Shown: one piece after another, positions 1-64,000 of the stretch
How the letters are laid out: every line of letters starts with the position of its first letter
Position numbering within the stretch: position 1 is the stretch's first letter
DNA from: a virus
Taxonomy: Duplodnaviria > Heunggongvirae > Uroviricota > Caudoviricetes
Virus record (IMG/VR): IMGVR_UViG_3300035501_000524
Reading direction: 5' to 3' (one strand)
DNA length: 64,000 bases
Made by a program: the position numbers and the translations under genes
The notes under the pieces: generated by a model
Told to the model about the DNA's origin: nothing
Database searches by the model: none
The model's input: the letters and a program-made list of their open reading frames with translations, nothing else

Positions 1-140
1 AAAAATTCGCATATGGGGGTCCGGCCGGAAGTTCGGGCCGCTTCGCTCCCGAACGGCCCGTTGATTCAGCGCAGTAGTAACGCGTTACTTCGTTAAAGTG
101 TTACACTTCAACGCGCTAAAGCGACGTGCGCAAGCAAAAG

Positions 141-166
141 GCTGGGTGTCATTACACCCAGCCCGG
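141..166 (-). terminator. Hairpin GGCTGGGTGT-catt-ACACCCAGCC downstream of the 169..309 gene, followed on the minus strand by TTTTGCTTG
   Basis: Inverted repeat read directly from the sequence, immediately 3' of the stop codon. Confidence 0.4.
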
Positions 167-168
167 CC

Positions 169-309
169 TCAGTCTTCCTCTTCATGCTCATCCCTAAATC
201 CCTGCTCAGGGCAGTCGCGCCAAGGATTCCGCAACATGCAACCCCCATCTGCGTAGTAAGGGCAGTCCCAATTATCATCAATGCAATCCCAATCAACTGG
301 CTTTTTCAT
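169..309 (-). CDS. Small Cys-rich protein with acidic tail, 46 aa, family C (WDCP...G.C motif). The start was trimmed to the ATG after the conserved RBS, because the 66-aa ORF in the track reads through the leader.
   Basis: ATG at 307-309 preceded by GAGAGG. The upstream part of the track ORF translates the promoter leader as SNEREVKEM. Paralog of 12242..12394. Confidence 0.5.
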   Translation of the reverse strand: MKKPVDWDCIDDNWDCPYYADGGCMLRNPWRDCPEQGFRDEHEEED

Positions 310-340
310 TTCTTTTACCTCTCTTTCATTTGATACACTT

Positions 341-369
341 ATTTTACCATGAAAAAACATCGTTGTCAA
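341..369 (-). promoter_or_regulatory. Sigma-70-like early promoter: TTGACA (rc of 364-369), 17-bp spacer, TAAAAT (rc of 341-346)
   Basis: Hexamers read as the reverse complement. They are followed by the leader ATCAAATGAAAGAGAGG and then the ATG of 169..309. Confidence 0.6.
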
Positions 370-373
370 GAGA

Positions 374-395
374 AAAATCCCAATTTCTTGGGATT
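374..395 (-). terminator. Hairpin AAATCCCAA-tttc-TTGGGATTT after the stop of 402..812, followed on the minus strand by TTTTTCTC; probable intrinsic terminator
   Basis: Stem-loop plus U-run on the transcribed strand, immediately before the next -35 box. Confidence 0.55.
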
Positions 396-401
396 TTTTC
401 T

Positions 402-812
402 TTATTTTTTCGGTTTTCGCTTCTGAACAAGCGTAAATTCATAGGTTTCATCCCCAATTTGGAAAGAAATCTGTCTTTCTGCATTAGTAATTGTAACATT
501 TTCATAGGAAATTTCGGAATTTTCCTGCAAAAACTGTGCAATTTGTGCAATTACACCAGATTTTGTGGTGTTTTCTTTCTTTTTTTTCTCGAATTTATAG
601 GTTGTAGGCTTCTTTGTGGTAGTTTTTGTACCAGTCTTAGTGTTCGCCTTAACTACCTTTTTCTGCTCTTCTGTCAAGTCATTTGTGACTTCCTTCATTG
701 ACATTTTATCGACCTCAAGGTCATCCATTACAAGGGCAAGTGCTTCATCTCTGGACAGACCTAAAACTTTCATCTGTTTGGAAACTTCCTTTTCAATCTG
801 TTGTGGTGTCAT
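402..812 (-). CDS. Early protein family B, 136 aa: N-terminal helix-extended-helix/SAP-like motif (KQMKVLGLSRDEALALV) and a Lys/Thr-rich middle region
   Basis: ORF with its own promoter at 846-874 (TTGACA-17-TATACT) and the leader ATCAAATGAAGAAAGGAAG. Paralog of 4864..5232. Confidence 0.6.
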   Translation of the reverse strand: MTPQQIEKEVSKQMKVLGLSRDEALALVMDDLEVDKMSMKEVTNDLTEEQKKVVKANTKTGTKTTTKKPTTYKFEKKKKENTTKSGVIAQIAQFLQENSEISYENVTITNAERQISFQIGDETYEFTLVQKRKPKK

Positions 813-911
813 TTTATCGACTTCCTTTCTTCATTTGATACATTAAGTATAGCACACAATTCTAGATCTGTCAAGAGTTTTTTAAACTTTTCCCCTACGG
901 GGAGGGGAGGA

Positions 912-1289
912 TTACTCCTCCTCCTCAATTTCCGCAAGCTTGAAGTAAGCTTTTCTCTTTTCCTCAAATCTGATAACTTTACCTTCATCTTTGAGCTGTC
1001 TAACAAGGGCTGTTACTTTCTGGTTTGCTAAACCTTCCAGTTCCGGAATTTCCTTCATCATCTGGGAGATTGTAGCGGAAGCACCGCCTGCAAGATGAGT
1101 AAGGATAACATTTTTCAGACCTTCATTAGCAGTCTGGGTAGCAGTCGGCTTGCGCTCTGCTGAATTTTTCTTAATGGTCTGCTCAAGAATTTTCTCAAGC
1201 TTTGTAACTGCTTCTTCATTACCTGTTGCTCTAACTGCTTCGATTGCGATTTCAAGGGCTACTTTGTTTGTCATTTTGTTGTTCATCAT
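912..1289 (-). CDS. Early protein family A, 125 aa: MTNKMTNK N-terminus and a predicted winged-helix-like C-terminus; putative DNA-binding protein
   Basis: Promoter TTGACA (rc of 1369-1374), 17 bp, TATAAT (rc of 1346-1351), with an A-tract UP element at 1375-1397. Paralogs at 2984..3361 and 5327..5710. Confidence 0.6.
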   Translation of the reverse strand: MMNNKMTNKVALEIAIEAVRATGNEEAVTKLEKILEQTIKKNSAERKPTATQTANEGLKNVILTHLAGGASATISQMMKEIPELEGLANQKVTALVRQLKDEGKVIRFEEKRKAYFKLAEIEEEE

Positions 1290-1413
1290 GGTATCTACCT
1301 CTTTCTTTCTTTTTTTTATTTGTTTTCTTTGTTCTTTATGTATTTATTATATCATGGGTTATTAGGTTTGTCAAGCTTTTTTTTTATTTTTTTTTGGATT
1401 TTTGTTTGGGGAT

Positions 1414-1776
1414 TCAATCCCCAAACATTTCCTTTACTTTGATAACTTTCTCATACTCGATGTCGAAATTTCTCCATTCACCAGAAGGCGAATAGTAGTA
1501 ATGCCCAATTGATGGGGTCAAACCATTGTAATCATCAAAAGGATTAGAAAGACCTTCTTCCTCTCCCCAATACTGGATAAACAAAGCGGCTTCTTCGGTC
1601 TTAGTTCCGATGAAGTAGGCATCTTCTAATCTCTCAACTGAATTACCTTCTTCATCTGCTAAAGTGAACTGTCCAACAACCGCATTCAGTGCAAGCTGAA
1701 ATTCATAGTTTCTGCATTCATCTTCATCCCAGAACTGTGCTCCATCATTAGCTTCATAGTAAGTTACTTCCTTCAT
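1414..1776 (-). CDS. Hypothetical early protein, about 120 aa; start moved to MKEVTYY
   Basis: The first ATG of the track ORF is the ATG inside the conserved leader ATCAAATGAAGAAAGGA. The ATG at 1774-1776 has proper spacing from the RBS. Confidence 0.5.
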   Translation of the reverse strand: MKEVTYYEANDGAQFWDEDECRNYEFQLALNAVVGQFTLADEEGNSVERLEDAYFIGTKTEEAALFIQYWGEEEGLSNPFDDYNGLTPSIGHYYYSPSGEWRNFDIEYEKVIKVKEMFGD

Positions 1777-1833
1777 TTTATCAATTCCTTTCTTCATTTG
1801 ATGTATTTATTATATCATGGGTTCGGGGTTTTG

Positions 1834-2010
1834 TCAACCCCCAAATCCAAACTTTTTAGCGATTTTTTTACATCTCGCTATTCTTGCTTCTTCATTACCG
1901 CTTTCCATCTGGAAAGTAGTGTACTTTACTTTAAAAGGATGTCCAGAAGCAACCGCTTCTGCATAGCTTGTGGTTTCAACTCCATTTACCAAATAAGATA
2001 CTTTTGTCAT
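1834..2010 (-). CDS. Hypothetical small early protein, 58 aa (MTKVSYLVNG...)
   Basis: Promoter TTGACA-17-TATAAT at about 2046-2074, leader ATCAAATGAAGAAAGAGAGG, ATG at 2008-2010. Confidence 0.5.
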   Translation of the reverse strand: MTKVSYLVNGVETTSYAEAVASGHPFKVKYTTFQMESGNEEARIARCKKIAKKFGFGG

Positions 2011-2011
2011 T

Positions 2012-2221
2012 TTACATTTCCTCTCTTTCTTCATTTGATGTAATCATTATAACATAGATTTGAGGGTCTGTCAATAGTTTTTTTAACTTTTCTCGATTTT
2101 TTCTTCTAGCTGACCGCTTTACCATGCGGGCGTCTTTTGCCCTGTTCCGATTATGAACACATTTTGCGTTGATGTCCCAACAGGTAAAGCCCACCATTGT
2201 TTCTCTCTTAAAAGCATCCAT
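2012..2221 (-). CDS. Hypothetical basic small protein (RNRAKDARMVKRSARRKNRE); the C-terminal part overlaps the next promoter, so the true end is uncertain
   Basis: Promoter TTGACA-17-GGTATAAT at about 2238-2268 and a strong RBS AAGGAGGG before the ATG at 2219-2221. Confidence 0.4.
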   Translation of the reverse strand: MDAFKRETMVGFTCWDINAKCVHNRNRAKDARMVKRSARRKNREKLKKLLTDPQIYVIMITSNEEREEM

Positions 2222-2342
2222 TGTTTGTTCCCTCCTTTACTTTCTAAAGAAATTATACCAAAATTTTGGGAAAATGTCAATTCCGGAATATTAACCAAAA
2301 TTTGAGAAGAAAATTTGTATAGATTGACTATTGACGAAAAAC

Positions 2343-2400
2343 CGGCCGTCGCATGCGACCACGGCCGGCCAATTATACTACATCTTCTGGAATTTGTCAA
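2343..2400 (-). promoter_or_regulatory. Repeated-element copy A: minus promoter TTGACA (rc of 2395-2400), 17 bp, TATAAT (rc of 2372-2377), firing directly into the GC hairpin CCGGCCGT...ACGGCCGG (2343-2368) followed by TTTTT
   Basis: A promoter, hairpin and U-run with no ORF between them. It lies about 80 nt upstream of the promoter of 2012..2221. Confidence 0.5.
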
Positions 2401-2440
2401 GTAGTAAAATTGCATAAAAAAAAGAAGCCCGAAGGCTTCT

Positions 2441-2641
2441 TTAACTGTAGAAGTATGCGGCTTCCCTCATTTCCTCCTCTGTACATTCCACATGACACAT
2501 GTCAGTTGCGTATGCGGCGACTCCTACCCAGCTTCCGGGCTTACATCTTGCATTTGCAAGATGCTTAGCATCTCGAGCCTTTTCATTCTCAATCATTCTC
2601 GCAAGCGTTAAAGAAGTATTTACCAAACCACGAACATCCAT
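2441..2641 (-). CDS. Hypothetical small early protein, 66 aa
   Basis: Promoter TTGACA-17-TATAAT at about 2662-2692, leader ATCAAAAAGAAAGAGAGG. The terminator hairpin GAAGCC-cgaa-GGCTTC at 2424-2439 has a U-run on the minus strand. Confidence 0.5.
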   Translation of the reverse strand: MDVRGLVNTSLTLARMIENEKARDAKHLANARCKPGSWVGVAAYATDMCHVECTEEEMREAAYFYS

Positions 2642-2698
2642 TTCATTTTCCTCTCTTTCTTTTTGATAGAATCATTATATCATACCTTTTGGTTAATG

Positions 2699-2899
2699 TC
2701 AATAAGAATTTTCATAATCCACAACCATTTCTTTATATCTGCCGGAAATCGTATTTCTAAGAATCCGCCATACTCTCCAAATGGGATTTCCACCCGTAAA
2801 AGCTGAATGATAAACACTCTTGAAATTGTTTAAAGATTTTCTTTCCGTCCACGCTTTAAGTGCATGGTATGTACTTGCTTTAATGTTCCATTTTGCCAT
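2699..2899 (-). CDS. Hypothetical small early protein, 66 aa
   Basis: Promoter TTGACA-17-TATAAT at about 2925-2960, leader ATCAAAAGAAAGAGAGG. Confidence 0.5.
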   Translation of the reverse strand: MAKWNIKASTYHALKAWTERKSLNNFKSVYHSAFTGGNPIWRVWRILRNTISGRYKEMVVDYENSY

Positions 2900-2983
2900 T
2901 TTTCTTTTCCTCTCTTTCTTTTGATACTGTTATTATACCATAGCGTGGACTAGTTGTCAACCCCCTTTGGGGGAAACTGAGGA

Positions 2984-3361
2984 TTATTCCTCAGTTTCAG
3001 TGTTAAGGTAAAAGTATACCTTTCTCTTTTCCTCAATTCTGATGACTACGCCATCTTCTTTGAGCTGTCTCACAATAGCGGAGACTTTCTGGTTAGACAG
3101 CCCCTCAAGGCTTGCCACACCTTTCATAATCTCTGTTACTGTCGCTCTCTTGCCATCAGACAGGAAAGCTACAATGTCTGCTTTCAGACCTTCATTAGCA
3201 ACCTGCGTTGCTGTCGGTTTTCTCTCCGCAGAGTTCTTTTTAACAGTCTGCTCAAGAATTTTCTCAAGCTTTTCAATAACCTCTGTATTCGGGGTTTCCT
3301 GTGCTCCCAGAGTTGCGATTGCGATTTCCAGTGCCTTTTTGTTAGTCATTTTGTTTGTCAT
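2984..3361 (-). CDS. Early protein family A, paralog 2, 125 aa
   Basis: Strong similarity to 912..1289 and 5327..5710 (EKLEKILEQT.KKNSAERKPTATQ.ANEGLK). Promoter at about 3407-3437. Confidence 0.6.
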   Translation of the reverse strand: MTNKMTNKKALEIAIATLGAQETPNTEVIEKLEKILEQTVKKNSAERKPTATQVANEGLKADIVAFLSDGKRATVTEIMKGVASLEGLSNQKVSAIVRQLKEDGVVIRIEEKRKVYFYLNTETEE

Positions 3362-3993
3362 AGTATCAATTCCTTTCTGGTTTTTAGAACTTTTTCCTTG
3401 TTCCTTTTGATGTTTTTATTATATCATGTTTGATAATGGTTGTCAAGAGGTTTTTGAAAAAACTTTTTTGGGTGCTTTGCTTAGGTAAGTCTTGTTTATT
3501 TGATTGAATAGTTGGTTCCTTGCCATTCTTCAACTGGAAACCGCTTACACTCTAAGCAACTGTTTGGTTTTTCTCAACCTCTGTGACTCCATTATAACAC
3601 TCTCAGCTAAGATTGTCAAGTGTTTTTTTTTATTTCATCTTCTGGATTTTCGAGGAGCGCTCAACTCGTTTTCCTTCTTGATGCTTTTATTATATCATAG
3701 CTTGAAGTGTTTGTCAAGAAGTTTTTTTTATTTTTTTTTGAAGATGGCTCTTCCGACCGCCAATTACAACCTATCCAAGTTCGACTGTTAGGCAACTTCC
3801 TTCTTGACTATGTACTTATTATAGCACATCTGGTTTAGTTTGTCAAGAGGTTTTTTTTATTTTTTTTCTTTCGGCTTCTGGAAGCCTTTCCCTCCTGACA
3901 GTTATTATAATATCACATCTACCCCTAGAATACAATTGGTAAAATGCACAAATTTTGGGAAAAATATTTGTGCAGTTTTTTCACCGGTTTTGC

Positions 3994-4023
3994 TTGACAA
4001 AATGCTGAAGCCTGTGGTATAAT
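3994..4023 (+). promoter_or_regulatory. Repeated-element copy B: plus-strand promoter TTGACA (3994-3999), 18 bp, TATAAT (4018-4023), driving three consecutive hairpins at 4031-4057, 4055-4073 and 4077-4101
   Basis: Hexamers on the plus strand inside the minus-strand gene block. Downstream is GC-rich structured sequence with no ORF. Confidence 0.5.
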
Positions 4024-4082
4024 CGAAATTCTGGCCGCGTCAGTGGAAAGCGGCCAGCCCAATTATCGGGCTGACCTTAGGC

Positions 4083-4367
4083 TTACAGCTGATAGCCTAA
4101 GCCTTTCAGCAGGTCAATTAGCTGTTCACTCTTGGTGTACTGACGATGGTTCGGGATGAGTACAGCGGCTACCACCTCAGCTTTGTATCCGGTGTCGAAC
4201 TCCGGATCATCCAGAGCCTCCTGAGGAGTCATGAACTGGATGCGGTTGATGATGGTCACGTTGCCATCGGCGTCATTCGCATCGAGGAAGTCAGCCGCCT
4301 CAAACGGGTCAGCGAACAGTGCGTTGTATTCAGCTCCATTGATTGTCATGTAATATTTGTCTAACAT
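4083..4367 (-). CDS. Hypothetical early protein, about 94 aa (MLDKYYMTINGAEYNALF...); the track ORF start at 4541 was rejected
   Basis: Promoter TTGACA (rc of 4422-4427), 17 bp, TATAAT (rc of 4399-4404), and the leader ATCAAATGAAAGAGAGG lie inside the track ORF. The real ATG is at 4365-4367. Confidence 0.5.
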   Translation of the reverse strand: MLDKYYMTINGAEYNALFADPFEAADFLDANDADGNVTIINRIQFMTPQEALDDPEFDTGYKAEVVAAVLIPNHRQYTKSEQLIDLLKGLGYQL

Positions 4368-4510
4368 TTTCATTACCTCTCTTTCATTTGATAAGACTAT
4401 TATAATGCCTACGTGCCATTTTGTCAACCCATTTCGGGAAATTCGTTTAAAAAATTTTGCACAAAGATTTCCAAAAGAAAAACTCTGAACTATACAAACT
4501 GCACAAAAAC

Positions 4511-4570
4511 CGCCCCGCGCAAGCGTAATCGGGCGGCCCAATTATACTTCACCTTTTGGATTTTGTCAAT
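4511..4570 (-). promoter_or_regulatory. Repeated-element copy C: minus promoter TTGACA (rc of 4565-4570), 18 bp, TATAAT (rc of 4541-4546), firing into a GC hairpin at 4511-4537 followed by TTTTT
   Basis: Same architecture as copy A, flanked by several TGCACAAA motifs. Confidence 0.5.
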
Positions 4571-4641
4571 AGGCAAAATGCACAAAATTTTGATTCGTCA
4601 TTTTGCACAAAAACGTGCTTTGTGCAAATTGCACAAAAAAA

Positions 4642-4675
4642 ATGACCCCTATTTTCTGGGGTCATTTTTTTTAAA
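4642..4675. terminator. Bidirectional terminator: hairpin ATGACCCC-tattttct-GGGGTCAT with T-runs on both sides
   Basis: Perfect 8-bp GC-containing stem flanked by A8 and T8 runs. Confidence 0.6.
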
Positions 4676-4822
4676 CCAGCTGTAAGGTAAAGCGGTTTTC
4701 ATGTTCCAACAGATGCGCCTGTATTGCGCTTTTACCCTTTGCGAGAATCTCACCTGTTTCTAAATCCAAAAGAATGTTATCTGCATTTTTGTCGATTACT
4801 AAACCGAAATGTTTCATGTTTT
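4676..4822 (-). CDS. Small hypothetical protein, 48 aa (MKHFGLVIDKNADNILLDLETGEILAKGK...); not in the ORF track
   Basis: RBS AAAGGAGATAAAAAC before the ATG at 4820-4822, stop at 4676-4678. Confidence 0.35.
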
Positions 4823-4863
4823 TATCTCCTTTGCGCTTTTCCTATTTTTTGGTTTTTCGCCCC

Positions 4864-5232
4864 CTATTTTCTGGGGGCGCTCAAAACCACTTTGTATTTT
4901 GTATCATGGAAGTGAAAAACAAACTCTCTTTCTGGGTTCGCAACTTCATCAACCGCAATTCCCAAACTGTCAGACAACGCTTGAATCATGGTTGAAACCA
5001 GTTCTTCCTTGTCTGGATTCTTTTTCTTTTCCCTCTTGGAAGTATCAAACTTATAAGCTGTCACCTTTCTTTCAACCTGTCTTGCTTTCTTGGAAGCTTT
5101 TTCCTGTTCCTTAGATAAATCAAAAAGCTTTTCGCCTTTATCAATCCGCTCATCATCTTCAATCAGCTGAATTGCTTCTTCTCTTGTTAAACCGAGCAAT
5201 TTCATTTGCTTTGCAATCAGTTTTTCATTCAT
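4864..5232 (-). CDS. Early protein family B, paralog 2, 122 aa (KQMKLLGLTREEAIQLI SAP-like N-terminus)
   Basis: Paralog of 402..812. It lies immediately downstream of the family A gene 5327..5710, the same A-then-B order as 912..1289 and 402..812. Confidence 0.6.
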   Translation of the reverse strand: MNEKLIAKQMKLLGLTREEAIQLIEDDERIDKGEKLFDLSKEQEKASKKARQVERKVTAYKFDTSKREKKKNPDKEELVSTMIQALSDSLGIAVDEVANPEREFVFHFHDTKYKVVLSAPRK

Positions 5233-5326
5233 GCTGTTTTATCTCCTCTCTTTAGCTTATACTTTATTCTATCACAGCCGATTGAGATTGTCAAGGGGAA
5301 ATTTGCATTTCCCCTTGATTTTTTCT

Positions 5327-5710
5327 TTACTCTTCTTCCTCAGAAGAGTTGTAAGCGAAATACGCTTTCCGCTTTTCCTCGATTCTCACAACCAGATTTT
5401 CCTCTTTCAGATTTCTCACAAGAGCGGTTACTTTCTGGTTAGCAAGACCCTCGAGTTCCGGAACTTCTTTCATCAGTTCCGAAATTGTCTTTTTCTCACC
5501 TGTCGCTTTCAGATAAGCGAGAATGTTTTCTTTCAGACCCTCATTTGCGGTCTGAGTTGCTGTTGGCTTTCTCTCAGCCGAGTTTTTCTTGATTGTCTGT
5601 TCAAGAATTTTTTCCAATTTCTCGATAACCTCTGTATTAGGAGTTGCCTGAGCGTTCATAACCTCGATTGCGATTTCCAGTGCTTTTTTGTTTGTCATTT
5701 TGTTTGTCAT
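5327..5710 (-). CDS. Early protein family A, paralog 3, 127 aa
   Basis: Promoter TTGACA-17-TATAAT at about 5762-5795 with a long A-tract UP element. Confidence 0.6.
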   Translation of the reverse strand: MTNKMTNKKALEIAIEVMNAQATPNTEVIEKLEKILEQTIKKNSAERKPTATQTANEGLKENILAYLKATGEKKTISELMKEVPELEGLANQKVTALVRNLKEENLVVRIEEKRKAYFAYNSSEEEE

Positions 5711-5933
5711 AATACCTACCTCTTTCTTTCTTTTAATTTTTATTTTGTTTTCTTTATGTATTTATTATATCATAGGGTTTTATGTTTGTCAAGACTTTTT
5801 TTTTTATTTTTTTTTTCTTTTTTTTTATTTCACTCTTGACTTTCCTTCCCTTGCTACTCTTTAATGATACCACAGGTTGACTTGTTTGTCAAGCTTTTTT
5901 TTTATTTTTTTTTCGCCGTCCTTGTGGGCTTGT

Positions 5934-6632
5934 TTAAGCCCACAACTTCCGAACCATTTTCTTGTGCTGTTTAAAACAGTATGCAAGAATTTCTTTTTCA
6001 ATTAAAACATCTTCTAAACCAGTGTGGTTTTCAGAAAATTCATTGTTTTTTGAAATAAATCTGTAAAGGATTTCAGCGGTAAACCGAAGTCTGCCATTTT
6101 TGGTCAAATAACCATTTTCTTCACAAAATTTCTGATAAGTTGGCATTTTTCCAATAACCTGTCTTGACATTTTCAAAGTGTCGCAAATTTCAGTTCCATA
6201 AGGAAAGAAAAACCGATATTTTGATTTTGTCAGCCATCTTTGCGTATTATTTAAAGTTCCATAGTCAAAACGCATGTTGTGCGCATAGACTTCTTTTACC
6301 TCATAGAGTTTCATGTCATCTGCAAGCTGTTTTCTGATTTCATAGAAACTTGCAACAACTCTTTTGCCCTCTGCAATTTCCTTTTTATACATCGGAATTT
6401 TTTTTGCATAATAGCTTGACTTCATCAGCTCTTTTTCTTTATTGAAAATTTCATCAACAACAAAACTTCTTGCTACATACACAACACCCCTTTTATCAAC
6501 TACCGCCCAACCTATATCATAGGAAAACATGTTGCTAGGAAGAACATCTTCCAGAGTATTGTCAAGCGGACAACTCTCGCAATCTAAAACTACCTTGTAA
6601 CTAATTCTTCTGTCAATTTTTTTCTGCTCCAT
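5934..6632 (-). CDS. DEDDh-type 3'-5' exonuclease-like protein (DnaQ/RNase T/oligoribonuclease fold), 232 aa
   Basis: Candidate exonuclease motifs: I VLDCESCPLD (D.E), II YAHNMRFDYGTL (H/N..FD), III HTGLEDVLIEKE (H....D). Recognised from the motifs, not from an alignment. Confidence 0.45.
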   Translation of the reverse strand: MEQKKIDRRISYKVVLDCESCPLDNTLEDVLPSNMFSYDIGWAVVDKRGVVYVARSFVVDEIFNKEKELMKSSYYAKKIPMYKKEIAEGKRVVASFYEIRKQLADDMKLYEVKEVYAHNMRFDYGTLNNTQRWLTKSKYRFFFPYGTEICDTLKMSRQVIGKMPTYQKFCEENGYLTKNGRLRFTAEILYRFISKNNEFSENHTGLEDVLIEKEILAYCFKQHKKMVRKLWA

Positions 6633-6962
6633 TTCTTTTTACCTCTCTGTTCTTTATGTATTTATTATATCATGGAGTAGGAAGTTTGTCAAGCATTTTT
6701 TTTATTTATTTTTATTTTTTTTTTGTTTGCTCTTGACTTCTGTTCCCCTCAACTGATAAACCTATTATAAGCCTTTTCATCATAGAATACAATAGGCAAT
6801 CTGCACAAAGATGATAGAAAATTTTTGTTAATTCTGCCAGGAGTAAAAGTTGCACAAAGTTTTGCCATGAAGTTTGTGCAGGTTGCCCATTGACACGCCC
6901 CAGGCTAGCAAAGTGCCCAATTTCGGGAGAATTTAAGCGAGAAAATTTGTGCAACTTTTCGC

Positions 6963-6991
6963 TTGACAAAAGCTGAGCCGTGTGGTATAAT
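6963..6991 (+). promoter_or_regulatory. Repeated-element copy D: plus promoter TTGACA (6963-6968), 17 bp, TATAAT (6986-6991)
   Basis: Consensus hexamers. The transcript would begin at the GC hairpin 7001-7024 and end at the terminator 7081-7125. Confidence 0.55.
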
Positions 6992-7000
6992 GGAAATTTC

Positions 7001-7024
7001 GCCGGCCCAGGTGCGTGGCCGGCG
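7001..7024. other. GC-rich palindromic hairpin GCCGGCC-caggtgcgt-GGCCGGC lying between convergent promoters
   Basis: Stem read directly. Analogous GC hairpins occur in copies A, B, C and E with different stem sequences. Confidence 0.5.
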
Positions 7025-7028
7025 CGCC

Positions 7029-7057
7029 ATTTTACATCATCTCCTGGAATTTGTCAA
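7029..7057 (-). promoter_or_regulatory. Repeated-element copy D: minus promoter TTGACA (rc of 7052-7057), 17 bp, TAAAAT (rc of 7029-7034), converging on hairpin 7001-7024
   Basis: Hexamers read as the reverse complement. There is no gene downstream on the minus strand before the promoter of 5934..6632. Confidence 0.5.
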
Positions 7058-7080
7058 TAGGCAATTTAGACAAAAATTTA

Positions 7081-7125
7081 GAGTCAAGTTTATGCAACTT
7101 GACTCTTGACTTTTTACTTTTATTT
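7081..7125. terminator. Hairpin GAGTCAAGTT-tatgc-AACTTGACTC plus a T-rich run, the plus-strand terminator for the copy-D transcript; it also follows the stop of minus gene 7132..7341
   Basis: 10-bp perfect stem followed by TTGACTTTTTACTTTTATTTG on the plus strand, and by AAATTTTT on the minus strand. Confidence 0.5.
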
Positions 7126-7131
7126 GTCCCT

Positions 7132-7341
7132 TTAATCCTCGTAGAAATTCACTGGATAAATCTGCTCATCGTAGTAATAGCCTTCTTCTTCCATCTGTTG
7201 GCGCGCTTCTTCTTTTTCTTTTTCCTCGCTCTCTTTAAACCGATAGTTTAAATAATAGGTTTCAAAGGCTTGCATTGCTAACTCTTTTGTTGCGTACGCT
7301 CCAATGTCTCCATCACTATCCCAAACGTAAATTCTTTTCAT
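7132..7341 (-). CDS. Hypothetical small acidic protein, 69 aa
   Basis: ORF with an upstream promoter-like TTGACA at 7382-7387 (rc). Confidence 0.45.
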   Translation of the reverse strand: MKRIYVWDSDGDIGAYATKELAMQAFETYYLNYRFKESEEKEKEEARQQMEEEGYYYDEQIYPVNFYED

Positions 7342-7407
7342 TGTATCAACCTCTTTTCTTTTTTCTTTATTATACCACTGTTGACGCCCCCTGTCAAGGG
7401 GAAATTC

Positions 7408-7848
7408 TCAGAAGCTTCTGAGAATTTCCATGATGTTCTGAACATCGAAAGCATTTGCGCCCCATTCTGTTCTGTTTCTTTCTTCATCATCAAACAGGAA
7501 ACCTGTTCTGTCAGATACTACCGAACTTTTTGGTGTTCCATAAGTGACAATTTTGATTTCATCCCATTCAATACTCGGAAGATGTTTAGCAAGCCATTTC
7601 AGCTTTGTTGCGGTAACTTCTGCATTGAACTCTGGTGAACCACTCTTGGAAAGCCATGATACAATTCCGATTCTGTAACCGCTGTTCTGCAATCTGTGAA
7701 GCTGTCTTGCGAAACTTGAAAAGTTTAAAAGCGGTTTTGCAATTTCATAAGGTCTTGTGTTCGAGTTCATTAAATCTTCCAGCCATCCCTCTACTCCATA
7801 GAAGTTTGCGATTGTTCCATCCATGTCGAAATAAATTGTTCTTGTCAT
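7408..7848 (-). CDS. HAD-superfamily 5'(3')-deoxyribonucleotidase-like phosphatase, 146 aa
   Basis: N-terminal IYFDMDGTIANF (the DxDGT phosphoryl-acceptor motif of HAD and NT5C-type dNMP nucleotidases) and a later FDDEERN acidic motif. Confidence 0.5.
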   Translation of the reverse strand: MTRTIYFDMDGTIANFYGVEGWLEDLMNSNTRPYEIAKPLLNFSSFARQLHRLQNSGYRIGIVSWLSKSGSPEFNAEVTATKLKWLAKHLPSIEWDEIKIVTYGTPKSSVVSDRTGFLFDDEERNRTEWGANAFDVQNIMEILRSF

Positions 7849-7928
7849 TTTATCTACCTCTTTCTTTCTTTCTTTTGATAATATTATTATAACCTATTTT
7901 TTGGTAATTGTCAAGTATTTTCTTTTAA

Positions 7929-8048
7929 CTATTTTAAAGTTATTTTATAGCCATTAGCATCCTTTTCTACCACATACAAGAACTGATTTTCTTTTAAATA
8001 CTTTTCTGCCTTTTCAAAAGCTTCCTTAGTTGTGTACAAGATTGACAT
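7929..8048 (-). CDS. Small hypothetical protein, 39 aa (MSILYTTKEAFEKAEKYLKENQ...); not in the ORF track
   Basis: Promoter TTGACA-17-TAGAAT at about 8076-8106, RBS AAAGAGAGG, ATG at 8046-8048. Confidence 0.3.
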   Translation of the reverse strand: MSILYTTKEAFEKAEKYLKENQFLYVVEKDANGYKITLK

Positions 8049-8103
8049 TTCATTTACCTCTCTTTTAAGTTATACCTTATTCTATCACAATCTTTTTAGT
8101 TTG

Positions 8104-8718
8104 TCAAGAGGCTTTTTTAAAAGCCCCTTGAAAATAACTCTGATAAATTTTATCAGCTTCGATTAAATCAAAGTTCGTATTGATAAATCTGTCATTCTTT
8201 TTAAAAGAATTTGGATATCTTCTAATGTAAATTGAACGAAAATAGCTTTCTAACCCCTCTGCCGGAAAATCCATACAGTCATACACTCTGTGAATCACTG
8301 CCCTAACCGCGCCCATCTTTTTGTAAGTATCACTGTTTAATTCCTCTGTTAATCTTTTTCTAATTTCTCTAGTCGTAGTTCCAACTTTTGAACACAATAC
8401 GTTGTCATTATCATCGAAAAAGGTAAATAGATAACATTTTTGTTTTGCTTCATCCAGAAGTGATGGACAGTCAGAAGAAACTAGAATCTTTTCAGTATTT
8501 TTTGTTTTTCTTTTGGTTTCAATCTGACTAATTTCTTTTACCGCATTCTCGAAGGGGTCAAGAATATATTTTTTTGCTAACTCTTTGCAGTGTTCAAAAA
8601 TTGTCTTGCAAACTTCAAACCATTTCTTCTTCCAGTTCTTTGAAGTGTTTTCAAGTCTTTCTTTTGCGCCTTCAAAATCATCATTTTTTACATACCAATC
8701 CATTGATTTATTTGCCAT
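8104..8718 (-). CDS. Hypothetical early protein, about 204 aa (start at MANKSMDWYV)
   Basis: The conserved leader is translated as KERKKEM at the front of the track ORF. Promoter at about 8740-8775. Confidence 0.5.
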   Translation of the reverse strand: MANKSMDWYVKNDDFEGAKERLENTSKNWKKKWFEVCKTIFEHCKELAKKYILDPFENAVKEISQIETKRKTKNTEKILVSSDCPSLLDEAKQKCYLFTFFDDNDNVLCSKVGTTTREIRKRLTEELNSDTYKKMGAVRAVIHRVYDCMDFPAEGLESYFRSIYIRRYPNSFKKNDRFINTNFDLIEADKIYQSYFQGAFKKAS

Positions 8719-8786
8719 TTCTTTTTTCCTCTCTTTCATTTGATAATGTTATTATAGCACCGAACGTGCGGTTTGTCAACACTTTT

Positions 8787-8990
8787 TTATTTATTTACGA
8801 TTTTGTCAAGTAAAATTCCCAGATAGTATTCTGTAAAGGTACATGGACGCATTACAAAATCTTCTTTATTCCATTTATCATACTTAAGCGCCATTTTATT
8901 AAGCATCTGCTGTTTATTCCGAATTGGATATTTTGATTTAATAAAATAATTATTTGAATCCCCAGTAATTTTGACTAATCCGTAATACAT
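8787..8990 (-). CDS. Hypothetical small protein, about 67 aa (start at MYYGLVKITG)
   Basis: RBS GAAAGAGAGG before the ATG at 8988-8990. TTGACAGG at 9045-9052 (rc) serves as the -35. Confidence 0.4.
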   Translation of the reverse strand: MYYGLVKITGDSNNYFIKSKYPIRNKQQMLNKMALKYDKWNKEDFVMRPCTFTEYYLGILLDKIVNK

Positions 8991-9010
8991 TCTGTTTACC
9001 TCTCTTTCTA

Positions 9011-9199
9011 TCAATTATTATACTCTAACTCTTTCAACCTGTCAAGAGTTTTTTCAATATTTTTCTGATATTTATGTGTTCGATTCTCTCGACACCATTC
9101 ACATGAGCCATGATTCCGACATTGACAATCAATTGCCTTTGCTCCTCTATACATTTTTCTATGTTCTTTTCCGCTCATTATTGCCTTTTCCATGCTCAT
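9011..9199 (-). CDS. Small Cys-rich zinc-ribbon-like protein, about 62 aa (CQCRNHGSCEWC)
   Basis: C-x-C...C-x2-C spacing. Leader ATCAAAAGAGAGGAG before the ATG. Confidence 0.45.
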   Translation of the reverse strand: MSMEKAIMSGKEHRKMYRGAKAIDCQCRNHGSCEWCRENRTHKYQKNIEKTLDRLKELEYNN

Positions 9200-9266
9200 T
9201 GTTTTATCTCCTCTCTTTTGATACATTTATTATAACAGAAGGGGTTGAACTTGTCAACCCCTTTTT

Positions 9267-9713
9267 TTAAAATTTTTCTGTAAAAATTACATAACCTTCA
9301 CGATAACCGCCGAAACAATCATCAAATTCTTTGTCACTACCTTCAATTTCATAATCGTTAATAAGATAATTAACTAACTGATTTCTAAATTTACGAATCC
9401 ATTTTCTATCTTTTCTTGCAAATTCTTTCATTTTATTATTCCAGAGGAATGTTCTTGTATTAACTTCCAGACCATCAGAATCAAAAGTCTCACAAATTTT
9501 TGGAATGTTTCTGTCAAGAACCTCTTTAGCCTGCTCCTCAGACCACACAAGCTTTTCGCCCTGTTTCTCTTTATATTTTTCAACTACTCGATATCCAACA
9601 TAGAGAGGATACAGAATCACTCTCATAACCTTGTAGCCATTCTCATTCCACCATTCTCTAACAATGTGTTCTCTTTTTACCTGTCTTGCATTCATCATTT
9701 CCTCAAATCTCAT
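9267..9713 (-). CDS. Hypothetical early protein, 148 aa
   Basis: ORF with promoter TTGACG-17-TATAAT at about 9745-9778. Confidence 0.5.
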   Translation of the reverse strand: MRFEEMMNARQVKREHIVREWWNENGYKVMRVILYPLYVGYRVVEKYKEKQGEKLVWSEEQAKEVLDRNIPKICETFDSDGLEVNTRTFLWNNKMKEFARKDRKWIRKFRNQLVNYLINDYEIEGSDKEFDDCFGGYREGYVIFTEKF

Positions 9714-9797
9714 TTTATTTACCTCTCTTTCTATCCTTACCTTGTAAATACATTATAGCATAGGTTTGTGAGTACGTCAAGCTTTTTTTAATTTTTT

Positions 9798-9935
9798 TTA
9801 ATTCCAATCATATTCCATGGCATCCTCATAATCTATATTATGACGCTTACACCAATTTTTAAAATTTTTTACTGAACCGCTTGCAATTACTACATCAATA
9901 TATTCTTCTGTTGTTAATTCATCAATTTTTCTCAT
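9798..9935 (-). CDS. Hypothetical small protein, about 45 aa (start at MRKIDELTTEEY)
   Basis: The leader is translated as SKEREVNKM at the front of the track ORF. Confidence 0.35.
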   Translation of the reverse strand: MRKIDELTTEEYIDVVIASGSVKNFKNWCKRHNIDYEDAMEYDWN

Positions 9936-10003
9936 TTTATTTACCTCTCTTTCTTTTGATAGTATTATTATAACGCCTTTACGTTCATTTGTCAATACTT
10001 TTT

Positions 10004-10210
10004 TTAAATTAGTTGAAAACAATTCATGATGTTAACGTAACTATTGCAAGAAAATTCTCTAACTGTTTTTGATAAAAATTTCAACATGATTTTTTTAACA
10101 ATAGTTTCTGGTAGAGTTTTTATCATTTCCCTTTCAATAGTATTGTAAATTCCATTTGGTAATTCATACATCTTCATGGTGTCAAACTCTTCTATTGTCA
10201 ATAATCTCAT
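10004..10210 (-). CDS. Hypothetical small protein, about 68 aa (MRLLTIEEFDTMKMYELPNG...)
   Basis: Promoter TTGACT-17-TATAAT at about 10232-10262, leader ATCAAATAAAGGAAGAGG. Confidence 0.45.
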   Translation of the reverse strand: MRLLTIEEFDTMKMYELPNGIYNTIEREMIKTLPETIVKKIMLKFLSKTVREFSCNSYVNIMNCFQLI

Positions 10211-10379
10211 TTTCAAGTTCCTCTTCCTTTATTTGATGATATCATTATACCACCACCCATTCCAGAAGTCAAGCAAAAATTGCACAAAAATTAAGTAAAA
10301 ATTTTGGTTATTTTTTCCTATTGTGCAAAGTGACGAAATTTCGGGATTCCGACCGGAAAATATTTGTGCAATCTGCCTA

Positions 10380-10408
10380 TTGACAAAATTGCGGGGTGGT
10401 GGTATAAT
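10380..10408 (+). promoter_or_regulatory. Repeated-element copy E: plus promoter TTGACA (10380-10385), 17 bp, TATAAT (10403-10408), driving GC hairpin 10418-10445 and then the bidirectional terminator hairpin 10464-10485
   Basis: Consensus hexamers on the plus strand within the minus-strand gene block. No ORF downstream. Confidence 0.5.
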
Positions 10409-10483
10409 TGAAAATTCCGGCCGCAAGGACAGTGCGCGGCCGGTCAAAAATTGAAACAAAAAAGAGCTAATTTCTTAGCTCTT

Positions 10484-10657
10484 TCACTTAAATATCAACT
10501 TAATAATTATCACCGCAACCCAAACCACAAAGGCCAAACCCCAGGTGAATGTAATGAACACTCCGGCAAACTGAAGAACAAACAGCAAAAGCCAAAGCAA
10601 GCCCGCAGTAAATAAGAAGTCAAGTAGTAATGTAAATAATACTGTTAGTGCTAACAT
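10484..10657 (-). CDS. Small hydrophobic membrane protein, 57 aa (two predicted TM helices); not in the ORF track
   Basis: ATG at 10655-10657 after AGAGAGGAGAAAAAG. An unusually long leader of about 100 nt, GC-rich, follows the promoter at 10758-10790. Confidence 0.4.
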   Translation of the reverse strand: MLALTVLFTLLLDFLFTAGLLWLLLFVLQFAGVFITFTWGLAFVVWVAVIIIKLIFK

Positions 10658-10787
10658 GTTCTTTTTCTCCTCTCTTTTGGAGGCTGAGAGCCTTTCCTCG
10701 GCATCGCCTCGTGTTCAAGACAACACTGGTACTTTTGGCTCCCGACACCTCTTTCTTGATGATTTAATAATACCACACTTTTGGTTA

Positions 10788-11036
10788 TTAGTCAAGCCTT
10801 TTTCTTGTTCTATTTACAGATTCAAGTAAACATGCATCAGCGAAAAAATAAATCACATGAGACCATTTTAAAGATTCTTTTGCATAGACTAACAAATCTT
10901 CTTCTGTTGGATTCTCTGGAATGCCTGATTTTCTCCAAGTGTCAATACTTTCTTGGCACTCTGTATTCATTACGTATTTCTCCATCTGTTGGAGCAAATG
11001 AAGTCTTATTTCTATTATTTCTTCCTTGCTATACAT
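10788..11036 (-). CDS. Hypothetical small protein, about 82 aa (start at MYSKEEIIEIRLH); its stop codon lies inside the -35 box of the next promoter
   Basis: ATGTATAG start/stop overlap with the upstream small gene. Confidence 0.45.
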   Translation of the reverse strand: MYSKEEIIEIRLHLLQQMEKYVMNTECQESIDTWRKSGIPENPTEEDLLVYAKESLKWSHVIYFFADACLLESVNRTRKRLD

Positions 11037-11169
11037 TGCGCTCCTCCTCTTGCTTAACAATGAACTGTAATAGTTCTATTAAGTCCTTTACATCATCTAT
11101 TGTCCCTATCTCAATGGCGTGTTCGCTATCACAACCATAGAAAATTTTATTATCTTGTTCAATGTTCAT
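11029..11169 (-). CDS. Small hypothetical protein, 46 aa (MNIEQDNKIFYGCDSEHAIEIG...); not in the ORF track
   Basis: RBS AGAGAGGAGAAGG. Start overlaps the stop of the upstream gene (ATGA). Confidence 0.3.
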   Translation of the reverse strand: MNIEQDNKIFYGCDSEHAIEIGTIDDVKDLIELLQFIVKQEEERNV

Positions 11170-11309
11170 TTTTCCTTCTCCTCTCTAAGAATTTTATTAA
11201 TGAGGTTTTTGATTTCTTTTAAATCTTCCAAATCGCAGTAAACTTTGTCGCCCCAACCGCCTTTAATTGTGTATGGATAATTTTTATCGTCGCTTCTTTC
11301 GATTGTCAT
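11166..11309 (-). CDS. Small hypothetical protein, 47 aa (MTIERSDDKNYPYTIKGGWGDKVYCD...); not in the ORF track
   Basis: Promoter TTGACA-17-TACAAT at about 11340-11372, leader ATCAAAAAGAAAAGGAG. Confidence 0.3.
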   Translation of the reverse strand: MTIERSDDKNYPYTIKGGWGDKVYCDLEDLKEIKNLINKILREEKEK

Positions 11310-11384
11310 TGTATGCAACTCCTTTTCTTTTTGATAATGTTATTGTATCACAGGGGCTGACATTTGTCAACCCCTTTTTTGAAA

Positions 11385-11798
11385 TTATTTCTGACTGATG
11401 TTAAAATCATCATTTCTATCATACAGATAGTTTGACATGAAGTCTGTTTCATCACAACCATTTACCATCATCAGAGAATACTCTTTATCTCCAAAACCAT
11501 AGAGAAGCTGTCTAATTGTTTTACCCTTTGCATAAGCATAACCGCATTCCCATGCTGTCCCGCTGTCTGAATACATCCCGAAGTTGAGAACCCACACTTC
11601 ATCAGCTTTGTCGATTGCGTCAACATCCTGCTGGAAAACCTTCCTACCCCATGTTGCATTGTCTAAATCCCACGCATTTTCAATTTCATGTTCTATTGGA
11701 GCGTAAACTTCCAAACCTTGCGCGCGCATCTTCTGGAGAATTTGAACATACATTACTCTTTCATTATTTTTGAACCATGGACTTGCTAAATAAATCAT
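11385..11798 (-). CDS. Nucleoside 2-deoxyribosyltransferase-like protein (NDT/RCL family), about 138 aa
   Basis: N-terminal MIYLASPWF, matching the IY.AGPWF motif of the NDT family, plus a later D.D..D...G..SDSGTAWECGYAYAKGK block resembling the family's catalytic-Glu region. Confidence 0.55.
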   Translation of the reverse strand: MIYLASPWFKNNERVMYVQILQKMRAQGLEVYAPIEHEIENAWDLDNATWGRKVFQQDVDAIDKADEVWVLNFGMYSDSGTAWECGYAYAKGKTIRQLLYGFGDKEYSLMMVNGCDETDFMSNYLYDRNDDFNISQK

Positions 11799-11987
11799 TG
11801 TATCAACCTCTTTCTTTTTTGATAATATTATAATATCATATTTTTTGGTAATTGTCAATAGTTATTTTTCACGTTTTAGGTTTGGACTTAATGCCCAAAC
11901 CTAATGTAGTGATTCATCCAGTTTTCGCTGAACTGCTCTTTGAACTCTTCCGCATACTCTGTATTATAACCCCTTCTGGGGCTTTTG

Positions 11988-12170
11988 TCAAGCCCCTTTT
12001 TCAAGAACTTTTATTAAATCTTCCTTTACGCAAAAGGTTCTTTTATCTCTCTTAACTGAAAAAGGACAGTTCATACAACCAATTCCAATACAGTTAGGCT
12101 CAATTAAAAGTTCGATTGCCTTAATCTCTTCTTCGTCCAGAAGTCCCCTTTTAACAACAACAGTTTTCAT
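11988..12170 (-). CDS. Small Cys-rich protein, about 60 aa (CIGIGCMNCPF...C)
   Basis: Leader AAAAGAGAGGAATTAAAAAG before the ATG at 12168-12170. Confidence 0.4.
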   Translation of the reverse strand: MKTVVVKRGLLDEEEIKAIELLIEPNCIGIGCMNCPFSVKRDKRTFCVKEDLIKVLEKGA

Positions 12171-12241
12171 CTTTTTAATTCCTCTCTTTCTTTTGATGTA
12201 TTTATTATAGCATGAAGGTTGACGTTTATCAACCCCCAATT

Positions 12242-12394
12242 TTAATCATCCTCTGTTTCCCAATATTCATCATCTTCATCCCAGAATGCCGCGAAATCAT
12301 CACATTCTTCTATTGGATTATCAATTCCGCAAGTTCCATCTTTCTTCCAGTGGGGACAATCCCAACCATTAACAGGACAATACACTTTCTTCAT
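12242..12394 (-). CDS. Small Cys-rich protein with acidic tail, 50 aa, family C (NGWDCPHWKKDGTCG...EECDDF...DDEYWETEDD); not in the ORF track
   Basis: Promoter TTGACA-17-TATAAT at about 12420-12455. Shares the WDCP...G.C...acidic-tail pattern with 169..309. Confidence 0.4.
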   Translation of the reverse strand: MKKVYCPVNGWDCPHWKKDGTCGIDNPIEECDDFAAFWDEDDEYWETEDD

Positions 12395-12463
12395 TTTTAT
12401 CAATTCCTTTCTTCTTTTGATATTATCATTATAACATGGATTGACTTAATTGTCAACAAGAAA

Positions 12464-12937
12464 TTATAATTTCTTGTTGATTTCTGTTACATTGTATTTC
12501 ACATGATATTTCTGCAAAATATCTTTGATGATAGCACTTTCTTCTCTGGTCTTACTGAAAATGTCGATGTTGTAATAGGTTTCATCTTTGTAAACTACTT
12601 CACCACAAGTATAACTAACTGAGAATGGTTCTAACTTGTTGACTAACTCTTTATCTTTTGAAGTAACTGAGATTTTCCACAAACAATCTTTCTTGCATTT
12701 TTCCATGAGCCAAATTGACGCATACACACCAATTAAATTAGTTAAGATGGTTACCGTAACAGTGATACCTAAGTCAAGACTAGCTAACTGTTTAACCACA
12801 ACCGCGTAGAATCCGTAGGACAGTGCGTTGATTGCCGCCGCGGTCTTTTTACCTGCGCGCACGGTTAAGATTGATTTCATTGTTGACAGCATTACATTGA
12901 TTAAACTACATGTAAAAAATATTATAATTGCTTGCAT
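12464..12937 (-). CDS. Membrane protein, about 157 aa: N-terminal transmembrane segments and a C-terminal soluble domain
   Basis: Start at MQAIIIFF after GAGAGAGGAG. The hydrophobic N-terminal half is read directly from the translation. Confidence 0.5.
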   Translation of the reverse strand: MQAIIIFFTCSLINVMLSTMKSILTVRAGKKTAAAINALSYGFYAVVVKQLASLDLGITVTVTILTNLIGVYASIWLMEKCKKDCLWKISVTSKDKELVNKLEPFSVSYTCGEVVYKDETYYNIDIFSKTREESAIIKDILQKYHVKYNVTEINKKL

Positions 12938-13008
12938 TTCTTTTATTCTCCTCTCTCTTGGAACTATAATTATTATACCCCGAAAGGGGTTATTTGTCAA
13001 CCCCTATT

Positions 13009-13386
13009 TCATTTATTTCTTAACATTTTAATTTCATTTTTGATTGCATTAATAGCTTCTTCACATTCAGCGATTTTCTTTTTCTTAGTTGTTTCTTTCA
13101 TTGTTTTACTTGCATAGATTCTATTTTCTTCTGCAAACCATCTATTCAGACTACGCGTTTTGAATTCAATAGTTCTCTTCTGAGAAGCTAATTCCCTTGC
13201 CTTTTTCTCTTCTTTGTTGTCGCCTCTAACCTCTACGATTTCTACCATTGCTACAGTTGCAATTCCATTTTCATTTGTTGAGATGGTTTTAAAATAATCT
13301 CCTACGTGATATTTTTTAGCTTCTTTATTAGAAATAGTTGCTACTACGTATTCTTCATGACCATTTCTTGCGATAATCTCTTTCAT
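13009..13386 (-). CDS. Hypothetical early protein, 125 aa, Lys-rich C-terminus
   Basis: ORF with promoter TTGACA-17-TATAAT at about 13430-13465. Confidence 0.5.
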   Translation of the reverse strand: MKEIIARNGHEEYVVATISNKEAKKYHVGDYFKTISTNENGIATVAMVEIVEVRGDNKEEKKARELASQKRTIEFKTRSLNRWFAEENRIYASKTMKETTKKKKIAECEEAINAIKNEIKMLRNK

Positions 13387-13482
13387 TTTATTCCACCAAA
13401 TCCCTTTAGGATTTCCCTTTCTTTATTATGTAATTATTATACCATGGGGCTGACCTTTTGTCAACCCCTTTTGGAAAATTTT

Positions 13483-13908
13483 TTAAAATAATTTCGCAAT
13501 ACCTCTGTCTCTCAGATACTCACACAACTCCTCAGCAGAAAGCACCTCAGCAAGCTTTTTAATCTTCAAGCTTCTCTCTTCCTCATAGACTACCTTGACG
13601 CCAAGAGATTTGAACTGTTTCTCTGTACAGGTTTCAACCATTTCTGGATACTTAGGAACTGTAAAACGCAGAAGAGGTTTTTTCTTAAAGAATGTTTTAC
13701 CTATCTCAGCGTTCATGATTATTCCGCTCTCTACAATCTCCTTAGCATCTTCAAAGCTAGTAATTTCATCAATTTCAAAGCTTCGTTCTTTGGCTTCTTC
13801 TTCCTCTAGATAGAAATAATGGTTATAGATGTTAGTTGGCATCCAGTTCTTCTCTCCATTAAGTTTAATGTATGTGCTATGGCTGTAAATCTTCTTCATT
13901 ATCATCAT
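13483..13908 (-). CDS. Hypothetical early protein, about 140 aa; exact start uncertain because of the MMIMKK cluster
   Basis: Promoter TTGACA-17-TACAAT at about 13930-13965. Confidence 0.45.
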   Translation of the reverse strand: MMIMKKIYSHSTYIKLNGEKNWMPTNIYNHYFYLEEEEAKERSFEIDEITSFEDAKEIVESGIIMNAEIGKTFFKKKPLLRFTVPKYPEMVETCTEKQFKSLGVKVVYEEERSLKIKKLAEVLSAEELCEYLRDRGIAKLF

Positions 13909-14081
13909 GCCCTTTCTTATCTCTTTTGATGATACTATTGTATCACACATAGCTTACTTTGTCAACGTCTTTTTTCACAAAAATAACAAGCTGTTTTTGT
14001 GCAAGTTTCACTGTGTTAAATTTTTAACGATCTTGCCCCTGCGGTCCGAACGTAGAAAAAAGAAAAGGCGGATTTCCCGCC

Positions 14082-14300
14082 TTATTCTTCCTCTTCTTCT
14101 TCCCACCCATCATCAAGCAAGCTAAACATCAACCTGTCAAGCAGGTCTTCAAGCTGAACACAAACCACGCTGAAACCAAGTCCGCAAAGACCACCTACCA
14201 AAAGAGACCAAATAGACAAGCCTGCGTAACCCCATGCAAGACCAGCTCCCAGAAGTACACAAATAACAGCCGTAATTTCAAACCTTGTTTTTTCGTTCAT
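14082..14300 (-). CDS. Small membrane protein, 72 aa: two predicted TM helices and an EEEEE tail
   Basis: Promoter at about 14352-14386 and a purine-rich (AAAAG)n leader. Confidence 0.5.
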   Translation of the reverse strand: MNEKTRFEITAVICVLLGAGLAWGYAGLSIWSLLVGGLCGLGFSVVCVQLEDLLDRLMFSLLDDGWEEEEEE

Positions 14301-14375
14301 TTCTTTTTCCTCTTTTCTTTCTTTTCTTTTCTTTTCTTTTTTACATTATTATAATATCATATTTTTTGGTAATTG

Positions 14376-14576
14376 TCAATACCTTTTTTCACGTCTTGTT
14401 ACAAGAACTTTATTCCCGTCTATCTCCTGAATACATACCTCATTTAAAGCCCCTGTATAGTGTATAGCTAATAGGGTATCTTCAGCAGACAGGGTGTGAT
14501 TCTCTGCTAGTGTATCTCCTGTATCTGTATCTATTAGTCTTTCCCAGTCTTCACTCTTAATTAGTGTTACTCTCAT
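14376..14576 (-). CDS. Hypothetical small protein, about 66 aa (start at MRVTLIKSEDWERL)
   Basis: ORF in a compositionally less AT-rich segment. Confidence 0.35.
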   Translation of the reverse strand: MRVTLIKSEDWERLIDTDTGDTLAENHTLSAEDTLLAIHYTGALNEVCIQEIDGNKVLVTRREKRY

Positions 14577-14632
14577 AGTATCATCCTTTCTTTGGCTTGC
14601 TATCATTGTGATAGCAAGCCTTTATCGCTTGC

Positions 14633-14896
14633 TTAGTGTGCATTGATGTATGTCACTATCTCATCATCTGTTATGTCCTCTGTGCCCAGGCTGTCCATGA
14701 CCAGTGTTACCCTGTCGCCCATGCTCATAGCTACATCTTCCATCACCCAGAGATAACCATCTGTATCTTCCAGCCCTACATACTGTACACCATCATACTC
14801 ATTGACCTCATACACTACAGCCTTCACTGTGTACATGTCTGTCTGTGCTGTGCTACCTGCCATCATCATTGCCATTGCTAATACCATTGCTTTCAT
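14633..14896 (-). CDS. Small secreted protein, about 87 aa, with a predicted signal peptide (MKAMVLAMAMMMAGSTAQTD)
   Basis: Hydrophobic N-terminus followed by A.T. Promoter TAGACA-17-TATAAT at about 14912-14945, overlapped by a perfect 15-bp inverted repeat. Confidence 0.45.
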   Translation of the reverse strand: MKAMVLAMAMMMAGSTAQTDMYTVKAVVYEVNEYDGVQYVGLEDTDGYLWVMEDVAMSMGDRVTLVMDSLGTEDITDDEIVTYINAH

Positions 14897-14968
14897 CATC
14901 GTCTATCGACTCCTTTCTTTCCTTACCTTGTAAACACATTATAGCACACACACTGCTCCCTGTCTACT

Positions 14969-15012
14969 GGCAGATTGCACAAACTTCATCATACATCTTT
15001 GTGCAATCTGCC
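14969..15012. promoter_or_regulatory. Perfect 15-bp inverted repeat GGCAGATTGCACAAA-N14-TTTGTGCAATCTGCC; operator-like, made of TTGCACAAA half-sites
   Basis: Read directly. It sits between the minus promoter of 14633..14896 and a plus-strand TTGACA-17-TATAGG promoter at 15015-15043. Confidence 0.5.
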
Positions 15013-15049
15013 TATTGACACTCACTAATTACAACATTATAGGAATGTG

Positions 15050-15223
15050 ATGATTAGCAAGCGTGCATGCCTCTTGGATCGAGAAATATTGAGCCGTCAC
15101 GTCAATCGAAAATTCGGTCCATCTCCTGCGTCAATGGCCCGGTGCGCAGCGCTCGCGCGACACGCCTCTCAGAAAACGCGACAATACGTTTTAGACATTT
15201 TTTCCGAGATAGTTTTGAAATAA
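15050..15223 (+). CDS. Candidate 57-aa basic protein on the opposite strand inside a GC-rich island (MISKRACLLDREILSRHVNRKFGPSPASMARCAALARHASQKTRQYVLDIFSEIVLK)
   Basis: Plus-strand promoter TTGACA (15015-15020), 17 bp, TATAGG (15038-15043). AGGA is 5 nt before the ATG. GC content is much higher than the surrounding phage sequence. Low confidence; the region could instead be a non-coding RNA. Confidence 0.2.
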   Translation: MISKRACLLDREILSRHVNRKFGPSPASMARCAALARHASQKTRQYVLDIFSEIVLK

Positions 15224-15367
15224 AAAATCATTAGACTGAATGATGCTTAGTGGGGGGTGTATTTCGGGAGAAAAAATTTTTTCATTTTGAATTTGATATT
15301 CCTCTGGCCATAATTCCCACCAAATCGATTTCAGAAACGAGATTACGATATTATCTCTTTCAAAATC

Positions 15368-15910
15368 CTATTTCTCTTCTTCTGGCTCTTCTTTATCTAC
15401 ATAATAAATTTTATCAATTTCAGGATTTTCAAAATTAGGTTTCCTATCCTGATATACTAAGTCCTCTATTTCTCGGCCCCAATGCGGATACAAAAAAATC
15501 TTAATTCCTTTTTCTTTTGCATATTCAATCGTTTCGTATGTTCCGCCTTCTTCAATACCATCCCAAACCGCAATCAAAATATCTGAATGGTCAACCATCC
15601 ACTTGTCTCTAAAGCCATAAGAATCTTTTCCGTCATTATATTGCGGATACAAAAAAATTACATTTCTAGCGCTTTCCATTAAATTAATCTCTTTATCATG
15701 AAAAGTTTTTCTCCAACTTGGATAAATACATGTATAAGGAATTTTATTATACTTTGCGCATTCTGCCGCAATTTGATCTACTCCTTGCGCCATTCCAGTA
15801 AAAAATTCTTCCGGTCTAATTTCTTTCAAAGTATCTTCAATCCAATTTCGAACATACCACTCATGTCCAGTTAACCTTCCAGGTCTATGCCCGGTTATCA
15901 TTGCTCTCAT
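15368..15910 (-). CDS. SLOG-superfamily (YpsA/DUF1273-like) Rossmann-fold nucleotide-binding protein, 180 aa
   Basis: Motifs MITGHRPGRL, FFTGMAQGVDQIAAE and ILIAVWDG..GGT match the YpsA/DprA/LOG-like glycine-rich nucleotide-binding pattern. Recognised from the motifs. Confidence 0.45.
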   Translation of the reverse strand: MRAMITGHRPGRLTGHEWYVRNWIEDTLKEIRPEEFFTGMAQGVDQIAAECAKYNKIPYTCIYPSWRKTFHDKEINLMESARNVIFLYPQYNDGKDSYGFRDKWMVDHSDILIAVWDGIEEGGTYETIEYAKEKGIKIFLYPHWGREIEDLVYQDRKPNFENPEIDKIYYVDKEEPEEEK

Positions 15911-16174
15911 TTACCCTTCAATAACCTCCTGTAGTTCAGTTGGAATTTCTACACCAAGTTCTTTTAAAACTTCTGCGGCTGCCAAATATTTCCCATCTAC
16001 CGATCCATAAGGCGCCAACAAAATATAATCCTTTCCTTCAATTTCTGCGGTAAAAAATTCCATCTGATTATTTTCTGAATTTATATACATGCGCGCCCGC
16101 AAACTTTTAGGAATTGTAATTCTTCCTAAATCATCAATTTTTTTTACTACATTTTCCGGTTTAACTACTACCAT
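15911..16174 (-). CDS. AbrB/MazE/SpoVT-family swapped-hairpin DNA-binding protein, 87 aa
   Basis: N-terminal KIDDLGRITIPKSLRARM matches the canonical D.LGR..IP.E.R AbrB-N motif. Confidence 0.65.
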   Translation of the reverse strand: MVVVKPENVVKKIDDLGRITIPKSLRARMYINSENNQMEFFTAEIEGKDYILLAPYGSVDGKYLAAAEVLKELGVEIPTELQEVIEG

Positions 16175-16563
16175 TATTCATTCTCCTTTTTCTCATTCAA
16201 TGTCCAACATTTTTTATTAAATAGACTACAATTTAAATTACATTGACCTCCATAGCCTTCACAAGGATGAAGCTCTTCCAAAAGAAAATCAAGACAGTGA
16301 TTGTGCGCGGTCTTGATATCCCACATCATGCTGTCCCAGCCCCATTCCTCGAAAACTCGTCGCGCAATATATTCATCTCTCATTTTAATATATTCTTCTG
16401 TTGAAACTTTGATTTTATTATCATCATCTTTGTTTTCTTTTTCTTTTTCTTTTCCAAATAAATTTCTAAAAAATGGATTTGCGATATTTTTTTCTTTAGC
16501 TATTTTTGTAAAATCGCTACTATATTTTACTCTTGCGGCCCCACTTCCACTTAATACTACCAT
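16174..16563 (-). CDS. Hypothetical protein, 129 aa, Cys/His-containing C-terminus (HNHCLD...HPCEGYGGQCNLNC)
   Basis: ORF translationally coupled to the flanking genes by ATGA-type overlaps. Confidence 0.5.
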   Translation of the reverse strand: MVVLSGSGAARVKYSSDFTKIAKEKNIANPFFRNLFGKEKEKENKDDDNKIKVSTEEYIKMRDEYIARRVFEEWGWDSMMWDIKTAHNHCLDFLLEELHPCEGYGGQCNLNCSLFNKKCWTLNEKKENE

Positions 16564-16793
16564 TTTATATCTCCTCCACTATCATCATCATTATCCCATC
16601 CTTCTGGAAGAATAACATTTAAAATCGCTTCTAATATATTTACTATTGCGAAAAAAGGACCTCCAATAATAAAAATTAAAAATACTATAATTTGATCTTT
16701 AAAAGATAATTTTGCCATTACTGGGGCATACTCTAATAGTATTATACTTGAAATAATGAGCCATAAAATTTCTATGAAAATAAATCCCTTCAA
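16557..16793 (-). CDS. Small membrane protein, first gene of the leftward early operon; probable TTG start after GGAAGGGAG
   Basis: The minus promoter at 16825-16853 lies inside the longer track ORF, so the true start must be downstream. TTG at 16791-16793 is in frame with an RBS 8 nt upstream. Confidence 0.35.
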   Translation of the reverse strand: MKGFIFIEILWLIISSIILLEYAPVMAKLSFKDQIIVFLIFIIGGPFFAIVNILEAILNVILPEGWDNDDDSGGDIKW

Positions 16794-16824
16794 ACTGTAA
16801 GCTCCCTTCCTATTTCTTACTTTT

Positions 16825-16853
16825 ATTATAACAAAAATTTTAGGTTTTGTCAA
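16825..16853 (-). promoter_or_regulatory. Leftward early promoter: TTGACA (rc of 16848-16853), 17 bp, TATAAT (rc of 16825-16830)
   Basis: Its -35 box shares the palindrome GTCAAAAAATTTGAC (16849-16863) with the rightward promoter. Confidence 0.6.
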
Positions 16854-16858
16854 AAAAT

Positions 16859-16887
16859 TTGACTTTGCCCAAAAATTCTGGTATACT
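16859..16887 (+). promoter_or_regulatory. Rightward promoter of the structural gene block: TTGACT (16859-16864), 17 bp, TATACT (16882-16887)
   Basis: Nearly identical to the promoter at 43682-43710 (TTGACTTTGC.[C/G]AAAA[A]TT.T.GGTATA.T). The -35 is embedded in a palindrome. Confidence 0.55.
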
Positions 16888-16962
16888 AATATTAGAGAGT
16901 GGAGGTGACCTAACATAATAAAGTTAGATTATACATTAGAAACTCCTGTAGAACGAAACGAG

Positions 16963-17973
16963 TTGGTAAAACAAATTCTGGAAGAAAATCCAGAACCAAA
17001 TGATAAATATTTAGAAATTCTTGCCGACTACTTAGTTCTTTGTATGGAGAAACAAGAAAAGAAAGAACGTAAAATTATTACGGAAAATCGAATGACTACA
17101 GTTAATAAGAGAGAAACATCATTCGAGGGGCTTGTTTCCCAGCTTGAAAATGGCGAAGATGGTATTTATAATTTAATAAATGAAAGTAAAACAACAATTT
17201 TTCAACCAAAAGTAAAGATAACCAAAAAAGATTTAGAAGAAATCCAACCCTTAAGACAATTAAAAGAAGCCATAGATATTTGGGAAGCAAAACTAAAAAG
17301 AGCAGAGGGCAAGGATGCTTTTATTATAAAGAAAGCTTTAATTGAGATGCGCAAAGATCAATATATTATTAAAAATGCGTATCGTAAACCAATAGTAATG
17401 ACAAAATTTGTCCGCTCAAAAATGCCGACAAAATTAGAAGAATCATTTTCTTTTGATGCCGATGGATATATTATTCCAGAAGGCGTTTCACTATGTGATC
17501 CAAAAGTCTGTTCTGCTATTTTATGTAATTATTCAAGACTAAAAGAAGATTCTTGGGGCCACCATGATAGTGATTTATGGTATCTCATGGATGATTTTGA
17601 TTCAATTTCTGGACGAGCCCTTGAAGAATATCCAATGTATAGAAAAATCGTTGAGTGTAAGATTGATGGATTACAAAATGTTGAAATCCAAAAGGAACTC
17701 AAAGATGAATTTGGCATTACGCATAGTCTAGAATATATTTCATCTCTTTGGCGAAAGAAAATTCCAAATTTAATAGCATCTCAAGCTGAAGATGAAACCC
17801 TTGATTGGTATTTCTTAACACAAGAAAAAGGCAAATATAAAAGATGCAGTAGATGCGGCGAGATTAAGTTGGCGCATAATAAATATTTTAGTAAGAATAA
17901 AACAAGTAAAGATGGTTTTTATTCTATTTGTAAATGCTGTAGAAATTCAAAAACAAAGGCCAAGAAAGCTTAA
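16963..17973 (+). CDS. Hypothetical protein with a C-terminal Cys4 zinc ribbon (CSRCGEIK...CKCC), 336 aa; the start is probably a non-ATG codon (TTG at 16963 or upstream)
   Basis: First gene after the rightward promoter. RBS GGAGGTGA at 16901-16908. Confidence 0.55.
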   Translation: MVKQILEENPEPNDKYLEILADYLVLCMEKQEKKERKIITENRMTTVNKRETSFEGLVSQLENGEDGIYNLINESKTTIFQPKVKITKKDLEEIQPLRQLKEAIDIWEAKLKRAEGKDAFIIKKALIEMRKDQYIIKNAYRKPIVMTKFVRSKMPTKLEESFSFDADGYIIPEGVSLCDPKVCSAILCNYSRLKEDSWGHHDSDLWYLMDDFDSISGRALEEYPMYRKIVECKIDGLQNVEIQKELKDEFGITHSLEYISSLWRKKIPNLIASQAEDETLDWYFLTQEKGKYKRCSRCGEIKLAHNKYFSKNKTSKDGFYSICKCCRNSKTKAKKA

Positions 17974-18016
17974 TTTGCTCCTGGTATTTTCATAATTTTA
18001 AAAGGAGGAAATTAGT

Positions 18017-19210
18017 ATGGCAGAAAATTCAGTTTTCTATTGTGATAAATGTAAGAAAACTATGCGGGCTGATGAATTCTATGGCTCGAACAATTTAATA
18101 AAATATCCAAATGGAAAATTAAATCAATGTAAAAAATGTATTACCATGCATGTGGATAATTGGAATCCAGAATCATTTTTGTGGATTTTACAAGAATGCG
18201 ATGTTCCTTATATTCCAGATGAATGGGATAAATTGTTAGCTTCGTATGCGCGCGACCCCAGTAAGGTTACTGGTATGACAATTTTAGGTAGATATTTATC
18301 TAAAATGAAATTAAAACAATTTAAAGATTATCGTTGGGAGCATACTGAGTTTTTACAAGAATTAGCTAATCATAAAATTGAAGAAGCTATGAAACGACAA
18401 GGGTATGATGCGGCTGAAATCGCGCAAGTTATTTCAGAAAAACAGCTTTCAGTTCCAGAAGGTGGATATGCTGAACCTGTGTATGAAGAACCGGCAGTGC
18501 CGCAATATTATACTGCAAATGAAGATGAGGATTATTTTGATCGGTCTAATGGAGATGATTCTTTAGACTTAACCGATGAAGATAGAACTTATTTAAGACT
18601 AAAATGGGGAAAAACTTATAAACCAGAAGAGTGGGTAAAGCTGGAACAGCTTTACACTCGTATGACTGAATCATACGATGTCCAGGGAGCTGGACATGAG
18701 GATATTCTGAAGCTTGTGTGCAAGACTTCTATTAAAGCTAATCAGCTTTTGGATATTGGCGATGTAGATGGCGCCCAGAAGATGGTTAAAATGTATGATT
18801 CACTAATGAAGTCTGGTAAATTTACTGCGGCTCAGAATAAAGCTGAAAATGGTGAATTTGTAAATTGCATTTCTGAATTAGTCGAAGTTTGTGAAAAAGA
18901 AGGATTTATCCCTAGATATTATGTAGATGGACCAAAAGACAGAGTTGATGAAACTTTAGCAGATTTAAAGAATTATACTCATTCTCTTATCGTAGAAGAA
19001 ATGAATCTTGGTAACTTGATTGAATCTGCCGTTAAAGAAATGGCAAAAGAGGAATCTAAGGAAGAGGATGAAGATATTGAAGATGAATTAAGCTATGATG
19101 AAATTGATGAATTAAAAGATCAAGATTTTGAAGATTATAATCAATTCCTTGAAGATGAAGAGATTAGTGATGAAACTATCAATGAATTTCTGAAAGGTGG
19201 AGACGTATAA
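18017..19210 (+). CDS. Putative terminase small subunit / DNA-binding packaging protein: N-terminal zinc ribbon (CDKC...CKKC) and a highly acidic C-terminal tail
   Basis: It lies immediately upstream of the large terminase and overlaps it (ATAATGG). The assignment rests on position and architecture. Confidence 0.3.
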   Translation: MAENSVFYCDKCKKTMRADEFYGSNNLIKYPNGKLNQCKKCITMHVDNWNPESFLWILQECDVPYIPDEWDKLLASYARDPSKVTGMTILGRYLSKMKLKQFKDYRWEHTEFLQELANHKIEEAMKRQGYDAAEIAQVISEKQLSVPEGGYAEPVYEEPAVPQYYTANEDEDYFDRSNGDDSLDLTDEDRTYLRLKWGKTYKPEEWVKLEQLYTRMTESYDVQGAGHEDILKLVCKTSIKANQLLDIGDVDGAQKMVKMYDSLMKSGKFTAAQNKAENGEFVNCISELVEVCEKEGFIPRYYVDGPKDRVDETLADLKNYTHSLIVEEMNLGNLIESAVKEMAKEESKEEDEDIEDELSYDEIDELKDQDFEDYNQFLEDEEISDETINEFLKGGDV

Positions 19211-20943
19211 TGGCATTACAGGATTTAATAGACCTATCAGGTAATCAAAAAAAGATTGGTCTTTCCGAAGAACGTGTGCGAGCCATTGTCCCAATCGCTA
19301 GAAAGTATATCTCCTTCTGGAGAGAATATCCAGACTTATTCATTGATTTTTTATTAGAGAAAGGCGGAAATCCACAGGATTTCCATTTCTTCTTTTATCA
19401 GAGAGTATTTTTGCGCGCGGCGATGCGGCATCAATATGTTTATGCAGTATTCCCTCGAGCTTATAGTAAATCATTCTTATCTATCATGGTTTTAATGTGT
19501 AGATGTATTCTTTATCCAAAATGTAAATTATTTGTTACTTCTGGTGGTAAGGAACAGGCTGCGGGCATTGTAAAAGAAAAAGTTCAAGAAATTTGCACTT
19601 TAATACCGGCCTTTAAACGAGAAATTAATTGGGGCCGTGGTGTAACCCTTGAAGGTAAAGATTATTGTAAGTATGTATTTAATAATGGATCTTACTTTGA
19701 TAATATTGCGGCTAGAGAAAGTTCTCGTGGTAAGCGTCGACATGGCGGTCTAATAGAGGAGTGTGTAGGTGTAGATGGAAAGATTCTTTCTGAAGTTATT
19801 ATTCCTACCATGAATATTTCTCGTATGTGTATGGATGGTTCTACGCATCCAGAAGAGCAATTAAATAAATCTCAAATTTATATTACGACTGCGGGATGGA
19901 AAAATACATTCCCTTATGATAAATTAATTCAGCTTCTGGTATGGCAAATTGTTAAACCAGAGAAATCTATGGTTTTAGGCGGAACTTATCGTATTCCAGT
20001 TTTAGTAAAACTTCTTGATAAGAATTTTATTCGAGATCTAAAAATGGATGGAACTTTCAATGAATCTTCATTTGATCGAGAATATGAAAGTATTTGGTCG
20101 GGAACTGTAGAAGATGCTTTCTTTAATGCTGAAACATTTGATAGAAATAGAATCCTTAAACAGCCAGAAAAAGAAGCATCTGGTCGAATTGGTAAATCAA
20201 GTTTTTATGTTATTTCACTTGACGTTGGCCGTAAGGGCTGCGATTCTGTTGCATGTATTTTTAAGGTAACACCGCAACCGCAAGGAGTTTCAACTAAACA
20301 ATTAGTTAATATTTATACAATGTCTGATGAGCATTTTGAAGACCAGGCTATAAAAGTTAAAAAATTATTCTATAAATATAAAGCAAGACGTCTTGTTATA
20401 GATGGTAATGGTATGGGTATTGGGCTTCTGGATTATATGGTTAAACCGCAAACTGATTCAGAAACTAATGAATTCTATCCAGACTTTGGAGTTTATAATG
20501 ACGATGAAGGATTTTATAAGAAATATAGAACTGTAGATTGCGAACAAGATGCAATTTATGTTATAAAGGCTAACGCGCCAATTAATACCGAAGCACATGC
20601 AAATGCGCAAACTCAACTTTCTTCTGGAAAGGTTAAATTCTTAATTGATGAGCGTGTTGCTAAGACAAAATTATTGGGAACTAAAGTAGGTCAGAATATG
20701 AAACCAGAAGAAAGGGCAGAATATTTAAAACCATTTACTTTAACTTCCATATTAAAGGAAGAGATGATGAACCTTCGTGAGGAAAATGAAGGTGTTAATA
20801 TTATCTTAAAACAAGCAAATAGAGGTATCAGAAAAGATAAATTTTCTGCCTTTGAGTATGGATTATATTATATAAAACAAGAAGAAGATAATAAGAAAAA
20901 GAAGAAAAAGTTTAATGCTAAGGAATGGAGATTCTTAAATTAA
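19210..20943 (+). CDS. terL: Terminase large subunit, 577 aa
   Basis: A Walker-A-like motif FPRAYSKS and an ATPase N-half plus nuclease C-half arrangement typical of TerL, directly upstream of the portal gene. Confidence 0.75.
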   Translation: MALQDLIDLSGNQKKIGLSEERVRAIVPIARKYISFWREYPDLFIDFLLEKGGNPQDFHFFFYQRVFLRAAMRHQYVYAVFPRAYSKSFLSIMVLMCRCILYPKCKLFVTSGGKEQAAGIVKEKVQEICTLIPAFKREINWGRGVTLEGKDYCKYVFNNGSYFDNIAARESSRGKRRHGGLIEECVGVDGKILSEVIIPTMNISRMCMDGSTHPEEQLNKSQIYITTAGWKNTFPYDKLIQLLVWQIVKPEKSMVLGGTYRIPVLVKLLDKNFIRDLKMDGTFNESSFDREYESIWSGTVEDAFFNAETFDRNRILKQPEKEASGRIGKSSFYVISLDVGRKGCDSVACIFKVTPQPQGVSTKQLVNIYTMSDEHFEDQAIKVKKLFYKYKARRLVIDGNGMGIGLLDYMVKPQTDSETNEFYPDFGVYNDDEGFYKKYRTVDCEQDAIYVIKANAPINTEAHANAQTQLSSGKVKFLIDERVAKTKLLGTKVGQNMKPEERAEYLKPFTLTSILKEEMMNLREENEGVNIILKQANRGIRKDKFSAFEYGLYYIKQEEDNKKKKKKFNAKEWRFLN

Positions 20944-20962
20944 GCATGAGAGGAGGGGTTGT

Positions 20963-21319
20963 ATGCGCGCGTCGAGAGGTGAAATTAAAATCGAAGAAAT
21001 TTTGACAGAATCTGGATTGCCATTTAAGATGGAATATATTTTTCCAGATTTGCGGAGCCCAAATGGGCGGCCCCTTCGTTTCGATTTTGTAGTCTTTGAT
21101 GATGATGGAAATATTGATTTTATTATTGAATTTCAAGGTAAACAGCATTATGAACCTAGTCAAAAATTTGGTGGTAAAAGAGGTTTCTATCAACAGCAAT
21201 TTAATGATAATAAGAAACGAAGATTTTGTGCGTTACATGATTTTAAATTAATTGAAATTCCATACACTGAAGAGAACCTCATTTCATACGATTACATTAT
21301 GAAGAAGGCTGGATATTAA
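20963..21319 (+). CDS. Small PD-(D/E)xK-like nuclease-fold protein inserted between terL and the portal gene (possible homing or selfish endonuclease)
   Basis: FDFVVFDD...IDFIIEFQGKQH resembles a D...E.K restriction-endonuclease-like core. Assigned from the motif. Confidence 0.35.
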   Translation: MRASRGEIKIEEILTESGLPFKMEYIFPDLRSPNGRPLRFDFVVFDDDGNIDFIIEFQGKQHYEPSQKFGGKRGFYQQQFNDNKKRRFCALHDFKLIEIPYTEENLISYDYIMKKAGY

Positions 21320-21333
21320 AAGGAGGTGGAATT

Positions 21334-22953
21334 TTGGAAAATAGACAGGAAGAAATTCATGCTAAAGGCTTTAATATGAATGACACTTATCGCGATCATG
21401 TTGATCCATTAGATTATGGTAAAATTAAAGTTGGAACAAAAACTCTTGATGATGCTATTTTAAATTTAGGATCTATACGAAAAGCACATAGAACTTATGG
21501 AAATAAGCAAGTTGTTCTTAGAGCTTTAGGTGAACGAAATCTACCTTTATTAAGAGAAATTTCAAATTACTTTTATTCTACTAATGGTATTTACTCCAGA
21601 ATGTGTAATTATACCGCTTTTCTTTATAGATATGATTGGTATATTGTTCCAGAAATTCTTGATGATACAGTAAAAGAAGAAAAGGTTTTAAAAGAATTTA
21701 ATAACCTTTTGAGTTTTTTAGATAATACTCATATTAAAAAGCAATGCGGTGACATTGCTTTAGAAGTTATTAAAAATGGGGCTTATTATGGTTATATGGC
21801 TCCTTCTGAGGATGGAATTATTTTACAACAATTACCTATAAATTATTGTCGATCAAGATATTTTGTTGGAGATTCTCCCGCAGTAGAATTTAACATGAGA
21901 TTTTTTGATGATAATTTTAGAGACATAAATTATCGTTTGAAAGTCTTAAAGATGTTTCCAAAAGAATTCCAAGAGGGATATTTGAAATATAAACAGGGAA
22001 AACTCCCGATTGATAACATGGGCGATCCTTTTGGAACATGGTTTTTACTAGATCCGCAATCTACGGTTAAATTTAATTTTCATAATAGTGATATTCCACT
22101 ATTTGTTAATGCAATTCCAGAGATTTTAGATTTGGATGCCGCGCAAGAATTAGATCGTAGAAAGCAGATGCAGCAATTATTAAAAGTTGTTATTCAAAAA
22201 TTGCCGTTAGATAAAAATGGTGATTTAGTATTTGACGTTGATGAAGCAAGAGATATTCATAATAATGCGGTTGATATGTTGCAGCATGCTATTGGAGTAG
22301 ATGTTTTAACAACATTTGCAGATATTACTGTAGAAGATATGGCTGATAGTAATACAACTACTACAACAGATGATTTGGAGAAGATGGAACGTGCAGTTTA
22401 TAATGCTTTTGGTACTTCTCAAAATCTATTTAATACAGATGGAAATTTATCTCTTGAGAAATCAATTTTAAACGATGAGTCAAATATAAGAGATTTACTT
22501 TTACAATTCCATATATTTTATGACAGAGTAGTTCAGTCAAAATGTAATAATAAAAGAAAATACAAATTTAGATTTTATATGTTAGATACGACTCAGTATA
22601 ATTATACCGATCGTGCAAAAATGTATAAAGAACAAGTTCAGAATGGTTATTCTAAAATGTTACCTCAAATTGCAATGGGACATTCACAAAGTTCTATTAT
22701 TCATACTGCTTACTTTGAGAATGAGATTCTTCATTTAACTGAGATTATGATTCCGCCATTAATGAGCTCAACTTTAAATGGTGAAGATATTTTGGGTAAA
22801 AATGATGAATCAAAATCTTCAAATAATCAAAGTAATTCAGAGGGAAAATCTTCTCAAAGCAGTTCCAATAGTGATGGCACTGCAGGACGTCCAGAAAAAT
22901 CGGATGATGAGAAGAGTGAAAAGACTATTGCTAATAAAGAATCTATGAGTTAG
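21334..22953 (+). CDS. Portal protein, 539 aa
   Basis: Size and position right after terL. Acidic, Ser-rich C-terminal tail. Confidence 0.6.
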   Translation: MENRQEEIHAKGFNMNDTYRDHVDPLDYGKIKVGTKTLDDAILNLGSIRKAHRTYGNKQVVLRALGERNLPLLREISNYFYSTNGIYSRMCNYTAFLYRYDWYIVPEILDDTVKEEKVLKEFNNLLSFLDNTHIKKQCGDIALEVIKNGAYYGYMAPSEDGIILQQLPINYCRSRYFVGDSPAVEFNMRFFDDNFRDINYRLKVLKMFPKEFQEGYLKYKQGKLPIDNMGDPFGTWFLLDPQSTVKFNFHNSDIPLFVNAIPEILDLDAAQELDRRKQMQQLLKVVIQKLPLDKNGDLVFDVDEARDIHNNAVDMLQHAIGVDVLTTFADITVEDMADSNTTTTTDDLEKMERAVYNAFGTSQNLFNTDGNLSLEKSILNDESNIRDLLLQFHIFYDRVVQSKCNNKRKYKFRFYMLDTTQYNYTDRAKMYKEQVQNGYSKMLPQIAMGHSQSSIIHTAYFENEILHLTEIMIPPLMSSTLNGEDILGKNDESKSSNNQSNSEGKSSQSSSNSDGTAGRPEKSDDEKSEKTIANKESMS

Positions 22954-22966
22954 GAGGATTAATATA

Positions 22967-24535
22967 ATGCATAAAAGTGTGCGTTTAGAGACTCCGTGTG
23001 AGTTTATTAACGTAGTCCCTGTTAATCCTCTAATTTCTAAATGCCAGATTAAAGTTTGTTATGTTGGAGATGAGCCTAACCGCAATAGAAGTGTTATTAC
23101 TAAAGATGTTGCGCGACAGATGGCTAACAGTCTTCCTGGTAGTCCGATTGTAGGATTCTTTAATGAGGATACTGGAGATTTTGAAGAACATAATCGAACT
23201 TTAGATATTAAAAATGGTAAACTTGAAATTAAGGATGCTACAAGACCTTATGGTTTTGTTGATTTAAATGCAAAGGTATGGTTTCAAAAATATTTGGATG
23301 ATGATACTATTGAAAGAGAATATCTTGTAACTGAAGGATATTTGTGGACAGGTCAGTATCCAGAGTGTCAAAGAGCTGTTGATAAAGGAAATAATGAATC
23401 AATGGAACTTGACAAAAATCATTTAGATGCAAATTGGACAAACGATAGTAATGGAAAACCTCAATTTTTTATTATTAATGAAGCAATTATTTCTAAACTT
23501 TGCATTTTGGGTGAGGACTATGAACCTTGCTTTGAGGGTTCCAGTGTTACCAATGATCAAATTCAATTCTCTTTTGCAGATGACTTTAAAGAGCAGTTAT
23601 TCTCAATGATAAGTGAATTGAAAGAATTATTACAGGAAAAAGGAGGAACAACGCAAGTGTTTACTACATATGCAGTTACAGTTGGTGATTCTCTGTGGAA
23701 TGCTCTTTATAGTTATGTAGATGAAAAAATGAATGGCAGTACTATTGTTGGAGTTTATGAAGACAATAATCAAAAATTTGCTGTTCTTAAAAATGGAGAA
23801 AAATACTCTCGTTTAGATTTTTCATTTAATGATAAAGAGGAATTTGTTCCAGCAGAAGCTGTCGCTGATATTACAGATTCTTTTACTCCTTCAGAAGAAG
23901 CACAGTTTGCATTAGCAGATGTTGAAGCTTTTGAAACAGAGTATAAGAAAAAGAAAGAAGAAGAGGACAAAGAAGGAAAATCTGATTCCGATAAAACTGA
24001 TGATACAACAGAAGGGGAAAAAGATGATACTTCCGATGATTCTGAAGAGGATCCAAAAGAAGATCCTGATGAAGATGAAAAAAAGAAAAAGAAAACTGGT
24101 GAAGATGGCAAAAAGGCAAAATATTCATTAGAAGAAATTCCAGAATATCTTGAGCTTCAAACCAAATTCTCTGCATTGCAGACTACAGTTAATACTTTAA
24201 CCCAGGAAAAAGCTGCTTTAGAAGCTCAGCTACAACCTCTTATCGATTTCAGAAATCAAGTTGAAAAAGAGAAAAAAGAGGAAATGATTAAGAGCTTTTA
24301 TATGTTATCTGAGGAAGATAAAGCTGATGTTGTTGCTAACATCGACAAATATTCTTTGGATGATATTGAAGCAAAACTTTCTATCTTATGTGTTCGTAAC
24401 AAGGTAAGCTTTAACCTTGATGATGATAATGATCATAAAGATCCTACCACTTATAATTTGAATGATCAGTTCACTGATACAAATACCCCAGCTTGGATTA
24501 AAGCTGCTATGGATGTTGCGAAAACTATGAATTAA
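22967..24535 (+). CDS. Scaffolding protein, possibly a prohead protease-scaffold fusion, 522 aa
   Basis: Globular N-terminal half, a highly acidic Lys/Glu/Asp low-complexity linker, and a C-terminal coiled-coil (QTTVNTLTQEKAALEAQLQPL). It lies between portal and capsid. Confidence 0.4.
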   Translation: MHKSVRLETPCEFINVVPVNPLISKCQIKVCYVGDEPNRNRSVITKDVARQMANSLPGSPIVGFFNEDTGDFEEHNRTLDIKNGKLEIKDATRPYGFVDLNAKVWFQKYLDDDTIEREYLVTEGYLWTGQYPECQRAVDKGNNESMELDKNHLDANWTNDSNGKPQFFIINEAIISKLCILGEDYEPCFEGSSVTNDQIQFSFADDFKEQLFSMISELKELLQEKGGTTQVFTTYAVTVGDSLWNALYSYVDEKMNGSTIVGVYEDNNQKFAVLKNGEKYSRLDFSFNDKEEFVPAEAVADITDSFTPSEEAQFALADVEAFETEYKKKKEEEDKEGKSDSDKTDDTTEGEKDDTSDDSEEDPKEDPDEDEKKKKKTGEDGKKAKYSLEEIPEYLELQTKFSALQTTVNTLTQEKAALEAQLQPLIDFRNQVEKEKKEEMIKSFYMLSEEDKADVVANIDKYSLDDIEAKLSILCVRNKVSFNLDDDNDHKDPTTYNLNDQFTDTNTPAWIKAAMDVAKTMN

Positions 24536-24557
24536 AAACTTTTAAGGAGGATATATA

Positions 24558-25340
24558 ATGCTTAGTGATTTCTTAAAGAAACATATCACTAGTCAGGCAA
24601 AGTTTATCCAAACAAATGGATATGGATATGGCCAGGTTGAACCTAACCATCTGTCTGCGCAGAGAACCGCACAGGTTTATGCTCAGTTGCCTGCGGCTGC
24701 TGATATTGATGTACTAGAGCAAGGTCAGTTTGTAAAATATGATTATGCAAGCGGTCTTGTTAATTTTGAAGGAAAAGGCGAGTGGATGCTTGTTTACAAT
24801 GAAATTAAATTGTATCGTGAGCATCAAGATGATTGCGAATTTGCAATGCTAAAAGACAATTATCAGGCTCGTATTTATAGTCCATTCGGTTATGGAGTTG
24901 ACAAGGATGGTAATCATACTGTTGATGACGATTGGAGTAGACAGTCTAGATATTACAATGGAGTAGATGCTGAAGGTAGCTCAAGTATCAAAGTTGGCGA
25001 AAATGAATATGCTTATGATGATGTTACCGCTGCTCCAGATATGTACGAGATTCATTACAATGAGGATCCATTCCACATTCTTGGACCGTACAAAGAGGCT
25101 AGAATGCCAGAAGGTACCACAATGGTTCCTCGTGTATTCAAGACCAATGTGGGCGACATTTTTACTACAAATATGATTAACGAAGAATCTGTTGAACTTG
25201 GTGATACTCTTGTTCCTGGTGAAAAAGGAATTCTTGAGAAGAAAGAGAGTATTGATGGTGAAGCAATGGTATGGCAGGTAGTTAAAGTTTATACAATGCC
25301 AGATCACCAGCCAGGCGTAAAGATTATGCGTATTGTCTAA
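24558..25340 (+). CDS. Head protein of unknown role, 260 aa (decoration or minor capsid protein)
   Basis: Position between the scaffold and the major capsid protein. Confidence 0.35.
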   Translation: MLSDFLKKHITSQAKFIQTNGYGYGQVEPNHLSAQRTAQVYAQLPAAADIDVLEQGQFVKYDYASGLVNFEGKGEWMLVYNEIKLYREHQDDCEFAMLKDNYQARIYSPFGYGVDKDGNHTVDDDWSRQSRYYNGVDAEGSSSIKVGENEYAYDDVTAAPDMYEIHYNEDPFHILGPYKEARMPEGTTMVPRVFKTNVGDIFTTNMINEESVELGDTLVPGEKGILEKKESIDGEAMVWQVVKVYTMPDHQPGVKIMRIV

Positions 25341-25358
25341 TAAGGAGGGAAGAATATA

Positions 25359-26453
25359 ATGCTAGATAGAGCTAATTTAGTTGCTTTAATGAAGCAAGTT
25401 GCAAAAGCTGATCCTTCCGCTCCGGTGGCTTATAGTTTTGGAAATGAGAATCTAAGCTATGAGGCATTAAATGAAACACTTCGTAGAGAGCTGAATGAAT
25501 TGGCAGGAACATACTCACTATATCGTGAGAATAAAAATTTAATTTTCTCAATTATTGAGGAAACTCTTGATGAAGTTCTACCAAAGAAAGTAGTAGAACA
25601 GTATGATCAGTTTGCTGAGGTTCGTACATTCGCACAAGGCGATAAGATTCTGTTCCGTCGTAAACTTACATCTAATAATAGAGCTAAACAGTTCGTTACC
25701 AGAGTTGGACTTGCAGGTATTTATGAAGTATTCAAACTTGGTAAGAACGAAGAGGCTTTTGAAGTTCGTACAAGTGCTATTGGTGGTGCTGCTCAGATCG
25801 GATTTGAGGAGTTCCTTGATGGTCGTGTAGACTTCGCAGAAGTTACTCGTATTATTATGGAAGGTATGGATGAATTGATCTACAAAGAAGTTGCGGCTGC
25901 TTTGAAGGCTTCAATCAACCAGTTACCACCTGCAAATAGAGTTATTGCTAATGGTTTTGATGAAGATGCTATGGATCTTCTTTTAACTATCGCTTCTGCT
26001 TATGGTACACCTACTATTTATTGTACTTATGAGTTTGCTGTTAAGATGATTCCACAGGAAGCTTGGAGATACACTGAAGCAATGAAGACTGAGCTTTGGA
26101 ATACCGGTCGTCTTGCAACATATAAAGGACATAAAGTAGTTATCCTTGAGCAGGGATTCGAAGATGAAACCAACAGTACAAAAGTAATCGATCCTGGTTA
26201 TGCTTGGGTTATTCCTACAGGCGCTGATGGAAAGCCAGTTAAGATCGCTTTTGAAGGAAATACTATCGTAGATGAATTCAATAATCCTGGAGATCGTTCT
26301 CGTGAAATTCAGGTTTACAAGAAAGTTGGAGTAGTTTGTATGTTAGCTAATAACATCTGCGCTTATGTTGATACTTCTCTTGTAGGTCAGTTAAAGACTT
26401 GGAGTTTATCTAACAAAAATATTAAGGATTATACCGGAACGGTTAATTCCTAA
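25359..26453 (+). CDS. Major capsid protein (HK97-fold candidate), 364 aa
   Basis: Typical size. It follows the scaffold gene and is followed by a very strong terminator at 26486-26530 (GGGGAGAGGGAGAGC/TTTCCCTCTCCCC plus T-run). RBS AGGAGGGA. Confidence 0.5.
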   Translation: MLDRANLVALMKQVAKADPSAPVAYSFGNENLSYEALNETLRRELNELAGTYSLYRENKNLIFSIIEETLDEVLPKKVVEQYDQFAEVRTFAQGDKILFRRKLTSNNRAKQFVTRVGLAGIYEVFKLGKNEEAFEVRTSAIGGAAQIGFEEFLDGRVDFAEVTRIIMEGMDELIYKEVAAALKASINQLPPANRVIANGFDEDAMDLLLTIASAYGTPTIYCTYEFAVKMIPQEAWRYTEAMKTELWNTGRLATYKGHKVVILEQGFEDETNSTKVIDPGYAWVIPTGADGKPVKIAFEGNTIVDEFNNPGDRSREIQVYKKVGVVCMLANNICAYVDTSLVGQLKTWSLSNKNIKDYTGTVNS

Positions 26454-26485
26454 TCATAACTCAGATTTTTAAATATAAACAGACT

Positions 26486-26530
26486 GGGGGAGAGGGAGAG
26501 CTTTCCCTCTCCCCTTATTTTTATTTGTGA
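26486..26530 (+). terminator. Strong intrinsic terminator after the major capsid gene
   Basis: Long GC-rich stem followed by TTATTTTTATTTG. Confidence 0.7.
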
Positions 26531-26551
26531 AAAAGGAGACTTTAGAAAACT

Positions 26552-27139
26552 ATGGAAAAAGATACAAAATTTAATGTTAAAAATAGAAGTGCCGGAATGG
26601 TTGTTTATAGACTTCCGGAATATAATATTCGTAGAGAGTTCGCGCCAGGTGAGACGAAAGTAATCACATATGATGAATTAGAAAAACTTTCATTCCAGCA
26701 GGGCGGTCGAGAGATGATGGCTAATTATCTCCAGATCCAGAGTGCTGAAGCAACAAAAGATTTAAATATCTCAACAGAGCCAGAATATAATATGTCAGAA
26801 GAAGATGTTGTTAAACTTCTTTTGGAAGGCTCACTAGACTCTTTCCTTGATGCTTTAGATTTTGCGCCTACTGGAGTAATTGACTTAATTAAACAGCTTT
26901 CAGTTAGCTTACCATTGAATGATATTCAGAAAAGACGAGCTCTTAAAGAAAAAACTGGTTTTGATGTAAATGCAGCTCTTACACACGTTGAGGAAGAACT
27001 TGAAGATCAGATTGTATCTAATAATGAACAGCCTACAAGACGTGTAAAAGTTGAAGAAGAGCAGAAAGAAGAAGGTCGCAGAACAACTCTTCCTGAGTAT
27101 AAAGTAACTCAGACAAAATCAGTAGCGACTGAACAGTAA
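26552..27139 (+). CDS. Hypothetical head or head-tail protein, 195 aa
   Basis: ORF in the structural block with RBS AAAGGAG. Confidence 0.5.
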   Translation: MEKDTKFNVKNRSAGMVVYRLPEYNIRREFAPGETKVITYDELEKLSFQQGGREMMANYLQIQSAEATKDLNISTEPEYNMSEEDVVKLLLEGSLDSFLDALDFAPTGVIDLIKQLSVSLPLNDIQKRRALKEKTGFDVNAALTHVEEELEDQIVSNNEQPTRRVKVEEEQKEEGRRTTLPEYKVTQTKSVATEQ

Positions 27140-27160
27140 TTAAAGTAAGGAGAAAGAGTT

Positions 27161-27757
27161 ATGGAAGTAAAAGATCAAGGAACTAGATTTGCAACTATCT
27201 ATAATCGCTTTCTTGGTAAAATTACTGATGATATGTATATGGAGTTGACCCCAGAAGATACTATTAGAGATTTACAGAACCTCTTGGTAGATGCAATTCC
27301 AGGTTTCGAGTTTCCTAGAGTTGATTTGACAAATTATGAAATAAAAACAGAAATTATAAATGAAGCTGATGCTAAACCAGGGGATTTTATTTTAGCTGTT
27401 TTATGGGGTGAACTTCCACAAGATGGCGAGATGGAAGCGCCAAATGCTTTAGTCGATAGATCTTCTTTTAAAATTACATTATCTTCAGAAGAGATTAATA
27501 TTCTTGCACTACTTATGAAACAAGGTTGGGTTGAAAGACAAGTAGCGTCTATTGAAAATACTCGTATGAAATATACGGGATCAGATTTTAAAATGACTTC
27601 TCAAGCAAATCATTTATCTAAACTTATGAGTTTATTAAGTGAAGCACAAAGAGAATCATTTCATATGCAACGTTTATATAAACGTAGAAAGCTTGGAGAC
27701 GATGGAATTTATCGTTCTAACTGGTCTTCATTGAGAGAACGAAGTGCTCTTAAATAA
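27161..27757 (+). CDS. Hypothetical head-tail connector or completion protein, 198 aa
   Basis: ORF with RBS AAGGAGAAAGAG. Confidence 0.5.
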   Translation: MEVKDQGTRFATIYNRFLGKITDDMYMELTPEDTIRDLQNLLVDAIPGFEFPRVDLTNYEIKTEIINEADAKPGDFILAVLWGELPQDGEMEAPNALVDRSSFKITLSSEEINILALLMKQGWVERQVASIENTRMKYTGSDFKMTSQANHLSKLMSLLSEAQRESFHMQRLYKRRKLGDDGIYRSNWSSLRERSALK

Positions 27758-28037
27758 ATATGGAATTGATATTGAAGATGATGCAATAATTAAGAATGTT
27801 CGTCGTTTAACCAACCAATTATGGAAATTAATTCCTATGCGCGAACATGAAGAAGATTGGGAAAAACAGTTAGATACTGTTATTTTAGAGATTGTTGGAC
27901 TTTATGAAATTTTACAAAGTCCAGCATTTTTACAATTATTAAGTAAATTAGAAGGATTGCGAGTTAAAGAGACAGAATTTGAGCTATACCGAAAAACAAT
28001 TTTTGAATGTATAAATTTGATACAGGGGCTAATCTAA
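27744..28037 (+). CDS. Hypothetical small structural-module protein, 97 aa
   Basis: Overlaps the preceding gene by 14 nt. Confidence 0.4.
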   Translation: MLLNKYGIDIEDDAIIKNVRRLTNQLWKLIPMREHEEDWEKQLDTVILEIVGLYEILQSPAFLQLLSKLEGLRVKETEFELYRKTIFECINLIQGLI

Positions 28038-29113
28038 TGACAGGATATGAAGAAAAAAGTCGTAATACTTCTTTAAATTTAATGGCTAAGCGATTGGGCG
28101 TTGAAGTAGATGATAAGAATCAAAAAAAGATTCAATCTATTACTAGTTCAAATCTAGTAGGGATTGAAAATCAAGCAGTTTTATTAGGTATTAATGGTGG
28201 GTTTTCCCAACAAGATCGAATGATATATGATAAGAGGAGATCTCTTGATCGAGCTTTAAAATATTCTTATCAAGCAGCTAATATAAAAGCTGATGTATCT
28301 GATAAACCTATTAGATGTTTGATTAATCCTGATAAATTGAAACAAGATTATGATGATAAAATCATATCTGTACATAAAGAGACTGGATTAAAACCTGGAG
28401 ATATATTTGAATGGTTAGGGACTAATACTCATTGGCTTATATATTTACAGGATTTAACTGAATTAGCATACTTTAGAGGAGATATTAGAAGATGCTCCTA
28501 TGAAATTGCATGGGAAGATGAAGATGGATATCATTCTACCTATGCGGCAGTTAAGGGTCCAGTAGAAACAAAAATTAATTATATTCAAAAACATGATATC
28601 AGTATTGATACGCCGAATTATTCTTTAAATATATTACTTCCTAGGACGGAAGCAATATCAAAATATTTTAGAAGATATTCAAAGTTTTATTTACAAGGAA
28701 CTGATGAGGGGTCTCCGCAAGTTTGTTGGAGAGTTGAAGCTACTGATTGGATTAGTACTCCTGGAATCCTTGAAGTAAATGCTGTTGAATATTATATTAA
28801 TGAAACAGAAGATGATTTGGAAAAAGGGCTTGTTGGTGGATTAATAGTAAAACCTGAGTCACCTAATACTGAAGCAGAAGAAATAATGATTTCTGGAGAG
28901 ACATTCATTAAACCTAAAAGAACTTATGAATATACTTATTCTGGTCTTAATAATGGACAATGGAGTATTAATAAAAAGTATCCTATTACTTTAAAAGTAG
29001 ATGAAAAAAATCCTTTAAAAGTTTATATAAAATGGAATAGTTCTTTTAGTGGAGAATTTGATCTTACTTTTGGTAATTTTACTAAAAAAATTATTGTAGA
29101 ATCATTATTTTAA
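28007..29113 (+). CDS. Hypothetical structural protein, 368 aa
   Basis: ORF overlapping the upstream gene. Confidence 0.45.
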   Translation: MYKFDTGANLMTGYEEKSRNTSLNLMAKRLGVEVDDKNQKKIQSITSSNLVGIENQAVLLGINGGFSQQDRMIYDKRRSLDRALKYSYQAANIKADVSDKPIRCLINPDKLKQDYDDKIISVHKETGLKPGDIFEWLGTNTHWLIYLQDLTELAYFRGDIRRCSYEIAWEDEDGYHSTYAAVKGPVETKINYIQKHDISIDTPNYSLNILLPRTEAISKYFRRYSKFYLQGTDEGSPQVCWRVEATDWISTPGILEVNAVEYYINETEDDLEKGLVGGLIVKPESPNTEAEEIMISGETFIKPKRTYEYTYSGLNNGQWSINKKYPITLKVDEKNPLKVYIKWNSSFSGEFDLTFGNFTKKIIVESLF

Positions 29114-29138
29114 GAGATAAAGGAGAATAACTAAAAAA

Positions 29139-29726
29139 ATGAAGATTCAAAGATATAAAGAGCCAAAATCAAGTTTTCTTTCAGTAGAGAAAGATATGGC
29201 ATTGATCATGAATGAAATGTTAAAAGGAGAGCGTCTTAAAAGATTACTTTATTATAATACTAAAGATGCTATTAATAAACCAAATCTTTCTGAAGAGCAA
29301 TCTTTTGAATTAATTGGAAAAAATATTAAAAATATTCCTAAGCTATATGTAGATGGGAGTGTTTTAAATTATGTTATCATAAATTTTGATAATTTTACAC
29401 CAAATGCTACAAATACAGAATTTAGAGATAATATTATTGAATTTGATATTATTTGTCATTTTGATCAATGGAATTTACAAGATTTTCAACTTCGTCCATA
29501 TAGGATTGCGGCTGAAATTGATTCAATGTTTGATAATAAACATTTAACTGGAATTGGAACCTTACAATTTTTAGGGGCAAATCAAATTATTCTTACGGAT
29601 GAATATGCAGGATTTTGTTTAATGTACTCTGCAATTCATGGAGAAGAAGATAAAAGCCCAATGGCAAATCCGAAAGATCAAGCTAATTTTGAGAAAGACT
29701 TTAAGGAACAATATCCTGTTGTTTAA
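29139..29726 (+). CDS. Hypothetical structural protein, 195 aa
   Basis: RBS AAAGGAGAA. Confidence 0.45.
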   Translation: MKIQRYKEPKSSFLSVEKDMALIMNEMLKGERLKRLLYYNTKDAINKPNLSEEQSFELIGKNIKNIPKLYVDGSVLNYVIINFDNFTPNATNTEFRDNIIEFDIICHFDQWNLQDFQLRPYRIAAEIDSMFDNKHLTGIGTLQFLGANQIILTDEYAGFCLMYSAIHGEEDKSPMANPKDQANFEKDFKEQYPVV

Positions 29727-29730
29727 TTAA

Positions 29731-30453
29731 ATGGATATTAGATTAGCTTTATTAACTGGAGTAGATATACCAGTTCCAGAATGCCAAATTGCAATTCATC
29801 AACCAACTATTAAAGAAATTTCTATGATAGGAGAAAATGATTTTTTTGTTGGCGTACAATGTCTTTGTCTATATAAAAGCATGTTCATAGAGGACAAAAA
29901 TGTTCTAGATGAAGTAAATAATTTTCAGATATTTATGACAGTAGTGATGAGTAAAGAAGAGAAAGAGAAAAAGATTAGTGTTATACAAGTTTTATCTATT
30001 CTTTTTCCTGGTTTTAAGGCTCTTTTTACTCCACGTTCATTAATACTCCAAAAAGGAGAAACCGCAGTTACTATTGATGAATCGAATTTTGAGATTCTTC
30101 AAGATTATCTTAGACAAATCTTTTGTTCCAATAGTGGATCAATGGATCAACAAGCTTTTAATCCTGCTGATGAAAAAGCTAGAGAAATTGCGGAAAAATT
30201 AATGAGAGGTCGTCAAAGAGTTGCCGCTCAAAAAGGTGGCTCTAATTCTAGCGTGTTTAGTAAGTATCTTTCTATTCTTTCTGTTGGATTGCCAATGTCT
30301 ATGGCTGAGTTAACCAACTTAACTATGTTTCAAATATATGATCTTATGGAAAGATATTCACTATATACTAATTGGGATATAGATATCCGCACACGACTTG
30401 CGGGCGGAAAACCTGATTCTCAGCCCGACAACTGGATGAAAGATATCCATTAA
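29731..30453 (+). CDS. Hypothetical structural protein, 240 aa (candidate tail completion or terminator protein)
   Basis: Position directly upstream of the major tail protein. Confidence 0.4.
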   Translation: MDIRLALLTGVDIPVPECQIAIHQPTIKEISMIGENDFFVGVQCLCLYKSMFIEDKNVLDEVNNFQIFMTVVMSKEEKEKKISVIQVLSILFPGFKALFTPRSLILQKGETAVTIDESNFEILQDYLRQIFCSNSGSMDQQAFNPADEKAREIAEKLMRGRQRVAAQKGGSNSSVFSKYLSILSVGLPMSMAELTNLTMFQIYDLMERYSLYTNWDIDIRTRLAGGKPDSQPDNWMKDIH

Positions 30454-30477
30454 AAAAAACAAGGAGGAATATACACT

Positions 30478-31482
30478 ATGAAGTTTGGTGTTCGTGAAAT
30501 TTGCGATGTTGTTTTAAAAGCTAAAGCAGCAACTAAGATTGGTAATAAAATCTTCTATGCAAATGAACCTGTTATCTACTTTGATACCTTGAAGACTTCC
30601 AGTATGGAAGGTGCTGCTACAACAGTATATGCTCAAGGTGGACGTGGTAACTCTCGTTTGGTTGCATGGGAAGGTGAGCGTACAGTAACCTTCACTATGG
30701 AGGATGCGCTTATCTCTCCAGAAGGATTTATGATTCTGTCTGGTGCAGGACTTATCGAAGCTTCTGATAGCAAACCAGTTTATCAGCACGTAACTGAAAC
30801 CATTGATGGAAATGTGGTTACTGTTGAAAGTGATGGAACTCAGGATGTAACTGTTTACATTCCACTTTCAAATCAGCCATATCTTCCAAGTGATAAAAAT
30901 GGTAACTATGCTTATGTAATGTTTATGAAAGATGGAGACATCATTTCAGAACCTTATATTCCAGAGCATGGTAAAGAGCTTACTGTAGATGAAGATGGAA
31001 ATTATGTAATTAAAGTTAATTATCATGATTGCTATGATTCTTCTGAGGAAGAAGGAAATAGTAAATATATTATTTCTGGAGATGGTAATGTACCAGATAT
31101 TACTACAGAGTTTGATAGCGTTCTTGTTGATTATTATGTAGAGCGTCAAAGTGATGCACAGCAGATTGAAATTACCGCAGATAAATTTGGTGGTAACTAT
31201 TATCTTGAAGCTTCTACTCTATTCAGAGATCAGAATGGTGTAGACTTACCAGCAGAATTTATTATTCCTAACTGCAAGATTCAGTCTAACTTTACATTTA
31301 CTATGGCATCTTCTGGAGATCCAAGTACATTCACATTTACTATGGATGCATTCCCAGATTATACAAGATTCGATCATAGTAAAAAAGTATTAGCAGCTAT
31401 TCAGATTATTAAAGATGGTAGAAGTCAGGATCTTCACCGTCATAGTACTTCTCATGAAGTTGCACATGAGGCATTGCTATAA
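30478..31482 (+). CDS. Major tail (tube) protein, 334 aa
   Basis: Strong RBS AAGGAGGAATA and a strong terminator at 31501-31531. It lies two genes upstream of the tape measure gene. No separate sheath gene, which suggests a siphovirus-type tail. Confidence 0.5.
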   Translation: MKFGVREICDVVLKAKAATKIGNKIFYANEPVIYFDTLKTSSMEGAATTVYAQGGRGNSRLVAWEGERTVTFTMEDALISPEGFMILSGAGLIEASDSKPVYQHVTETIDGNVVTVESDGTQDVTVYIPLSNQPYLPSDKNGNYAYVMFMKDGDIISEPYIPEHGKELTVDEDGNYVIKVNYHDCYDSSEEEGNSKYIISGDGNVPDITTEFDSVLVDYYVERQSDAQQIEITADKFGGNYYLEASTLFRDQNGVDLPAEFIIPNCKIQSNFTFTMASSGDPSTFTFTMDAFPDYTRFDHSKKVLAAIQIIKDGRSQDLHRHSTSHEVAHEALL

Positions 31483-31550
31483 TTTAAAAAAAATAAACTT
31501 AGGGAAGGACATAAGTCCTTCCCTTATTTTGCGTTAAAGGAGAAAAAAGC

Positions 31551-32741
31551 ATGGGATTTGTTTGCGTGATGTCCGAATCAATGGAACAAGTTGATAAGAA
31601 TTATGAGGCTGCTCAAGGTGTTTATCAAGCAAAAAGAAAAAGCCTTTTAGAGCAGATTGAAAATCAAAGTCAACAATCCGGAGAGAGTTTTATAGAAAAG
31701 CTACAAGATAAATTTTCAGATAATATGAAACAAACAATAGTTAGCCCAGATTCTAAGAGATCTGTTAAATACGAAACTATTATTAAACATATCTATAGAG
31801 CTGCCGAATTAAAAGGGAGAAGTATTATCGAAGATGTTGGTGGTAATCTTGATGAATTAAAAGAAGAAATTCAAAAAATTAAACAAAGTACAGAAGGGGA
31901 TATAGAAACTGAAAAAAAATTAATTGATAAAGAAATTGACAAAATAGTTTCTGAATATGCCACTAAAATGGACATAAATCAAATTTTTAATAAATATCTT
32001 CCCCAGATTTTATCTGGCGAAAACCAGAAATTATCTGTAGCACAGGTATTGGCATATTGTAAATCAATATTCAAAAGAGAAATCCAAAAGCAACTTAGTA
32101 TGGAAAAAATCGATTCGGTTATAAAAAAAAGACCTGCTATTATTTTAGGATATATTAGAGAGGATATGCTATCTGATGCCGCAATAAAAGCGATAGATGA
32201 ATGTAAAATAGAAAATGCAAGTGCTATGACTGTTGGATCTGAACAATCTATGATCGACGTATTAATTCCTATTACAGGTGGTGCCGCAAAAGCATCAGAT
32301 GATAAAGAATTATTAGGCTCTATATTAAAAAAATTAGATGGAATTAAATCTTCAACTTTTGTTGTTGGAGAATCTAAATTTAATACAGATGAATTTTTAG
32401 GTATCCAGGTAAAACCTTGGAATTTATATAAGAAAACAACAAAGTGGAATCCAATGTCGCTTGGTAGTAGAACTGAATTATTAAATGATTATGCAAAATC
32501 ACTGTCCGGTGAAACACCAGATGATGTTACTTCTTGGCATAAAGGAGTTATTTATTTAAGTGAAAACTTAACTAAAATGCTTGGTGAAAATACAGTAATG
32601 TATGTTACTGGAAATAATATTATTTGGACTGATAATTTATTATCAGATTTAGTAAATAAATATAATAAGTATTTTGCTTTTGGGGTTAATTCAAAAAATC
32701 AACTTACTTCTCATATTGTTTTAGCCGATCATTATGCTTAA
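31551..32741 (+). CDS. Hypothetical tail-assembly-region protein, 396 aa
   Basis: Position between the tail tube and tape measure genes. Confidence 0.4.
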   Translation: MGFVCVMSESMEQVDKNYEAAQGVYQAKRKSLLEQIENQSQQSGESFIEKLQDKFSDNMKQTIVSPDSKRSVKYETIIKHIYRAAELKGRSIIEDVGGNLDELKEEIQKIKQSTEGDIETEKKLIDKEIDKIVSEYATKMDINQIFNKYLPQILSGENQKLSVAQVLAYCKSIFKREIQKQLSMEKIDSVIKKRPAIILGYIREDMLSDAAIKAIDECKIENASAMTVGSEQSMIDVLIPITGGAAKASDDKELLGSILKKLDGIKSSTFVVGESKFNTDEFLGIQVKPWNLYKKTTKWNPMSLGSRTELLNDYAKSLSGETPDDVTSWHKGVIYLSENLTKMLGENTVMYVTGNNIIWTDNLLSDLVNKYNKYFAFGVNSKNQLTSHIVLADHYA

Positions 32742-32746
32742 TTAAC

Positions 32747-32775
32747 TTGACAAAAGAAAAATTTTTTGGTACAAT
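32747..32775 (+). promoter_or_regulatory. Internal promoter TTGACA (32747-32752), 17 bp, TACAAT (32770-32775)
   Basis: Consensus hexamers upstream of 32809..33336. Confidence 0.4.
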
Positions 32776-32808
32776 AATATTAAAAGAGAGATAAAGGAGG
32801 CTATATAA

Positions 32809-33336
32809 ATGGCAAAAGTTTCTTTTAGTAAATTGGGACTTAAAAAGAAAGATGATATTAAAATTGTAAAAATTAATGATGATATTGAAATTGAAGTAAA
32901 ACAATATTTACCCATTAATGAAAAATTGATACTTATTTCTAATGTAATAAATGATTCTGCTGATGAAAATAATTTTGCTAATCCATTAAAAATAATGTTA
33001 TTTGCGTCATTACAAATTATTCAGTATTATACTAATTTAACTTTTACAGATAAACAAAGAGAAGATCCAGGAAAACTTTATGATTTATTATCATCAAATG
33101 AAGTTATTGATAAAATCATTGATGCTATTCCGCAAAAAGAATATGATTTTTTAATTGATGGCATTTATGATAGCATTGATTCTGTTTATGATTATAGAAA
33201 TTCAGTTCTTGGTATTTTAGAAACGATTAGTACCGATTATTCTAATTTAGATTTAGATGCTACAGAACTTCAAAAAAAAATGAACGATCCTAATTCACTT
33301 TCTTTATTGAAAGATGTATTAACCAAATTAGGCTAA
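32809..33336 (+). CDS. Hypothetical protein, 175 aa (candidate tail assembly chaperone)
   Basis: Immediately upstream of the tape measure gene. Terminator at 33374-33416. Confidence 0.35.
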   Translation: MAKVSFSKLGLKKKDDIKIVKINDDIEIEVKQYLPINEKLILISNVINDSADENNFANPLKIMLFASLQIIQYYTNLTFTDKQREDPGKLYDLLSSNEVIDKIIDAIPQKEYDFLIDGIYDSIDSVYDYRNSVLGILETISTDYSNLDLDATELQKKMNDPNSLSLLKDVLTKLG

Positions 33337-33465
33337 TCCTATTATTAAAATTTTTATTTGTAATAGGAGTTAAGGGGAAAGAGTAGTTTAACTCTTTCCC
33401 TTATTTTTTTTTATTTTGCAAAGTAAAAAATTAATATATAAAATGGAGAGAAAGGAGTAAAATAA

Positions 33466-36400
33466 ATGGCTCAACAATTAAATGTCAATTTAGCACTTAC
33501 CGCAGATACGAGTAATGCTAAAGCTCAGTTACAGTCTTTACAAAAACAATTAACTGATTTAACTAAAATAGCCAATAAAAGTACAGATCTTGGTTTCTCA
33601 AAAAGTATCAAAGAGTCTACAACTTTAATTGCTCAATTAAAAGCGCAATTAGATAGTGCTACAACATCAGCTGGAAATTTAGATTTAAGTAAATTTAATG
33701 ACAGCTTAAAAAGTAGTAATACAACTATTACTCAATATAAAGATGCTTTAACTAATTTGGGACCGGAAGGCGAACAAGCCTTCGCGCAATTAGCAAACTC
33801 TGTAAATAATGCCGAAATTCCGATGAAAAGAGCAGGTAAATTATTAGATGATTTTGCAGTAACATTAAAGAATACTGCTAAGTGGCAAATTTCATCTGAT
33901 ATTATGCATGGATTTCAAGGTGCATTACAATCTGCTTTTGGATATGCGCAAGATTTAAATGAGTCTTTAACAAATATTCAAATTGTTACAGGCCAAACAA
34001 CTAGCCAAATGGCGCAATTTGCAGAACAAGCAAATAAAAGTGCTCAAGCATTAAGTACAACTACAACAGCTTACACTGATGCAGCTTTAATTTTCTATCA
34101 GCAAGGTTTAAGTGGCTCAGAAGTAACAGATAGAACTGATGTTGTTATTAAGATGGCTCAAGCTACTGGAGATTCAGCAACTGAAGTTTCTTCTTATATG
34201 ACAGCTATCTGGAATAACTTTGATGATGGTTCTGAGTCTTTGGAACATTATAGTGATGTTATTACTGCATTAGGTGCAGCAACCGCATCAAGTTCATCTG
34301 AAATCGCTGAAGGTCTTTCAAAATTCTCCTCAGTAGCAGAAACTGCCGGATTAAGTTATGAATATGCAACATCTGCATTAGCTACTGTAGTAGCAAAAAC
34401 AAGAGAATCAGCAGATACTGTTGGTAATGCTTTTAAAACTATTTTTGCTCGTATTCAAGACTTAGAATTAGGAGAAACCCTTGATGATGGAACTGATTTA
34501 GGAACTTATTCTCAAGCTCTTGAAAAAGTTGGTGTTGATATTAAAGATGCTAGTGGCGAGCTAAAAGATATGGATACCATTCTTGATGAATTAGGTGGAA
34601 AATGGAAAACATTATCTAATGATACTCAATTAGCAGTTGCGCAGGCTGTTGCAGGAACAAGACAATATACTCAGTTAATGGCATTGATGAATAACTGGGA
34701 TTATATGCAAGAAAATTTAGCTGTTGCGGAAGATTCAGAAGGAACTCTTGAAGAACAAGCAAGTACTTATGCGGATTCTTGGGAAGCTGCTCAAAATAGA
34801 GTGACTGCGGCCGCAGAAGCAATTTATGACTCTTTAATTGATGATCAATTTTTTATTACTCTTGATAACTTACTTGCAGATTTATTAAAAGGAGTAAATG
34901 ATTTAATTAAAGGGCTTGGTGGTATTCCTGGAGTTCTTGGAACTATTGGGTCTATTGCAACAAATGTTTTTAGCAAACAGATTGCTTCTGGACTAAATAA
35001 TGTTGCTTATGATATTAAAATGTTAACGAAATCTGGTAGAGAAGAAGTTGAAAATTTAAGAAAACAAGCTTCTACTTCTTTAATTTCATCTATAAGAGAT
35101 AAAGCAACAAAATCAAGTGGTACGCAAGCTGATATTTATACAGCTGAAGCTGATGCTAAAAAAGCTTTATATGAGTCTGCTGAAAAATTAAATGAAGTAG
35201 AACAAAAGACTGCTCAGAATTTAGCTGATCAAGTAACCGCTTTAAAAGAAGAGGCTCAAGCAAAAATAGATATAGAAAAGGCCGCAACTTCAGATAGAAA
35301 ACAAAATGAAAAAGCTATTGAAAATGTAGTGACGTCTAATGATACAAGCGGAGAGGGATCATCAATATTTTCAGCTTTTAAAGATACTACTTCAATTTAT
35401 ACTCAACAACAAAGTTATATAGATTCTTTAAATTCTCAATTACATAGTTTAGGAGAAAATGGTGTAGAATCTATTCAAAATATTAAAGATGCCATGGATG
35501 GCTTTCAGGATAGACTTGAAACAGCGGGTATAAAGCTTGAAGAAATGCCAAAAGATTTTCAAGAACTCTATAAGAAGGTGCAAGATTTTGTAAATAGCAA
35601 TGGAACTACAGGATCTTTTGATGATATTTTAAAGAATTTTGATGATGTTGCTTCTGGAATAGAGATAGAAATTGAAACTTTTGTTAATGAATTTAAAGAT
35701 GAATTTGTTGAATCTTTAGGTCTTTCTGGGGAAGAAGCTGTAAAATGCAAAGATAAAATTGATGCTTTTGTAAAATCTCTTCAAAATGAAAAAACAGCAC
35801 ATTTAGATGTAGAAGACGCAGTTGTAATACAACAAAATGCAGTTAAAAACTTAAAAGATTATTTAACTCAAGCTAGAGATTCTTCTTTAAGCTTTGGAGA
35901 GACAATGACTTCAGCAGCTAGAGGTATTACTGCATTAACTTCAGAAATGAATGCTATTAAAGGATTAGGAGATGTTTTTACATCAGATGCTTCGGGATTA
36001 GATAAGTTTGTATCTATTGCATCAACAGCAGCTACAACTATTCCAACATTAATTTCTGGCCTTAAAGCTTTATCTGCTGTTGCGGGAGGTCCAGTTACAG
36101 CTATATTAGCAATTGGATCCGCTGTTATTGGAGTTTTTAAAGCAGTTAAAGAAGCTGAAGAAAATAATATTTCAAAATTAGAAGAGCAAGCTGAAAAATC
36201 TAAAGAGATTGCTGATGAAGCTTATGAGCAAGCAACTCAAGATAAAGAAGTTTTAAAAACTTATCAAGACGCTTTAACGGCTTATGATAAAGTATCTGGA
36301 GATGGAAAAGAAGCTTTAGTAGAAGCTTCTCAAGCTGTAACTGAAGCTTATGAAATTGAAAATGCTCAATTATTAATCGCGACAGAAAGATATGAAGAAT

Positions 36401-39400
36401 TAGCTGAAGCAGTTAAAAATGCTAGAGCTGAAGAAGCTTCTAAAAATAAAGCTGACATTGGAAATGCTTTAACTGATGCAGAAGACGCTTTTGAATCAAG
36501 AATGCGAGGAAATCCTTTTGATGATAATTATTTTACTACTAATTTACAAGGGAAAGATGTTTATCAAGCGAATTTTTATGGCATTACAGATTTAGCTGAC
36601 CCTGATAGTTATAATTATGACACTGGCGCGTATGGTTATGATGAACTTAATAGTGCACTTGATGAAATTGATGAAAAATATAGAGATTTAATTAAAGTAG
36701 ATCCATGGGGACGGCTTACTATTGAAACAGCGCAAAGTTCAGATGGATTAATTTCAGCATATGAAGCCGCTGAAGCTTTACGAGATTCTTTATATAATAT
36801 GGGAGAAGATGCTCGAGAATCTGATGCATATAAAAATGTAAATGAATATCTTCAAACTATGCAAGAAGATTATGAAAATCTTATTGATTTAAAGAAAGAG
36901 TATACTGATACAGCGGTTGAAACAGATTTTCAAACAGTATTAGATAATTATACTGGCGATACAGATTTTAGTAATATCACAAATTTAGATAATTTTATTG
37001 ATTCAGCAGCTAAATCTATTTCTGAGATGGAAGATGGAAAAGTTAGTATTGATGATGCAAAAGAATCTTTATTATCTTATATGTCAACTTATTCGGATTA
37101 TTCTGATTTAGTTCAAGAATCAGAACTTGTCAAAGAAACTGCTGATCAATATAATTTCGATCAAGATAAATTAAAAACATGGTATGATCAACAACAAGAT
37201 GATGCTATTGATAATTTTTCTGATTTATATGTTAAGCTTAATTTTGAAATAGTTAATGATGATACTTTAAGTGATGATCTTGATGCACAAATTAAAGTTT
37301 TACAAGCTCAAGCAGATGCTGACACCATTAAAATTAATTATGAGACGTCAGATACTGCTTTAAGTGACTTTAAATCTGGCATGACAGCAGATGAGTATAA
37401 AAAATTTCAGTCTAGTAGTGGATTAGATTGGGGTCAAACTGTTGAAGGTTTAGAAGATCCAATTATTCAATATAGTGAATTCTTAAAGATGTCTGAATCT
37501 GAACAAGCTCAATATTTAACAGACATTAATAAAAAATTATATGACAGTTATAATGAATCAGCTTCAACTGCAGAAAAGGCTGATAGTGAGTATATATCTT
37601 ATCTTCAAAGTCGTCAAACAGAATTACAAGATATTATTGGTGATTTTAATGAGGCAGATAAAGAAACTGCGAGACAGAGTTTTAATGGAACAGACGAAGA
37701 ATTTCAGTCTTTTTGGGATGAAAAAGTTGCAGAAGTAGAAGCTGCGAAAGAAGAACTTGATGCAATAGATGAAGAGATAGCTGAATACCAATCAGATTCA
37801 GATAGTAGAAGTTCTGATATTGAAATCAATGCAATATTAAAAGATCAAGAATTAAATGAACAACTTAATGATTTACAAAGTACTGAGTATAAAATTGGAG
37901 TAACTTTAGATGTCGATAATATATCTGCCTTGCAGGAATTATTCGGTAATGATTGGGCAAAAGAGTTACAAGATTATGTTCAAATTGGAGTAGATGGATC
38001 TTATGAATTAGTTAAAAACGCTGATGAATTTAATGATAAAGTTCAGCAAGCTTATTTAAGCTCAATTGCTTCCGATATGGAGATGCCAGATGTAAAAAAT
38101 TATCCAACAAATACTGATGCATATAATCAAGCTATAACTGAATATCAAACTGAATATGCTCAAAATTTAGCTAAAATAAAAGCTGGTTTAGTTGCAATTA
38201 AAGATGATGATACTTTTGATAATCAATTAGAGTATTATAAAGATTTATTAGGTTTATCAGATGAATGGGCAACTAATGTTAAAGACGCTAGAGACGCACA
38301 AGATTCTACAAAAGATACTATTGAAAATTTGAATAGATATTTAGAAGAAGGTAATATTACTTCAAGCGAGTTTGTTACTAGATTAAATAATCTATTAAAT
38401 AATGATTCCTCTCTAACAACTGAAGAAAAAATTAAAGCTATTAATGACGCTTTAGATCAAGGCAAATATACAGCAGAGCAATATCAAAGTGAATTAGAAA
38501 CAATATTAAGCGATTCTGGTTACACCTCTCAAAAGAAAATAGAAGCTATAGATAATTCAAAATTAACTGATACTCAAAAAAGATCTGAAAAAGAAAATGT
38601 TTATACAAATGCAAGTGATATTTCAGATACAGCTAAAATTTCAGGGTTAGAAGGATTAAAAGTTTCAGATTCTACTGAAGAGGATCTTTCTAGAATAAAT
38701 CAAGAAATCTTAGATATTATAGATTCATCTTCTGAATTATCTGATAGCGAAAAACTAGAAAAATTATTAGCTACTGATTGGGATGAAGCTACAAAGTCTA
38801 GTGAAAAGCATAAAAATACTATGCTAGATATTTTATCTGGAGATACTAATTTAACTTTATCTGAAAAAATAGAAAAAATAAATAAAACTATTGCTGGTGG
38901 AACAGATGATGCTATTAAATATGGTGGAATTATAGCAGATATTTTATATTCTGACAAAAATTCTACTACTCAAGAAAAACTTGAAGCTTTATCAAATGCG
39001 CTTGATAAGGTACAAATAACATCAGAAGATGCTAGTAACACTATTTCTTCTATGATTAGTAATAATCAAATTAGCTTAGAAGAATTAAAGAATTTTTATA
39101 GCGAAAATACGCAGCTTACAGATTATACTGATAAAGTAAAAGAATTAGCTGCTAGTTATGATTATTGTACAGAAAGTCTTCAAAAGTATAAAGATGCATT
39201 AGAAGAAGGTAATGAAGAAGCAATTTCAGCAACTGAAAAAGCACTTGAATTATCAATAAAAGTTGCAGAAAATGCAGAAAAATTTAGTATTGATGCAAAT
39301 GTAATAGAGGCTTTTATAGAAAATCTTTCATCAATGGAAGAATATGCTGATGCATCAGCTGATGAGATTGTTAGACTTGGAACTGCTTTTGCAAGAGCTA

Positions 39401-42400
39401 ATGAAGGTTTAAATGATTTATGTGATAATAGTGATACATATCAAGATATATTAGATGAAATAGTGGATAATGGTTATGCACAAGCAATTACTCAAGATAC
39501 TTCAAATACTAAAAAGTTTATAACTTCTTTAGCGAATCTTTTAAATACAAGTGAAAGTGTTGCAAAAAGTCTCCTAAAAGATCAAAAAAATGCTGATGCA
39601 TTATCTGGGGCTTTACAAGGCAATACAGATGATATTAAAACTTTAGATAAAGAAGCTAGAAAATTAGCTGCTATTGAGATTGGTGTTGATGTAGATCAAA
39701 TCGAAGGCGGAGGTGAAGCTTTAGATTCTTTACTTGATAAAATGGATGAAATTCCAGAAGGTAAAGAAATTTTAGTTGAATTAAACGGTGATGAAGAAGC
39801 TACATCAGCTTTACAGGGTTTAATCCAAGAGCTTTGGAATTCTAGTGATAGTATTGATGATTTTAATAATAATTTAGCTCAATTAGATCTTTTTGGTGAT
39901 TTGGCTGCTGTTGCAGAAGATAACATGGGTGGAATGATTGATGGAGTTTATCAATCCGCAGAAGAAATGGCAGCTGCCGGATATGTCTTAATAAGTAACG
40001 CAAATGGCATAACTGAGGGATTGTCAAGTGCATTAAGCTTAGAGACAGATGTCGGTTCTATGACAGATAATATACAGACAGAAGGAGAAACTGAAACACC
40101 GGCTTCTTTTTATCCAGAAGAAAATGGAGAACAAACTATAAATGTACCAGGAGCGGCTTTTTCATCAAATGGTGAAAGTTTTGATTTTACTAAAACTGAT
40201 GGTGCAACCTTAACATATAAGGGTATTAGGTGGACAACTGGAGATACTCAAACCGAATCTATTGAAGATCAAACTCCTGTTACTCAAGTATGGGTAAGAC
40301 CTCGAAAAGGAGGTGGAGCAGGAACTGCGACTCATGGAAATCGTAATGTAAATGGCGGTGGACGTCGAAGTAGTGGAAGCAGAGGAAGTAGAGGTAGCGG
40401 AAGTAGAGGCAGTACTACTAGAAAAAATTCTGCTGAAAAGAAAACAGCTAGTGCAGAGCGCTATCACAAAGTTGATAAAACTCTTTCAACTTTAGAGAAG
40501 CAGTATGATGCTATTTCTAAAGCAAAAGATCGTGCTTTTGGAAAATCTAAATTAAAAAATCTTCAAGAAGAATTAAAAACTCAACAGGCGATAGTTAAAA
40601 CCCAAGCAGAGTATTTAAAACAAGCTAATGATTATCTTAAACAAGATAAGAAGAAACTTAATAAGACTGGAACAACAACGGTAAATGTTGATGGTACTGA
40701 CTATAAGCTTAATGCAAGTGCCGAAGGCTATTTAGGAATGAAAGTCAAATATGATGATAATAATAACATTTCTAATTATGATGAACTTATGGCCGCCAAT
40801 GATAAAAAGCTTGAAGCTGCTAGAAAAGCATATACTAGTGCTAATTCTGATGATGACGCAGCTAAAGTAGCTTGGGAGAAAGCTCAAGCGCAGTATGAGG
40901 CCTTCCAACAATTCTTGTCTCAATATGAAGAAACGGTTGAAACTGTTCAAGAAAAACAGCAAGATTTACAAGATTCTGAAAATGAAGCTTATGATCTTTT
41001 AGTTGAAATTACAGATACTAAACTAGAGTTAAAACTAGAAGTTAATGAGGAAGATTTAAAATTATTAGATTACTATCTTGGTAAACTTGGTGATGATATT
41101 TACGATATTGCAGAAGCAATAACTTTATTAACCCAGGAAGCTGATGTATCATTAAGTAATATTGATGCAACAACTCAGCATATGGAAGATACTTATAAGA
41201 CAGCTCTTGAGCAAGCAGGCGTTAAGAATGTTGATAAAAAAGTTCAGAAGTTAATGAATGGTGAAACATTAAGCGATTCAGATATGGAAAAACTTGCATC
41301 AACATTGACTGATGACCAAAAGGAATCTTTAAAAGATGATACTGCTAAACTCTTGGAAGAGAATAATAACTTACTTGAGATTCAAGCTTCTATTTATGAA
41401 GATATTGGAAAAGCATTTGATGCTAATGATGAAAAGTTAGATAAGCAAATCAATAAGCTTCAAAGATTAAGTAAAGTTACTGATACTTATAAGAACTTAA
41501 TAGATATTTATGGTCAGAAAAACCTTGGTGTTTCTAATGATACAATGAATAAATTGTATGAGACACAAAGAAAACAAGCTAAAAATGAGTATGATGCTTT
41601 AGTTTCTAAAAAAGAAATGCAAGAATCTGAAATCAAAAAGATGGAAGAAGCTAAACAGCAGCTTATCGACATGGGCTATAAAGAAAATAGCACTAATGTT
41701 AAAGAACTCCAAGAACAGATTGATGCAGCAAATGAAGCGCTAGAAAGCACAGAAGATAGTATCGAAGATGCTAAAACTAGCATTGCAGAACTTACTGTGG
41801 CGCAATTTACTCAAGAGATTACTGCGGCAGTCGATGCCTTTAAGGAATCTTGTGGTGGGCTTGCAGGTAGCATCGATGAATTACAAACAGCTTTTGAAAG
41901 AAGTAAAGATATTGCAGATGAATATATTCCAGAATATGAAAAAGTATATGAATTAACTAAATTAACCAGAAAAATTAATAATAGTATTGATGATACAAGT
42001 AATATTAAAGCAAAGAAAGAATTAAATAAATTACTAGAAGAAATCAATGAGAAACAAGAGAGCGGAGTTCAAATGAGTGAATATGAACTCGAATATCTCC
42101 AGAAAAAATATGACTTGAAAGTTGCGGAATTAGCTTTATCAGAGGCTCAAAACGCGAAAAGTCAAGTTCGTTTAACTCAAGATGCTGAAGGTAATTATGG
42201 ATATGTTTATACTGCGGATGACTCTCAGGTAGAAGATGCTGAACAAAATTATGAAGATAAATTATATGAAATGCAACAATTAAATGCAGAATATATAAAT
42301 ACTCTTCAAGAACAAATGATTCAGCTCCAGCAAGAAGAAGCCGACGCTTTAGCTAGTTTGGCAGAGGAATATCAAGACGATGTTGAAGGATTTAATAAAG

Positions 42401-43626
42401 CGGCTGCTGAATTACAAGCTTATTATGCAGAAAAAAATAGATATACTTCTGAGCAAATGGGCATTGTTATTGAAAATAATAAAGAATTATATGAGGATGA
42501 TGTTGCATCTTATGCGGCTGCTACTGGAAATAAAGCCCTTGCTGATGAAGAATATATTTCTTCTTTTAGTGACACTCAAATATCTATGTTAACCGGATAT
42601 AAGAATATGGAAGAGTATCAAGATAATTATACTGAATCTGCGAAAGATATGTATTTAACTGCGGCAAATGCTTCAGCTGAGTACGCAAGTAATATAAAAG
42701 ATGATTTAACTCAGATGGGCTATGATGCAGAGAGATTTGATGAAGAAATGAGTGAAGCTTTAGATAGCGTTCAAGAAGAGTCTGATTTTCTTAAAGGCAG
42801 TATCAGTGAAACTGCTACACAAGCTGAAAATGATTTTGATGGAATTATGGAAAAAGTTACAACTTTTCAGAGCCAGTATAGTCAAGTTATCAGTGATATT
42901 CTCCAAAAGAATGAAGCTTTAGTTGAATCATTTAATAAACTTTTAAAATCTTGGAATGCAGTTGAATCTAAAGATACTGATGAAGTAAAAACAAATACAA
43001 GTGGAACAGGAAACGCGACTGATAATGATAATAGTAGTCAAGGTGAAAACGGAGCAAGTGGAACTGGCACTAAACCGACTTGGGATCGAATCATGAGTGC
43101 TTATAATAGAATTAATTCTGGTGCTTGGGGAAATGGTGTAAGCCATCGTATCACAATGGGTGCAAAAGAAGGCTATACAAAAGCTGAAGTAACTGCGGCT
43201 CAGACATATATCAACTATGTATATCCCGTTTCTGAGCGTGGTAAAGGATATAGTTCCGCAAAAGCTAAGAGCTTAATGGGATATGATACTGGTGGATATA
43301 CTGGAGACTGGGGAGACAATGAAGGAAAACTTGCATTATTGCATAAGAAAGAAATCGTTCTTAATAAAGAAGATACTGAGAATTTCTTAAATGCAATAGA
43401 TATGGTTCGTGAAATTTCTAATATGATTGATTTGAATGCGGTGTCCGCAAGTGGCGGATTAGGACAGATATTAGCTGCTTCTGTTGGAAATTCAAGTAAT
43501 CAAACATTAGAGCAAGAAGTTCATATTACTGCTGAATTCCCGAACGCAACTGATAAGAATGAAATTTTAGAAGCTTTTGACAATGTTATAAATCTTGCAT
43601 CTCAATATGCAAATCGTAGTAAATAA
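33466..43626 (+). CDS. Tail tape measure protein, 3386 aa, exceptionally long
   Basis: Very long alpha-helical/coiled-coil-rich ORF downstream of the tail tube gene. Internal RG/SG-rich low-complexity segment (GGGAGTATHGNRNVNGGGRRSSGSRGSRGSGSRGS). C-terminal GYDTGGYTGDWG motif region. Terminator at 43632-43660. Confidence 0.7.
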   Translation: MAQQLNVNLALTADTSNAKAQLQSLQKQLTDLTKIANKSTDLGFSKSIKESTTLIAQLKAQLDSATTSAGNLDLSKFNDSLKSSNTTITQYKDALTNLGPEGEQAFAQLANSVNNAEIPMKRAGKLLDDFAVTLKNTAKWQISSDIMHGFQGALQSAFGYAQDLNESLTNIQIVTGQTTSQMAQFAEQANKSAQALSTTTTAYTDAALIFYQQGLSGSEVTDRTDVVIKMAQATGDSATEVSSYMTAIWNNFDDGSESLEHYSDVITALGAATASSSSEIAEGLSKFSSVAETAGLSYEYATSALATVVAKTRESADTVGNAFKTIFARIQDLELGETLDDGTDLGTYSQALEKVGVDIKDASGELKDMDTILDELGGKWKTLSNDTQLAVAQAVAGTRQYTQLMALMNNWDYMQENLAVAEDSEGTLEEQASTYADSWEAAQNRVTAAAEAIYDSLIDDQFFITLDNLLADLLKGVNDLIKGLGGIPGVLGTIGSIATNVFSKQIASGLNNVAYDIKMLTKSGREEVENLRKQASTSLISSIRDKATKSSGTQADIYTAEADAKKALYESAEKLNEVEQKTAQNLADQVTALKEEAQAKIDIEKAATSDRKQNEKAIENVVTSNDTSGEGSSIFSAFKDTTSIYTQQQSYIDSLNSQLHSLGENGVESIQNIKDAMDGFQDRLETAGIKLEEMPKDFQELYKKVQDFVNSNGTTGSFDDILKNFDDVASGIEIEIETFVNEFKDEFVESLGLSGEEAVKCKDKIDAFVKSLQNEKTAHLDVEDAVVIQQNAVKNLKDYLTQARDSSLSFGETMTSAARGITALTSEMNAIKGLGDVFTSDASGLDKFVSIASTAATTIPTLISGLKALSAVAGGPVTAILAIGSAVIGVFKAVKEAEENNISKLEEQAEKSKEIADEAYEQATQDKEVLKTYQDALTAYDKVSGDGKEALVEASQAVTEAYEIENAQLLIATERYEELAEAVKNARAEEASKNKADIGNALTDAEDAFESRMRGNPFDDNYFTTNLQGKDVYQANFYGITDLADPDSYNYDTGAYGYDELNSALDEIDEKYRDLIKVDPWGRLTIETAQSSDGLISAYEAAEALRDSLYNMGEDARESDAYKNVNEYLQTMQEDYENLIDLKKEYTDTAVETDFQTVLDNYTGDTDFSNITNLDNFIDSAAKSISEMEDGKVSIDDAKESLLSYMSTYSDYSDLVQESELVKETADQYNFDQDKLKTWYDQQQDDAIDNFSDLYVKLNFEIVNDDTLSDDLDAQIKVLQAQADADTIKINYETSDTALSDFKSGMTADEYKKFQSSSGLDWGQTVEGLEDPIIQYSEFLKMSESEQAQYLTDINKKLYDSYNESASTAEKADSEYISYLQSRQTELQDIIGDFNEADKETARQSFNGTDEEFQSFWDEKVAEVEAAKEELDAIDEEIAEYQSDSDSRSSDIEINAILKDQELNEQLNDLQSTEYKIGVTLDVDNISALQELFGNDWAKELQDYVQIGVDGSYELVKNADEFNDKVQQAYLSSIASDMEMPDVKNYPTNTDAYNQAITEYQTEYAQNLAKIKAGLVAIKDDDTFDNQLEYYKDLLGLSDEWATNVKDARDAQDSTKDTIENLNRYLEEGNITSSEFVTRLNNLLNNDSSLTTEEKIKAINDALDQGKYTAEQYQSELETILSDSGYTSQKKIEAIDNSKLTDTQKRSEKENVYTNASDISDTAKISGLEGLKVSDSTEEDLSRINQEILDIIDSSSELSDSEKLEKLLATDWDEATKSSEKHKNTMLDILSGDTNLTLSEKIEKINKTIAGGTDDAIKYGGIIADILYSDKNSTTQEKLEALSNALDKVQITSEDASNTISSMISNNQISLEELKNFYSENTQLTDYTDKVKELAASYDYCTESLQKYKDALEEGNEEAISATEKALELSIKVAENAEKFSIDANVIEAFIENLSSMEEYADASADEIVRLGTAFARANEGLNDLCDNSDTYQDILDEIVDNGYAQAITQDTSNTKKFITSLANLLNTSESVAKSLLKDQKNADALSGALQGNTDDIKTLDKEARKLAAIEIGVDVDQIEGGGEALDSLLDKMDEIPEGKEILVELNGDEEATSALQGLIQELWNSSDSIDDFNNNLAQLDLFGDLAAVAEDNMGGMIDGVYQSAEEMAAAGYVLISNANGITEGLSSALSLETDVGSMTDNIQTEGETETPASFYPEENGEQTINVPGAAFSSNGESFDFTKTDGATLTYKGIRWTTGDTQTESIEDQTPVTQVWVRPRKGGGAGTATHGNRNVNGGGRRSSGSRGSRGSGSRGSTTRKNSAEKKTASAERYHKVDKTLSTLEKQYDAISKAKDRAFGKSKLKNLQEELKTQQAIVKTQAEYLKQANDYLKQDKKKLNKTGTTTVNVDGTDYKLNASAEGYLGMKVKYDDNNNISNYDELMAANDKKLEAARKAYTSANSDDDAAKVAWEKAQAQYEAFQQFLSQYEETVETVQEKQQDLQDSENEAYDLLVEITDTKLELKLEVNEEDLKLLDYYLGKLGDDIYDIAEAITLLTQEADVSLSNIDATTQHMEDTYKTALEQAGVKNVDKKVQKLMNGETLSDSDMEKLASTLTDDQKESLKDDTAKLLEENNNLLEIQASIYEDIGKAFDANDEKLDKQINKLQRLSKVTDTYKNLIDIYGQKNLGVSNDTMNKLYETQRKQAKNEYDALVSKKEMQESEIKKMEEAKQQLIDMGYKENSTNVKELQEQIDAANEALESTEDSIEDAKTSIAELTVAQFTQEITAAVDAFKESCGGLAGSIDELQTAFERSKDIADEYIPEYEKVYELTKLTRKINNSIDDTSNIKAKKELNKLLEEINEKQESGVQMSEYELEYLQKKYDLKVAELALSEAQNAKSQVRLTQDAEGNYGYVYTADDSQVEDAEQNYEDKLYEMQQLNAEYINTLQEQMIQLQQEEADALASLAEEYQDDVEGFNKAAAELQAYYAEKNRYTSEQMGIVIENNKELYEDDVASYAAATGNKALADEEYISSFSDTQISMLTGYKNMEEYQDNYTESAKDMYLTAANASAEYASNIKDDLTQMGYDAERFDEEMSEALDSVQEESDFLKGSISETATQAENDFDGIMEKVTTFQSQYSQVISDILQKNEALVESFNKLLKSWNAVESKDTDEVKTNTSGTGNATDNDNSSQGENGASGTGTKPTWDRIMSAYNRINSGAWGNGVSHRITMGAKEGYTKAEVTAAQTYINYVYPVSERGKGYSSAKAKSLMGYDTGGYTGDWGDNEGKLALLHKKEIVLNKEDTENFLNAIDMVREISNMIDLNAVSASGGLGQILAASVGNSSNQTLEQEVHITAEFPNATDKNEILEAFDNVINLASQYANRSK

Positions 43627-43681
43627 ATTATAGGGTGGATTTATTCCACCCTATTTTTTGTTTTGGTCAATTAAAATTAAT

Positions 43682-43710
43682 TGACTTTGCGAAAATTTTT
43701 AGGTATAATA
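43682..43710 (+). promoter_or_regulatory. Promoter TTGACT (43682-43687), 17 bp, TATAAT (43705-43710), whose -35 lies in the palindrome GGTCAATTAAAATTAATTGAC (43667-43686)
   Basis: Near-identical to the rightward promoter at 16859-16887, including the upstream palindromic GTCAA...TTGAC partner. Confidence 0.5.
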
Positions 43711-43735
43711 GAAGTGAGAGAAAGGAGGCCCTTAA

Positions 43736-46700
43736 ATGGCAGTTAAAGATTATTCTGCATTAGTGGATAATTTATTTAAAAGTGTTGATGTTATAGTTGA
43801 AAAACAATTAGAAGCATTACCTTATGACAGAACAATAAAATGCTCTATTGTAAATACTGATAATGCCGACAAAGGAGAATATATAGTCTCAGATGGCGCA
43901 TCTAGCTATAAAGCTTATTCAGAAAACACTGATTACCAAGAGGGCATTTATGTTTATGTAAATATTCCAAATGGAGATTTTAATGAACAAAAAATGATTG
44001 TTGGTAAATGCACCAGCGATGATACAGAATATTTTACATATGTCCCGCCTATGGAGACATATATAGATATAACTCACAATCTAATTGATGAAGGATCTCC
44101 AGAGGCTAGTTTATTAGCAAATGGGAATCGCGCAGGAGTAACAATTTGGAGTGCAAAGAATTTAAACTTAAAAGGTTATGACCGATTAGGAATCCAAGCG
44201 AGTTTTAAAGCTTGGTTAAATTCTATGAATTGCATTTCTGGCTCTTATGGATTACGAGTTGATATAAGAGTTGTTGAAAATAATACAACGCAAGAAACAA
44301 ATAAATATAAATATTATTCTTTTAATCTTGATTCAGAAGCTGACATGTATGGAAGTCCATATAATTTTGAAACTTTTTATAGTCAAGAAAAAGTTGTTGA
44401 TATATCTGGATTAGGTACTATTGATACAATGCGAGTTGTTTTTTATCAAAATAGTGATTTTTACAATGGTGATAAAGAATTAATTCCAAATTATGATAGT
44501 GATTTAAAAATGGATTTACCAGATAATCTTTTTATTCAAGACGCTTATATAAGTGTTGGATATAATTTAAGCGACTTTACCGAAGATACTTTAATGTTAT
44601 TTACTTTAGATTCTGAAACTTATGGAACTGATTTGAATATATTAAAAGATAGATTAAAAGATAAAACTGTGGATGACGCAGATTTAACAGATTCTGAACG
44701 AAAATTTTTAGAATTAGATTTAAATGATGTAAATGCTGTAAATACATATCTAACTGAGTGCGTGAATAGAAAAAATTTACAGTTAAGATGGATTCATTTA
44801 GATGAAAGCACAGAAAATTTTAAATCTTTAGAGACCCTTCCAAAAGACGAAACCTATGGACAAAAAGGAATAATCCATTGGTATCGTTATAAGCTTGCTA
44901 ATGGCGTTGAGGATGAATTAGCAGGAGCATTCTATGAAGAAATGCAAGATTCTAAAGATAAATTTTCTATAGAGTTTGATCCAGATATTACAGAACAAAC
45001 TGAAAGAGTAAAAGCTATTTTAGAATATCCTTCAAGAGAATATATTGAAAAAGTTAAAAAAGATGATACAACATTAATTCGTTATAAGGATACTATTAAG
45101 GGCAATGAGAGGTTTTTATATAATCTCTGTCAAGAAGGCGCAACTAGCGTAGATGACATAAAGGATGAAGCTTTAAAAACAAATGTTACAAATCTTTTAA
45201 CCGCAATTAATAAATTATCTGAAGGACAAAGGATCCTTGAGCTAGGACTTGAAGGTCTTAAAACTTTTACAACTGTTATGAATCAAGTTTGTAAAACAGA
45301 AAATGATGCAACTAATTTATTAAAGAACTTAGGTTTTGGAAACTTTGATGAATCAAATGCAGCTGTTTTAGCTAGTAAAGGTGATGTTATTGCAAGTGGT
45401 AATACTCTTGTTGAACAGCAAAAAAATGAAGTAGAAGAATTAAATGCTTATTATAAAAATATTGGAAGTTCAGTAGATGCGAAAGGTGAATTAGAAACGC
45501 AACATAGTAGTGAAAAAGAACTTGCTCAAAGTTATATTGATTCTTTAAGCACTTCTTTGAAATATTATTTTGGTGTTGATTTATATTTTAATGGAAAACC
45601 TTATACAGAAGATGAAATGACTAATGCGGTTACCGAGTATGAGAGTCGAGAAGCTGAACTTGATGGTTCCGTTAATTATTATGAATCTGAGGTTTTAATA
45701 CTTTCTAATGAGCAAAAAGTTGCTGATAAAGCAACTATAGATTTGATTAAGGGACTATCTATTGAATGTGATACCGCAGGATATAATGGTAATTATAAAA
45801 TCTATGATGATACAGGAAAGATTATGTCATCATCAGAAGGTAGTAAATTAAGAACTTTAACTGCAACTTATACTTCTTTAGTTTCTGGCGAGGATGAATT
45901 AGATACCGCAGAACAAATTTCTTGGTATATCCCTATTGAAAATACCATGATTTATTATCCTACAAAAGGGTATGAATATGATGATTATAAGATGATCAGT
46001 ATTGCGGATGAAGCAGAATTTAAATCTTATATAGGGCAAATATATACTAAAACAATTAATGGTGTTTATTTAAGTGATAATGGATATAATAAAGTAACTA
46101 CACAAGATACATATTCCTCATTAACTAATTATTATATTAAAATTACTGAAAAAGATTTATCAACTAAGGTGGAAGATGGTTATTTTGTAATTACAAGAAG
46201 AGGCACTGAAAAGGTCGGAAAAGAGCCTGGTCTTGAAGAAGCAGATTCTACTGAGCAATTATTTAGAATTAAGTCTCAATATACTCAAAGCGCAATTAAT
46301 AATACAATTAGATGCGAAGTTGTAAAAAATAATATGACTTATTCCGCAGAGGTTAGTTTGACTTTTGGACCTCATGGAATAAATGGAACTGATTATACTT
46401 TTACGCTTGAATTTGAAGATAATAGTTTAGCTCTTACCTATGGAAAGAGTGTAACAGTAGTTCCAAAAGTTTATGATAATGAAAATAATGACATTACTTC
46501 AACCTTCACCGATGGATTTGATTTTAGTTGGTATTCTGAGGGTGATGGCGGTTTAGAGATGGCAAATGAGAGTGGAAATACTTGCACTATTAATACCGTT
46601 GAAGAAACTGGAAAAAGTATTTTAGATTGTCGTTATTATATTTTAAAAGCAAAAACTAAACAGGCGGTTCAGAATAATGTTACTGCAACTGAAACGAAAG

Positions 46701-49369
46701 TAGATGGAGAAGATAATACGCAAACAACTACATCTTCTTTTAACGTTTATTTAAGCACAATACTTCCAATCGCAGTAAGAAGTTCTGATGATTTTGTAAC
46801 TTTTGATGGAACGACAGAAATTGCTTATGATGCTTCTGGAGTAAATCCTAGTTATTATAAAAATAAATATCAACTATATAAATATAAAGATGGCCATTCA
46901 GTTGCTTTTAATGATAAAAATAGTGTATCTTGGTATATATCTAGTGGAGATCCTAAATTTGATGCAAGATATTATCCACAAGTGTCAACTGATGGAATCA
47001 TTACAGTTCCTTCAATGTATATTCAAGGAAATAGTACCAAATTTGCTATTGAGGCAGTTAATAATGGTAGTGAAGATGAAGAACCTATCTTTTGGACACA
47101 ACCAATTTATATTCATCAAAACACTTATTCTTCTTTAATGCTGAACTCTTGGGACGGTAGTTTGACTTATGATGAAGAAAATGGTACAATATTATCAGCG
47201 ATGATAGGAGCCGGAGAAAAAAATGAAGATAATCAATTCAATGGCGTTCTTATGGGAAAAGCTTCAAAAGCAGATGAAACCGCAAAACAAATTGGACTTT
47301 ATGGATATAATAAAGGCGCGCAATCATTTGGATTTTTAATAGATGGAACTGCTTTTTTAGGAAAAGCAGGACATGGAAGAATTCTTTTTGATGGCGATAC
47401 AGGAGTTATTCAAAGTCAGAATTATGAAAGTAATTCTGAAGGAATGAAAATTGATCTTAATACTGGAATTCTTATTTCTAAAGGACCAAAATTTTCTGAA
47501 ACAATAAGCTCCAGTTGGGATGAGGAGTCTGGAAAAGAGATTGAAAAAACTAGTCAAGCAATGATTAAAATAGATCCAACTCCAAGCGCAGATGAGAATG
47601 ATAATACCTATGGTAATCCATATTTTCTAGTTCAAAGTTGTAATGGAAATAAGTTGATTAATATATCTTCTACAAATATGTATATTCAAACAGATGATTT
47701 TTGTTCAACATCTGGTTCTGAAGCAGGAGTTAGATTTGATTTAAGTAGAAGTAAATTAACTGGTTATAATTTTGAATTTTTTACCAAAGAAACCGAAGGC
47801 GAATATGCTGGTTCATACGTAAAAATCGCTAGTGATGGAAATCCTTATTTAGAAGTTTATCAAAAATATACTGAAGATAATAAGGTTTTAAGAGATCTTA
47901 AATTAATGTATATTGGGAAAAAAAACTTTATTATTCAAAGTCAAAATTGGAATAATGATGCTCAAACAGGAGTTCAATTAAACTTAGCAGGAGATAATCC
48001 TAAATTAACTGCTTATAATTTTTCTATTAAAGCTATAGCTAATGATGAAACTTATAATGGATCTTATATTCAAATAGATAGCAGTGGAAGTCCATTTTTT
48101 AGAATCTATTATCAAAATAGTGGACAATCTTATTATAAATGGGCATCTTCAGAATGGGAAGAAGGAAAAGATTATTATTGTATGACTGACGAGGGAGAAT
48201 TTACAGAGGCAAATGGAAAAGAAGCTGCTGGAACTGCTTATTATATTAAACAAACGAAGTCTGATCCCGCTACAGTACATTTAGTAGATATTACTAAGAA
48301 TAATTTTGTTTTAAGATCTCAAAATTGGGATACAACAAATAAAACTGGAACTTGTTTAAATATGAATACAGGAGTTCTTAGATCTTATGATTTTAAGATT
48401 GATGCTTCTGGAAGAACTTTTACAGTTAAAGAAAATAATGTAACAACAACCAAAGAAGGTTATTTGATAATCGACAGTGGCGCAAGTGAATATCCTCTAA
48501 AAATTGGACCTTATTTTAAAGTAAAATGGAGTGGAAAAATTTATGCTACTGATGGAGAATTTAGCGGAAAAATTAATGCTGATGAAGGTTCCATTGGAGG
48601 TTGGAGCATAGATAAAGATAGACTTTATAGTAATTATACACTTTATACAGAAGATCAAGAGGAAATTTCAAGTAGTTTTATATTAAGTTCTACAGATTTT
48701 ACTAAAAAGATAAATGGGTCAGATAGAGACAAATTAAGACTGGTTATAGGTAACAATTTTGCAGTATCAAGCAGTGGAAATATTTATTGCAATGGAGCCG
48801 ATATTTCTGGGGCTACTATTGGGGGAGCAACAATTTCTAAAGGAACCATTGGAGGAGCAGCAATATCTTACGGAAGCATTGAGAACGCAAACATATCTTA
48901 TGGAACCATTACTAGCGCAGAAATAACAGATTGTAACATAGGAGGAACTTTTACGCTAGGAGGAACTACAGTTGAAATAGCGACTGAAAAAGTTTTATCT
49001 ATGACTTCTGGGTTAAGTGATCGAGCAACAGTCCTAAATGATTCTACATCTCTTACACAGACAGATACCTCTGTGAGTGGTAGTATTTCTGTATCAGTTC
49101 CATCATCTAGTTTTCTTACTTCAGTAGCTGTCGACAGTGCTAGTGGAAGTGTTACTATAGGAGATAAAACTTACCCTGTAACAGTAAGTGTCTCCTTAAA
49201 AAAATCTTTTAATTCCTCTGCGGTAAGTTGTACAACTAGTAATTCTTTAACATATAAACAAGCATCATTGGATAAACAAACTTCACAATGTACAACTCAT
49301 TTAAAAAATACTTTTAAAAAACTTACGGTTTTAGCGGCTACAAGTGCAGGAACAGAAACTGAATCTTAA
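43736..49369 (+). CDS. Large tail fibre / distal tail receptor-binding protein, 1877 aa
   Basis: C-terminal short degenerate GATIGGATISKGTIGGAAISYGSIENANISYGTITSAEI repeats (beta-helix-like) and a Ser/Thr-rich end. Immediately follows the tape measure gene. Confidence 0.55.
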   Translation: MAVKDYSALVDNLFKSVDVIVEKQLEALPYDRTIKCSIVNTDNADKGEYIVSDGASSYKAYSENTDYQEGIYVYVNIPNGDFNEQKMIVGKCTSDDTEYFTYVPPMETYIDITHNLIDEGSPEASLLANGNRAGVTIWSAKNLNLKGYDRLGIQASFKAWLNSMNCISGSYGLRVDIRVVENNTTQETNKYKYYSFNLDSEADMYGSPYNFETFYSQEKVVDISGLGTIDTMRVVFYQNSDFYNGDKELIPNYDSDLKMDLPDNLFIQDAYISVGYNLSDFTEDTLMLFTLDSETYGTDLNILKDRLKDKTVDDADLTDSERKFLELDLNDVNAVNTYLTECVNRKNLQLRWIHLDESTENFKSLETLPKDETYGQKGIIHWYRYKLANGVEDELAGAFYEEMQDSKDKFSIEFDPDITEQTERVKAILEYPSREYIEKVKKDDTTLIRYKDTIKGNERFLYNLCQEGATSVDDIKDEALKTNVTNLLTAINKLSEGQRILELGLEGLKTFTTVMNQVCKTENDATNLLKNLGFGNFDESNAAVLASKGDVIASGNTLVEQQKNEVEELNAYYKNIGSSVDAKGELETQHSSEKELAQSYIDSLSTSLKYYFGVDLYFNGKPYTEDEMTNAVTEYESREAELDGSVNYYESEVLILSNEQKVADKATIDLIKGLSIECDTAGYNGNYKIYDDTGKIMSSSEGSKLRTLTATYTSLVSGEDELDTAEQISWYIPIENTMIYYPTKGYEYDDYKMISIADEAEFKSYIGQIYTKTINGVYLSDNGYNKVTTQDTYSSLTNYYIKITEKDLSTKVEDGYFVITRRGTEKVGKEPGLEEADSTEQLFRIKSQYTQSAINNTIRCEVVKNNMTYSAEVSLTFGPHGINGTDYTFTLEFEDNSLALTYGKSVTVVPKVYDNENNDITSTFTDGFDFSWYSEGDGGLEMANESGNTCTINTVEETGKSILDCRYYILKAKTKQAVQNNVTATETKVDGEDNTQTTTSSFNVYLSTILPIAVRSSDDFVTFDGTTEIAYDASGVNPSYYKNKYQLYKYKDGHSVAFNDKNSVSWYISSGDPKFDARYYPQVSTDGIITVPSMYIQGNSTKFAIEAVNNGSEDEEPIFWTQPIYIHQNTYSSLMLNSWDGSLTYDEENGTILSAMIGAGEKNEDNQFNGVLMGKASKADETAKQIGLYGYNKGAQSFGFLIDGTAFLGKAGHGRILFDGDTGVIQSQNYESNSEGMKIDLNTGILISKGPKFSETISSSWDEESGKEIEKTSQAMIKIDPTPSADENDNTYGNPYFLVQSCNGNKLINISSTNMYIQTDDFCSTSGSEAGVRFDLSRSKLTGYNFEFFTKETEGEYAGSYVKIASDGNPYLEVYQKYTEDNKVLRDLKLMYIGKKNFIIQSQNWNNDAQTGVQLNLAGDNPKLTAYNFSIKAIANDETYNGSYIQIDSSGSPFFRIYYQNSGQSYYKWASSEWEEGKDYYCMTDEGEFTEANGKEAAGTAYYIKQTKSDPATVHLVDITKNNFVLRSQNWDTTNKTGTCLNMNTGVLRSYDFKIDASGRTFTVKENNVTTTKEGYLIIDSGASEYPLKIGPYFKVKWSGKIYATDGEFSGKINADEGSIGGWSIDKDRLYSNYTLYTEDQEEISSSFILSSTDFTKKINGSDRDKLRLVIGNNFAVSSSGNIYCNGADISGATIGGATISKGTIGGAAISYGSIENANISYGTITSAEITDCNIGGTFTLGGTTVEIATEKVLSMTSGLSDRATVLNDSTSLTQTDTSVSGSISVSVPSSSFLTSVAVDSASGSVTIGDKTYPVTVSVSLKKSFNSSAVSCTTSNSLTYKQASLDKQTSQCTTHLKNTFKKLTVLAATSAGTETES

Positions 49370-49407
49370 AAGTTAATTCTATAAATAATAAAAAGGAGAA
49401 AAAGGAT

Positions 49408-49794
49408 ATGACAAAAACTTTTACAAACAATGAAATTTATAATTATGCAACTCTTTTAGGAGATGCTTTTAACAATAGCGAACTTTATCTTCCAGTTAAG
49501 ATAAATTTCTATTTACAAAAAAATATTACTGCTATTACTGAATTAGCAAAATCTATTGAGGATTCTCGTATGAAAATTGCTCAGCATTATGGAAAAATGA
49601 ATGAAGATGGACAAGGATTTCAGATTCCACCAGAAAACATTGAGCAGGCTAGTAAAGAACTTGAAGATCTTTTCAATCTTGAACAGGAAGTAAAAATTTA
49701 TACAATTAAACTTGATACTTTTGATGATACTCAGATTTCAACTAAACAGATGCAAGCTATTTTATTTATGATTGAAGATCCAGAGGAGGAGTAA
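49408..49794 (+). CDS. Hypothetical tail-module protein, 128 aa
   Basis: RBS AAAAGGAGAAAAAGG. Confidence 0.45.
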   Translation: MTKTFTNNEIYNYATLLGDAFNNSELYLPVKINFYLQKNITAITELAKSIEDSRMKIAQHYGKMNEDGQGFQIPPENIEQASKELEDLFNLEQEVKIYTIKLDTFDDTQISTKQMQAILFMIEDPEEE

Positions 49795-49798
49795 TATA

Positions 49799-50002
49799 AT
49801 GACTACAGAACAGATTTCAGAACTTATTAAAACATATAATACTCTTTTGTTAATTTCAACAAAAGGAAAAGATACTCTTATGATGGCTAAATGCCTTGAA
49901 GCTTTACAAGGAATTATTTCTGAAACCGCAAAATCTCTCGGAGTAGAGCTTGAAGAAGTTCCGATTGCAGAAGAGGAAACTGAAACAGAAAAAGAGGAGT
50001 AA
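49799..50002 (+). CDS. Hypothetical small protein, about 67 aa (start at MTTEQISELI)
   Basis: RBS GGAGGAG 7 nt upstream of the ATG at 49799. The earlier in-frame ATG in the track overlaps the previous gene. Confidence 0.4.
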   Translation: MTTEQISELIKTYNTLLLISTKGKDTLMMAKCLEALQGIISETAKSLGVELEEVPIAEEETETEKEE

Positions 50003-50008
50003 AAGAAT

Positions 50009-52585
50009 ATGGCTACAAAATTGTACCCGCCTAGCATAGGAGGCACAATTCCGGCTTTCTGCGGGACCACCTTAGTGGTCCCGTTTTCTATGAATAGAGC
50101 AGTGTCAAGAATAGAAGTAGCCGGATTTAGATTAAAAATAAAGACTGTAAGTGGCAATCAAATCGCTGTTTTAAAAACATCAAATTCCACAGACTATGAT
50201 ATGCAATCAGATATGTATGTTCAATTTGATGTCACCTCAATTAAAAGTCAATTAAATATTGGGCAATATTATAAAATTCAATTAGCTTATGTGAGTAAAG
50301 GTGGCGTAGTTGGTTACTATTCTACTGTTGGAGTCATTAAATATACAACAGAGCCTTCTGTAGTAATTAGTGGATTGACTTTTGGTTCTGTTAATATGCA
50401 CAATTATAGATATGTTGGAGTTTATAGTCAGGCTGGAGATAATCAAGATTCAACTGAAAAAATGTACTCATCAAGATTTAAAGTATATGATAGTAATGAT
50501 GTTTTAATAAAAGATTCTGGTGAAATTATTCATAATATTAATAATGATATAACCCCAGATGAATCTCAAGAAGAATTTTTACTATCAATAGACTTATCTC
50601 TTGATAAATCTTATTATATTCAATTTTCTATTACATCCACTAATGGATTAGAAAAAAGTTCTAATAGATATAGAATAATGCAACGTAGATCAATTAGTCC
50701 AGAAATTAATGCAGAATTGGTTGCTACATTAGACCAAGATAATGGAAATATTCTATTAACAATGAATGATACTATTGATAGTGTTGTTTCTGGAACTTTC
50801 TTAATCTCTCGTGCAAGTAGTTTAAATGGATACGCTTGGGAAGAGTTTAGACGATTTGATCTTCAGTCAATGATTCCAGATCAATGGAGTCTTCTTGATT
50901 GCACGATTGAACAAGGAGCAACATATAGATATTCATTACAACAATATAATGAAAATGGAATTTACTCAGATAGATTATGTTCTAAAGATATTTTTGCGGA
51001 CTTTGAGGATGCCTTTTTATATGATGGCGAACGCCAATTAAAAATTCGTTTCAATCCTAAAGTTTCAACTTTTAAGAATGATATTCTCGAAACTAAGACA
51101 GAAACAATGGGAAGTAAGCATCCTTTTATAACAAGAAATGGCAACGTTAACTATGTTGAGTTAGCTCTTTCTGGACTAATTTCTTATCAAATGGACGAAG
51201 CAGAATTGTTCATGACTAAGGAAGAGTTGGGGATTTCCTCAAACATTACAGATTTGACTGGTGAAAATATTACGGCTGAAAGAATCTTTAAGACAGCTGT
51301 TTTAGAATGGCTTACAGATGGTAATGCAAAGATATTTAGGTCTCCAACAGAAGGTAACTTTATTGTTCGATTAATGAATGTATCTTTGAGTCCAAATGAT
51401 ACGGTCGGCCGCATGCTCCACACATTTACTTGTACAGCATACGAAATTGCGGATTATACCACAGATAACCTAGAATACTACGGACTTATTGATCCAACAG
51501 AGAATCTTAAAACAATGACTAGATGGACAACAGTTGATTTGCTTGCAATAAAGAAAACATTAAGTGAAGATGATAAAAGAGAGAAAATCCAAGTAAATGA
51601 TAAAGTGGCTTATTCAGTATTCTTTGTCGATATGATGCCTGGCGCAATGATTTATATAGATGGAGAATCTATTAAGATTGGTGCTACTGGATCATATTCC
51701 GCGCAAGCTACAACAACTCCATTTAATAAGATTGAAGTTGCAGTAGATTCTTTATCTTATGGATTATTGACTTATAGTTATCAAACTAAAGCTGTTAGTA
51801 TATTTGGTAACATTCAACAGATTAATATTGAAGATGTTCCTTGCCAACAGATTATTGGTAAGATAGATACAGATGTATATTCATATATTCAAGATACTAG
51901 AACTAGTGTTCTAAAATTATCTATGGCGAGATTTATTAAAAGAGATGTTGAATATGTTTTCTGTAATGTTGAGAAAGCAAGTGATTTCAATCCATATAAT
52001 TCTTATACTTATTATACTGATGCTATGTGTCAGAATGAGATTACATCATTAGACACTTTAAAACTATATCAAATCAGATGTAAAAGATCTGCCGGAAAAG
52101 AAATTCCTGGCGAAGGAGTATATGTTGATGCTAATTTTGATATATTTGCACCTTACTTAGATTATTATCTTGATGGAACAAAACCTTTAAATCAAACTCC
52201 ACAGGAAATAACAGATGACTTATTTCAGATTTCTATTGATGGTGAAATTATTGACATTACAGAAACTGAAAAATATAAAATAGCTTCAACTGATGAAGTT
52301 AAAATTATTATCCCAAGTAATGGAGTTATCACTGAGGTTGGCTATTCAAAACAAATTGCGGTATACTCCTTTGAAGAAGATGAAGGTGGAGACTCAGAGG
52401 TAATAAAAGCAAAAGCAGATTATGTAGCAGCATTATCAAACTATGAGACAGTTAAAACAAATGAAAATAGTAGCACTGATGATGTAGATAGAAAAAGAGA
52501 AGATGTAAAAGAGAAATATAAAATTTTTATTAGCGAGCTAGATACGGCTATAAAAGATTATAAGGAGGCGAATGGTATAGAATGA
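50009..52585 (+). CDS. Large tail or baseplate structural protein, 858 aa
   Basis: Long ORF in the tail block, overlapping the next gene (ATGA). Confidence 0.5.
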   Translation: MATKLYPPSIGGTIPAFCGTTLVVPFSMNRAVSRIEVAGFRLKIKTVSGNQIAVLKTSNSTDYDMQSDMYVQFDVTSIKSQLNIGQYYKIQLAYVSKGGVVGYYSTVGVIKYTTEPSVVISGLTFGSVNMHNYRYVGVYSQAGDNQDSTEKMYSSRFKVYDSNDVLIKDSGEIIHNINNDITPDESQEEFLLSIDLSLDKSYYIQFSITSTNGLEKSSNRYRIMQRRSISPEINAELVATLDQDNGNILLTMNDTIDSVVSGTFLISRASSLNGYAWEEFRRFDLQSMIPDQWSLLDCTIEQGATYRYSLQQYNENGIYSDRLCSKDIFADFEDAFLYDGERQLKIRFNPKVSTFKNDILETKTETMGSKHPFITRNGNVNYVELALSGLISYQMDEAELFMTKEELGISSNITDLTGENITAERIFKTAVLEWLTDGNAKIFRSPTEGNFIVRLMNVSLSPNDTVGRMLHTFTCTAYEIADYTTDNLEYYGLIDPTENLKTMTRWTTVDLLAIKKTLSEDDKREKIQVNDKVAYSVFFVDMMPGAMIYIDGESIKIGATGSYSAQATTTPFNKIEVAVDSLSYGLLTYSYQTKAVSIFGNIQQINIEDVPCQQIIGKIDTDVYSYIQDTRTSVLKLSMARFIKRDVEYVFCNVEKASDFNPYNSYTYYTDAMCQNEITSLDTLKLYQIRCKRSAGKEIPGEGVYVDANFDIFAPYLDYYLDGTKPLNQTPQEITDDLFQISIDGEIIDITETEKYKIASTDEVKIIIPSNGVITEVGYSKQIAVYSFEEDEGGDSEVIKAKADYVAALSNYETVKTNENSSTDDVDRKREDVKEKYKIFISELDTAIKDYKEANGIE

Positions 52586-55488
52586 GAAATCCGTTATATG
52601 ATAAAGATTTTTTAAAAGAATTGGATAATCAAAAAGAACGTGAAATATATACCAAAATTATCGCCTTAGATTTAAATGAAAATCCAGTAGAAGAAGTGTC
52701 AGGTAGAGTAACGCAAGGTTCTGTCAGTATTGATGGGACCTCTGCGGTCCGCCGCACATGTTCTTTATCCATGGTCGCACAAGAAATGAATATTCATGAA
52801 TATTATTGGGGCATGAATACAAAATTCAAACTTGCTGTTGGAATGAAGAATAAAATAAATAGTAAATATCCAGATATTATTTGGTTTCCGCAAGGTATTT
52901 ATTTAATTACTTCATTCAGCACATCTCAAGGAACATCTTCTTATACAATTTCAATTTCTGGAAAAGATAAGATGTGTTTATTAAATGGAGATATTGGAGG
53001 TTCTATATACTCATTAACATATGATTTTGGTACAATGGATTATATCACTGCGGAAGGTGATACTATTAATGAATCCATTGAAATTAAAGATATTATTCGA
53101 GAAATAGTACATGAGTTTGCGCAAGAGCCTTATCATAATATTGTAATCAATGATTTGGAAGATTGCGGTGTTGAGCTTTTGGAATACCGAGGTTCAACTG
53201 ACATGTTTCTTATAGTCAACCAAAACTCAAATGAAGTAACTGGAATGTCTTTTAATGAAAATCAAGGCGGATATTATGGTTATAATATAGATGGAGTGTT
53301 TAAAGATAATATAACTTTAGGGAATCTTGAGTCAGATGCTATCAAAGGGAGATATGATCATCGAATTTCATTAAATACAAATGCGGCAGACCCAACTTAT
53401 ATATATGTTAAATCAGATACAACAAAAACGCCATATACAGTAATTAGAGTCACTTATGGAGATGTTGTTGGATATAGAGAAACTTCATTAACATATGCAG
53501 GAGATTTAATTGGAAATGTAGGAGAGTCATTAACTTCTTCCTGTCTTGATAAGATTAAAAATATGTTGGGAGATTTTGAATATTTTTATGATCTTGATGG
53601 CAGATTTATCTTTCAAAGAAAAAAGACTTATACAAATGTATCTTGGAATAATATTACAACAACAGATGATGAAACATATGTAGATAATTCAGCATACTTA
53701 TCTGCGGATGATTATTCATTTGATGATAGTAATTTAATTACTTCATTTTCAAACTCTCCAGATTTAGCTAATTTAAAAAATGATTTTTCTATATGGGGCA
53801 CGCGCACATCAGTTAGTGGTTCAGAATTACCAGTTCATTTAAGATATGCGATAGATAAAAAGCCATATATTTATCAAACTTTAGGTGGTCATTTATATAT
53901 GACTCAAGAGTATTATGATAATATAGAAAATCTTGGCTCTTTTGGATCATCTATAGTTACAAAAGATTCTTTTAGGACTCACACAATGCCCGAAGGATTA
54001 GATGATAATTGGTGGGAAATTGAAGACTGGGCAAAATATTATGAATATTTAACTGGTGCACTTCCAGACCAAAAATTAAGTAACTATTGGACTGAATATA
54101 CAAAAATTGATTTGGAGCAATACTTTGGAATAGGTAACGATGTTAGATGGAATGCTTCAAAATTATTATTTTTATTTGATGTTGATTCTAATGGAGATTT
54201 AGCTTATATAGGCCATAATCCATCTTCGCTGACAGCTGATCCAAATGTTAATCATAAAACTTGCGAGCATACTTATACTTATTTATTAAACTGTAAATAT
54301 GAGAAAGGCTGGACTTCTTATATTTATAAACCGCAAATTCCAGAATTTACGCTTACTGATGAAATTAAAGATAAAGTAGCAAATATGGAAGCAACTATCT
54401 GTGATTGGAGAGAGATAATTTACCAAATGGCAGTTGATTATATTCAGCATCATAAAGAAGATGATTTTGTTTCTCAGGTAGCTACAAATAATCCAAACTT
54501 TTATTCTAGCGGATATACTGGATATGAAATGTATTACACAGATTTATATTCCTTTTGGAGAGATTTATATAACCCAGATTATACTTATACTTATTCAATA
54601 TCTGGATGTTATAAATCTGCATATGAAGCGAAGCCAGAAGACTATTATTGGTATGAACAGTGTACAAGTTCAGATGAGTATGATTCAAAAACGCAATATT
54701 ATTCTTTGACTTTATATGGTACATATACAGTTAGAAAAATTACAGAAGAAACTTTTAATAAAGATAAAACAAGTTTTTATTATTTAAAGCAAGGTACGTC
54801 TAAAGATACTTTTGAAGTTGATAGAATCTATTATTGTAAAGTAGAAGATGAATTTGATTCAGAATCCCATTGGAGTAAGACAATTTCAGAATCACCAGAA
54901 AGTTTAAATTTTTGGTTTGATTTTTTAGATAACGATGGTGGTGACCTTTCTCAATACTCAGTTCGTAATGTTGGAGATAGGCCCAAATCTGTTAATGATT
55001 CTGATGTAAAAGCCATTTATTTTAGAGATACACCGACTGTTATTTTTTTGGATCCCGCGCAGATTGAAGATGATATTAGAGAAGCTTGGGAAGTTGAAAT
55101 GGCTAAGGATAATACTTTAGGGCCTTTAACAGAAGATCAACTGCAAAAGAAGATACAGGAAGAAATAGACAAGCAGAAAGACTTGAAGCCAGGTTATACT
55201 TTCTTTAAATTACAAAGTTATTTAGAGAATTTATTTACTATTAGCTCTCAAGGAAAATCTGCGCAAGATGCATTAGATGATTTTCTCTATCAATATTCTT
55301 ATTGCACAGAGACAATTACTATTAATGCACTACCAGTATATTATCTTCAACCAAATACTAGAATATTTGTAAGAGATGATAATAGTGGTATTAATGGTGA
55401 ATATATCGTTACAAGAATTACGTTACCATTAAATTATAATGGAACAATGTCAATTACAGCGACAAAAGCTGTAGATAGAATATATTAG
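52582..55488 (+). CDS. Large tail or baseplate structural protein, 968 aa
   Basis: Long ORF, translationally coupled to its upstream neighbour. Confidence 0.5.
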   Translation: MRNPLYDKDFLKELDNQKEREIYTKIIALDLNENPVEEVSGRVTQGSVSIDGTSAVRRTCSLSMVAQEMNIHEYYWGMNTKFKLAVGMKNKINSKYPDIIWFPQGIYLITSFSTSQGTSSYTISISGKDKMCLLNGDIGGSIYSLTYDFGTMDYITAEGDTINESIEIKDIIREIVHEFAQEPYHNIVINDLEDCGVELLEYRGSTDMFLIVNQNSNEVTGMSFNENQGGYYGYNIDGVFKDNITLGNLESDAIKGRYDHRISLNTNAADPTYIYVKSDTTKTPYTVIRVTYGDVVGYRETSLTYAGDLIGNVGESLTSSCLDKIKNMLGDFEYFYDLDGRFIFQRKKTYTNVSWNNITTTDDETYVDNSAYLSADDYSFDDSNLITSFSNSPDLANLKNDFSIWGTRTSVSGSELPVHLRYAIDKKPYIYQTLGGHLYMTQEYYDNIENLGSFGSSIVTKDSFRTHTMPEGLDDNWWEIEDWAKYYEYLTGALPDQKLSNYWTEYTKIDLEQYFGIGNDVRWNASKLLFLFDVDSNGDLAYIGHNPSSLTADPNVNHKTCEHTYTYLLNCKYEKGWTSYIYKPQIPEFTLTDEIKDKVANMEATICDWREIIYQMAVDYIQHHKEDDFVSQVATNNPNFYSSGYTGYEMYYTDLYSFWRDLYNPDYTYTYSISGCYKSAYEAKPEDYYWYEQCTSSDEYDSKTQYYSLTLYGTYTVRKITEETFNKDKTSFYYLKQGTSKDTFEVDRIYYCKVEDEFDSESHWSKTISESPESLNFWFDFLDNDGGDLSQYSVRNVGDRPKSVNDSDVKAIYFRDTPTVIFLDPAQIEDDIREAWEVEMAKDNTLGPLTEDQLQKKIQEEIDKQKDLKPGYTFFKLQSYLENLFTISSQGKSAQDALDDFLYQYSYCTETITINALPVYYLQPNTRIFVRDDNSGINGEYIVTRITLPLNYNGTMSITATKAVDRIY

Positions 55489-55503
55489 GAGGATAAGGAG
55501 AAT

Positions 55504-55854
55504 ATGGCAAAAAAAGTAAAACAATATCGTTACTATAATGAGCCATCAGCCGCAGGTATAACTAAAAATCAGCCGACCAGTTCAAAACGTTCAGATTTTG
55601 TTTCTGGTTCTGTTTTTGGAGATAACTTCCCAGTTCTTCAGCTAGGTATTCAAGCTCTTCCTGGAACTAAATTCTACCTTAATGATGGGGTTGACCCCAT
55701 CATTATTGGTAGTACAGGAATTTATGAATTAGATTTAAGTGAAGAGACTGAAATTAGCGCAATTTCTTTTGATGCAGATTCAATGAAATTAATTTCAGAA
55801 AATAATAACGCTTATTTAATAGTGGATATTATTTATGATAATGGGGAGGATTGA
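55504..55854 (+). CDS. Hypothetical small tail-module protein, 116 aa
   Basis: RBS GGAGGATAAGGAGAA. Confidence 0.45.
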   Translation: MAKKVKQYRYYNEPSAAGITKNQPTSSKRSDFVSGSVFGDNFPVLQLGIQALPGTKFYLNDGVDPIIIGSTGIYELDLSEETEISAISFDADSMKLISENNNAYLIVDIIYDNGED

Positions 55855-55858
55855 TTGA

Positions 55859-58800
55859 ATGGGATTTTATGGTAATATAACAAATACATCAAGAACTCAA
55901 TTTCAGTTCGATAAAATATATTCAAATAGATATACAATGGATTTAAATTGCGGACTTGATGGAGTTTATGCAGGTAGATTTGTATTAGTTGAATATGATA
56001 GTGAAATACAGGAAGATTCATTCAAAGACTTCTATTACGATGGATTAGATATGTATACTGCCGCTGATACGAAACAGTCTTTACTTGATTCAAATCTTAT
56101 TATAATTACAGAATTCAAAGAAAATAATAAGGTTTTTGGTGGAACAGTAACGCAAAATAATATTGTTGCAAATAAAACTATTGTTCGAGTGGGTCCATAC
56201 AAACGACGTTTTAATGCTAATAAAGATACAATATATGTAAAAAATCTTGGTTCTGGAAAGTATTTAGAGGTTACTGAAGAAGATTATAAAAAATATAAAA
56301 GTGAAAAAGGATCTTCTTATGATCCAGAGAGTTTAACTACGAATAAAACCTATATTGTTAATGGTATTTTACAAATTTTATCACAAGATTATAATCAAAT
56401 AGGAAATATTCTTCCTGTTGAGGCTGGAAAATCTTATACAACGAATACAACGGAATCATTCTGGATTGCCACTGTTGAAGAAACAGTAAATTCAAATAAT
56501 CAATATCCAGTTACATGGAAAGAATTAAGTGCTAGTGATACAACTTATGTTAAGAATCATTCTATAGATATTGCTTGGTATGGAGATAGTAGAGGATTTG
56601 ATTCAACTGTTTGGCAAAAAGTTTATTCTAGTGGATCTGAAAAATATGTAATGGTTGCAGAATTAAATACTGTTGTGCCAACATTTGCAATATCAGCAGA
56701 TGCACCAACAATGTTACCAATCGTTCCTCATTTCGATACAGATAGCACAAATGTTTATTATAAAGTTCATTGGCAACCTCAATGGGGCGTAAGAATTAAA
56801 TCTGCAAATAGCAGTTTAAAAGGAAAGCAGCTTGCGCAAAATGGTGATTGGATACCAAATACTTCAATTTCATTAACTTCTGATGAAACTTTTTATCCAT
56901 CAGATCAAAAAACTTATTGGAAAAGAGATTATTATTCTAGTTTAGAAAATAAAAAAATAGAAACTTATTATGATGAAGAAAATTCATCATGGGGAACTGA
57001 TAAAAATTTTATAGATGCGGCAATTTATTTTAATAAAGATGGCTTTGATTCTGATATTATTAGTTATAGTGAAGATTTATCTGTATTAGGAAGAAACAAT
57101 TATAATCCAAAAGTAAACTGGGATCAAAAAGATAATATTTCTTTATTACCTACTGGATTAAGTGGAACAGTATATAATCCGCATGATGGCTATATAGATT
57201 TAAAACCAATGGAAGACATTCAAGAGCTTTCTATTATGCTTCCAGGCGTTGGAGATACTATAGCGCATGTTTGGGATCTTATTTATGGTGGTAGAACAAC
57301 CAATAGTGAAATTGGTAAAACTAGTAAAAGAAATACTGATATTTCTTGGGAAGACGCAAAAAATACTCTAAATCGTCAAGGGCTGCGATTAGTTGGGCAT
57401 GGTACTAACATATATAATAAAGCTGAGGTTAATACATTAGCGGGATCCATTAATACAGCACATGATTTAATGGGTATGATCATTGCTTCTGTGAATGATA
57501 GTGATTCTATTGATCCAGAAAATACAAATAATTCTATAGGTGCTTTTAATGAAGATAGAATTTATTGTGTTAAGTCTACTGGGGAATATTATAGAAAACA
57601 TAAAACTTATGAATATACAGAACTTTCAAAAGAGAATTATGAATATAAAGAAATATCTTCTTTACCAAGTAATGCAAATATTTTAGAATATTTTATTAAA
57701 AAAGATGATAATACATATGTTCAAGCAGAAAAGGAAAGTAAAGGTCCATATTATGAAAGATATCTTAATGTAGAGAATGAATACTCTGAAGTTAATCTTA
57801 ATCCTTTTCCACCAACATTACAAGATAGTAATGGACAAGAAATAATATGCAGATATAGAGATTATACTGGAAATATAGATATTCCGGATAGTATTTATGA
57901 AGGTATCAAAGAAGATGCAGGTCGAGAAGCTGCAAAAGCAGAATATATAAAACTGCATTCTGATTATATTTATGATACAAAATATTATAGTGGAAAAACT
58001 TATTATAATGTTACTATAAGTGATCCCGTTAGTTTATCTGCCGAATATACACCAAAAACTTATTGGTATAAAAAAGAAGATGAGTGGGAAGATGAACAAC
58101 AGACATCTAAAGAGGGATATACGATAGATAACTCTTTATCTATTACCAAAAATAGAACTTATTTAATTTTTCATCAAGAAAATGCAATAGAAATAACAAA
58201 GATTCCAGAACATAATTATAATGGGATTTATATCCCCGGGGTTTATTACTATGCGCAATATAATGTAGTTGATAAAAATATGGAATTAAGTGATCTTAAA
58301 AGAAATCTTGCTAATGGAGTAAAATATTATCAGAAATCCAGTGGATCTCCTTCTTGGTTTGAGATTGAAGGCGGAACAAGAGAAGATGGTTCAGAATTTA
58401 CCGCAGAATCAGTTTTAGAGGAAGCTTATAATAATCCATCATACAGTATTGCTACAGTATCTTATATCTTAGATAAAAATGAAACAGCTCAACCAAAAAC
58501 TGTTTATTATTCAATAGCAAGTCAGATCGTTGAGGATGGTAACAAATATCAAGTTATAACTGTATATGAAAAAATTAATGTTGATGAAACAAATTATATA
58601 AGTGGATTATATTATATTTATGATAATGATATATATAAATTATCTTCAGATCCTTATGATGCATCAAAGGAATATTACCGACAAACTGAAAAATTAGAAC
58701 CAGTAACAAACTCTATTGTATTAGATTTAGGAAAACCTTTTAGCTTAATTTCTTTTGTAGATGGTCTTTTTTATACATATTCAAGCGAATTATCTACAGG

Positions 58801-61303
58801 ATCACAAAGCTTTGATGTGGTAAGAAAAACAGATATTGATCCAAAAAAAGATACTACTTATTATGTATTAGGGTACAATAAAGAAACTGGTAGTATTAAA
58901 CAAGAAGATTTAAAAGAAAGTGATAAAGCTTTTACTCAACAGAATGAATTTTATCAATCTGGAGTTTATCATTATGAAAGTGACGGAAGTTATCTTTTAG
59001 CAACAAATAAATCTTATATGGAAGATAAAGCTCCATATTTTACTTTAACAGATGTTAAAGAGGTAACATTAGAAAATGTTTATGAACCTTATGAATATTA
59101 TGAAAAAGAAACGATAAATGGAGAAGATAATTATACTTTAGTTAAGGATGATACGATTTCAGATCAAAAAACTCTTTATAAGCGAGATTCTCTTTATGTT
59201 ATGGAAGATGAAACTGGAACTTATAACAAGGGAGCTATTTGGAACTTTGAGGCTAAAAAAGTGCCAGCTACATTAGTTCTTGGAAAAAGAACTAATGCTT
59301 GGGATATGGTAAAATTAAAAGATTATGCAAAAAATCTTAATACTCAAAATGGATTAATTTTAAAGACAAATCAAGTGCTTGAATATGATGATGATTTAAC
59401 TCGTGATACTAGAACTGTAAATGGATGTATTAACTATTTACAAGATATTATTGCAAGATTCCATAAAATGGTTCCTGGTCAAATTATGATTGTAGATGAT
59501 TATGGAAGACTTCATAGTGCACAACATGAAGGAGATGATTGGTTAAAAATAACAGTAGATTCTAATGTTAATGAACCAAAAATTACCTTAAATCATCGTC
59601 CAAAAACGGTAGATGAAACAGCTAAGTCAGGAACGGATTTAAATGATCCTAAAGAAGATACGATAACTATTCAAGACATTACGTTTGATACAACTGGACA
59701 TGTACAAACTAACCAAAAGCATACTTATACTTTACCTTATGGTTTTAAAACGATTAAGACTGATGGAACAAATTCAAGTGTTAAAGATATAGAGATAAAA
59801 GATGATCAAAAAAAACCTATAGTCGCAGATAATACTCAAGATGAATTGACAATAAACCCAGGTAATAATTGGATTAAAATTGCCAATGATGCAGAAAATG
59901 ATATTGTGATAATTGCACATGAGGTTCATAGCATAGATGAAAAAACAGAAAAAAATGAAACTAATTTAAATAGTTCTAAAGAAGATGCTATTACTCTTAA
60001 AGATATTACCTTTGATGAAGCTGGTCATATAAAAGCTAATCAGCCACATGAATATATACTTCCTTATGGGTTTAAATATATTAAAACTAATGGACGTGGC
60101 TCTAGTACTATAGAAAATGCAACAGATACGCCAACAATTACAACAGTTGAAGCAGATAATACTCAAGATACACTGGTATTAAATTCTGGTAATAAATGGA
60201 TTAGAATTGATAGTGTTGATGAAACAACAAATTCATTAACATTCTCACATGATATTCATACCATTACCACAAGTACTTCAACAGTAGACTTTAATGAAAG
60301 TGGAAATACTTTTTCAATTCCTACTTTATCTTATGATGAGGCAGGACATATAACCTCAAAAGCAACTTGTACTTATACTCTGCCAAATAGTTTTAAAACT
60401 TTTAAAATTTATAAAGAGTATGATACTACTTCATCAGATGATATTAAAGAGATTATTGCTAGTGGAATTTTAGATACACTTTCTATTCAACCAAATAACA
60501 AATGGATTACTTTAGATGTAGATTCTAAAGATGATCATAAGTTAGTTATTAAACATATGGAGCTTAGAACAGAAGATGAGTCAAGAGGGGAAACGACTGA
60601 TCAATACCCAGCTTTTGGAAAAACATTTAGAGCTCTTTCTGTTAAAGTTGATAAAGCAGGTCACGTAACAGATTTAGCATCTCATACAGTTACAATTCCG
60701 CTTCCTAGTTTAACTGATGAAGATGAAGGTAATGTAGTAACTGATTTAACTTTAAATGCTTCTGCTGGAGCTTTTACAGAATCTAAAAATTATATTGGAA
60801 GTTTATCAATTACAGGATTTACACATAGTTATTCTGGAGCAACTTTATTATCTAATACAGATTCATTAAATACTGCACTAGCTGCTTTAGAAAAAGCTAT
60901 TTTAGAAGAAATTAATTCTAGAGAAACGGCAATACAAGATCTTGATATGACAGAGATTTCAGCCGAAACAGGTCAGATAATAGAAAAAGTATCTCAAGAA
61001 GATGGTAAAGTAAGTGCATCGGTTAGAGCTTTAACTGCTGATGATATTCCAACACTTACATTAACTAAAATTAGTGATGCGGGGTCGATGGCGGCAGAAA
61101 ACGCAAATGATTATTTAACTAAAGAAACTATTGAAAAAACGTATATTACGTCAAATACACAATTCACCTATGAAGCTCCGACTGAAGATGAATCTGATCC
61201 TGATGATAAATTTGATGATAGAGATACAACAATTGAATGGCTCTTCCAGAAGGTTGCTCAATTAGAAAAAATCATTAATGAATTACAACTTGCAAAAGTA
61301 TAA
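55859..61303 (+). CDS. Giant tail fibre protein, 1814 aa, with about four tandem repeats of a roughly 100-aa domain (DITFD..GH......H.Y.LPYGFK.IKT.G) and a C-terminal coiled-coil
   Basis: Repeats visible at about 59620-60700. Terminator hairpin at 61312-61338. Confidence 0.55.
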   Translation: MGFYGNITNTSRTQFQFDKIYSNRYTMDLNCGLDGVYAGRFVLVEYDSEIQEDSFKDFYYDGLDMYTAADTKQSLLDSNLIIITEFKENNKVFGGTVTQNNIVANKTIVRVGPYKRRFNANKDTIYVKNLGSGKYLEVTEEDYKKYKSEKGSSYDPESLTTNKTYIVNGILQILSQDYNQIGNILPVEAGKSYTTNTTESFWIATVEETVNSNNQYPVTWKELSASDTTYVKNHSIDIAWYGDSRGFDSTVWQKVYSSGSEKYVMVAELNTVVPTFAISADAPTMLPIVPHFDTDSTNVYYKVHWQPQWGVRIKSANSSLKGKQLAQNGDWIPNTSISLTSDETFYPSDQKTYWKRDYYSSLENKKIETYYDEENSSWGTDKNFIDAAIYFNKDGFDSDIISYSEDLSVLGRNNYNPKVNWDQKDNISLLPTGLSGTVYNPHDGYIDLKPMEDIQELSIMLPGVGDTIAHVWDLIYGGRTTNSEIGKTSKRNTDISWEDAKNTLNRQGLRLVGHGTNIYNKAEVNTLAGSINTAHDLMGMIIASVNDSDSIDPENTNNSIGAFNEDRIYCVKSTGEYYRKHKTYEYTELSKENYEYKEISSLPSNANILEYFIKKDDNTYVQAEKESKGPYYERYLNVENEYSEVNLNPFPPTLQDSNGQEIICRYRDYTGNIDIPDSIYEGIKEDAGREAAKAEYIKLHSDYIYDTKYYSGKTYYNVTISDPVSLSAEYTPKTYWYKKEDEWEDEQQTSKEGYTIDNSLSITKNRTYLIFHQENAIEITKIPEHNYNGIYIPGVYYYAQYNVVDKNMELSDLKRNLANGVKYYQKSSGSPSWFEIEGGTREDGSEFTAESVLEEAYNNPSYSIATVSYILDKNETAQPKTVYYSIASQIVEDGNKYQVITVYEKINVDETNYISGLYYIYDNDIYKLSSDPYDASKEYYRQTEKLEPVTNSIVLDLGKPFSLISFVDGLFYTYSSELSTGSQSFDVVRKTDIDPKKDTTYYVLGYNKETGSIKQEDLKESDKAFTQQNEFYQSGVYHYESDGSYLLATNKSYMEDKAPYFTLTDVKEVTLENVYEPYEYYEKETINGEDNYTLVKDDTISDQKTLYKRDSLYVMEDETGTYNKGAIWNFEAKKVPATLVLGKRTNAWDMVKLKDYAKNLNTQNGLILKTNQVLEYDDDLTRDTRTVNGCINYLQDIIARFHKMVPGQIMIVDDYGRLHSAQHEGDDWLKITVDSNVNEPKITLNHRPKTVDETAKSGTDLNDPKEDTITIQDITFDTTGHVQTNQKHTYTLPYGFKTIKTDGTNSSVKDIEIKDDQKKPIVADNTQDELTINPGNNWIKIANDAENDIVIIAHEVHSIDEKTEKNETNLNSSKEDAITLKDITFDEAGHIKANQPHEYILPYGFKYIKTNGRGSSTIENATDTPTITTVEADNTQDTLVLNSGNKWIRIDSVDETTNSLTFSHDIHTITTSTSTVDFNESGNTFSIPTLSYDEAGHITSKATCTYTLPNSFKTFKIYKEYDTTSSDDIKEIIASGILDTLSIQPNNKWITLDVDSKDDHKLVIKHMELRTEDESRGETTDQYPAFGKTFRALSVKVDKAGHVTDLASHTVTIPLPSLTDEDEGNVVTDLTLNASAGAFTESKNYIGSLSITGFTHSYSGATLLSNTDSLNTALAALEKAILEEINSRETAIQDLDMTEISAETGQIIEKVSQEDGKVSASVRALTADDIPTLTLTKISDAGSMAAENANDYLTKETIEKTYITSNTQFTYEAPTEDESDPDDKFDDRDTTIEWLFQKVAQLEKIINELQLAKV

Positions 61304-61401
61304 TATTTAATAAAAGCCTGGTCTCATTGGCCAGGCTTTATTAATTTATAAGTTTTAGTTTTAATAAATATTAGGAGAGAGCAGTAAAGGAGGAAAATAT
61401 T

Positions 61402-62388
61402 TTGGCATATGTATCTAAATATACTGGATATGTAAAATTTTTACGTGGAACTCCTGACGCTTGGAATAGCCTGGCTGAGAAAGATAAAGATACTCTTTAT
61501 TTTATTTCTGAGACAGATGCTACTACTGGAAAATTATACCTTGGAGAAAAGTTAATTAGTGGAGCTATTTCTGGTTCTTCTTCTTTAAAAGATCTATCAG
61601 ATGTAGCACTTGCTACAACGATTCCTGGAAACTCAGTTATTGTTTATAATGATACTACTGGTAAATGGGAAAATAAACCATTAACTTCTATTCTTTATGA
61701 TATAGTTTCAGTAATGCAAGGAGCCACTTCTACGACAGATGGCCGATCTGGATTAGTTCCTACTCCTAAAGCCGGTCAAGAAACATTATTCTTACAAGGA
61801 AATGGAGAATGGGCTGATCCTACATCAACATTGACCGCAACTATAAATGGATTAATTGGTAGCGATACTGGTAAAACAATTCGAGATATAGCTGCTTCTG
61901 AAGTTGCCAAAATCGTAGCAAATGCGCCAGAAGATTTTGACACTTTAAAAGAAATTTCGGATTGGATCGCAGAGCATGAAGAAGTTAGTGATTTATCTAA
62001 TATCCTTAAAAAAGTTGATAGTTTAGATTTAATTGTTAATGGAAATGATGAGACTCAAGGCTTAGTTGCTGTTACTTCTGATTTAAAAACAGAATTATAT
62101 GGAGATGGCACTGATGATAAGCCTGGCTTAGTTGCTGTTACTTCTGATTTAAAAACAGAATTATATGGAGATGGCACTGATGATAAAATTGGTCTGATTG
62201 CTACTACATCTAATTTGAAAGTGGAATTGTATGGTGATGGCACAGATGAAAATCCAGGTCTGATTGCTAACTTTAGTATATTGCAAGCCACTGTTGGTGA
62301 TCTAAGCACCGAAATGAAAGACTTAGATAAACGAGTCGATGCTATTGATGAAAGATTGAAATGGCAAGACTTAGTTGAAGAAGATTAA
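61402..62388 (+). CDS. Tail fibre-like protein, 328 aa, with a tandem 20-aa repeat (GLVAVTSDLKTELYGDGTDDK, 3-4 copies); TTG start
   Basis: RBS AAGGAGG 7 nt before TTG 61402. Near-identical 60-bp direct repeats at 62055-62280. Confidence 0.5.
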   Translation: MAYVSKYTGYVKFLRGTPDAWNSLAEKDKDTLYFISETDATTGKLYLGEKLISGAISGSSSLKDLSDVALATTIPGNSVIVYNDTTGKWENKPLTSILYDIVSVMQGATSTTDGRSGLVPTPKAGQETLFLQGNGEWADPTSTLTATINGLIGSDTGKTIRDIAASEVAKIVANAPEDFDTLKEISDWIAEHEEVSDLSNILKKVDSLDLIVNGNDETQGLVAVTSDLKTELYGDGTDDKPGLVAVTSDLKTELYGDGTDDKIGLIATTSNLKVELYGDGTDENPGLIANFSILQATVGDLSTEMKDLDKRVDAIDERLKWQDLVEED

Positions 62389-62411
62389 AAAAAAGAGAGG
62401 AGTAAAAATAT

Positions 62412-64000
62412 ATGGCTAATGTAGGTTTTACACTTGGTCCACAATCTAAGGTTGATGAACTTATTGCTGCTGGTACCAGTGCGGGTGCCATAGAAGGTAC
62501 TTTTTATTTAACCTCAGATACTAACCGTCTATATATTGGTAAACAGGACACTTCCCTTGCTCCTGTGAACGAGGGTGTCATAACTGTTGCAACAATTGAT
62601 GATTTACCAATTTTTAAAGATAGAGAAGAAAAAACTGCAAATGCGGGTAGATTTTACTATGTTTCTACGGATAATATTTTATGCGTATACAACGGAAACG
62701 AATGGGTTCAAATTAACTCAAATACATATATAACCAAACACACGGCTGCTGTAAGTGCTTCAAATGATGTTGGTACAGTTACACATACTGTTACGAGTAA
62801 TAATAATGCTAGTCAATCAGCTAGTTTTACAGTAACAGGAAAAGATGGAATTAAAATCACTGGGACCGGGTCTGCGTTAACTATCACAGGAGATAAATAT
62901 ACTTTATCAAATGCCGCAGGTACAAATACTGGTGAAGTTGACATTAAACTTGATTCAGCTAATACTAGTAATGACACTAAAGTAACTTTAAAACAAGGTA
63001 ATAATGTTACTTTAACAAATGATTCTACAAATAAAACTGTAACTATTGCCGCAAAAGATTCTACGAACGCATCTTTAACAGTTGAGAATGGTATTAAGGA
63101 TGTCACCACTAAAGGATTTACAGTTGCTGTAGCAGATTCTTTTGGAAAAACTGTTAGTGGAACATTTTCTCCAGTTATCAAATATGGTAAAACGCCAGTC
63201 ACAGTTGAATTTGAAAATGGTACAGCTACTTTAGACGTTTATACTAAGGGTGAAATTGATGATACAATGAAAGCCCTTAATGCAATGACATATAAAGGTA
63301 CTATAGGTACTAATTCTGATGGTACAGAAGGTAGTGCAGGTACAACTATTCCAGCCTCTGGCGTATCTATTGGAGATACTTTCTTACTTTGTGGTGATTT
63401 AAAATACGGAAGTGTTAACTTAACTAAAGGTACTTTGTTAATTGCGCGTAGTTCAGATGGTACAGAAGGTAGTAACGGTTATATTGATGCTTCAAAATTA
63501 ACCTATGATATTGTTGAATCGACAAATGATACTGATACAACTTATCGTTTACTTAATTCAACTGTAGCTAATGGTGCAGGATTTGCCTTAACAAATAGTA
63601 TGAATGCAGCAGTTGGTACTATTCAAGTAGTTCCTGGAGCTAATATGACAGTAAGTGGAAAAAATAGCAACGATGATCCACTTACTCAGACTATCACAGT
63701 AGCTCACGCAAATACAACTCGTACTGAATCTGCTATTACAGCAGAAGGTCAAATACCGGCAGAATCACTTATTATTCAAGCTGTTACAGGAGTAACATCT
63801 GATAGCGCTGGACATATAACCGGAGTTGAAACAACAAAATATACATTAACAGATACTAATGCATCTTTGAGTACTCCAGAAGTTACAACTACAGCTTTCA
63901 CAAAAAGTGGAACAAATGTTGGTAATATTAAGACTAAAATTGCATTAAGAAACACGCTTAACAATGAAATATCTACTGGAACAGCTTATGTAAATATTGC
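62412..64000 (+). CDS. Tail fibre or major fibre protein; partial, runs off the window end
   Basis: ATG at 62412 after GAGAGGAG. The reading frame stays open to the end of the window. The product is Thr/Gly/Asn-rich with repetitive beta-structure-like sequence. Confidence 0.5.
   Translation, partial: MANVGFTLGPQSKVDELIAAGTSAGAIEGTFYLTSDTNRLYIGKQDTSLAPVNEGVITVATIDDLPIFKDREEKTANAGRFYYVSTDNILCVYNGNEWVQINSNTYITKHTAAVSASNDVGTVTHTVTSNNNASQSASFTVTGKDGIKITGTGSALTITGDKYTLSNAAGTNTGEVDIKLDSANTSNDTKVTLKQGNNVTLTNDSTNKTVTIAAKDSTNASLTVENGIKDVTTKGFTVAVADSFGKTVSGTFSPVIKYGKTPVTVEFENGTATLDVYTKGEIDDTMKALNAMTYKGTIGTNSDGTEGSAGTTIPASGVSIGDTFLLCGDLKYGSVNLTKGTLLIARSSDGTEGSNGYIDASKLTYDIVESTNDTDTTYRLLNSTVANGAGFALTNSMNAAVGTIQVVPGANMTVSGKNSNDDPLTQTITVAHANTTRTESAITAEGQIPAESLIIQAVTGVTSDSAGHITGVETTKYTLTDTNASLSTPEVTTTAFTKSGTNVGNIKTKIALRNTLNNEISTGTAYVNI

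What the first reader, a model, noticed from the sequence alone, without database searches (positions are those of the whole stretch)
5934..15910. Cluster of nucleotide-centric early genes: candidate counter-defence or DNA-modification toolkit
Four enzymes lie among the anonymous early genes. They are a SLOG/YpsA-like Rossmann protein (15368..15910), a nucleoside 2-deoxyribosyltransferase-like protein (11385..11798), a HAD 5'(3')-deoxyribonucleotidase-like phosphatase (7408..7848) and a DEDDh 3'-5' exonuclease-like protein (5934..6632). SLOG and NDT-like domains recur in bacterial nucleotide-signalling immune systems and in phage proteins that counter them. HAD dNMPases and NDT enzymes are also used by phages to remodel nucleotide pools for non-canonical DNA bases. 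No polymerase or other replication gene appears in the window, so the four enzymes are not simply part of a replication block. The SLOG gene is co-transcribed with an AbrB-like regulator from the very first early promoter. The combination could be an immune-signal-degrading or nucleoside-remodelling anti-defence system that has not been described as a unit.
Basis: partly seen in the sequence, partly recalled or inferred. Interest (0 to 1): 0.75.

Follow-up and report, generated by a model that had tools for sequence, protein, structure and literature searches.

The report
Four unlinked early phage nucleotide enzymes
Four nucleotide-handling enzymes really are encoded among the early genes of this large gut phage, but each has its own promoter and only two of them (a phosphatase and an exonuclease) stay together in related phages, so this is an ordinary early-gene arm and not a new four-part counter-defence system.

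Summary
All four ORFs exist at the stated coordinates and their fold assignments are supported. NDT is a clear PF05014 member with intact catalytic residues. SLOG belongs to the YpsA/SPbeta-YoqJ family. The HAD has all four HAD motifs and is a distant YorS/NT5C-like protein. The exonuclease has all five DEDDh residues.

The interpretation as one unit does not hold. The window is the early arm plus the structural arm of an SPbeta-like gut siphovirus of the ~135-kb class. The early arm holds about 40 near-consensus sigma-70 promoters, and exo, HAD and NDT each have their own.

Among 76 non-identical related loci, exo accompanies HAD in 93%, always on the same strand and usually about 2 kb downstream. 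NDT is present in 17%, on either side, and SLOG in 4%. All four occur together only in near-identical copies of this phage.

The real conserved feature is the HAD-then-exo pair. Enterococcus phages H1/EF1 have a non-orthologous HAD at the same position. My best reading is early DNA-to-dNMP-to-deoxynucleoside catabolism, analogous to T5 A1 plus Dmp. T5 Dmp also blocks the Kongming defence. NDT and SLOG are sporadic accessory genes.

The parts
5934..6632 (-). DEDDh-type 3'-5' exonuclease (232 aa), phage family phrog_20187. It is the conserved partner of the HAD gene.
   Evidence: phrog_20187 at 2.5e-45. PADLOC DEDDh at 6.9e-7. D17/E19/D123/H203/D208 invariant in 110-111 of 111 homologues. AF2 pLDDT 83, Foldseek hits to TREX1/2, Orn, RNase T and epsilon at probability 1.0, TM 0.45-0.5. 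Present in 93% of HAD-anchored relatives.
6664..6692 (-). Own sigma-70-type promoter of the exonuclease gene (TTGACA-N17-TATAAT, 12/12, extended -10 TG).
7408..7848 (-). HAD-superfamily phosphatase (146 aa), distantly NT5C/YorS-like. Probably a 5'(3')-deoxyribonucleotidase.
   Evidence: Pfam NT5C at 24.7 bits against a 24.8 cut-off. phrog_2643 at 1.2e-12. All four HAD motifs invariant in 96 of 96. hhalign against SPbeta YorS at probability 83%, E 8.5e-6. Many family members carry a precomputed PF06941 hit.
7886..7914 (-). Own sigma-70-type promoter of the HAD gene (12/12).
11385..11798 (-). Nucleoside 2'-deoxyribosyltransferase family protein (137 aa). A sporadic accessory gene.
   Evidence: PF05014 at 3.9e-19. 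6evs at 1e-10. Y3, D58, D78 and the nucleophile E84 are conserved. Present in only 17% of relatives, on either side of HAD.
11830..11858 (-). Own sigma-70-type promoter of the NDT gene (11/12).
15368..15910 (-). SLOG-fold protein of the YpsA / SPbeta-YoqJ (DUF1273) family (180 aa, with a disordered acidic tail from about residue 150). A sporadic accessory gene.
   Evidence: Present in 4% of relatives.
15911..16174 (-). SpoVT/AbrB-type small DNA-binding protein, contiguous with SLOG.
   Evidence: Pfam MazE_antitoxin at 2.8e-4, NCBIfam AbrB at 2e-5 (both under their cut-offs), phrog_4681 at 7e-9. Not next to SLOG in the relatives that have SLOG.
16174..16563 (-). Unknown 129-aa protein, an upstream member of the SLOG operon (overlapping stop/start with the AbrB-like gene).
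   Evidence: No family hit.
16825..16853 (-). First early promoter next to the divergent junction (12/12, TG). It drives the operon that ends with SLOG.

Best explanation
The region is part of the early-gene arm of a large SPbeta-like siphovirus of gut Bacillota, probably Clostridia. The arm is an array of about 45 small genes. Nearly every gene, or every short operon, is driven by its own strong host-type (sigma-A) promoter.

The four enzymes are independent early genes and do not form one system.

Two of them form a conserved pair: the HAD phosphatase and, downstream of it, the DEDDh exonuclease. The inferred mechanism is as follows. The exonuclease digests DNA from 3' ends to 5'-dNMPs; the most likely substrate is host DNA or its fragments. 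The NT5C-like phosphatase then removes the phosphate, giving deoxynucleosides. Early in infection this drains or re-balances the dNMP pool. It is the job that the A1 nuclease and the Dmp phosphatase do in phage T5, carried out here by unrelated protein families.

Where NDT is present it can act on the deoxynucleosides produced, swapping or releasing bases. It is an optional add-on.

The SLOG protein is the counterpart of SPbeta YoqJ. It is a small-ligand-binding Rossmannoid protein with no known ligand or role.

What is shown: the folds, the intact catalytic residues, the promoters and the linkage statistics. What is inferred: the substrates, the order of reactions and the physiological purpose.
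For: Phage identity. The terminase is 50-61% identical to those of Enterococcus EF1/H1/VRE9, Geobacillus E3 and Phass-1, and is related to SPbeta YonF. Portal, tape-measure and sigma-like genes lie on the plus arm.

Promoter array. There are 48 sites with at most 1 mismatch to TTGACA-N17-TATAAT against 1.5 expected. Forty-two of them lie in 1-16900. Exo, HAD and NDT each have their own copy directly upstream.

Linkage.
- Exo is found in 71 of 76 HAD-anchored non-identical loci, and 0 of 88 exo copies are on the opposite strand.
- Exo is in 37 of 39 clusters after de-replication.
- Exo lies downstream of HAD in 63 of 70 loci, at a median of 2.1 kb. The next most conserved early genes of this window reach only 49%, 39%, 32% and 30%.
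- HAD is present in 16 of 20 exo-anchored loci.
- In an independent set of MAG contigs, HAD is present in 6 of 7 loci that have at least 2.4 kb upstream of exo, and is only 56 bp away in two of them.

Non-orthologous replacement. Enterococcus phages H1 and EF1 have a different HAD subfamily (PF12710 at 3e-9; hhalign shares motif I only), then one gene, then the exo orthologue, at the end of their early arm. L117 likewise has another HAD-like ORF 2.2 kb upstream of exo.

Active sites are intact across relatives of 25-97% identity.

The HAD family is related to SPbeta YorS, a clear NT5C member at 6.8e-42.

T5 precedent. The early Dmp dNMP phosphatase lies in the same pre-early block as the A1 nuclease. 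It disposes of host-DNA-derived dNMPs, enhances virulence and blocks the Kongming defence by removing dAMP.

NDT and SLOG behave as background accessory genes. NDT is in 17% of loci and SLOG in 4%, with variable position and neighbours. SLOG equals YoqJ.
Against: There is no biochemical evidence.

The HAD substrate is not established. Pfam NT5C is 0.1 bit below its cut-off, hhalign to YorS gives only 83%, and no PDB relative is detectable by sequence.

The exonuclease has no clear subfamily (TM about 0.45-0.5). Its structural neighbours include both DNA enzymes (TREX1/2, epsilon) and RNA enzymes (Orn, RNase T, ERI3), so an RNA or oligonucleotide substrate is not excluded.

All the relatives belong to one broad phage clade. 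Conserved order could therefore reflect two core genes kept in place by descent, without a joint function. HAD and exo are usually separated by variable genes and have separate promoters here.

The loci cover only 10 kb on each side, so a distant SLOG or NDT could be missed.

The rest of this phage's genome was not seen: dNMP kinase, RNR, polymerase and any base-modification genes.

The T5 comparison is an analogy between non-homologous proteins.
Confidence: 0.55

Rival explanations
1. Counter-defence by precursor depletion. The early HAD dNMPase, fed by the exonuclease, exists mainly to remove dNMPs such as dAMP, so that a host system which converts them into an alarm nucleotide (Kongming-type dITP signalling) cannot fire. 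This overlaps with the best explanation; the difference is what selection acts on.
For: T5 Dmp, an early dNMP phosphatase, is necessary and sufficient to block Kongming through its phosphatase activity (D22A abolishes it), and Dmp homologues from other phages do the same. The window's HAD is early, has an intact active site and is highly conserved.
Against: The window's HAD is not homologous to T5 Dmp beyond HAD motif I. No dNMP kinase, the Kongming trigger that co-occurs with Dmp, was seen in the window. It is unknown whether the Clostridia-type hosts carry Kongming-like systems. High conservation across a large clade fits a core metabolic role at least as well.
Confidence: 0.2
2. DNA-transaction roles unrelated to pools. 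The exonuclease is a DnaQ-like proofreader or recombination/end-processing nuclease for the phage replisome. The HAD cleans blocked 3'-phosphate ends, as the HAD domain of T4 polynucleotide kinase-phosphatase does (from my own knowledge). Together they would form a 3'-end healing pair.
For: JGI names the family 'DNA polymerase III epsilon subunit-like'. Epsilon is among the structural hits. SPbeta-type phages use a Pol III alpha-like polymerase, YorL, with a separate RecJ-like exonuclease nearby. Both genes behave as core genes of the clade.
Against: Both genes sit among host-promoter-driven early genes, far from any replication gene in this window, and at the distal end of the early arm in phage H1. 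The HAD shows no match to PNK-type 3'-phosphatase families. Its only family signals are NT5C and phrog 5'-3' deoxyribonucleotidase. Similarity to epsilon is no better than to TREX or Orn.
Confidence: 0.12
3. Pool remodelling for a non-canonical DNA base. The dNMPase and NDT remove a canonical nucleotide so that a modified one is incorporated instead. Examples are the dTMP phosphatases of uracil- or hydroxymethyluracil-containing Bacillus phages (from my own knowledge) and the NDT proposed for diaminopurine phages.
For: NDT (PF05014) co-occurs with dZ-pathway genes in aquatic phage metagenomes, and one such enzyme prefers dA. HAD dNMPases are classic parts of such schemes.
Against: No base-synthesis or base-modification gene (PurZ, DatZ, dUMP/dCMP hydroxymethylase, DpdA and the like) turned up in any window ORF scanned or in the precomputed Pfam tables of the flanking contigs. 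NDT is missing from 83% of relatives that keep HAD and exo. The other half of the genome was not examined.
Confidence: 0.06
4. SLOG, NDT, HAD and exo act together as one immune-signal-degrading or nucleoside-remodelling anti-defence unit.
For: All four are early, nucleotide-related and catalytically or ligand-binding competent on sequence grounds. SLOG folds also occur as signal sensors in Thoeris; ThsA is a distant structural hit at E 7e-3, TM 0.46.
Against: The four are separate transcription units. All four occur together only in contigs 96-99% identical to the window. No other locus has both NDT and SLOG. SLOG homologues elsewhere have changing neighbours. The closest SLOG relatives are YpsA, YoqJ, DprA and ShosA, not ThsA.
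Confidence: 0.04

Closest known systems
Phage T5 pre-early pair A1 (host-DNA-degrading nuclease) + Dmp (deoxynucleoside-5'-monophosphatase)
   Same: Both are a nuclease and a DxDGT-type dNMP phosphatase encoded close together on the same strand among the very first expressed genes, driven by strong host-type promoters. In T5 they turn host DNA into dNMPs and then deoxynucleosides, and Dmp doubles as an anti-Kongming factor.
   Different: The proteins are not homologous. A1 is a predicted metallophosphatase, not a DEDDh enzyme. Dmp (244 aa, no Pfam hit) shares only HAD motif I with the window's 146-aa protein. The activities of the window's proteins are untested.
Bacillus phage SPbeta YorS (5'-3' deoxyribonucleotidase, NT5C family)
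   Same: It is a small HAD phosphatase in the early/middle arm of a phage from the same broad group. The window's family aligns with it over nearly its full length, including motifs I, III and IV (hhalign 83%, E 8.5e-6).
   Different: YorS is a clear NT5C member (6.8e-42), whereas the window's protein is borderline at 24.7 bits against 24.8. YorS sits next to a thymidylate kinase inside the replication/nucleotide block, not next to a DEDDh exonuclease.
SPbeta YoqJ / B. subtilis YpsA (SLOG superfamily, DUF1273, PDB 2nx2)
   Same: Same family (hhalign 99.6% to YoqJ) and same fold (TM 0.72 to YpsA). The GxD loop and GGT motif are conserved. Like the window's gene, YoqJ lies among small early genes of an SPbeta-type arm.
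   Different: YpsA's known phenotype, FtsZ-linked division inhibition, depends on residues that are not conserved in YoqJ, and YoqJ itself has no known function. The window's protein has an extra disordered acidic C-terminal tail.
Nucleoside 2'-deoxyribosyltransferases (PF05014; e.g. PDB 6evs, 8pqr, 1f8x) and the NDT genes of 86-kb Enterococcus phages (VPE25 group) and Lactobacillus phage Lb338-1
   Same: The Pfam score is above the cut-off. The catalytic Glu nucleophile and the Tyr/Asp/Asp residues are in place. It is 26-39% identical to annotated phage NDTs.
   Different: It lacks the C-terminal tyrosine that completes the neighbouring active site in the Lactobacillus enzyme (from my own knowledge of 1f8x). 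Specificity (purine versus pyrimidine, transferase versus hydrolase, nucleoside versus dNMP) is unknown.
DEDDh 3'-5' exonucleases (TREX1/2, Pol III epsilon, RNase T, oligoribonuclease); Enterococcus phage H1 gp104 'exodeoxyribonuclease'
   Same: Five catalytic residues and an RNase-H-like fold. It is 41% identical to the H1/EF1 protein.
   Different: TM is only about 0.45-0.5 to any solved member, and the Pfam RNase_T score is below the cut-off. It is a phage-specific family (phrog_20187) with no characterised member.

Membership tests
Nucleoside 2'-deoxyribosyltransferase family (PF05014) | Profile score above Pfam's gathering cut-off | tested here: met
   69.4 bits against 28.8.
Nucleoside 2'-deoxyribosyltransferase family (PF05014) | Catalytic glutamate nucleophile plus the Tyr and two Asp residues that hold the deoxyribose | tested here: met
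   E84, Y3 and D58 are invariant in 13 of 13 relatives, and D78 in 11 of 13. The protein aligns with 6evs through ...DSGTAWE....
Nucleoside 2'-deoxyribosyltransferase family (PF05014) | Transglycosylation between deoxynucleosides and free bases | not testable with these tools
   Needs an enzyme assay. Some phage NDT-family proteins tested elsewhere were inactive.
HAD phosphatase superfamily | Four motifs: DxDx(T/V), S/T, K, DD | tested here: met
   D8-M-D10-G-T12, S64 (T in 4), K107 and D120-D121 are invariant in 96 of 96 homologues.
NT5C 5'(3')-deoxyribonucleotidases (PF06941; SPbeta YorS) | Profile score above the cut-off, or clear homology to a bona fide member | tested here: inconclusive
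   24.7 bits against 24.8. hhalign to YorS at probability 83%, E 8.5e-6. Many family members carry a precomputed PF06941 hit. phrog_2643 at 1.2e-12.
NT5C 5'(3')-deoxyribonucleotidases (PF06941; SPbeta YorS) | Preference for deoxyribonucleoside monophosphates | not testable with these tools
   Needs an enzyme assay.
T5 Dmp family | Sequence homology beyond the generic HAD motif I | tested here: not met
   BLASTP E 0.003 over the N-terminus only. hhalign probability 4.5%, 12 columns. The claim made here is 'works like', not 'is a member'.
DEDDh (DnaQ-like) 3'-5' exonucleases | Exo I D-x-E, Exo II D, Exo III H-x4-D | tested here: met
   D17, E19, D123, H203 and D208 are invariant in 110-111 of 111 homologues.
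DEDDh (DnaQ-like) 3'-5' exonucleases | RNase-H-like fold matching solved members | tested here: met
   Foldseek probability 1.0 to TREX1/2, Orn, RNase T and epsilon, but TM is only 0.38-0.49. PADLOC DEDDh at 6.9e-7. Pfam RNase_T is below its cut-off at 16.1 against 24.
SLOG superfamily, YpsA/YoqJ (DUF1273) family | Homology to a founding member | tested here: met
   hhalign to SPbeta YoqJ at probability 99.6%, E 5e-25. Sources name homologues 'YoqJ' or 'DUF1273'. Pfam YpsA alone is below its cut-off at 24.8 against 27.7.
SLOG superfamily, YpsA/YoqJ (DUF1273) family | Rossmannoid SLOG fold with a Gly-rich GxD loop and a GGT loop | tested here: met
   The model has pLDDT 85.5. 2nx2 is the top hit at TM 0.72, followed by ShosA, DprA, MCP and LOG. 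G43, D45, G122, G123 and the TGHRP motif are invariant.
   All four occur together only in 96-99% identical contigs. Elsewhere HAD+exo alone is found in 58 of 76 loci, with NDT added in 11 and with SLOG added in 2, and never with both.
   They are spread over 10 kb with about 20 other genes and 22 near-consensus promoters between them. Each has its own promoter.
Known phage counter-defence families (Tad1/2, Acb1/2, Apyc1, NARP and others) | Sequence or profile match to a characterised anti-defence protein | not tested
   No anti-defence library was available. PADLOC (defence side) gave only a weak ShosA match for SLOG (1e-4) and a generic DEDDh match for exo.

The most novel reading that the evidence does not exclude
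The conserved early HAD-then-exo pair is a widespread counter-defence module of gut Bacillota phages, previously unrecognised. Under this reading it starves nucleotide-based immune signalling, or destroys a DNA or oligonucleotide immune product, by converting DNA and dNMPs to deoxynucleosides. It would be a Firmicutes-phage analogue of T5 Dmp's anti-Kongming action built from unrelated proteins, with NDT and the YoqJ-type SLOG protein as lineage-specific extras against other nucleotide-derived signals.
Probability: 0.15. Interest if true: 0.6.

Novelty: new member of a known kind. Interest (0 to 1): 0.3.

Why it matters
The result removes a tempting but unsupported 'new anti-defence system' call.

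It also points to something smaller that can be tested. A HAD phosphatase followed by a DEDDh exonuclease is the most conserved feature of the early arm in a very abundant clade of gut phages; each family has thousands of members in metagenomes. A non-orthologous HAD fills the same slot in cultivable Enterococcus phages.

If the pair does what T5 A1 and Dmp do, host-DNA/dNMP disposal, and possibly evasion of nucleotide-signalling immunity, would be a general early strategy of large Firmicutes phages. Phages H1 and EF1 would give a tractable model for testing it.

The work also ties the SLOG gene to SPbeta YoqJ, whose function is still open.

Tried and rejected
1. Megablast of the region against 50,697 phage records found no match, so the phage is not in that collection at the DNA level.

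2. Stop-codon recoding. I suspected it because the relative Phass-1 uses code 15. I rejected it for this window: the plus arm is 95% coding under table 11, all three stop codons are used, and read-through gives only short extensions.

3. RNAs in the ORF-free gaps. ARAGORN and Rfam found nothing.

4. Sequence searches of HAD against the PDB, both as a single sequence and as a family profile, gave only spurious hits to catalase and Pal. The exo single-sequence search was also empty.

5. Walking beyond the window's left edge.
- One step showed that the early arm continues for at least 10 kb with small unknown genes, including a Lar-like gene, DUF5052 and DUF6291.
- A second step with a locus-derived protein reached only distant phages.
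- The longest contig carrying the identical exo (175 kb) was not returned with DNA.
- So the replication and nucleotide-metabolism content of the rest of the genome remains unseen.

The narrower alignment found only MAG contigs and no isolate prophage.

7. An AbrB/MazE-like plus SLOG toxin-antitoxin reading (by analogy with ShosTA). I rejected it because the SLOG homologues in relatives lack the AbrB neighbour.

8. T4 DexA-like identity of the exo. The viral fold search returned no characterised phage exonuclease.

Full report
WHAT THE WINDOW IS

Genes run on the minus strand from position 1 to about 16900 and on the plus strand from 16963 onwards. GC skew switches at the same point.

The plus arm starts with a sigma-factor-like gene (phrog_5767, 1.5e-49). 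It continues with a large terminase, a portal, a 3386-aa tape-measure-type protein (PhageMin_Tail, 5e-30) and other giant tail-region ORFs.

The terminase is 50-61% identical to those of Enterococcus phages EF1/H1/VRE9, Geobacillus E3, the gut phage Phass-1 and a human faecal contig. It is more distantly related to SPbeta-type YonF terminases. These phages are 134-142 kb, so the 64-kb window covers about half of such a genome. The literature places this group next to Spbetavirus, with probable Clostridia hosts. Exo-bearing contigs binned into MAGs are mostly Clostridia/Eubacteriales.

Unlike Phass-1, this window shows no stop-codon recoding.

THE OBSERVATION

All four ORFs are there.

- NDT is a secure PF05014 member (3.9e-19; PDB 6evs 1e-10). 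Tyr3, Asp58, Asp78 and the nucleophile Glu84 are conserved in relatives.
- The SLOG protein is below Pfam's YpsA cut-off. Even so, its family profile matches SPbeta YoqJ at 99.6% probability, sources name its homologues 'YoqJ' or 'DUF1273', and a confident AF2 model (pLDDT 85.5) has B. subtilis YpsA as top structural hit (TM 0.72), followed by ShosA, DprA, MCP and LOG. ThsA's SLOG domain appears only distantly.
- The HAD protein has all four HAD motifs, invariant in 96 homologues. Its phrog hit is '5'-3' deoxyribonucleotidase' (1e-12). It misses Pfam NT5C by 0.1 bit. It aligns over nearly its full length with SPbeta YorS, a clear NT5C protein, at 83% probability.
- The exonuclease has the five DEDDh residues, invariant in 110-111 of 111 homologues. 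Its model (pLDDT 83) hits TREX1/2, Orn, RNase T and epsilon at probability 1.0 but TM only about 0.45-0.5. It belongs to an uncharacterised phage family, phrog_20187.

IS IT A UNIT? TRANSCRIPTION

The early arm is an extraordinary promoter array. There are 48 sites within one mismatch of TTGACA-N17-TATAAT, against 1.5 expected. Forty-two of them lie in 1-16900, and 40 of those are on the minus strand.

Exo (6664-6692), HAD (7886-7914) and NDT (11830-11858) each have their own copy immediately upstream. SLOG is the last gene of a short operon (unknown 129-aa protein, AbrB-like protein, SLOG, with abutting or overlapping start and stop codons). That operon is fed by the first promoter after the divergent junction, at 16825-16853.

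About 20 other genes and 22 promoters separate SLOG from exo. The four genes are therefore four separate transcription units, all probably read by the host polymerase early in infection.

IS IT A UNIT? CO-OCCURRENCE

I fetched 120 related loci from IMG/VR, anchored on each of the four proteins.

All four genes occur together, in the same order, only in four contigs that are 96-99% identical to the window, that is, in the same phage.

In 76 non-identical HAD-anchored loci (HAD 39-73% identical), family profiles find exo in 71, NDT in 13 and SLOG in 3. The combinations are HAD+exo alone in 58, with NDT in 11, and with SLOG in 2. NDT and SLOG never occur together. After collapsing to 39 clusters at 90% HAD identity, the counts are exo 37, NDT 4 and SLOG 2.

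NDT lies upstream of HAD in this phage but 2-8 kb downstream in most others. Isolated phages give the same picture:
- SLOG relatives are in Streptomyces, Bacillus and Serratia phages.
- NDT relatives are in 86-kb Enterococcus phages and Lb338-1.
- HAD relatives are in Phass-1 and faecal contigs.
- Exo relatives are in EF1/H1/VRE9 and Phass-1.

More distant SLOG homologues sit in the early arms of other large phages with changing neighbours. Once, SLOG is again the first gene at the divergent junction, but without AbrB.

The four-gene combination is therefore an idiosyncrasy of one phage. NDT and SLOG behave like the many dispensable early genes around them.

WHAT IS CONSERVED: THE HAD-THEN-EXO PAIR

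- Exo is present in 93% of HAD-anchored loci, whereas the next most conserved early genes of this window reach 49%, 39%, 32% and 30%.
- None of 88 exo copies is on the opposite strand.
- Exo lies downstream of HAD in 63 of 70 loci, at a median of 2.1 kb.
- HAD is found in 16 of 20 exo-anchored loci. Three of the other four have under 4.3 kb of sequence upstream of exo, and the fourth has a different HAD-like ORF 2.2 kb upstream.
- In an independent set of MAG contigs, HAD is upstream of exo in 6 of 7 loci with enough upstream sequence, and directly adjacent (56 bp) in two.
- Most tellingly, in Enterococcus phages H1 and EF1 the end of the early arm reads HAD hydrolase, one small gene, exo orthologue. 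That HAD belongs to another subfamily (PF12710) and shares only motif I with the window's protein.

A non-orthologous enzyme of the same chemistry in the same slot argues for a functional link that goes beyond inherited gene order. The two genes are still separately promoted here, and they are usually separated by variable genes.

MECHANISM (INFERRED)

A 3'-5' DEDDh exonuclease yields 5'-mononucleotides. An NT5C-like HAD phosphatase converts dNMPs to deoxynucleosides. Expressed from strong host-type promoters at the start of infection, the pair would turn DNA, most plausibly host DNA or its fragments, into deoxynucleosides.

This is what phage T5 does with its pre-early A1 nuclease and Dmp phosphatase, which are encoded 0.85 kb apart on the same strand. 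Dmp dephosphorylates host-derived dNMPs, raises virulence, and blocks the Kongming defence by removing dAMP, the precursor of the dITP alarm signal.

The window's proteins are not homologous to A1 or Dmp. The claim is therefore 'works like', not 'belongs to'.

Where NDT is present, it could exchange or release the bases of the deoxynucleosides produced. A phage NDT has been proposed to drain dA in diaminopurine phages.

The SLOG protein's role is open. YpsA overproduction blocks cell division, but the residues required for that are not conserved in YoqJ.

RIVALS

- A primarily counter-defensive purpose for the pair, modelled on T5 Dmp, is compatible with all the data and cannot be separated from the metabolic reading in silico.
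- A replication-proofreading or 3'-end-healing role is possible, because the exo's subfamily and the HAD's substrate are unresolved.
- A role in non-canonical DNA synthesis has no support. No modification gene was seen in the window or the flanks, and NDT is usually absent. Half of the genome was not examined, however.
- The four-gene unit is contradicted by transcription and co-occurrence.

VERDICT

The enzymes, their early timing and a possible pool or counter-defence role for one of them hold up. The unit does not.

Each protein is a new member of a known family, in an ordinary SPbeta-type early arm. The conserved HAD-then-exo pair, with its T5 analogy and a cultivable Enterococcus-phage model, is the one lead worth an experiment.

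Noticed in passing
window 1-16900, minus strand: An array of about 40 near-consensus sigma-70 promoters (TTGACA-N17-TATAAT, mostly with an extended -10 TG), roughly one per early gene. The window holds 48 such sites against 1.5 expected, and only 6 lie outside the early arm.
   Followed up: partly
window 4564, 6874, 6947, 7052, 7090, 10364, 14961, 14999 (ORF-free gaps 4541-4671, 6712-7130, 10229-10480, 14900-15368): A second promoter class carries an upstream TTGTGCAA-N5-C-N2-TTGACA motif (8 copies against 0.23 expected). At 6963-6991 and 10380-10408 it gives perfect promoters on the PLUS strand, antisense to the early genes, each followed by a GC-rich hairpin; the copy at 14999-15020 also lies on the plus strand. 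They may be operator-bearing or convergent promoters, or small RNAs. Rfam and ARAGORN find nothing.
   Followed up: partly
window 912-1289, 2984-3361, 5327-5710 (minus strand): Three paralogous genes of about 125 aa (70-77% DNA identity over 130-270 nt), with weak winged-helix hits (TrmB, Penicillinase_R, MarR-like) for the second and third copies; the first copy (912-1289) had no family hit. Homologues of one copy are the third most conserved early gene in relatives (49%).
   Followed up: partly
window 16963-17973 (plus strand): The first gene of the late arm is a sigma-factor-like protein (phrog_5767, 1.5e-49). Its C-terminal ~50 residues also match HNH, endonuclease VII and Lar-type zinc-ribbon profiles. 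Few sigma-70 promoters occur in the late arm, which fits a phage-specific transcription switch.
   Followed up: no
window 43736-49369 and 55859-61303 (plus strand): Two giant ORFs (1877 and 1814 aa) in the tail region have no Pfam hit at all. They sit next to a 3386-aa tape-measure-type protein (33466-43626).
   Followed up: no
L002 (Enterococcus phage EF1, MF001358.1 63068-63694) and L140 18617-19243 (phage H1): The EF1 gene annotated 'diguanylate cyclase/phosphodiesterase (GGDEF & EAL...)' is the counterpart of H1_102, which is a HAD-superfamily hydrolase (PF12710, 3e-9). The EF1 annotation looks wrong.
   Followed up: partly
L001 (Phass-1, OQ749652.1 130698-131642): The exo homologue of Phass-1 is on the minus strand (tblastn 130968-131618), but the record annotates a plus-strand CDS over that stretch. 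This is probably a mis-call in a genome annotated under code 15. Phass-1 also has exo upstream of HAD, the reverse of the usual order.
   Followed up: no
L033, L043, L035-L040, L002 and others: Several relatives carry two HAD paralogues and/or two exo paralogues (about 30% and about 48% identical to the window's exo) in the same early arm.
   Followed up: partly
window 12464-12937 (minus strand): A membrane protein with weak similarity to the UPF0316/PRK04164 family (NCBIfam 3e-5, far below its cut-off). It is conserved in 30% of relatives, more than NDT or SLOG.
   Followed up: no
L128/L129 (beyond the window's left edge): The early arm continues for at least 10 kb past position 1. It holds small unknown genes, a short opposite-strand block (DUF6291), a Lar-type restriction-alleviation gene and a DUF5052 protein. 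No replication gene is visible there.
   Followed up: partly

Follow-up and report, generated by a model that had tools for sequence, protein, structure and literature searches.

What is the role of a GC-only palindrome placed between two strong promoters that face each other in the early region of a phage? This arrangement is found around position 7,000 of a 64,000-nt stretch of DNA (the window) from the uncultivated Caudoviricetes record IMGVR_UViG_3300035501_000524. The phage looks like a large siphovirus of gut Clostridia, appears to be lytic, and its early region is probably transcribed by host RNA polymerase with sigma-A. Small ORFans are packed densely there, and a conserved promoter block accompanies each of them (17–20 copies, families of 54–71 nt). 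The late genes all lie on the plus strand, where a phage sigma factor at 16963 opens the late region. A preliminary description had taken the locus, labeled copy D, for a head-on promoter pair yielding a small RNA, and had suggested a genetic switch, an RNA-based regulator or an anti-defence RNA.

Two promoters face each other across a GC-only palindrome

The features of the locus, in window coordinates, are as follows.

5934–6632, minus strand: early gene, 232 aa, phrog_20187, function unknown; proximal promoter at 6692–6664
6792–6764, minus strand: box promoter TTGTAT-17-TATAAT
6801–6808 and 6850–6857, minus strand: two inverted TTGCACAA-type boxes (TTGTGCAG and TTGTGCAA, respectively, both as reverse complements) in a sense-direction control region
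6874–6929, plus strand: degenerate extra box unit with TTGTGCAG at 6874–6881, 8 nt, TTGACA at 6890–6895 and no −10; repeat family D19
6916–6929, plus strand: conserved CCCAATTTCGGGAG motif at the end of the extra box unit
6947–6954, plus strand: box TTGTGCAA, exact match, 8 nt upstream of the −35 of the plus promoter
6963–6991, plus strand: type-1 promoter, TTGACA 6963–6968, 17-nt spacer ending in TGTGG, TG 6983–6984, TATAAT 6986–6991
6992–6999, plus strand: leader GGAAATTT between −10 and hairpin
7000–7024, both strands: GC-only hairpin/palindrome, CGCCGGCC 7000–7007, loop caggtgcgt 7008–7016, GGCCGGCG 7017–7024
7057–7029, minus strand: type-2 promoter, TTGACA (reverse complement) 7057–7052, 17 nt, TAAAAT (reverse complement) 7034–7029
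7066–7073, minus strand: degenerate box of the minus promoter, reverse complement TTGTCTAA, 6/8 matches, 8 nt upstream of its −35
7080–7120, both strands: bidirectional stem-loop, 11-bp stem 7080–7106, A-run before, T-runs after
7132–7341, minus strand: early gene, 69 aa, acidic, no family; the plus promoter faces its 3' end

Both head-on promoters and the GC hairpin are present as first described, although the palindrome is slightly larger than the 24 nt reported, with two 8-bp arms around a 9-nt loop (25 nt). Judged by hexamers and spacer, both promoters belong to the predicted sigma-70/sigma-A class. The plus promoter, directed against the early-gene strand, reached 12/12 with an extended −10 in the promoter scan; the minus promoter, co-directional with the early genes, reached 11/12 without the TG, with 4 nt between its −10 and the hairpin. 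Spacing between box and −35 is kept across 70 IMG/VR loci and is identical for the degenerate box at 7066–7073. In the cassette alignment, an inverted box lies upstream of every type-1 promoter. The interval 6633–7131 is non-coding: the listed ORFs that fall in it open ahead of the predicted starts, and an indel is seen there in close relatives. Among the flanking proteins, Pfam and PHROGs returned only phrog_20187 and a deoxyribonucleotidase-like match for 7408–7848; the product of 7132–7341 is hydrophilic (GRAVY −1.22).

Predicted transcripts of copy D

Plus-strand transcription is predicted to start at 6996–7001, leaving 0–2 (at most 4) nucleotides unpaired ahead of the hairpin, and minus-strand transcription at about 7023. 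The hairpin would thus form the 5' end of both predicted RNAs, whose starts lie ~25 bp apart inside one palindrome. Given this short distance, the interference proposed in the preliminary description, or mutual exclusion, is a reasonable expectation, and occupancy of the two promoters would be mutually exclusive. The hairpin itself does not resemble an intrinsic terminator on either strand (tails CGCCATTTTAC on plus and AAATTTCC on minus, 9-nt loop). For the stem-loop at 7080–7106, by contrast, the scan found a stem with a U-tract and called a terminator on both strands, with uncertain efficiency on the plus strand, where the stem is followed by TGAC-T5-AC-T4 and the T-run begins 4 nt past the stem. 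This element (7080–7120), retained in the relatives L103–L105, is probably the terminator of gene 7132–7341 and the likely 3' end of the plus RNA.

The resulting RNA of ~115–125 nt agrees with the ORF-less transcript of about 120 nt described earlier: a GC hairpin opens it at the 5' end, a stem-loop with T-run closes it at the 3' end, and no ORF with a ribosome-binding site was found in it. Folding of 6994–7122 gave exactly these two hairpins (MFE −37.8 kcal/mol, z = −4.05), and none of 200 shuffled sequences folded as well. The minus transcript had been described as entering a gene-less stretch. It would not end there: from 7000 down to 6633 the scan reported no terminator on the minus strand, so this RNA would be an mRNA of gene 5934–6632 with a leader of ~390 nt. 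With the transcript ends as predicted, antisense overlap in copy D is limited to the terminator and the 25-nt palindrome.

Copy D belongs to a conserved intergenic cassette family

Six cassettes were identified in the window, at 34–60, 2342–2368 (A), 4031–4057 (B), 4510–4536 (C), 7000–7024 (D) and 10417–10443 (E), all on the plus strand in the same orientation; the label copy D fits their order. A one-off genetic switch is therefore not what the locus represents: it is one of six equally oriented copies, and the family extends over more than 100 related contigs. Each cassette consists of a box promoter (consensus TTTGTGCAA-N2-TGCCTA-TTGACA-17-TRTGnTATAAT; box duplex TTTGTGCAAATTGCCTATTGACA), a leader of 7–8 nt kept as GRAAATT, a GC-only hairpin of ~27 nt and a CCAAAA tail. 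The exact 20-nt box/−35 motif occurs at 70 IMG/VR loci and in 32 contigs of metagenome-assembled genomes (MAGs). In these related contigs we collected 88 distinct type-1 units and 116 covariance-model matches, 90 of them distinct; copy D is matched at 6986–7033 (E = 0.005). Genomes carry 3–10 cassettes, and in the window only ~5 of ~30 intergenic regions hold one.

The logo of the 88 type-1 units corresponds to the Gram-positive consensus TTGACA-AAA...TRTGg-TATAAT. Spacer conservation was considered as a sign of a mobile element and rejected, since this AAA/TRTG consensus explains it. The distance from −10 to hairpin is 7–8 nt in 46 of 58 units, and hairpin spans cluster at ~27 nt, with a second class at ~38 nt. 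Stems differ among copies of one genome (CCGGCCGT, CTGGCCGC, CCGCCC, CGCCGGCC, CCGGCCGC), and neither loops nor linkers hold to a fixed sequence or length; an apparent loop motif, GGACCGTG, is limited to a subset of related contigs.

Downstream of the hairpin, little is shared. The next stem-loop usually is just the neighboring gene's terminator on the sense strand, preceded by an A-run and followed by few T, and lacks a T-run on the antisense strand in 49 of 61 units, which leaves no conserved 3' end. Family-wide, no selection for an antisense-strand terminator was found. The discrete ~120-nt small RNA hence stands as a prediction for copy D and fails as a family feature. Predicted two-hairpin RNAs of ~70–125 nt from very strong promoters are seen for copies D and E and for the units of L109/L110, the latter without a convergent gene alongside. 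Cassettes also mark points where relatives differ: an extra gene is inserted directly after the copy D terminator in L103–L105, and between the orthologous hairpins of L006/L054 and L059/L065 the right flanks diverge exactly from the hairpin.

Covariation points to selection on the hairpin

The motif GGCCGS occurs 24 times in the window (5.0 ± 2.4 expected), clustered in cassette hairpins. Among perfect consensus promoters of related loci, chosen without regard to any hairpin, a GC hairpin lies within 12 nt of the −10 in 89 of 141 promoters with the box TTGTGCAA and in 29 of 602 without it (odds ratio 34, p = 5e-52). Stem positions are paired in 91.8% of cells compared with 65.7% in shuffles and 27–41% in slid registers, and double-sided changes number 42 compared with 12.4 in shuffles. 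In the 90 distinct covariance-model sequences, 95.9% of cells are paired, with 162 double-sided changes and covariation at all 8 pairs. The hairpin units behind these covariation counts were chosen for hairpin formation, which inflates the figures. Collectively, the alignments show that the predicted hairpin is kept by compensatory substitutions and that promoter and hairpin form a conserved unit under selection.

Sequence freedom is uneven along the stem. Positions 1, 6 and 7 are nearly invariant (C-G, C-G and G-C), while two others swap G-C for C-G at ~50:50. Mismatches in the stem are not biased toward either strand (7 G-T, 6 A-C), making the wobble-pair strand test uninformative; selection may act on the RNA of one particular strand, on DNA or on both strands.

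The cassette promoter opposes early genes

When loci were oriented by their homologous early gene, 22 of 22 covariance-model matches proved antisense. No same-strand ORF follows within 700 nt in 55 of 57 type-1 units, whereas a convergent ORF ends within 150 nt in 34 of 57. The cassette lies directly beyond the 3' end of an early gene and the terminator of that gene; in this geometry the sense terminator falls within the predicted antisense transcript. The predicted active type-1 promoters of the window (3994, 6963 and 10380) all point toward the plus-strand late region.

Hairpin and ribosome-binding site hardly ever occur together. A Shine-Dalgarno (SD) sequence, start codon and ORF follow within 80 nt of 47–76% of hairpin-less promoters, compared with 3 of 136 promoters with a hairpin, and type-2 promoters have a gene 81–450 nt away in ~65% of cases. 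The hairpin appears to take the place of a nearby ribosome-binding site, being nearly confined to predicted transcripts without such a site. Seen across the contigs, copy D represents the complete version of an intergenic cassette that is conserved and polar and has a predicted promoter antisense to early genes.

The facing promoter and decayed variants

The second promoter, prominent in the preliminary description and real in copy D, is a minority accessory, found at 17 of 73 type-1 hairpins; the core of the cassette is type-1 promoter plus hairpin. Where two promoters flank a hairpin, 17 pairs combine type 1 with type 2 and 4 are type 2 with type 2. The copy D type-2 promoter (7057–7029) belongs to repeat family D17, with further copies at 2367–2422 and 4536–4591. 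Its class places the −10 2–5 nt from the hairpin. Both this spacing and the 7–8 nt of type 1 would put a canonical start at or inside the base of the stem.

In type-3 variants (54 of 249 GC hairpins, including copies A and C) the antisense −10 is missing and A5/T5 adjoins the hairpin. Only in these variants is a hairpin followed by T5; tails read from type-1 promoters hold a mean of 1.2 T in 7 nt. Type-3 hairpins look like sense-strand intrinsic terminators, which suggests at least one other use of the hairpin.

Database searches

Scanned with Rfam 15, the whole window had no match that reached the gathering score, and a scan of 1–17000 at E ≤ 1 left the site empty. Weak matches below threshold (Histone3 at 8105–8151, sraA and others) resemble ordinary terminator hairpins. 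No tRNA or tmRNA was found. Searches of cultured phages by blastn recovered nothing beyond look-alikes of AT-rich promoters, in Cp-7 and phage G. By portal protein the nearest published genome is phAss-1; the cassette is absent from its first 25 kb, and the phAss-1 paper contains no promoter discussion. A host transcription-factor regulon was considered and dismissed: the box/−35 motif is found only in MAG contigs that resemble mis-binned phage, mostly in Clostridia bins, and no isolate genome carries a match, so it is not an obvious host regulon. In the literature the raw motif retrieves unrelated primer sequences only.

Comparison with known systems

Face-to-face promoters and short antisense RNAs are familiar from temperate phages, as in Pant/Psar and sar RNA of P22, pR/pL of coliphage 186 and oop RNA of lambda. 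Copy D shares with them strong convergent promoters tens of base pairs apart, for which interference by occlusion or collision is expected, and a predicted short, ORF-less, terminated RNA complementary to the end of a neighboring mRNA. These systems are single-copy lysis/lysogeny switches with defined targets, whereas the cassette is multicopy, generic and placed after unrelated genes; its facing promoter is usually absent, and in copy D the two predicted starts, ~25 bp apart, share a palindrome. Features of lambda nut or HK022 put sites were not found in the family (no conserved loop, no second conserved element and usually no same-strand terminator). A type I toxin-antitoxin system was rejected as a general explanation, as the convergent genes are diverse and mostly acidic; copy E alone faces a 57-aa hydrophobic peptide.

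The promoter-early stem-loop (PeSL) cassettes of T4-type phages (PMC2839356, PMC4122927) likewise combine a strong host-sigma promoter and a GC-rich stem-loop in one composite intergenic block, which recurs between small early ORFans without known function and lies at indel or mosaic junctions of close relatives. In PeSL the promoter is co-directional with the genes and the cassette ends in SD and start codon, and the stem-loop, upstream of or within the promoter, terminates upstream transcription (PMC2839356). In the present family the promoter is antisense in all 22 oriented matches, the hairpin is located at the predicted transcript start, a gene start within 80 nt is the exception (3/136), and a specific TTGTGCAA box stands where PeSL have an AT-rich upstream region; the phage, a siphovirus, has Gram-positive Clostridia hosts, and there is no sequence relationship.

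Antisense promoters and RNAs also occur in early regions of lytic phages, namely P001 of LUZ19 with conserved Phikmvvirus counterparts and the asRNAs of PAK_P3 (PMC10914365). These resemble the cassette in setting a conserved promoter against the coding strand near the early region, with a proposed block of early transcription. They involve phage-RNAP or uncharacterised promoters, one or a few per genome and without a 5' hairpin module, whereas our cassettes are host-type consensus promoters with a covarying 5' hairpin, 3–10 per genome. Excludons are convergent, overlapping transcription units (PMC12288877) and share the overlap at neighboring unit ends, with interference and RNase III-type decay proposed; they pair two protein-coding units, whereas one partner in the cassette is a dedicated non-coding promoter.

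Stem-loops at the 5' terminus stabilise RNA, as do bound ribosomes, and RppH of B. subtilis requires at least 2 unpaired 5' nucleotides (PMC3997798). Known stabilisers are the E. coli ompA/papA leaders and the B. subtilis aprE/ermC-type leaders (PMC3997798). As in these, the cassette stem-loop lies within a few nucleotides of the predicted 5' end and pairing matters while sequence is free (95.9% paired and eight of eight pairs covarying, in units selected for hairpin formation, with three pairs near-invariant); the substitution for ribosome protection matches the anticorrelation of hairpin and ribosome-binding site. Known examples are single leaders of protein-coding mRNAs, whereas the cassette hairpin is predicted to cap antisense non-coding RNAs and long leaders, is palindromic, is common to two opposed promoters and acts as a putative sense terminator in some copies. 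The cassette combines traits of PeSL-like cassettes, cis-antisense promoters and 5' stabiliser stem-loops in a new variant.

Proposed role and alternative explanations

We propose that the cassette makes a stable, hairpin-capped non-coding antisense RNA acting in cis by interference, insulation or antisense pairing, a tentative reading that we consider quite possible, if short of probable. Host RNA polymerase would start at or within ~2 nt of the hairpin base, so that the RNA 5' end is sequestered from birth, and the hairpin would shield the transcript, which lacks a ribosome-binding site, from decay that depends on the 5' end (the RppH/RNase J route of Firmicutes). In copy D the RNA would halt at the bidirectional terminator as a stable two-hairpin non-coding RNA of ~115–125 nt, complementary to the mRNA 3' end of gene 7132–7341; in most family members it would continue antisense into the neighboring gene. 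As the second predicted start lies inside the same palindrome, the long-leader mRNA of gene 5934–6632 from 7057–7029 would gain the identical 5' cap, and both promoters would never be occupied together. Antisense RNA and head-on polymerases may then insulate or down-tune adjacent early transcription units, and the box may be where some factor, or the alpha subunit of the polymerase, determines how active promoters of this class are. The absence of a conserved loop or RNA body fits such a generic role in cis.

Some details sit beside this picture. The leader has no ideally placed purine, and a start could leave 4–5 nt unpaired, which speaks against a cap; the near-invariance of stem positions 1, 6 and 7 hints at sequence-specific recognition, superfluous for a pure stability cap. 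The ~27- and ~38-nt span classes are unexplained by the cap model, and the confinement of cassettes to so few intergenic regions is odd for a general insulator. A bolder version, which we hold to be rather unlikely, has a box-binding regulator of phage or host switch on the 3–10 hairpin-capped antisense promoters together, so that the phage, through convergent transcription and stable antisense RNA, silences or partitions its own host-takeover genes.

The lack of a G-T over A-C bias among stem mismatches and the three near-invariant positions would also suit an element acting as duplex or cruciform DNA, in which palindrome and boxes are, for instance, an operator for an early regulator, or a topological barrier or gyrase-type site separating strongly transcribed units, and the RNA hairpin is incidental. 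Spans quantised at ~27 and ~38 nt, roughly one helical turn apart, boxes arranged as inverted pairs and arrays around hairpins, and survival of the hairpin after loss of the antisense −10 in type 3 point the same way. One sequence-specific protein could not, however, read stems that differ within a genome and swap pairs at ~50:50. GC-only 8-bp arms with GC-rich centers of 9–13 nt are poor cruciform formers, which is unfavorable to this idea, and both the tie of the hairpin to the −10, hence to the start site, within 1–2 nt and its anticorrelation with a nearby ribosome-binding site, a property of transcripts, make a DNA-level element unlikely. The tidy two-hairpin RNAs of ~70–125 nt (copies D, E and L109/L110), their multiple copies in each genome, a self-complementary GAAATTTC in the leader and the L109/L110 units that lack a convergent neighbor would fit a trans-acting small RNA, protein sponge or anti-defence RNA built of 5' hairpin, A-rich linker and terminator hairpin, which would titrate a factor of the host or pair with targets elsewhere. 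The trans-acting or anti-defence role offered in the preliminary description is not borne out, as the transcript is conserved in nothing but the hairpin stem and short flanks; moreover, the 3' end is undefined in the 49 of 61 units without a T-run, no Rfam family matches, and stem variety within a genome speaks against mimicry of one CRISPR repeat or one antitoxin RNA. We regard this explanation as distinctly unlikely.

That the cassette persists mainly as homology for the modular exchange of early ORFans, bringing its own expression signals, is suggested by the dense ORFan array with a promoter block for each gene, the position at mosaic junctions (L103–L105; L006/L054 vs L059/L065), the frequency of decayed variants and the PeSL precedent (PMC2839356, PMC4122927). 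It is very unlikely as the main function, because recombination homology needs no compensatory upkeep of base pairs, nor strict antisense polarity or avoidance of ribosome-binding sites; shuffling can be an added consequence and not an alternative. The GC hairpin behind very strong promoters, the short terminated RNA predicted for copy D and the aim of the promoters at 3994, 6963 and 10380 at the plus-strand late region recall a promoter-proximal RNA site for polymerase modification or attenuation (nut/put-like or Q-type) with read-through into the late genes. This is highly improbable given that neither a conserved loop nor a boxA-like sequence is present, that a single simple hairpin stands against the two-stem put RNA, that most units have no same-strand terminator to override, and that the late genes have their own sigma factor and lie beyond 7–13 kb of antisense early genes. 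Promoters of replication-origin type, whose GC-rich transcript primes or activates DNA synthesis through a primer or R-loop, have phage precedents in lambda oop/ori, T4 oriF/oriG and T7 phi1.1, and the iteron-like box arrays and short ORF-less transcripts beside A-rich tracts are reminiscent of them. With five to ten copies per genome at ordinary gene boundaries, a self-paired hairpin that competes with an RNA-DNA hybrid and no conserved DNA-unwinding element, such a function seems extremely improbable.

Implications

If the reading of a hairpin-capped antisense promoter is right, widespread uncultivated phages of gut Clostridia carry a compact, reusable part aimed against their own early genes. 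It would offer a concrete, testable way into how large virulent phages of Firmicutes keep dozens of very strong early promoters insulated or turn them off, a subject that to our knowledge has hardly been studied outside SPO1 and T4. The idea of PeSL as 'mobile regulatory cassettes' would be extended to Gram-positive phages in a new geometry. The box motif is a sharp sequence tag for spotting this phage group in metagenomes, and for the engineering of Clostridia the cassette supplies candidate parts, namely a strong promoter, a 5' stabiliser and a terminator. Should a box-binding regulator exist, the shared palindrome would let one hairpin cap the RNAs of both strands and terminate read-through, and the family would represent a new, modular way of timing early-gene shut-off in a virulent phage.

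Copy D holds two facing promoters on one GC-only palindrome

The observation behind the preliminary description of copy D, the hairpin cassette at 7000-7024, holds, whereas its interpretation stands in part. The plus-strand promoter is a 12/12 match with an extended -10, the facing minus-strand promoter is an 11/12 match, and the palindrome proved one pair longer than described (CGCCGGCC/9 nt/GGCCGGCG, 7000-7024). Canonical starts ~7 nt after each -10 are predicted at ~6998-7001 (+) and ~7023 (-), which would put the 5' ends of both RNAs at the base of this one palindrome. These starts would be ~25 bp apart, and the footprints of two open complexes would be expected to overlap. The region 6633-7131 is non-coding, and the plus-strand RNA lacks an ORF with a ribosome-binding site. 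In silico, this RNA (6994-7122) folds into exactly two hairpins, the 5' one and a stem-loop at 7080-7106 (-37.8 kcal/mol, z = -4.05), the latter being terminator-like on both strands and flanked by T-runs on both sides.

GC-only hairpins with like flanks occur at six sites in the window. A covariance model derived from units of other contigs recovers 6/6, all on the plus strand.

GC-only hairpins in the window (all recovered by the covariance model)
34-60, +, unlettered copy
2342-2368, +, copy A
4031-4057, +, copy B
4510-4536, +, copy C
7000-7024, +, copy D
10417-10443, +, copy E

Ordinary early promoters carry A-tract upstream elements (repeat families D1-D5), whereas hairpin-linked promoters have a box, TTTGTGCAA-N2-TGCC-TA, immediately 5' of the -35 (family D19). 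Exact matches to TTGTGCAA number 13 in the window, all within 1-15006 and grouped near hairpins. Around cassette C (4440-4640) lies a dense group of seven boxes of the TTGCACAA/TTGTGCAA type, some in each orientation, with three of them in 34 bp (4603-4636), in what looks like an operator array for a putative box-binding factor. A 54-bp near-perfect palindrome at 14961-15020 comprises two back-to-back boxes (GGCAGATTGCACAAA...TTTGTGCAATCTGCC), a structure shared with one related locus (L037), and is flanked by TAGACA (-) and TTGACA (+), the plus side being without a good -10. The stretches 15020-15300 and 1-170, possibly a genome end, packaging site or origin, are non-coding, GC-richer and promoter-free; a decayed hairpin unit (GAAAATTCGGTCC...) lies there together with repeated motifs of the CGCTAAAG / TTAAAGTG type, which also adjoin hairpins in three other loci (L046, L061, L064).

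Cassettes lie in the early region of a large siphovirus

The window covers only part of a large siphovirus-type genome (~32-39% GC), to which, judged by the portal protein, the nearest published genome is that of the uncultivated human-gut phage phAss-1 (40% identity; PMC10607447). From ~17 kb onward all long genes lie on the plus strand; among them are those for a sigma factor, a terminase-like protein, portal and virion proteins, as well as giant ORFs, one of 3386 aa. The sigma factor gene opening this block (16963-17973, +; phrog_5767, E = 1.5e-49) has weak HNH / endonuclease VII-like matches in its C-terminal region and is preceded by a divergent promoter pair (16853/16859). The first ~17 kb form an early-type region of small minus-strand genes of no assigned function, nearly each with its own perfect TTGACA-17-TATAAT promoter upstream; 12/12 matches number 29 in 20 kb, and a promoter scan gave 110 promoter-like sites vs 62 expected.

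Within 1-16900, ~30 small minus-strand ORFans are arrayed, each preceded by a near-identical block (RBS, leader, TATAAT, spacer, TTGACA, A-tract), with repeat families of 17-20 copies. Three paralogous early genes (942-1290, 3011-3361 and 5327-5710, all minus; ~116-127 aa, 70-77% nucleotide identity) match repeat families D6, D8, D9 and D15; for one of them a weak Penicillinase_R / winged-helix match falls below threshold (E = 0.0013). The trio may be candidates for a DNA-binding protein that recognises the box. The -35 TTGACA of many sense promoters is embedded in a GGGG.../...CCCC stem-loop followed by a T-run on the plus (antisense) strand (5290-5319, 11978-11996, 12452-12481, 12985-13005; also 9235-9265, 11350-11371, 13445-13466); these are terminator-like sites for antisense transcription located exactly at sense promoters. 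Terminator-like sites total 40 vs 12 expected, about half of them on the non-coding strand.

The hairpin is under selection and linked to the box

A 20-nt box/-35 pattern was found at 70 IMG/VR loci (contigs mostly 50-180 kb) and in 32 MAG contigs from bins that are mostly Clostridia; no isolate genome matched in this search. Most motif-aligned loci share one module: box, TTGACA, 17-nt spacer ending in TRTGG, TATAAT, GRAAATT, GC-only hairpin and CCAAAA. The distribution of hairpin spans has its peak at 27 nt, and a second class measures 37-39 nt.

When 26 units are aligned without gaps, pairing in the 8-bp helix reaches 91.8%, where column shuffles give 65.7% and slid registers 27-41%, and double-sided changes number 42 vs 12.4 expected; 90 distinct model matches are 95.9% paired, with 162 double-sided changes, 8/8 pairs covarying and three pairs near-invariant. 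Both sets were preselected for forming hairpins, which inflates these pairing and covariation figures. Stem mismatches displayed no bias of G-T over A-C. The link between box and hairpin is supported by an ascertainment-free test covering every perfect consensus promoter of the fetched loci, in which a GC hairpin lies <=12 nt from the -10 in 89/141 box-bearing vs 29/602 box-less promoters (OR 34, p = 5e-52).

Box promoters are directed against the early genes

Type-1 units, in which the box promoter runs antisense to early genes, have a -10 that precedes the hairpin by 6-10 nt, mostly by 7-8 (88 distinct units extracted); type-2 units, whose facing promoter is co-directional with genes, have it 1-5 nt before (54 extracted). 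Hairpins with two promoters nearly always combine one of each (10/10 in one set; in a further count 17, vs 4 with two type-2 promoters). A gene start follows type-2 promoters 81-450 nt downstream in ~65%. Type-1 promoters are directed against the coding strand: in 55/57 units no ORF lies on the same strand within 700 nt, 34/57 are opposed by a convergent ORF ending <=150 nt away, and all model matches (22/22) are antisense in loci fetched via, and oriented by, the homologue of gene 5934-6632. The convergent genes are mutually unrelated and encode small, mostly acidic proteins. An inverted box upstream of the type-1 box belongs to the next sense promoter, and the two promoters therefore form a divergent pair.

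Past the hairpin, the next stem-loop usually serves the convergent gene as its sense-strand terminator; an A-run precedes it (mean 5.1 of 9), and T are few behind it (mean 2.5 of 9; >=4 T in only 12/61 units). Because T-runs flank its stem-loop on both sides, unlike this usual arrangement, copy D should be among the minority predicted to yield a discrete short RNA. Two related loci (L109/L110) are a further clean case of this layout; they also contain apparent tRNA-like sequences in non-coding DNA adjoining the cassette, ~300-650 nt past the type-1 unit. Cassette E (10380-10451, +) faces a gene for an extremely hydrophobic 57-aa peptide (10484-10657, -; GRAVY 2.15) across a common terminator, a layout similar to a type I toxin-antitoxin pair and not the rule of the family.

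A 5' cap and a cis-acting role are proposed

The most telling statistic on the role of the hairpin is its anticorrelation with translation signals: SD, start and ORF follow within 80 nt in 47-76% of hairpin-less promoters vs 3/136 hairpin promoters. In Firmicutes, RNA 5' ends are shielded by a bound ribosome or a 5'-terminal stem-loop, and RppH of B. subtilis requires at least 2 unpaired 5' nucleotides (PMC3997798). A stem made of G and C alone, abutting the predicted start and variable in sequence, fits a 5' cap for RNAs unable to recruit a ribosome. The cap would serve the antisense RNAs of type 1, which are non-coding, and the long leaders of type 2; its palindromic form would let one hairpin cap the RNAs of both strands. 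The antisense -10 is lost in 54/249 GC hairpins, where A5/T5 adjoins the stem, for instance in copies A and C; these are predicted sense-strand intrinsic terminators. There, a type-2 start within the 5' arm would allow the RNAs made from it to escape a terminator by which read-through is stopped.

The preliminary description had suggested a genetic switch, an RNA-based regulator or an anti-defence RNA. As the transcript is conserved in the hairpin and in no part beyond, and no Rfam family matched, a generic cis role appears more likely than one for an RNA acting in trans or against host defences. Such a role could consist of head-on interference with read-through, insulation of very strong tandem units from each other, or antisense pairing with the preceding mRNA at its 3' end or terminator. 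For the phages Phikmvvirus and PAK_P3, early regions with conserved antisense promoters are documented, and a blocking function has been proposed for these (PMC10914365).

Among described objects, the PeSL cassettes of T4-type phages come closest; they are repeated blocks of strong promoter and GC stem-loop amid early ORFans and bring about modular shuffling (PMC2839356, PMC4122927). The layout of 1-16900 is PeSL-like, here in a Gram-positive phage, and the cassettes, like PeSLs, are composite, occur in several copies and lie at mosaic junctions, but they lack the co-directionality, the stem-loop as upstream terminator and the SD after the promoter. The junction position is based on alternative right flanks at orthologous hairpins and on three loci (L103-L105) with a gene inserted directly after the copy D terminator. 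In these loci, where gene 5934-6632 is 97% identical, the extra ~215-nt gene lies exactly between this terminator and gene 7132-7341 (insertion point 7107-7131), and the window has a ~45-nt extra box duplication at 6800-6870. The geometry recurs in the face-to-face switch promoters of P22 (Pant/Psar) and 186 (pR/pL), in lambda oop and in excludons, but these do not have the multicopy, generic nature. The cassette family is real, selected and not described before, and the mechanism proposed for it from architecture and statistics would be that of a capped, generic cis element.

Follow-up and report, generated by a model that had tools for sequence, protein, structure and literature searches.

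The GC- and CpG-rich island at positions 15044-15230 of this phage DNA is best read, with moderate confidence on our part, as lineage-specific non-coding filler of foreign composition that would sit at a module junction and be either non-functional or only passively transcribed. Its composition departs from that of the window (the whole 64,000-nt stretch that was analysed), neither coding nor RNA-structure signals were found in it, the slot that it occupies is filled differently in other phages, and divergence from its relatives falls in a gradient across it. The functional parts of the locus would flank the island instead, with a repeated palindromic operator cassette on its left (14961-15020) and a conserved non-coding element, which we call X, on its right (15252-15373).

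Based on its gene content, the DNA appears to belong to a large siphophage, found in gut metagenomes, of the SPbeta / Geobacillus E3 / Enterococcus EF1 type. At 19210-20943 it encodes a 577-aa terminase with 46-61% identity to the counterparts in these phages and 36% to a protein annotated as YonF in Brevibacillus phage Sundance, and the 397-aa protein adjoining the terminase carries a Pfam YonG_N domain. Positions 1-16900 are an early block made up of small minus-strand genes, and most of these genes have a TTGACA-N17-TGnTATAAT promoter of their own; a search for tRNA and tmRNA genes found none. The island sits within this block in a 468-nt gap (14900-15367), between the stop of a 180-aa gene and the start of an 88-aa gene. 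The features of the locus are as follows.

14633..14899, minus strand: 88-aa gene on the left flank, present in the open reading frame list and called as a gene in independent assemblies
14938..14967, minus strand: promoter of the 88-aa gene, with TAGACA, a spacer of ~17-18 nt and a TG-extended TATAAT
14961..15020, no strand: palindromic operator cassette, with perfect 15-nt arms (14969-14983 and 14998-15012) and imperfect 23-nt arms
14984..14997, no strand: 14-nt spacer of the palindrome, reverse-complemented with respect to relatives L001-L004
15015..15043, plus strand: promoter-like site, with TTGACA (15015-15020), a 17-nt spacer and a weak -10, TATAGG (15038-15043)
15036..15041, minus strand: perfect TATAAT overlapping the plus-strand TATAGG, with TTGCTA only 13 nt upstream
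15044..15230, no strand: GC- and CpG-rich island, defined by composition and restricted to this phage lineage
15050..15223, plus strand: 57-codon open reading frame from ATG 15050 to TAA 15221-15223, peptide MISKRACLLDREILSR..., judged not to be a gene
15075..15121, plus strand: candidate hairpin of 9 + 5 base pairs, 47 nt long and pairable in all four distinct sequences
15252..15373, no strand: conserved non-coding element X, with GGGGGGTGTATTTYGGGA, the A/T palindrome GAAAAAATTTTTT and CTCTCTCCAAAAG-like (CTCTCC-AAAAG-like) repeats
15368..15910, minus strand: 180-aa YpsA/SLOG-family gene on the right flank of the gap

The 180-aa protein matches Pfam YpsA at E = 2.5e-5, which is below the curated cut-off, and PHROG 289 at E = 2e-17, and its gene evolves with a dN/dS of 0.02-0.06. 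The 88-aa gene has homologues in this phage lineage only, encodes a signal-peptide-like N-terminus and shows a dN/dS of 0.32-0.41 with a third-position excess; in a promoter scan its promoter scored 11/12 matches plus the TG extension.

The original prediction had picked out the island for its GC content, and the compositional anomaly is real. Positions 15040-15230 have a GC content of 0.466, peaking at 0.52, versus a window average of 0.33, which places them in the top 1.2% of all 190-nt windows and in the top 4.7% of those inside the early block. CpG is the stronger signal of the two, with 18 CpG per 190 nt in the island (mean 3.3, sd 2.3), the second highest count of the 64-kb window, and an observed/expected ratio of 1.74 versus 0.64. 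The island forms the right end of a wider GC-elevated and fast-diverging patch, from ~14035 to 15210, that includes two real genes of 72 and 88 aa, and further CpG-rich patches coincide with the other operator hubs of the window. No similarity was found between the island and the rest of the window or other hub-bearing loci, its internal repeats do not go beyond chance matches of 8-10 nt, and restriction-site palindromes show no notable clustering in it except for GCGC and CGCG. The maximum of the window, 19 CpG per 190 nt, is reached by a second non-coding CpG-rich stretch at positions 1-170, at the window edge beside a 66-aa gene (169..369, minus strand), which is unlike the island and contains hairpin-like GC palindromes. 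The proposal that the island was recently acquired from elsewhere holds in part: the atypical composition is compatible with a foreign origin, but a recent capture from a sequenced host is unlikely, since exact 23-31-mers of the island, two different 23-mers among them, are absent from 185,579 species genomes (two scans). They are also absent from JGI metagenome contigs (two scans), and a blastn search of positions 14600-15400 against 50,697 phage records gave no match.

The 57-codon frame had been proposed as a protein-coding moron, and the evidence speaks against this claim. No match to the 57-aa product was found in Pfam or PHROG, and a word-indexed protein search recovered no relatives of either of the two open plus-strand frames (the 57-aa frame against 5.8 billion clusters). 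An exhaustive phmmer search of 1.84 billion representatives returned for it a single match, a 2100-aa repeat protein, rejected as spurious because its score is summed from weak repeats. A tblastn alignment with IgaA of Salmonella, which lies in frame with igaA (45% over 44 aa, E = 1e-3), is likewise put down to chance, as the exhaustive search brought up no IgaA-family protein at E <= 0.001 and the DNA aligns poorly. GC content by codon position is flat (0.52/0.45/0.48, versus ~0.45/0.33/0.25 in the real genes of this phage), and the codon adaptation index of the frame is 0.33, versus 0.29 and 0.35 in the shifted frames. In four independent assemblies, gene callers placed no gene in the 468-nt gap. 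Frames of at least 58 aa, the length that a GTG start at 15047 would give, arise in 33% of dinucleotide shuffles of the 347-nt stretch 15021-15367, and a single-sequence AlphaFold2 model of the product reached a pLDDT of 62.5 and a pTM of 0.33, with three helices.

The pattern of substitutions points the same way. Comparison with two relatives gives a dN/dS of 0.5 for the frame (0.5-0.7 over the relatives compared) and differences by codon position of 3/2/3, whereas in the neighbouring genes dN/dS is 0-0.13 and changes are strongly in excess at the third position. The fourth lineage, L024, contributes V18I, F22L and H38R along with one synonymous change, which brings the total to about nine non-synonymous and four synonymous events, the neutral expectation. 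The conservation of the frame in related phages, one of the checks suggested at the outset, thus has two sides: the 57-aa frame stays open and its ATG intact in all four distinct sequences, which at ~5% divergence carries little weight, but there is no sign of selection on the protein. A second, overlapping plus-strand frame of 55 aa was rejected, as it has gained a stop or lost its start codon in relatives; a 41-aa minus-strand frame fragment had no match; and no small hydrophobic open reading frame occurs in any frame of 15020-15370. The 57-codon frame appears, on these patterns, to be a by-product of a GC-rich and stop-poor composition.

A phage moron is an added gene of atypical composition that brings along a promoter and a terminator of its own, as described in lambdoid phages such as HK97. 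The island resembles one in its atypical composition, its intergenic site and the promoter-like site upstream, yet it differs in having no terminator and no coding evidence, in a sub-standard promoter, and in that no close relative lacks the segment.

The promoter that had been assigned to the island is there to the letter, with TTGACA, a 17-nt spacer and TATAGG, and is kept in the relatives, but its -10 is an outlier. TATAGG matches the consensus at four of six positions, has no TG extension and ends in G, and this can be set against the 56 exact TTGACA sites of positions 1-17000, 39 of which are followed by a -10 matching at least 5/6: all 39 have the final T and 30 have the TG extension. 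Site 15015 is not a typical promoter of this phage and may be a weak or factor-dependent one. The AGGA proposed as a ribosome-binding site (15041-15044) overlaps the -10, so that it would not be part of a transcript started from this promoter and is unusable there. On the opposite strand, the perfect TATAAT at 15036..15041 has no usable -35 and is possibly a relic promoter; its 10-mer TTCCTATAAT also occurs in L017-L019, within the spacer of the equivalent minus-strand promoter.

If the site does work as a weak, operator-dependent promoter, the frame could still encode a real 57-aa basic protein on a leaderless mRNA starting at the A of ATG 15050, on the model of lambda cI transcribed from PRM. 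We judge this quite improbable, and consider it because the ATG lies exactly where such a message would be expected to start, 7 nt downstream of the -10, in the window as in all relatives. PRM, from which the leaderless lambda cI mRNA is made, is weak and adjoins an operator; the present locus likewise has a weak -10, an operator immediately before the -35, divergent promoters around a single operator region, and an ATG placed where transcription would be expected to begin. The three helices of the predicted model and the four of four distinct sequences in which the frame is open, together with the breakage of the overlapping 55-aa frame in relatives, would also fit a protein. Yet, unlike cI, the frame shows neither selection nor homologues (in the cluster and phmmer searches, the IgaA match being taken as chance), and its start site is a prediction from sequence; its ~9 non-synonymous to 4 synonymous events, its flat codon-position GC, a codon adaptation index equal to that of the off-frames, the low confidence of the model, a length expected by chance and the silence of the gene finders all speak against it.

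The other original suggestion for the island, a structured non-coding RNA, finds no support either: nothing in Rfam matches the segment and it folds worse than shuffled sequence on both strands. A search of the whole window at the gathering score gave no Rfam match, and the best hits for 14850-15400 at E up to 10 were noise. On the plus strand, 197 of 200 shuffles fold better than the 247-nt stretch (z = +2.0), and on the minus strand its z is +1.4, while sub-windows of the segment give z values between -0.9 and +0.9. The one candidate, the hairpin at 15075-15121, has a folding z of -1.3; all of its cells are paired (100%) and two pairs switch between GC and GU with no double change, in four sequences that are ~5% apart and for which the controls are powerless. 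Its G-U pairs are possible on the plus strand only.

The operator next to the island is the clearest regulatory signal of the locus. Two divergent -35 boxes lie in the imperfect 23-nt arms of the cassette, TAGACA being read on the minus strand and TTGACA on the plus, and the palindrome, when folded as RNA, has a z of -8.1. The inverted repeat had been described as overlapping the plus-strand -35; its perfect 15-nt arms do span 14969-15012 as described, but they end 2 nt short of that -35, which falls only in the imperfect 23-nt extension. That the repeat is a genuine and recurrent operator is supported: the window holds 15 sites close to the half-site GGCAGATTGCACAAA, versus 2.05 expected by chance. 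They gather in five or six intergenic hubs, at ~3940, 4460-4640, 6800-6960, 10280-10380 and 14970-15010. The 23-nt unit TTTGTGCAATCTGCCTATTGACA (TTTGTGCAATCTGCC-N-ATTGACA) recurs in the window at 10363 (23/23 nt) and 4586 (21/23), and the unit, TTGACA included, is also found in six otherwise different IMG/VR viral contigs. It lies upstream of a good -10 and a gene in L009, L010, L012 and L013 and at window positions 10363 and 4586, and has no -10 behind it in L011, L014 and at window position 6873 (plus strand). Since the unit recurs with its TTGACA, sometimes with no -10, we take the TTGACA at 15015 to belong to the operator unit; it would mirror the opposite half of the palindrome, from which the 88-aa gene promoter takes its -35, TAGACA.

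The 14-nt spacer of the palindrome has changed orientation between relatives. Compared with L001-L004, the spacer of the window shows 12/14 mismatches when aligned directly and 2/14 as its reverse complement; the window, L021-L023 (identical to the window across 14886-15394) and L024 have it in one orientation, and L001-L004 in the opposite one (L001:4500-5060 and L024:520-1065 compared). The flip shifts the ATGAAG extension of the operator from one of the divergent promoters to the other, and could reflect either a hairpin-mediated mutational inversion or an active switch.

The closest precedent for this repeated operator would be SPBRE of SPbeta, a short element repeated at some ten promoter regions between genes, where the master repressor MrpR/YopR binds it and early and lytic promoters are controlled; binding of MrpR has been shown by ChAP-seq or EMSA, and spbT is among its targets (PMC10516654). 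Like SPBRE, the TTGCACAAA / TTTGTGCAA unit stands beside -35 boxes at five or more hubs, and like SPbeta this phage has YonF- and YonG-like genes. Unlike SPBRE, the unit is fused to the -35 and often forms an inverted pair with a 14-nt spacer. The likeness is one of arrangement, and it is by this analogy that we infer repressor binding here; the window contains no MrpR-like gene.

The hubs share further elements. The motif ATTTCGGGA occurs in four of them (window positions 4431, 6916, 10338 and 15261), in three of the four ~16-20 nt upstream of a TTTGTGCAA box, and may be a second protein-binding site. Operator-gated TTGACA-N17-TATAAT promoters followed within ~10 nt by GC-rich hairpins of the GGCCGG type occur at five sites:

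2367-2422, minus strand
3967-4056, plus strand
4505-4586, minus strand
6946-7025, plus strand
10363-10443, plus strand

At 2418 (minus) and 4586 (minus) the hairpin is followed by a T-run in the direction of the promoter itself. This layout would imply transcripts of ~35 nt or promoter-proximal attenuators. Several minus-strand early promoters (11345-11375, 13440-13470 and similar ones) have their -35 inside a GGGG...CCCC hairpin, which on the plus strand is followed by a T-run, a terminator-like arrangement that would halt antisense transcription between early genes. At 10380, a strong plus-strand promoter converges on a very hydrophobic 57-aa open reading frame (10484..10657, minus strand) with a good ribosome site and a long GC-rich leader, and the two units meet at a shared hairpin (10461-10488); the layout of 10363-10657 likely represents a pair resembling type I toxin-antitoxin systems. 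Such systems, with their antisense RNAs, are known in SPbeta-type prophages, for example bsrG/SR4 and yonT(spbT)/SR6.

The island occupies the position where other hubs have a short GC-rich hairpin downstream of an outward-facing promoter, and three of these hubs have strong outward-facing plus-strand promoters (3994, 6963 and 10380) pointing against early genes. For this reason we considered that the island might be an unstructured regulatory or antisense RNA of ~200 nt, made on the plus strand whenever the state of the repressor or activator lets the weak operator-side promoter fire; this RNA would oppose or pair with read-through transcripts of the SLOG operon or act in trans. Site 15015 has a perfect -35 and is conserved in relatives, the low predicted structure (z = +2.0) would suit action by pairing, the plus-strand-only G-U pairs of the hairpin at 15075-15121 would fit a plus-strand transcript, and the convergence of promoter 10380 on the hydrophobic frame offers a type I-like example in the same window. 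We nonetheless regard this reading as unlikely. The -10 has neither the invariant final T nor the TG extension, no plus-strand terminator-like site was found in 15220-15400 (only weak A/U hairpins), substitutions at 15050-15166 are near neutral, and the plus-strand units at the other hubs are compact hairpins, not 200 nt of unstructured RNA. Compared with type I toxin-antitoxin loci, the island shares a repressor-linked promoter aimed against neighbouring genes, but has no small hydrophobic frame opposite, no compact structured RNA and no shared terminator, while the hub at 10363-10657 has the full convergent layout.

A broader version of the same idea, to which we give very little credence, would see the hubs as portable cassettes, each with an operator, an outward promoter and a GC-rich cargo, the cargo being repressor-gated small RNAs or a leaderless micro-protein opposite the early genes. 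If this were true, no other cargo would be as large or as little structured as the island, which would be an undescribed kind of regulator, and the spacer flip could transfer the extended operator from one divergent promoter to the other.

Our preferred reading of the island as non-coding filler draws on the comparison with its relatives. The island is found only in four IMG/VR contigs (95-97% identity) and several near-identical assemblies. No empty site was found; all collinear relatives (L001-L004, L021-L024) have it. The original prediction had presented it as an insertion relative to other copies of a repeated element in the window, and we could not reproduce this: the hubs have only the operator boxes and ATTTCGGGA in common, in a different order, and every collinear relative has the island. 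Divergence from relatives is 15-17% at 14900-15049, ~7% at 15050-15166 and 0-1% at 15167-15367, and the low divergence continues rightward through the structural genes. This steady drop suggests that the island straddles a mosaic boundary. Within the structural module, three tandem 66-nt repeats (62-80% identical, 62025-62222) were noticed inside a 328-aa open reading frame (61402..62388). At ~5% overall, the island diverges more slowly than the synonymous sites of the two adjacent genes (dS 0.14-0.33), which could reflect weak constraint at the nucleotide level or, equally well, a recombination block.

On its right the island is bounded by element X, which runs over the stop codon of the 180-aa gene. 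The element aligns with a non-coding element in L011 with a local alignment score of 76, versus a null of 31.7 +/- 4.5, and is present in L011 and L016-L020 beside different genes. Its CTCTCTCCAAAAG-like repeats are ~36 nt long and iteron-like in relatives, it has no Rfam match, and its consensus fold is weak (-9 kcal/mol) with little covariation; it may serve as an origin, mark a boundary or act in regulation. In L011 and L016-L020 the slot between X and the next minus-strand promoter holds a non-coding stretch of 230-330 nt whose core is GC-rich. These fillers are related to each other (z = 12-26) but show no homology to the island (z = 0.3-2.2). We also tried the island as a diverged filler of the L017 type, on the grounds of a 20/26 match in the GC core and a shared ATTATAGGAA, and rejected it, the overall comparison giving p = 0.07-0.3 and z = 0.3-2.2. 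As the fillers between X and the promoter are unrelated to the island, the slot is variable between phages and the island would be the filling of this lineage. One of the related phage contigs (L018) also carries, at 2271-2491, a group I catalytic intron (Rfam RF00028, 91.7 bits) that is unrelated to the island.

The neighbourhood of X raises the question of whether the island acts as DNA, together with X and the operator, for instance as a replication origin, a packaging site, a regulator-binding cluster or a Chi-like cluster. Its extreme CpG density, the recurrence of CpG-rich patches at five operator hubs, its adjacency to an element with iteron-like repeats and an A/T palindrome in relatives, and its divergence below that of neighbouring synonymous sites would all be compatible with such a role. 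However, the island has no internal repeats or iterons above the chance level, its sequence is not common to the other phages with element X, and its first half gathers substitutions freely, and we hold this reading to be highly doubtful.

Mosaic phages are known to carry conserved boundary sequences at module junctions. The locus is similar in that element X and the operator units, both conserved, flank a segment that varies between phages and across which divergence changes sharply; it differs from described boundary sequences in that recombination is here deduced from sequence patterns.

Taken together, we propose the following scenario for the non-coding filler. A phage repressor probably binds the operator at 14961-15020 and gates the promoter of the 88-aa gene, as MrpR does on SPBRE. 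The variable slot between X and the next promoter would have taken up CpG-rich foreign DNA, left at the mosaic junction. A transcript of the SLOG gene would run into the island, as there is no good terminator ahead of it; the island would probably form the untranslated end of the SLOG-gene operon message and so be copied passively, on the minus strand. That the island has no function of its own would follow from the same reading.

This result removes a false candidate for a small gene or non-coding RNA, and leaves an island that is fairly ordinary. The real regulatory content of the locus would be the repeated palindromic operator, of the SPBRE/MrpR kind, in an uncultured gut phage. If the plus-strand transcripts of the hubs are real, the phage would have a set of repressor-gated counter-transcripts, including a likely type I toxin-antitoxin pair at 10363-10657, and among these counter-transcripts the island would stand out as unusual. 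Element X and the reversed operator spacer may prove better leads than the island itself.
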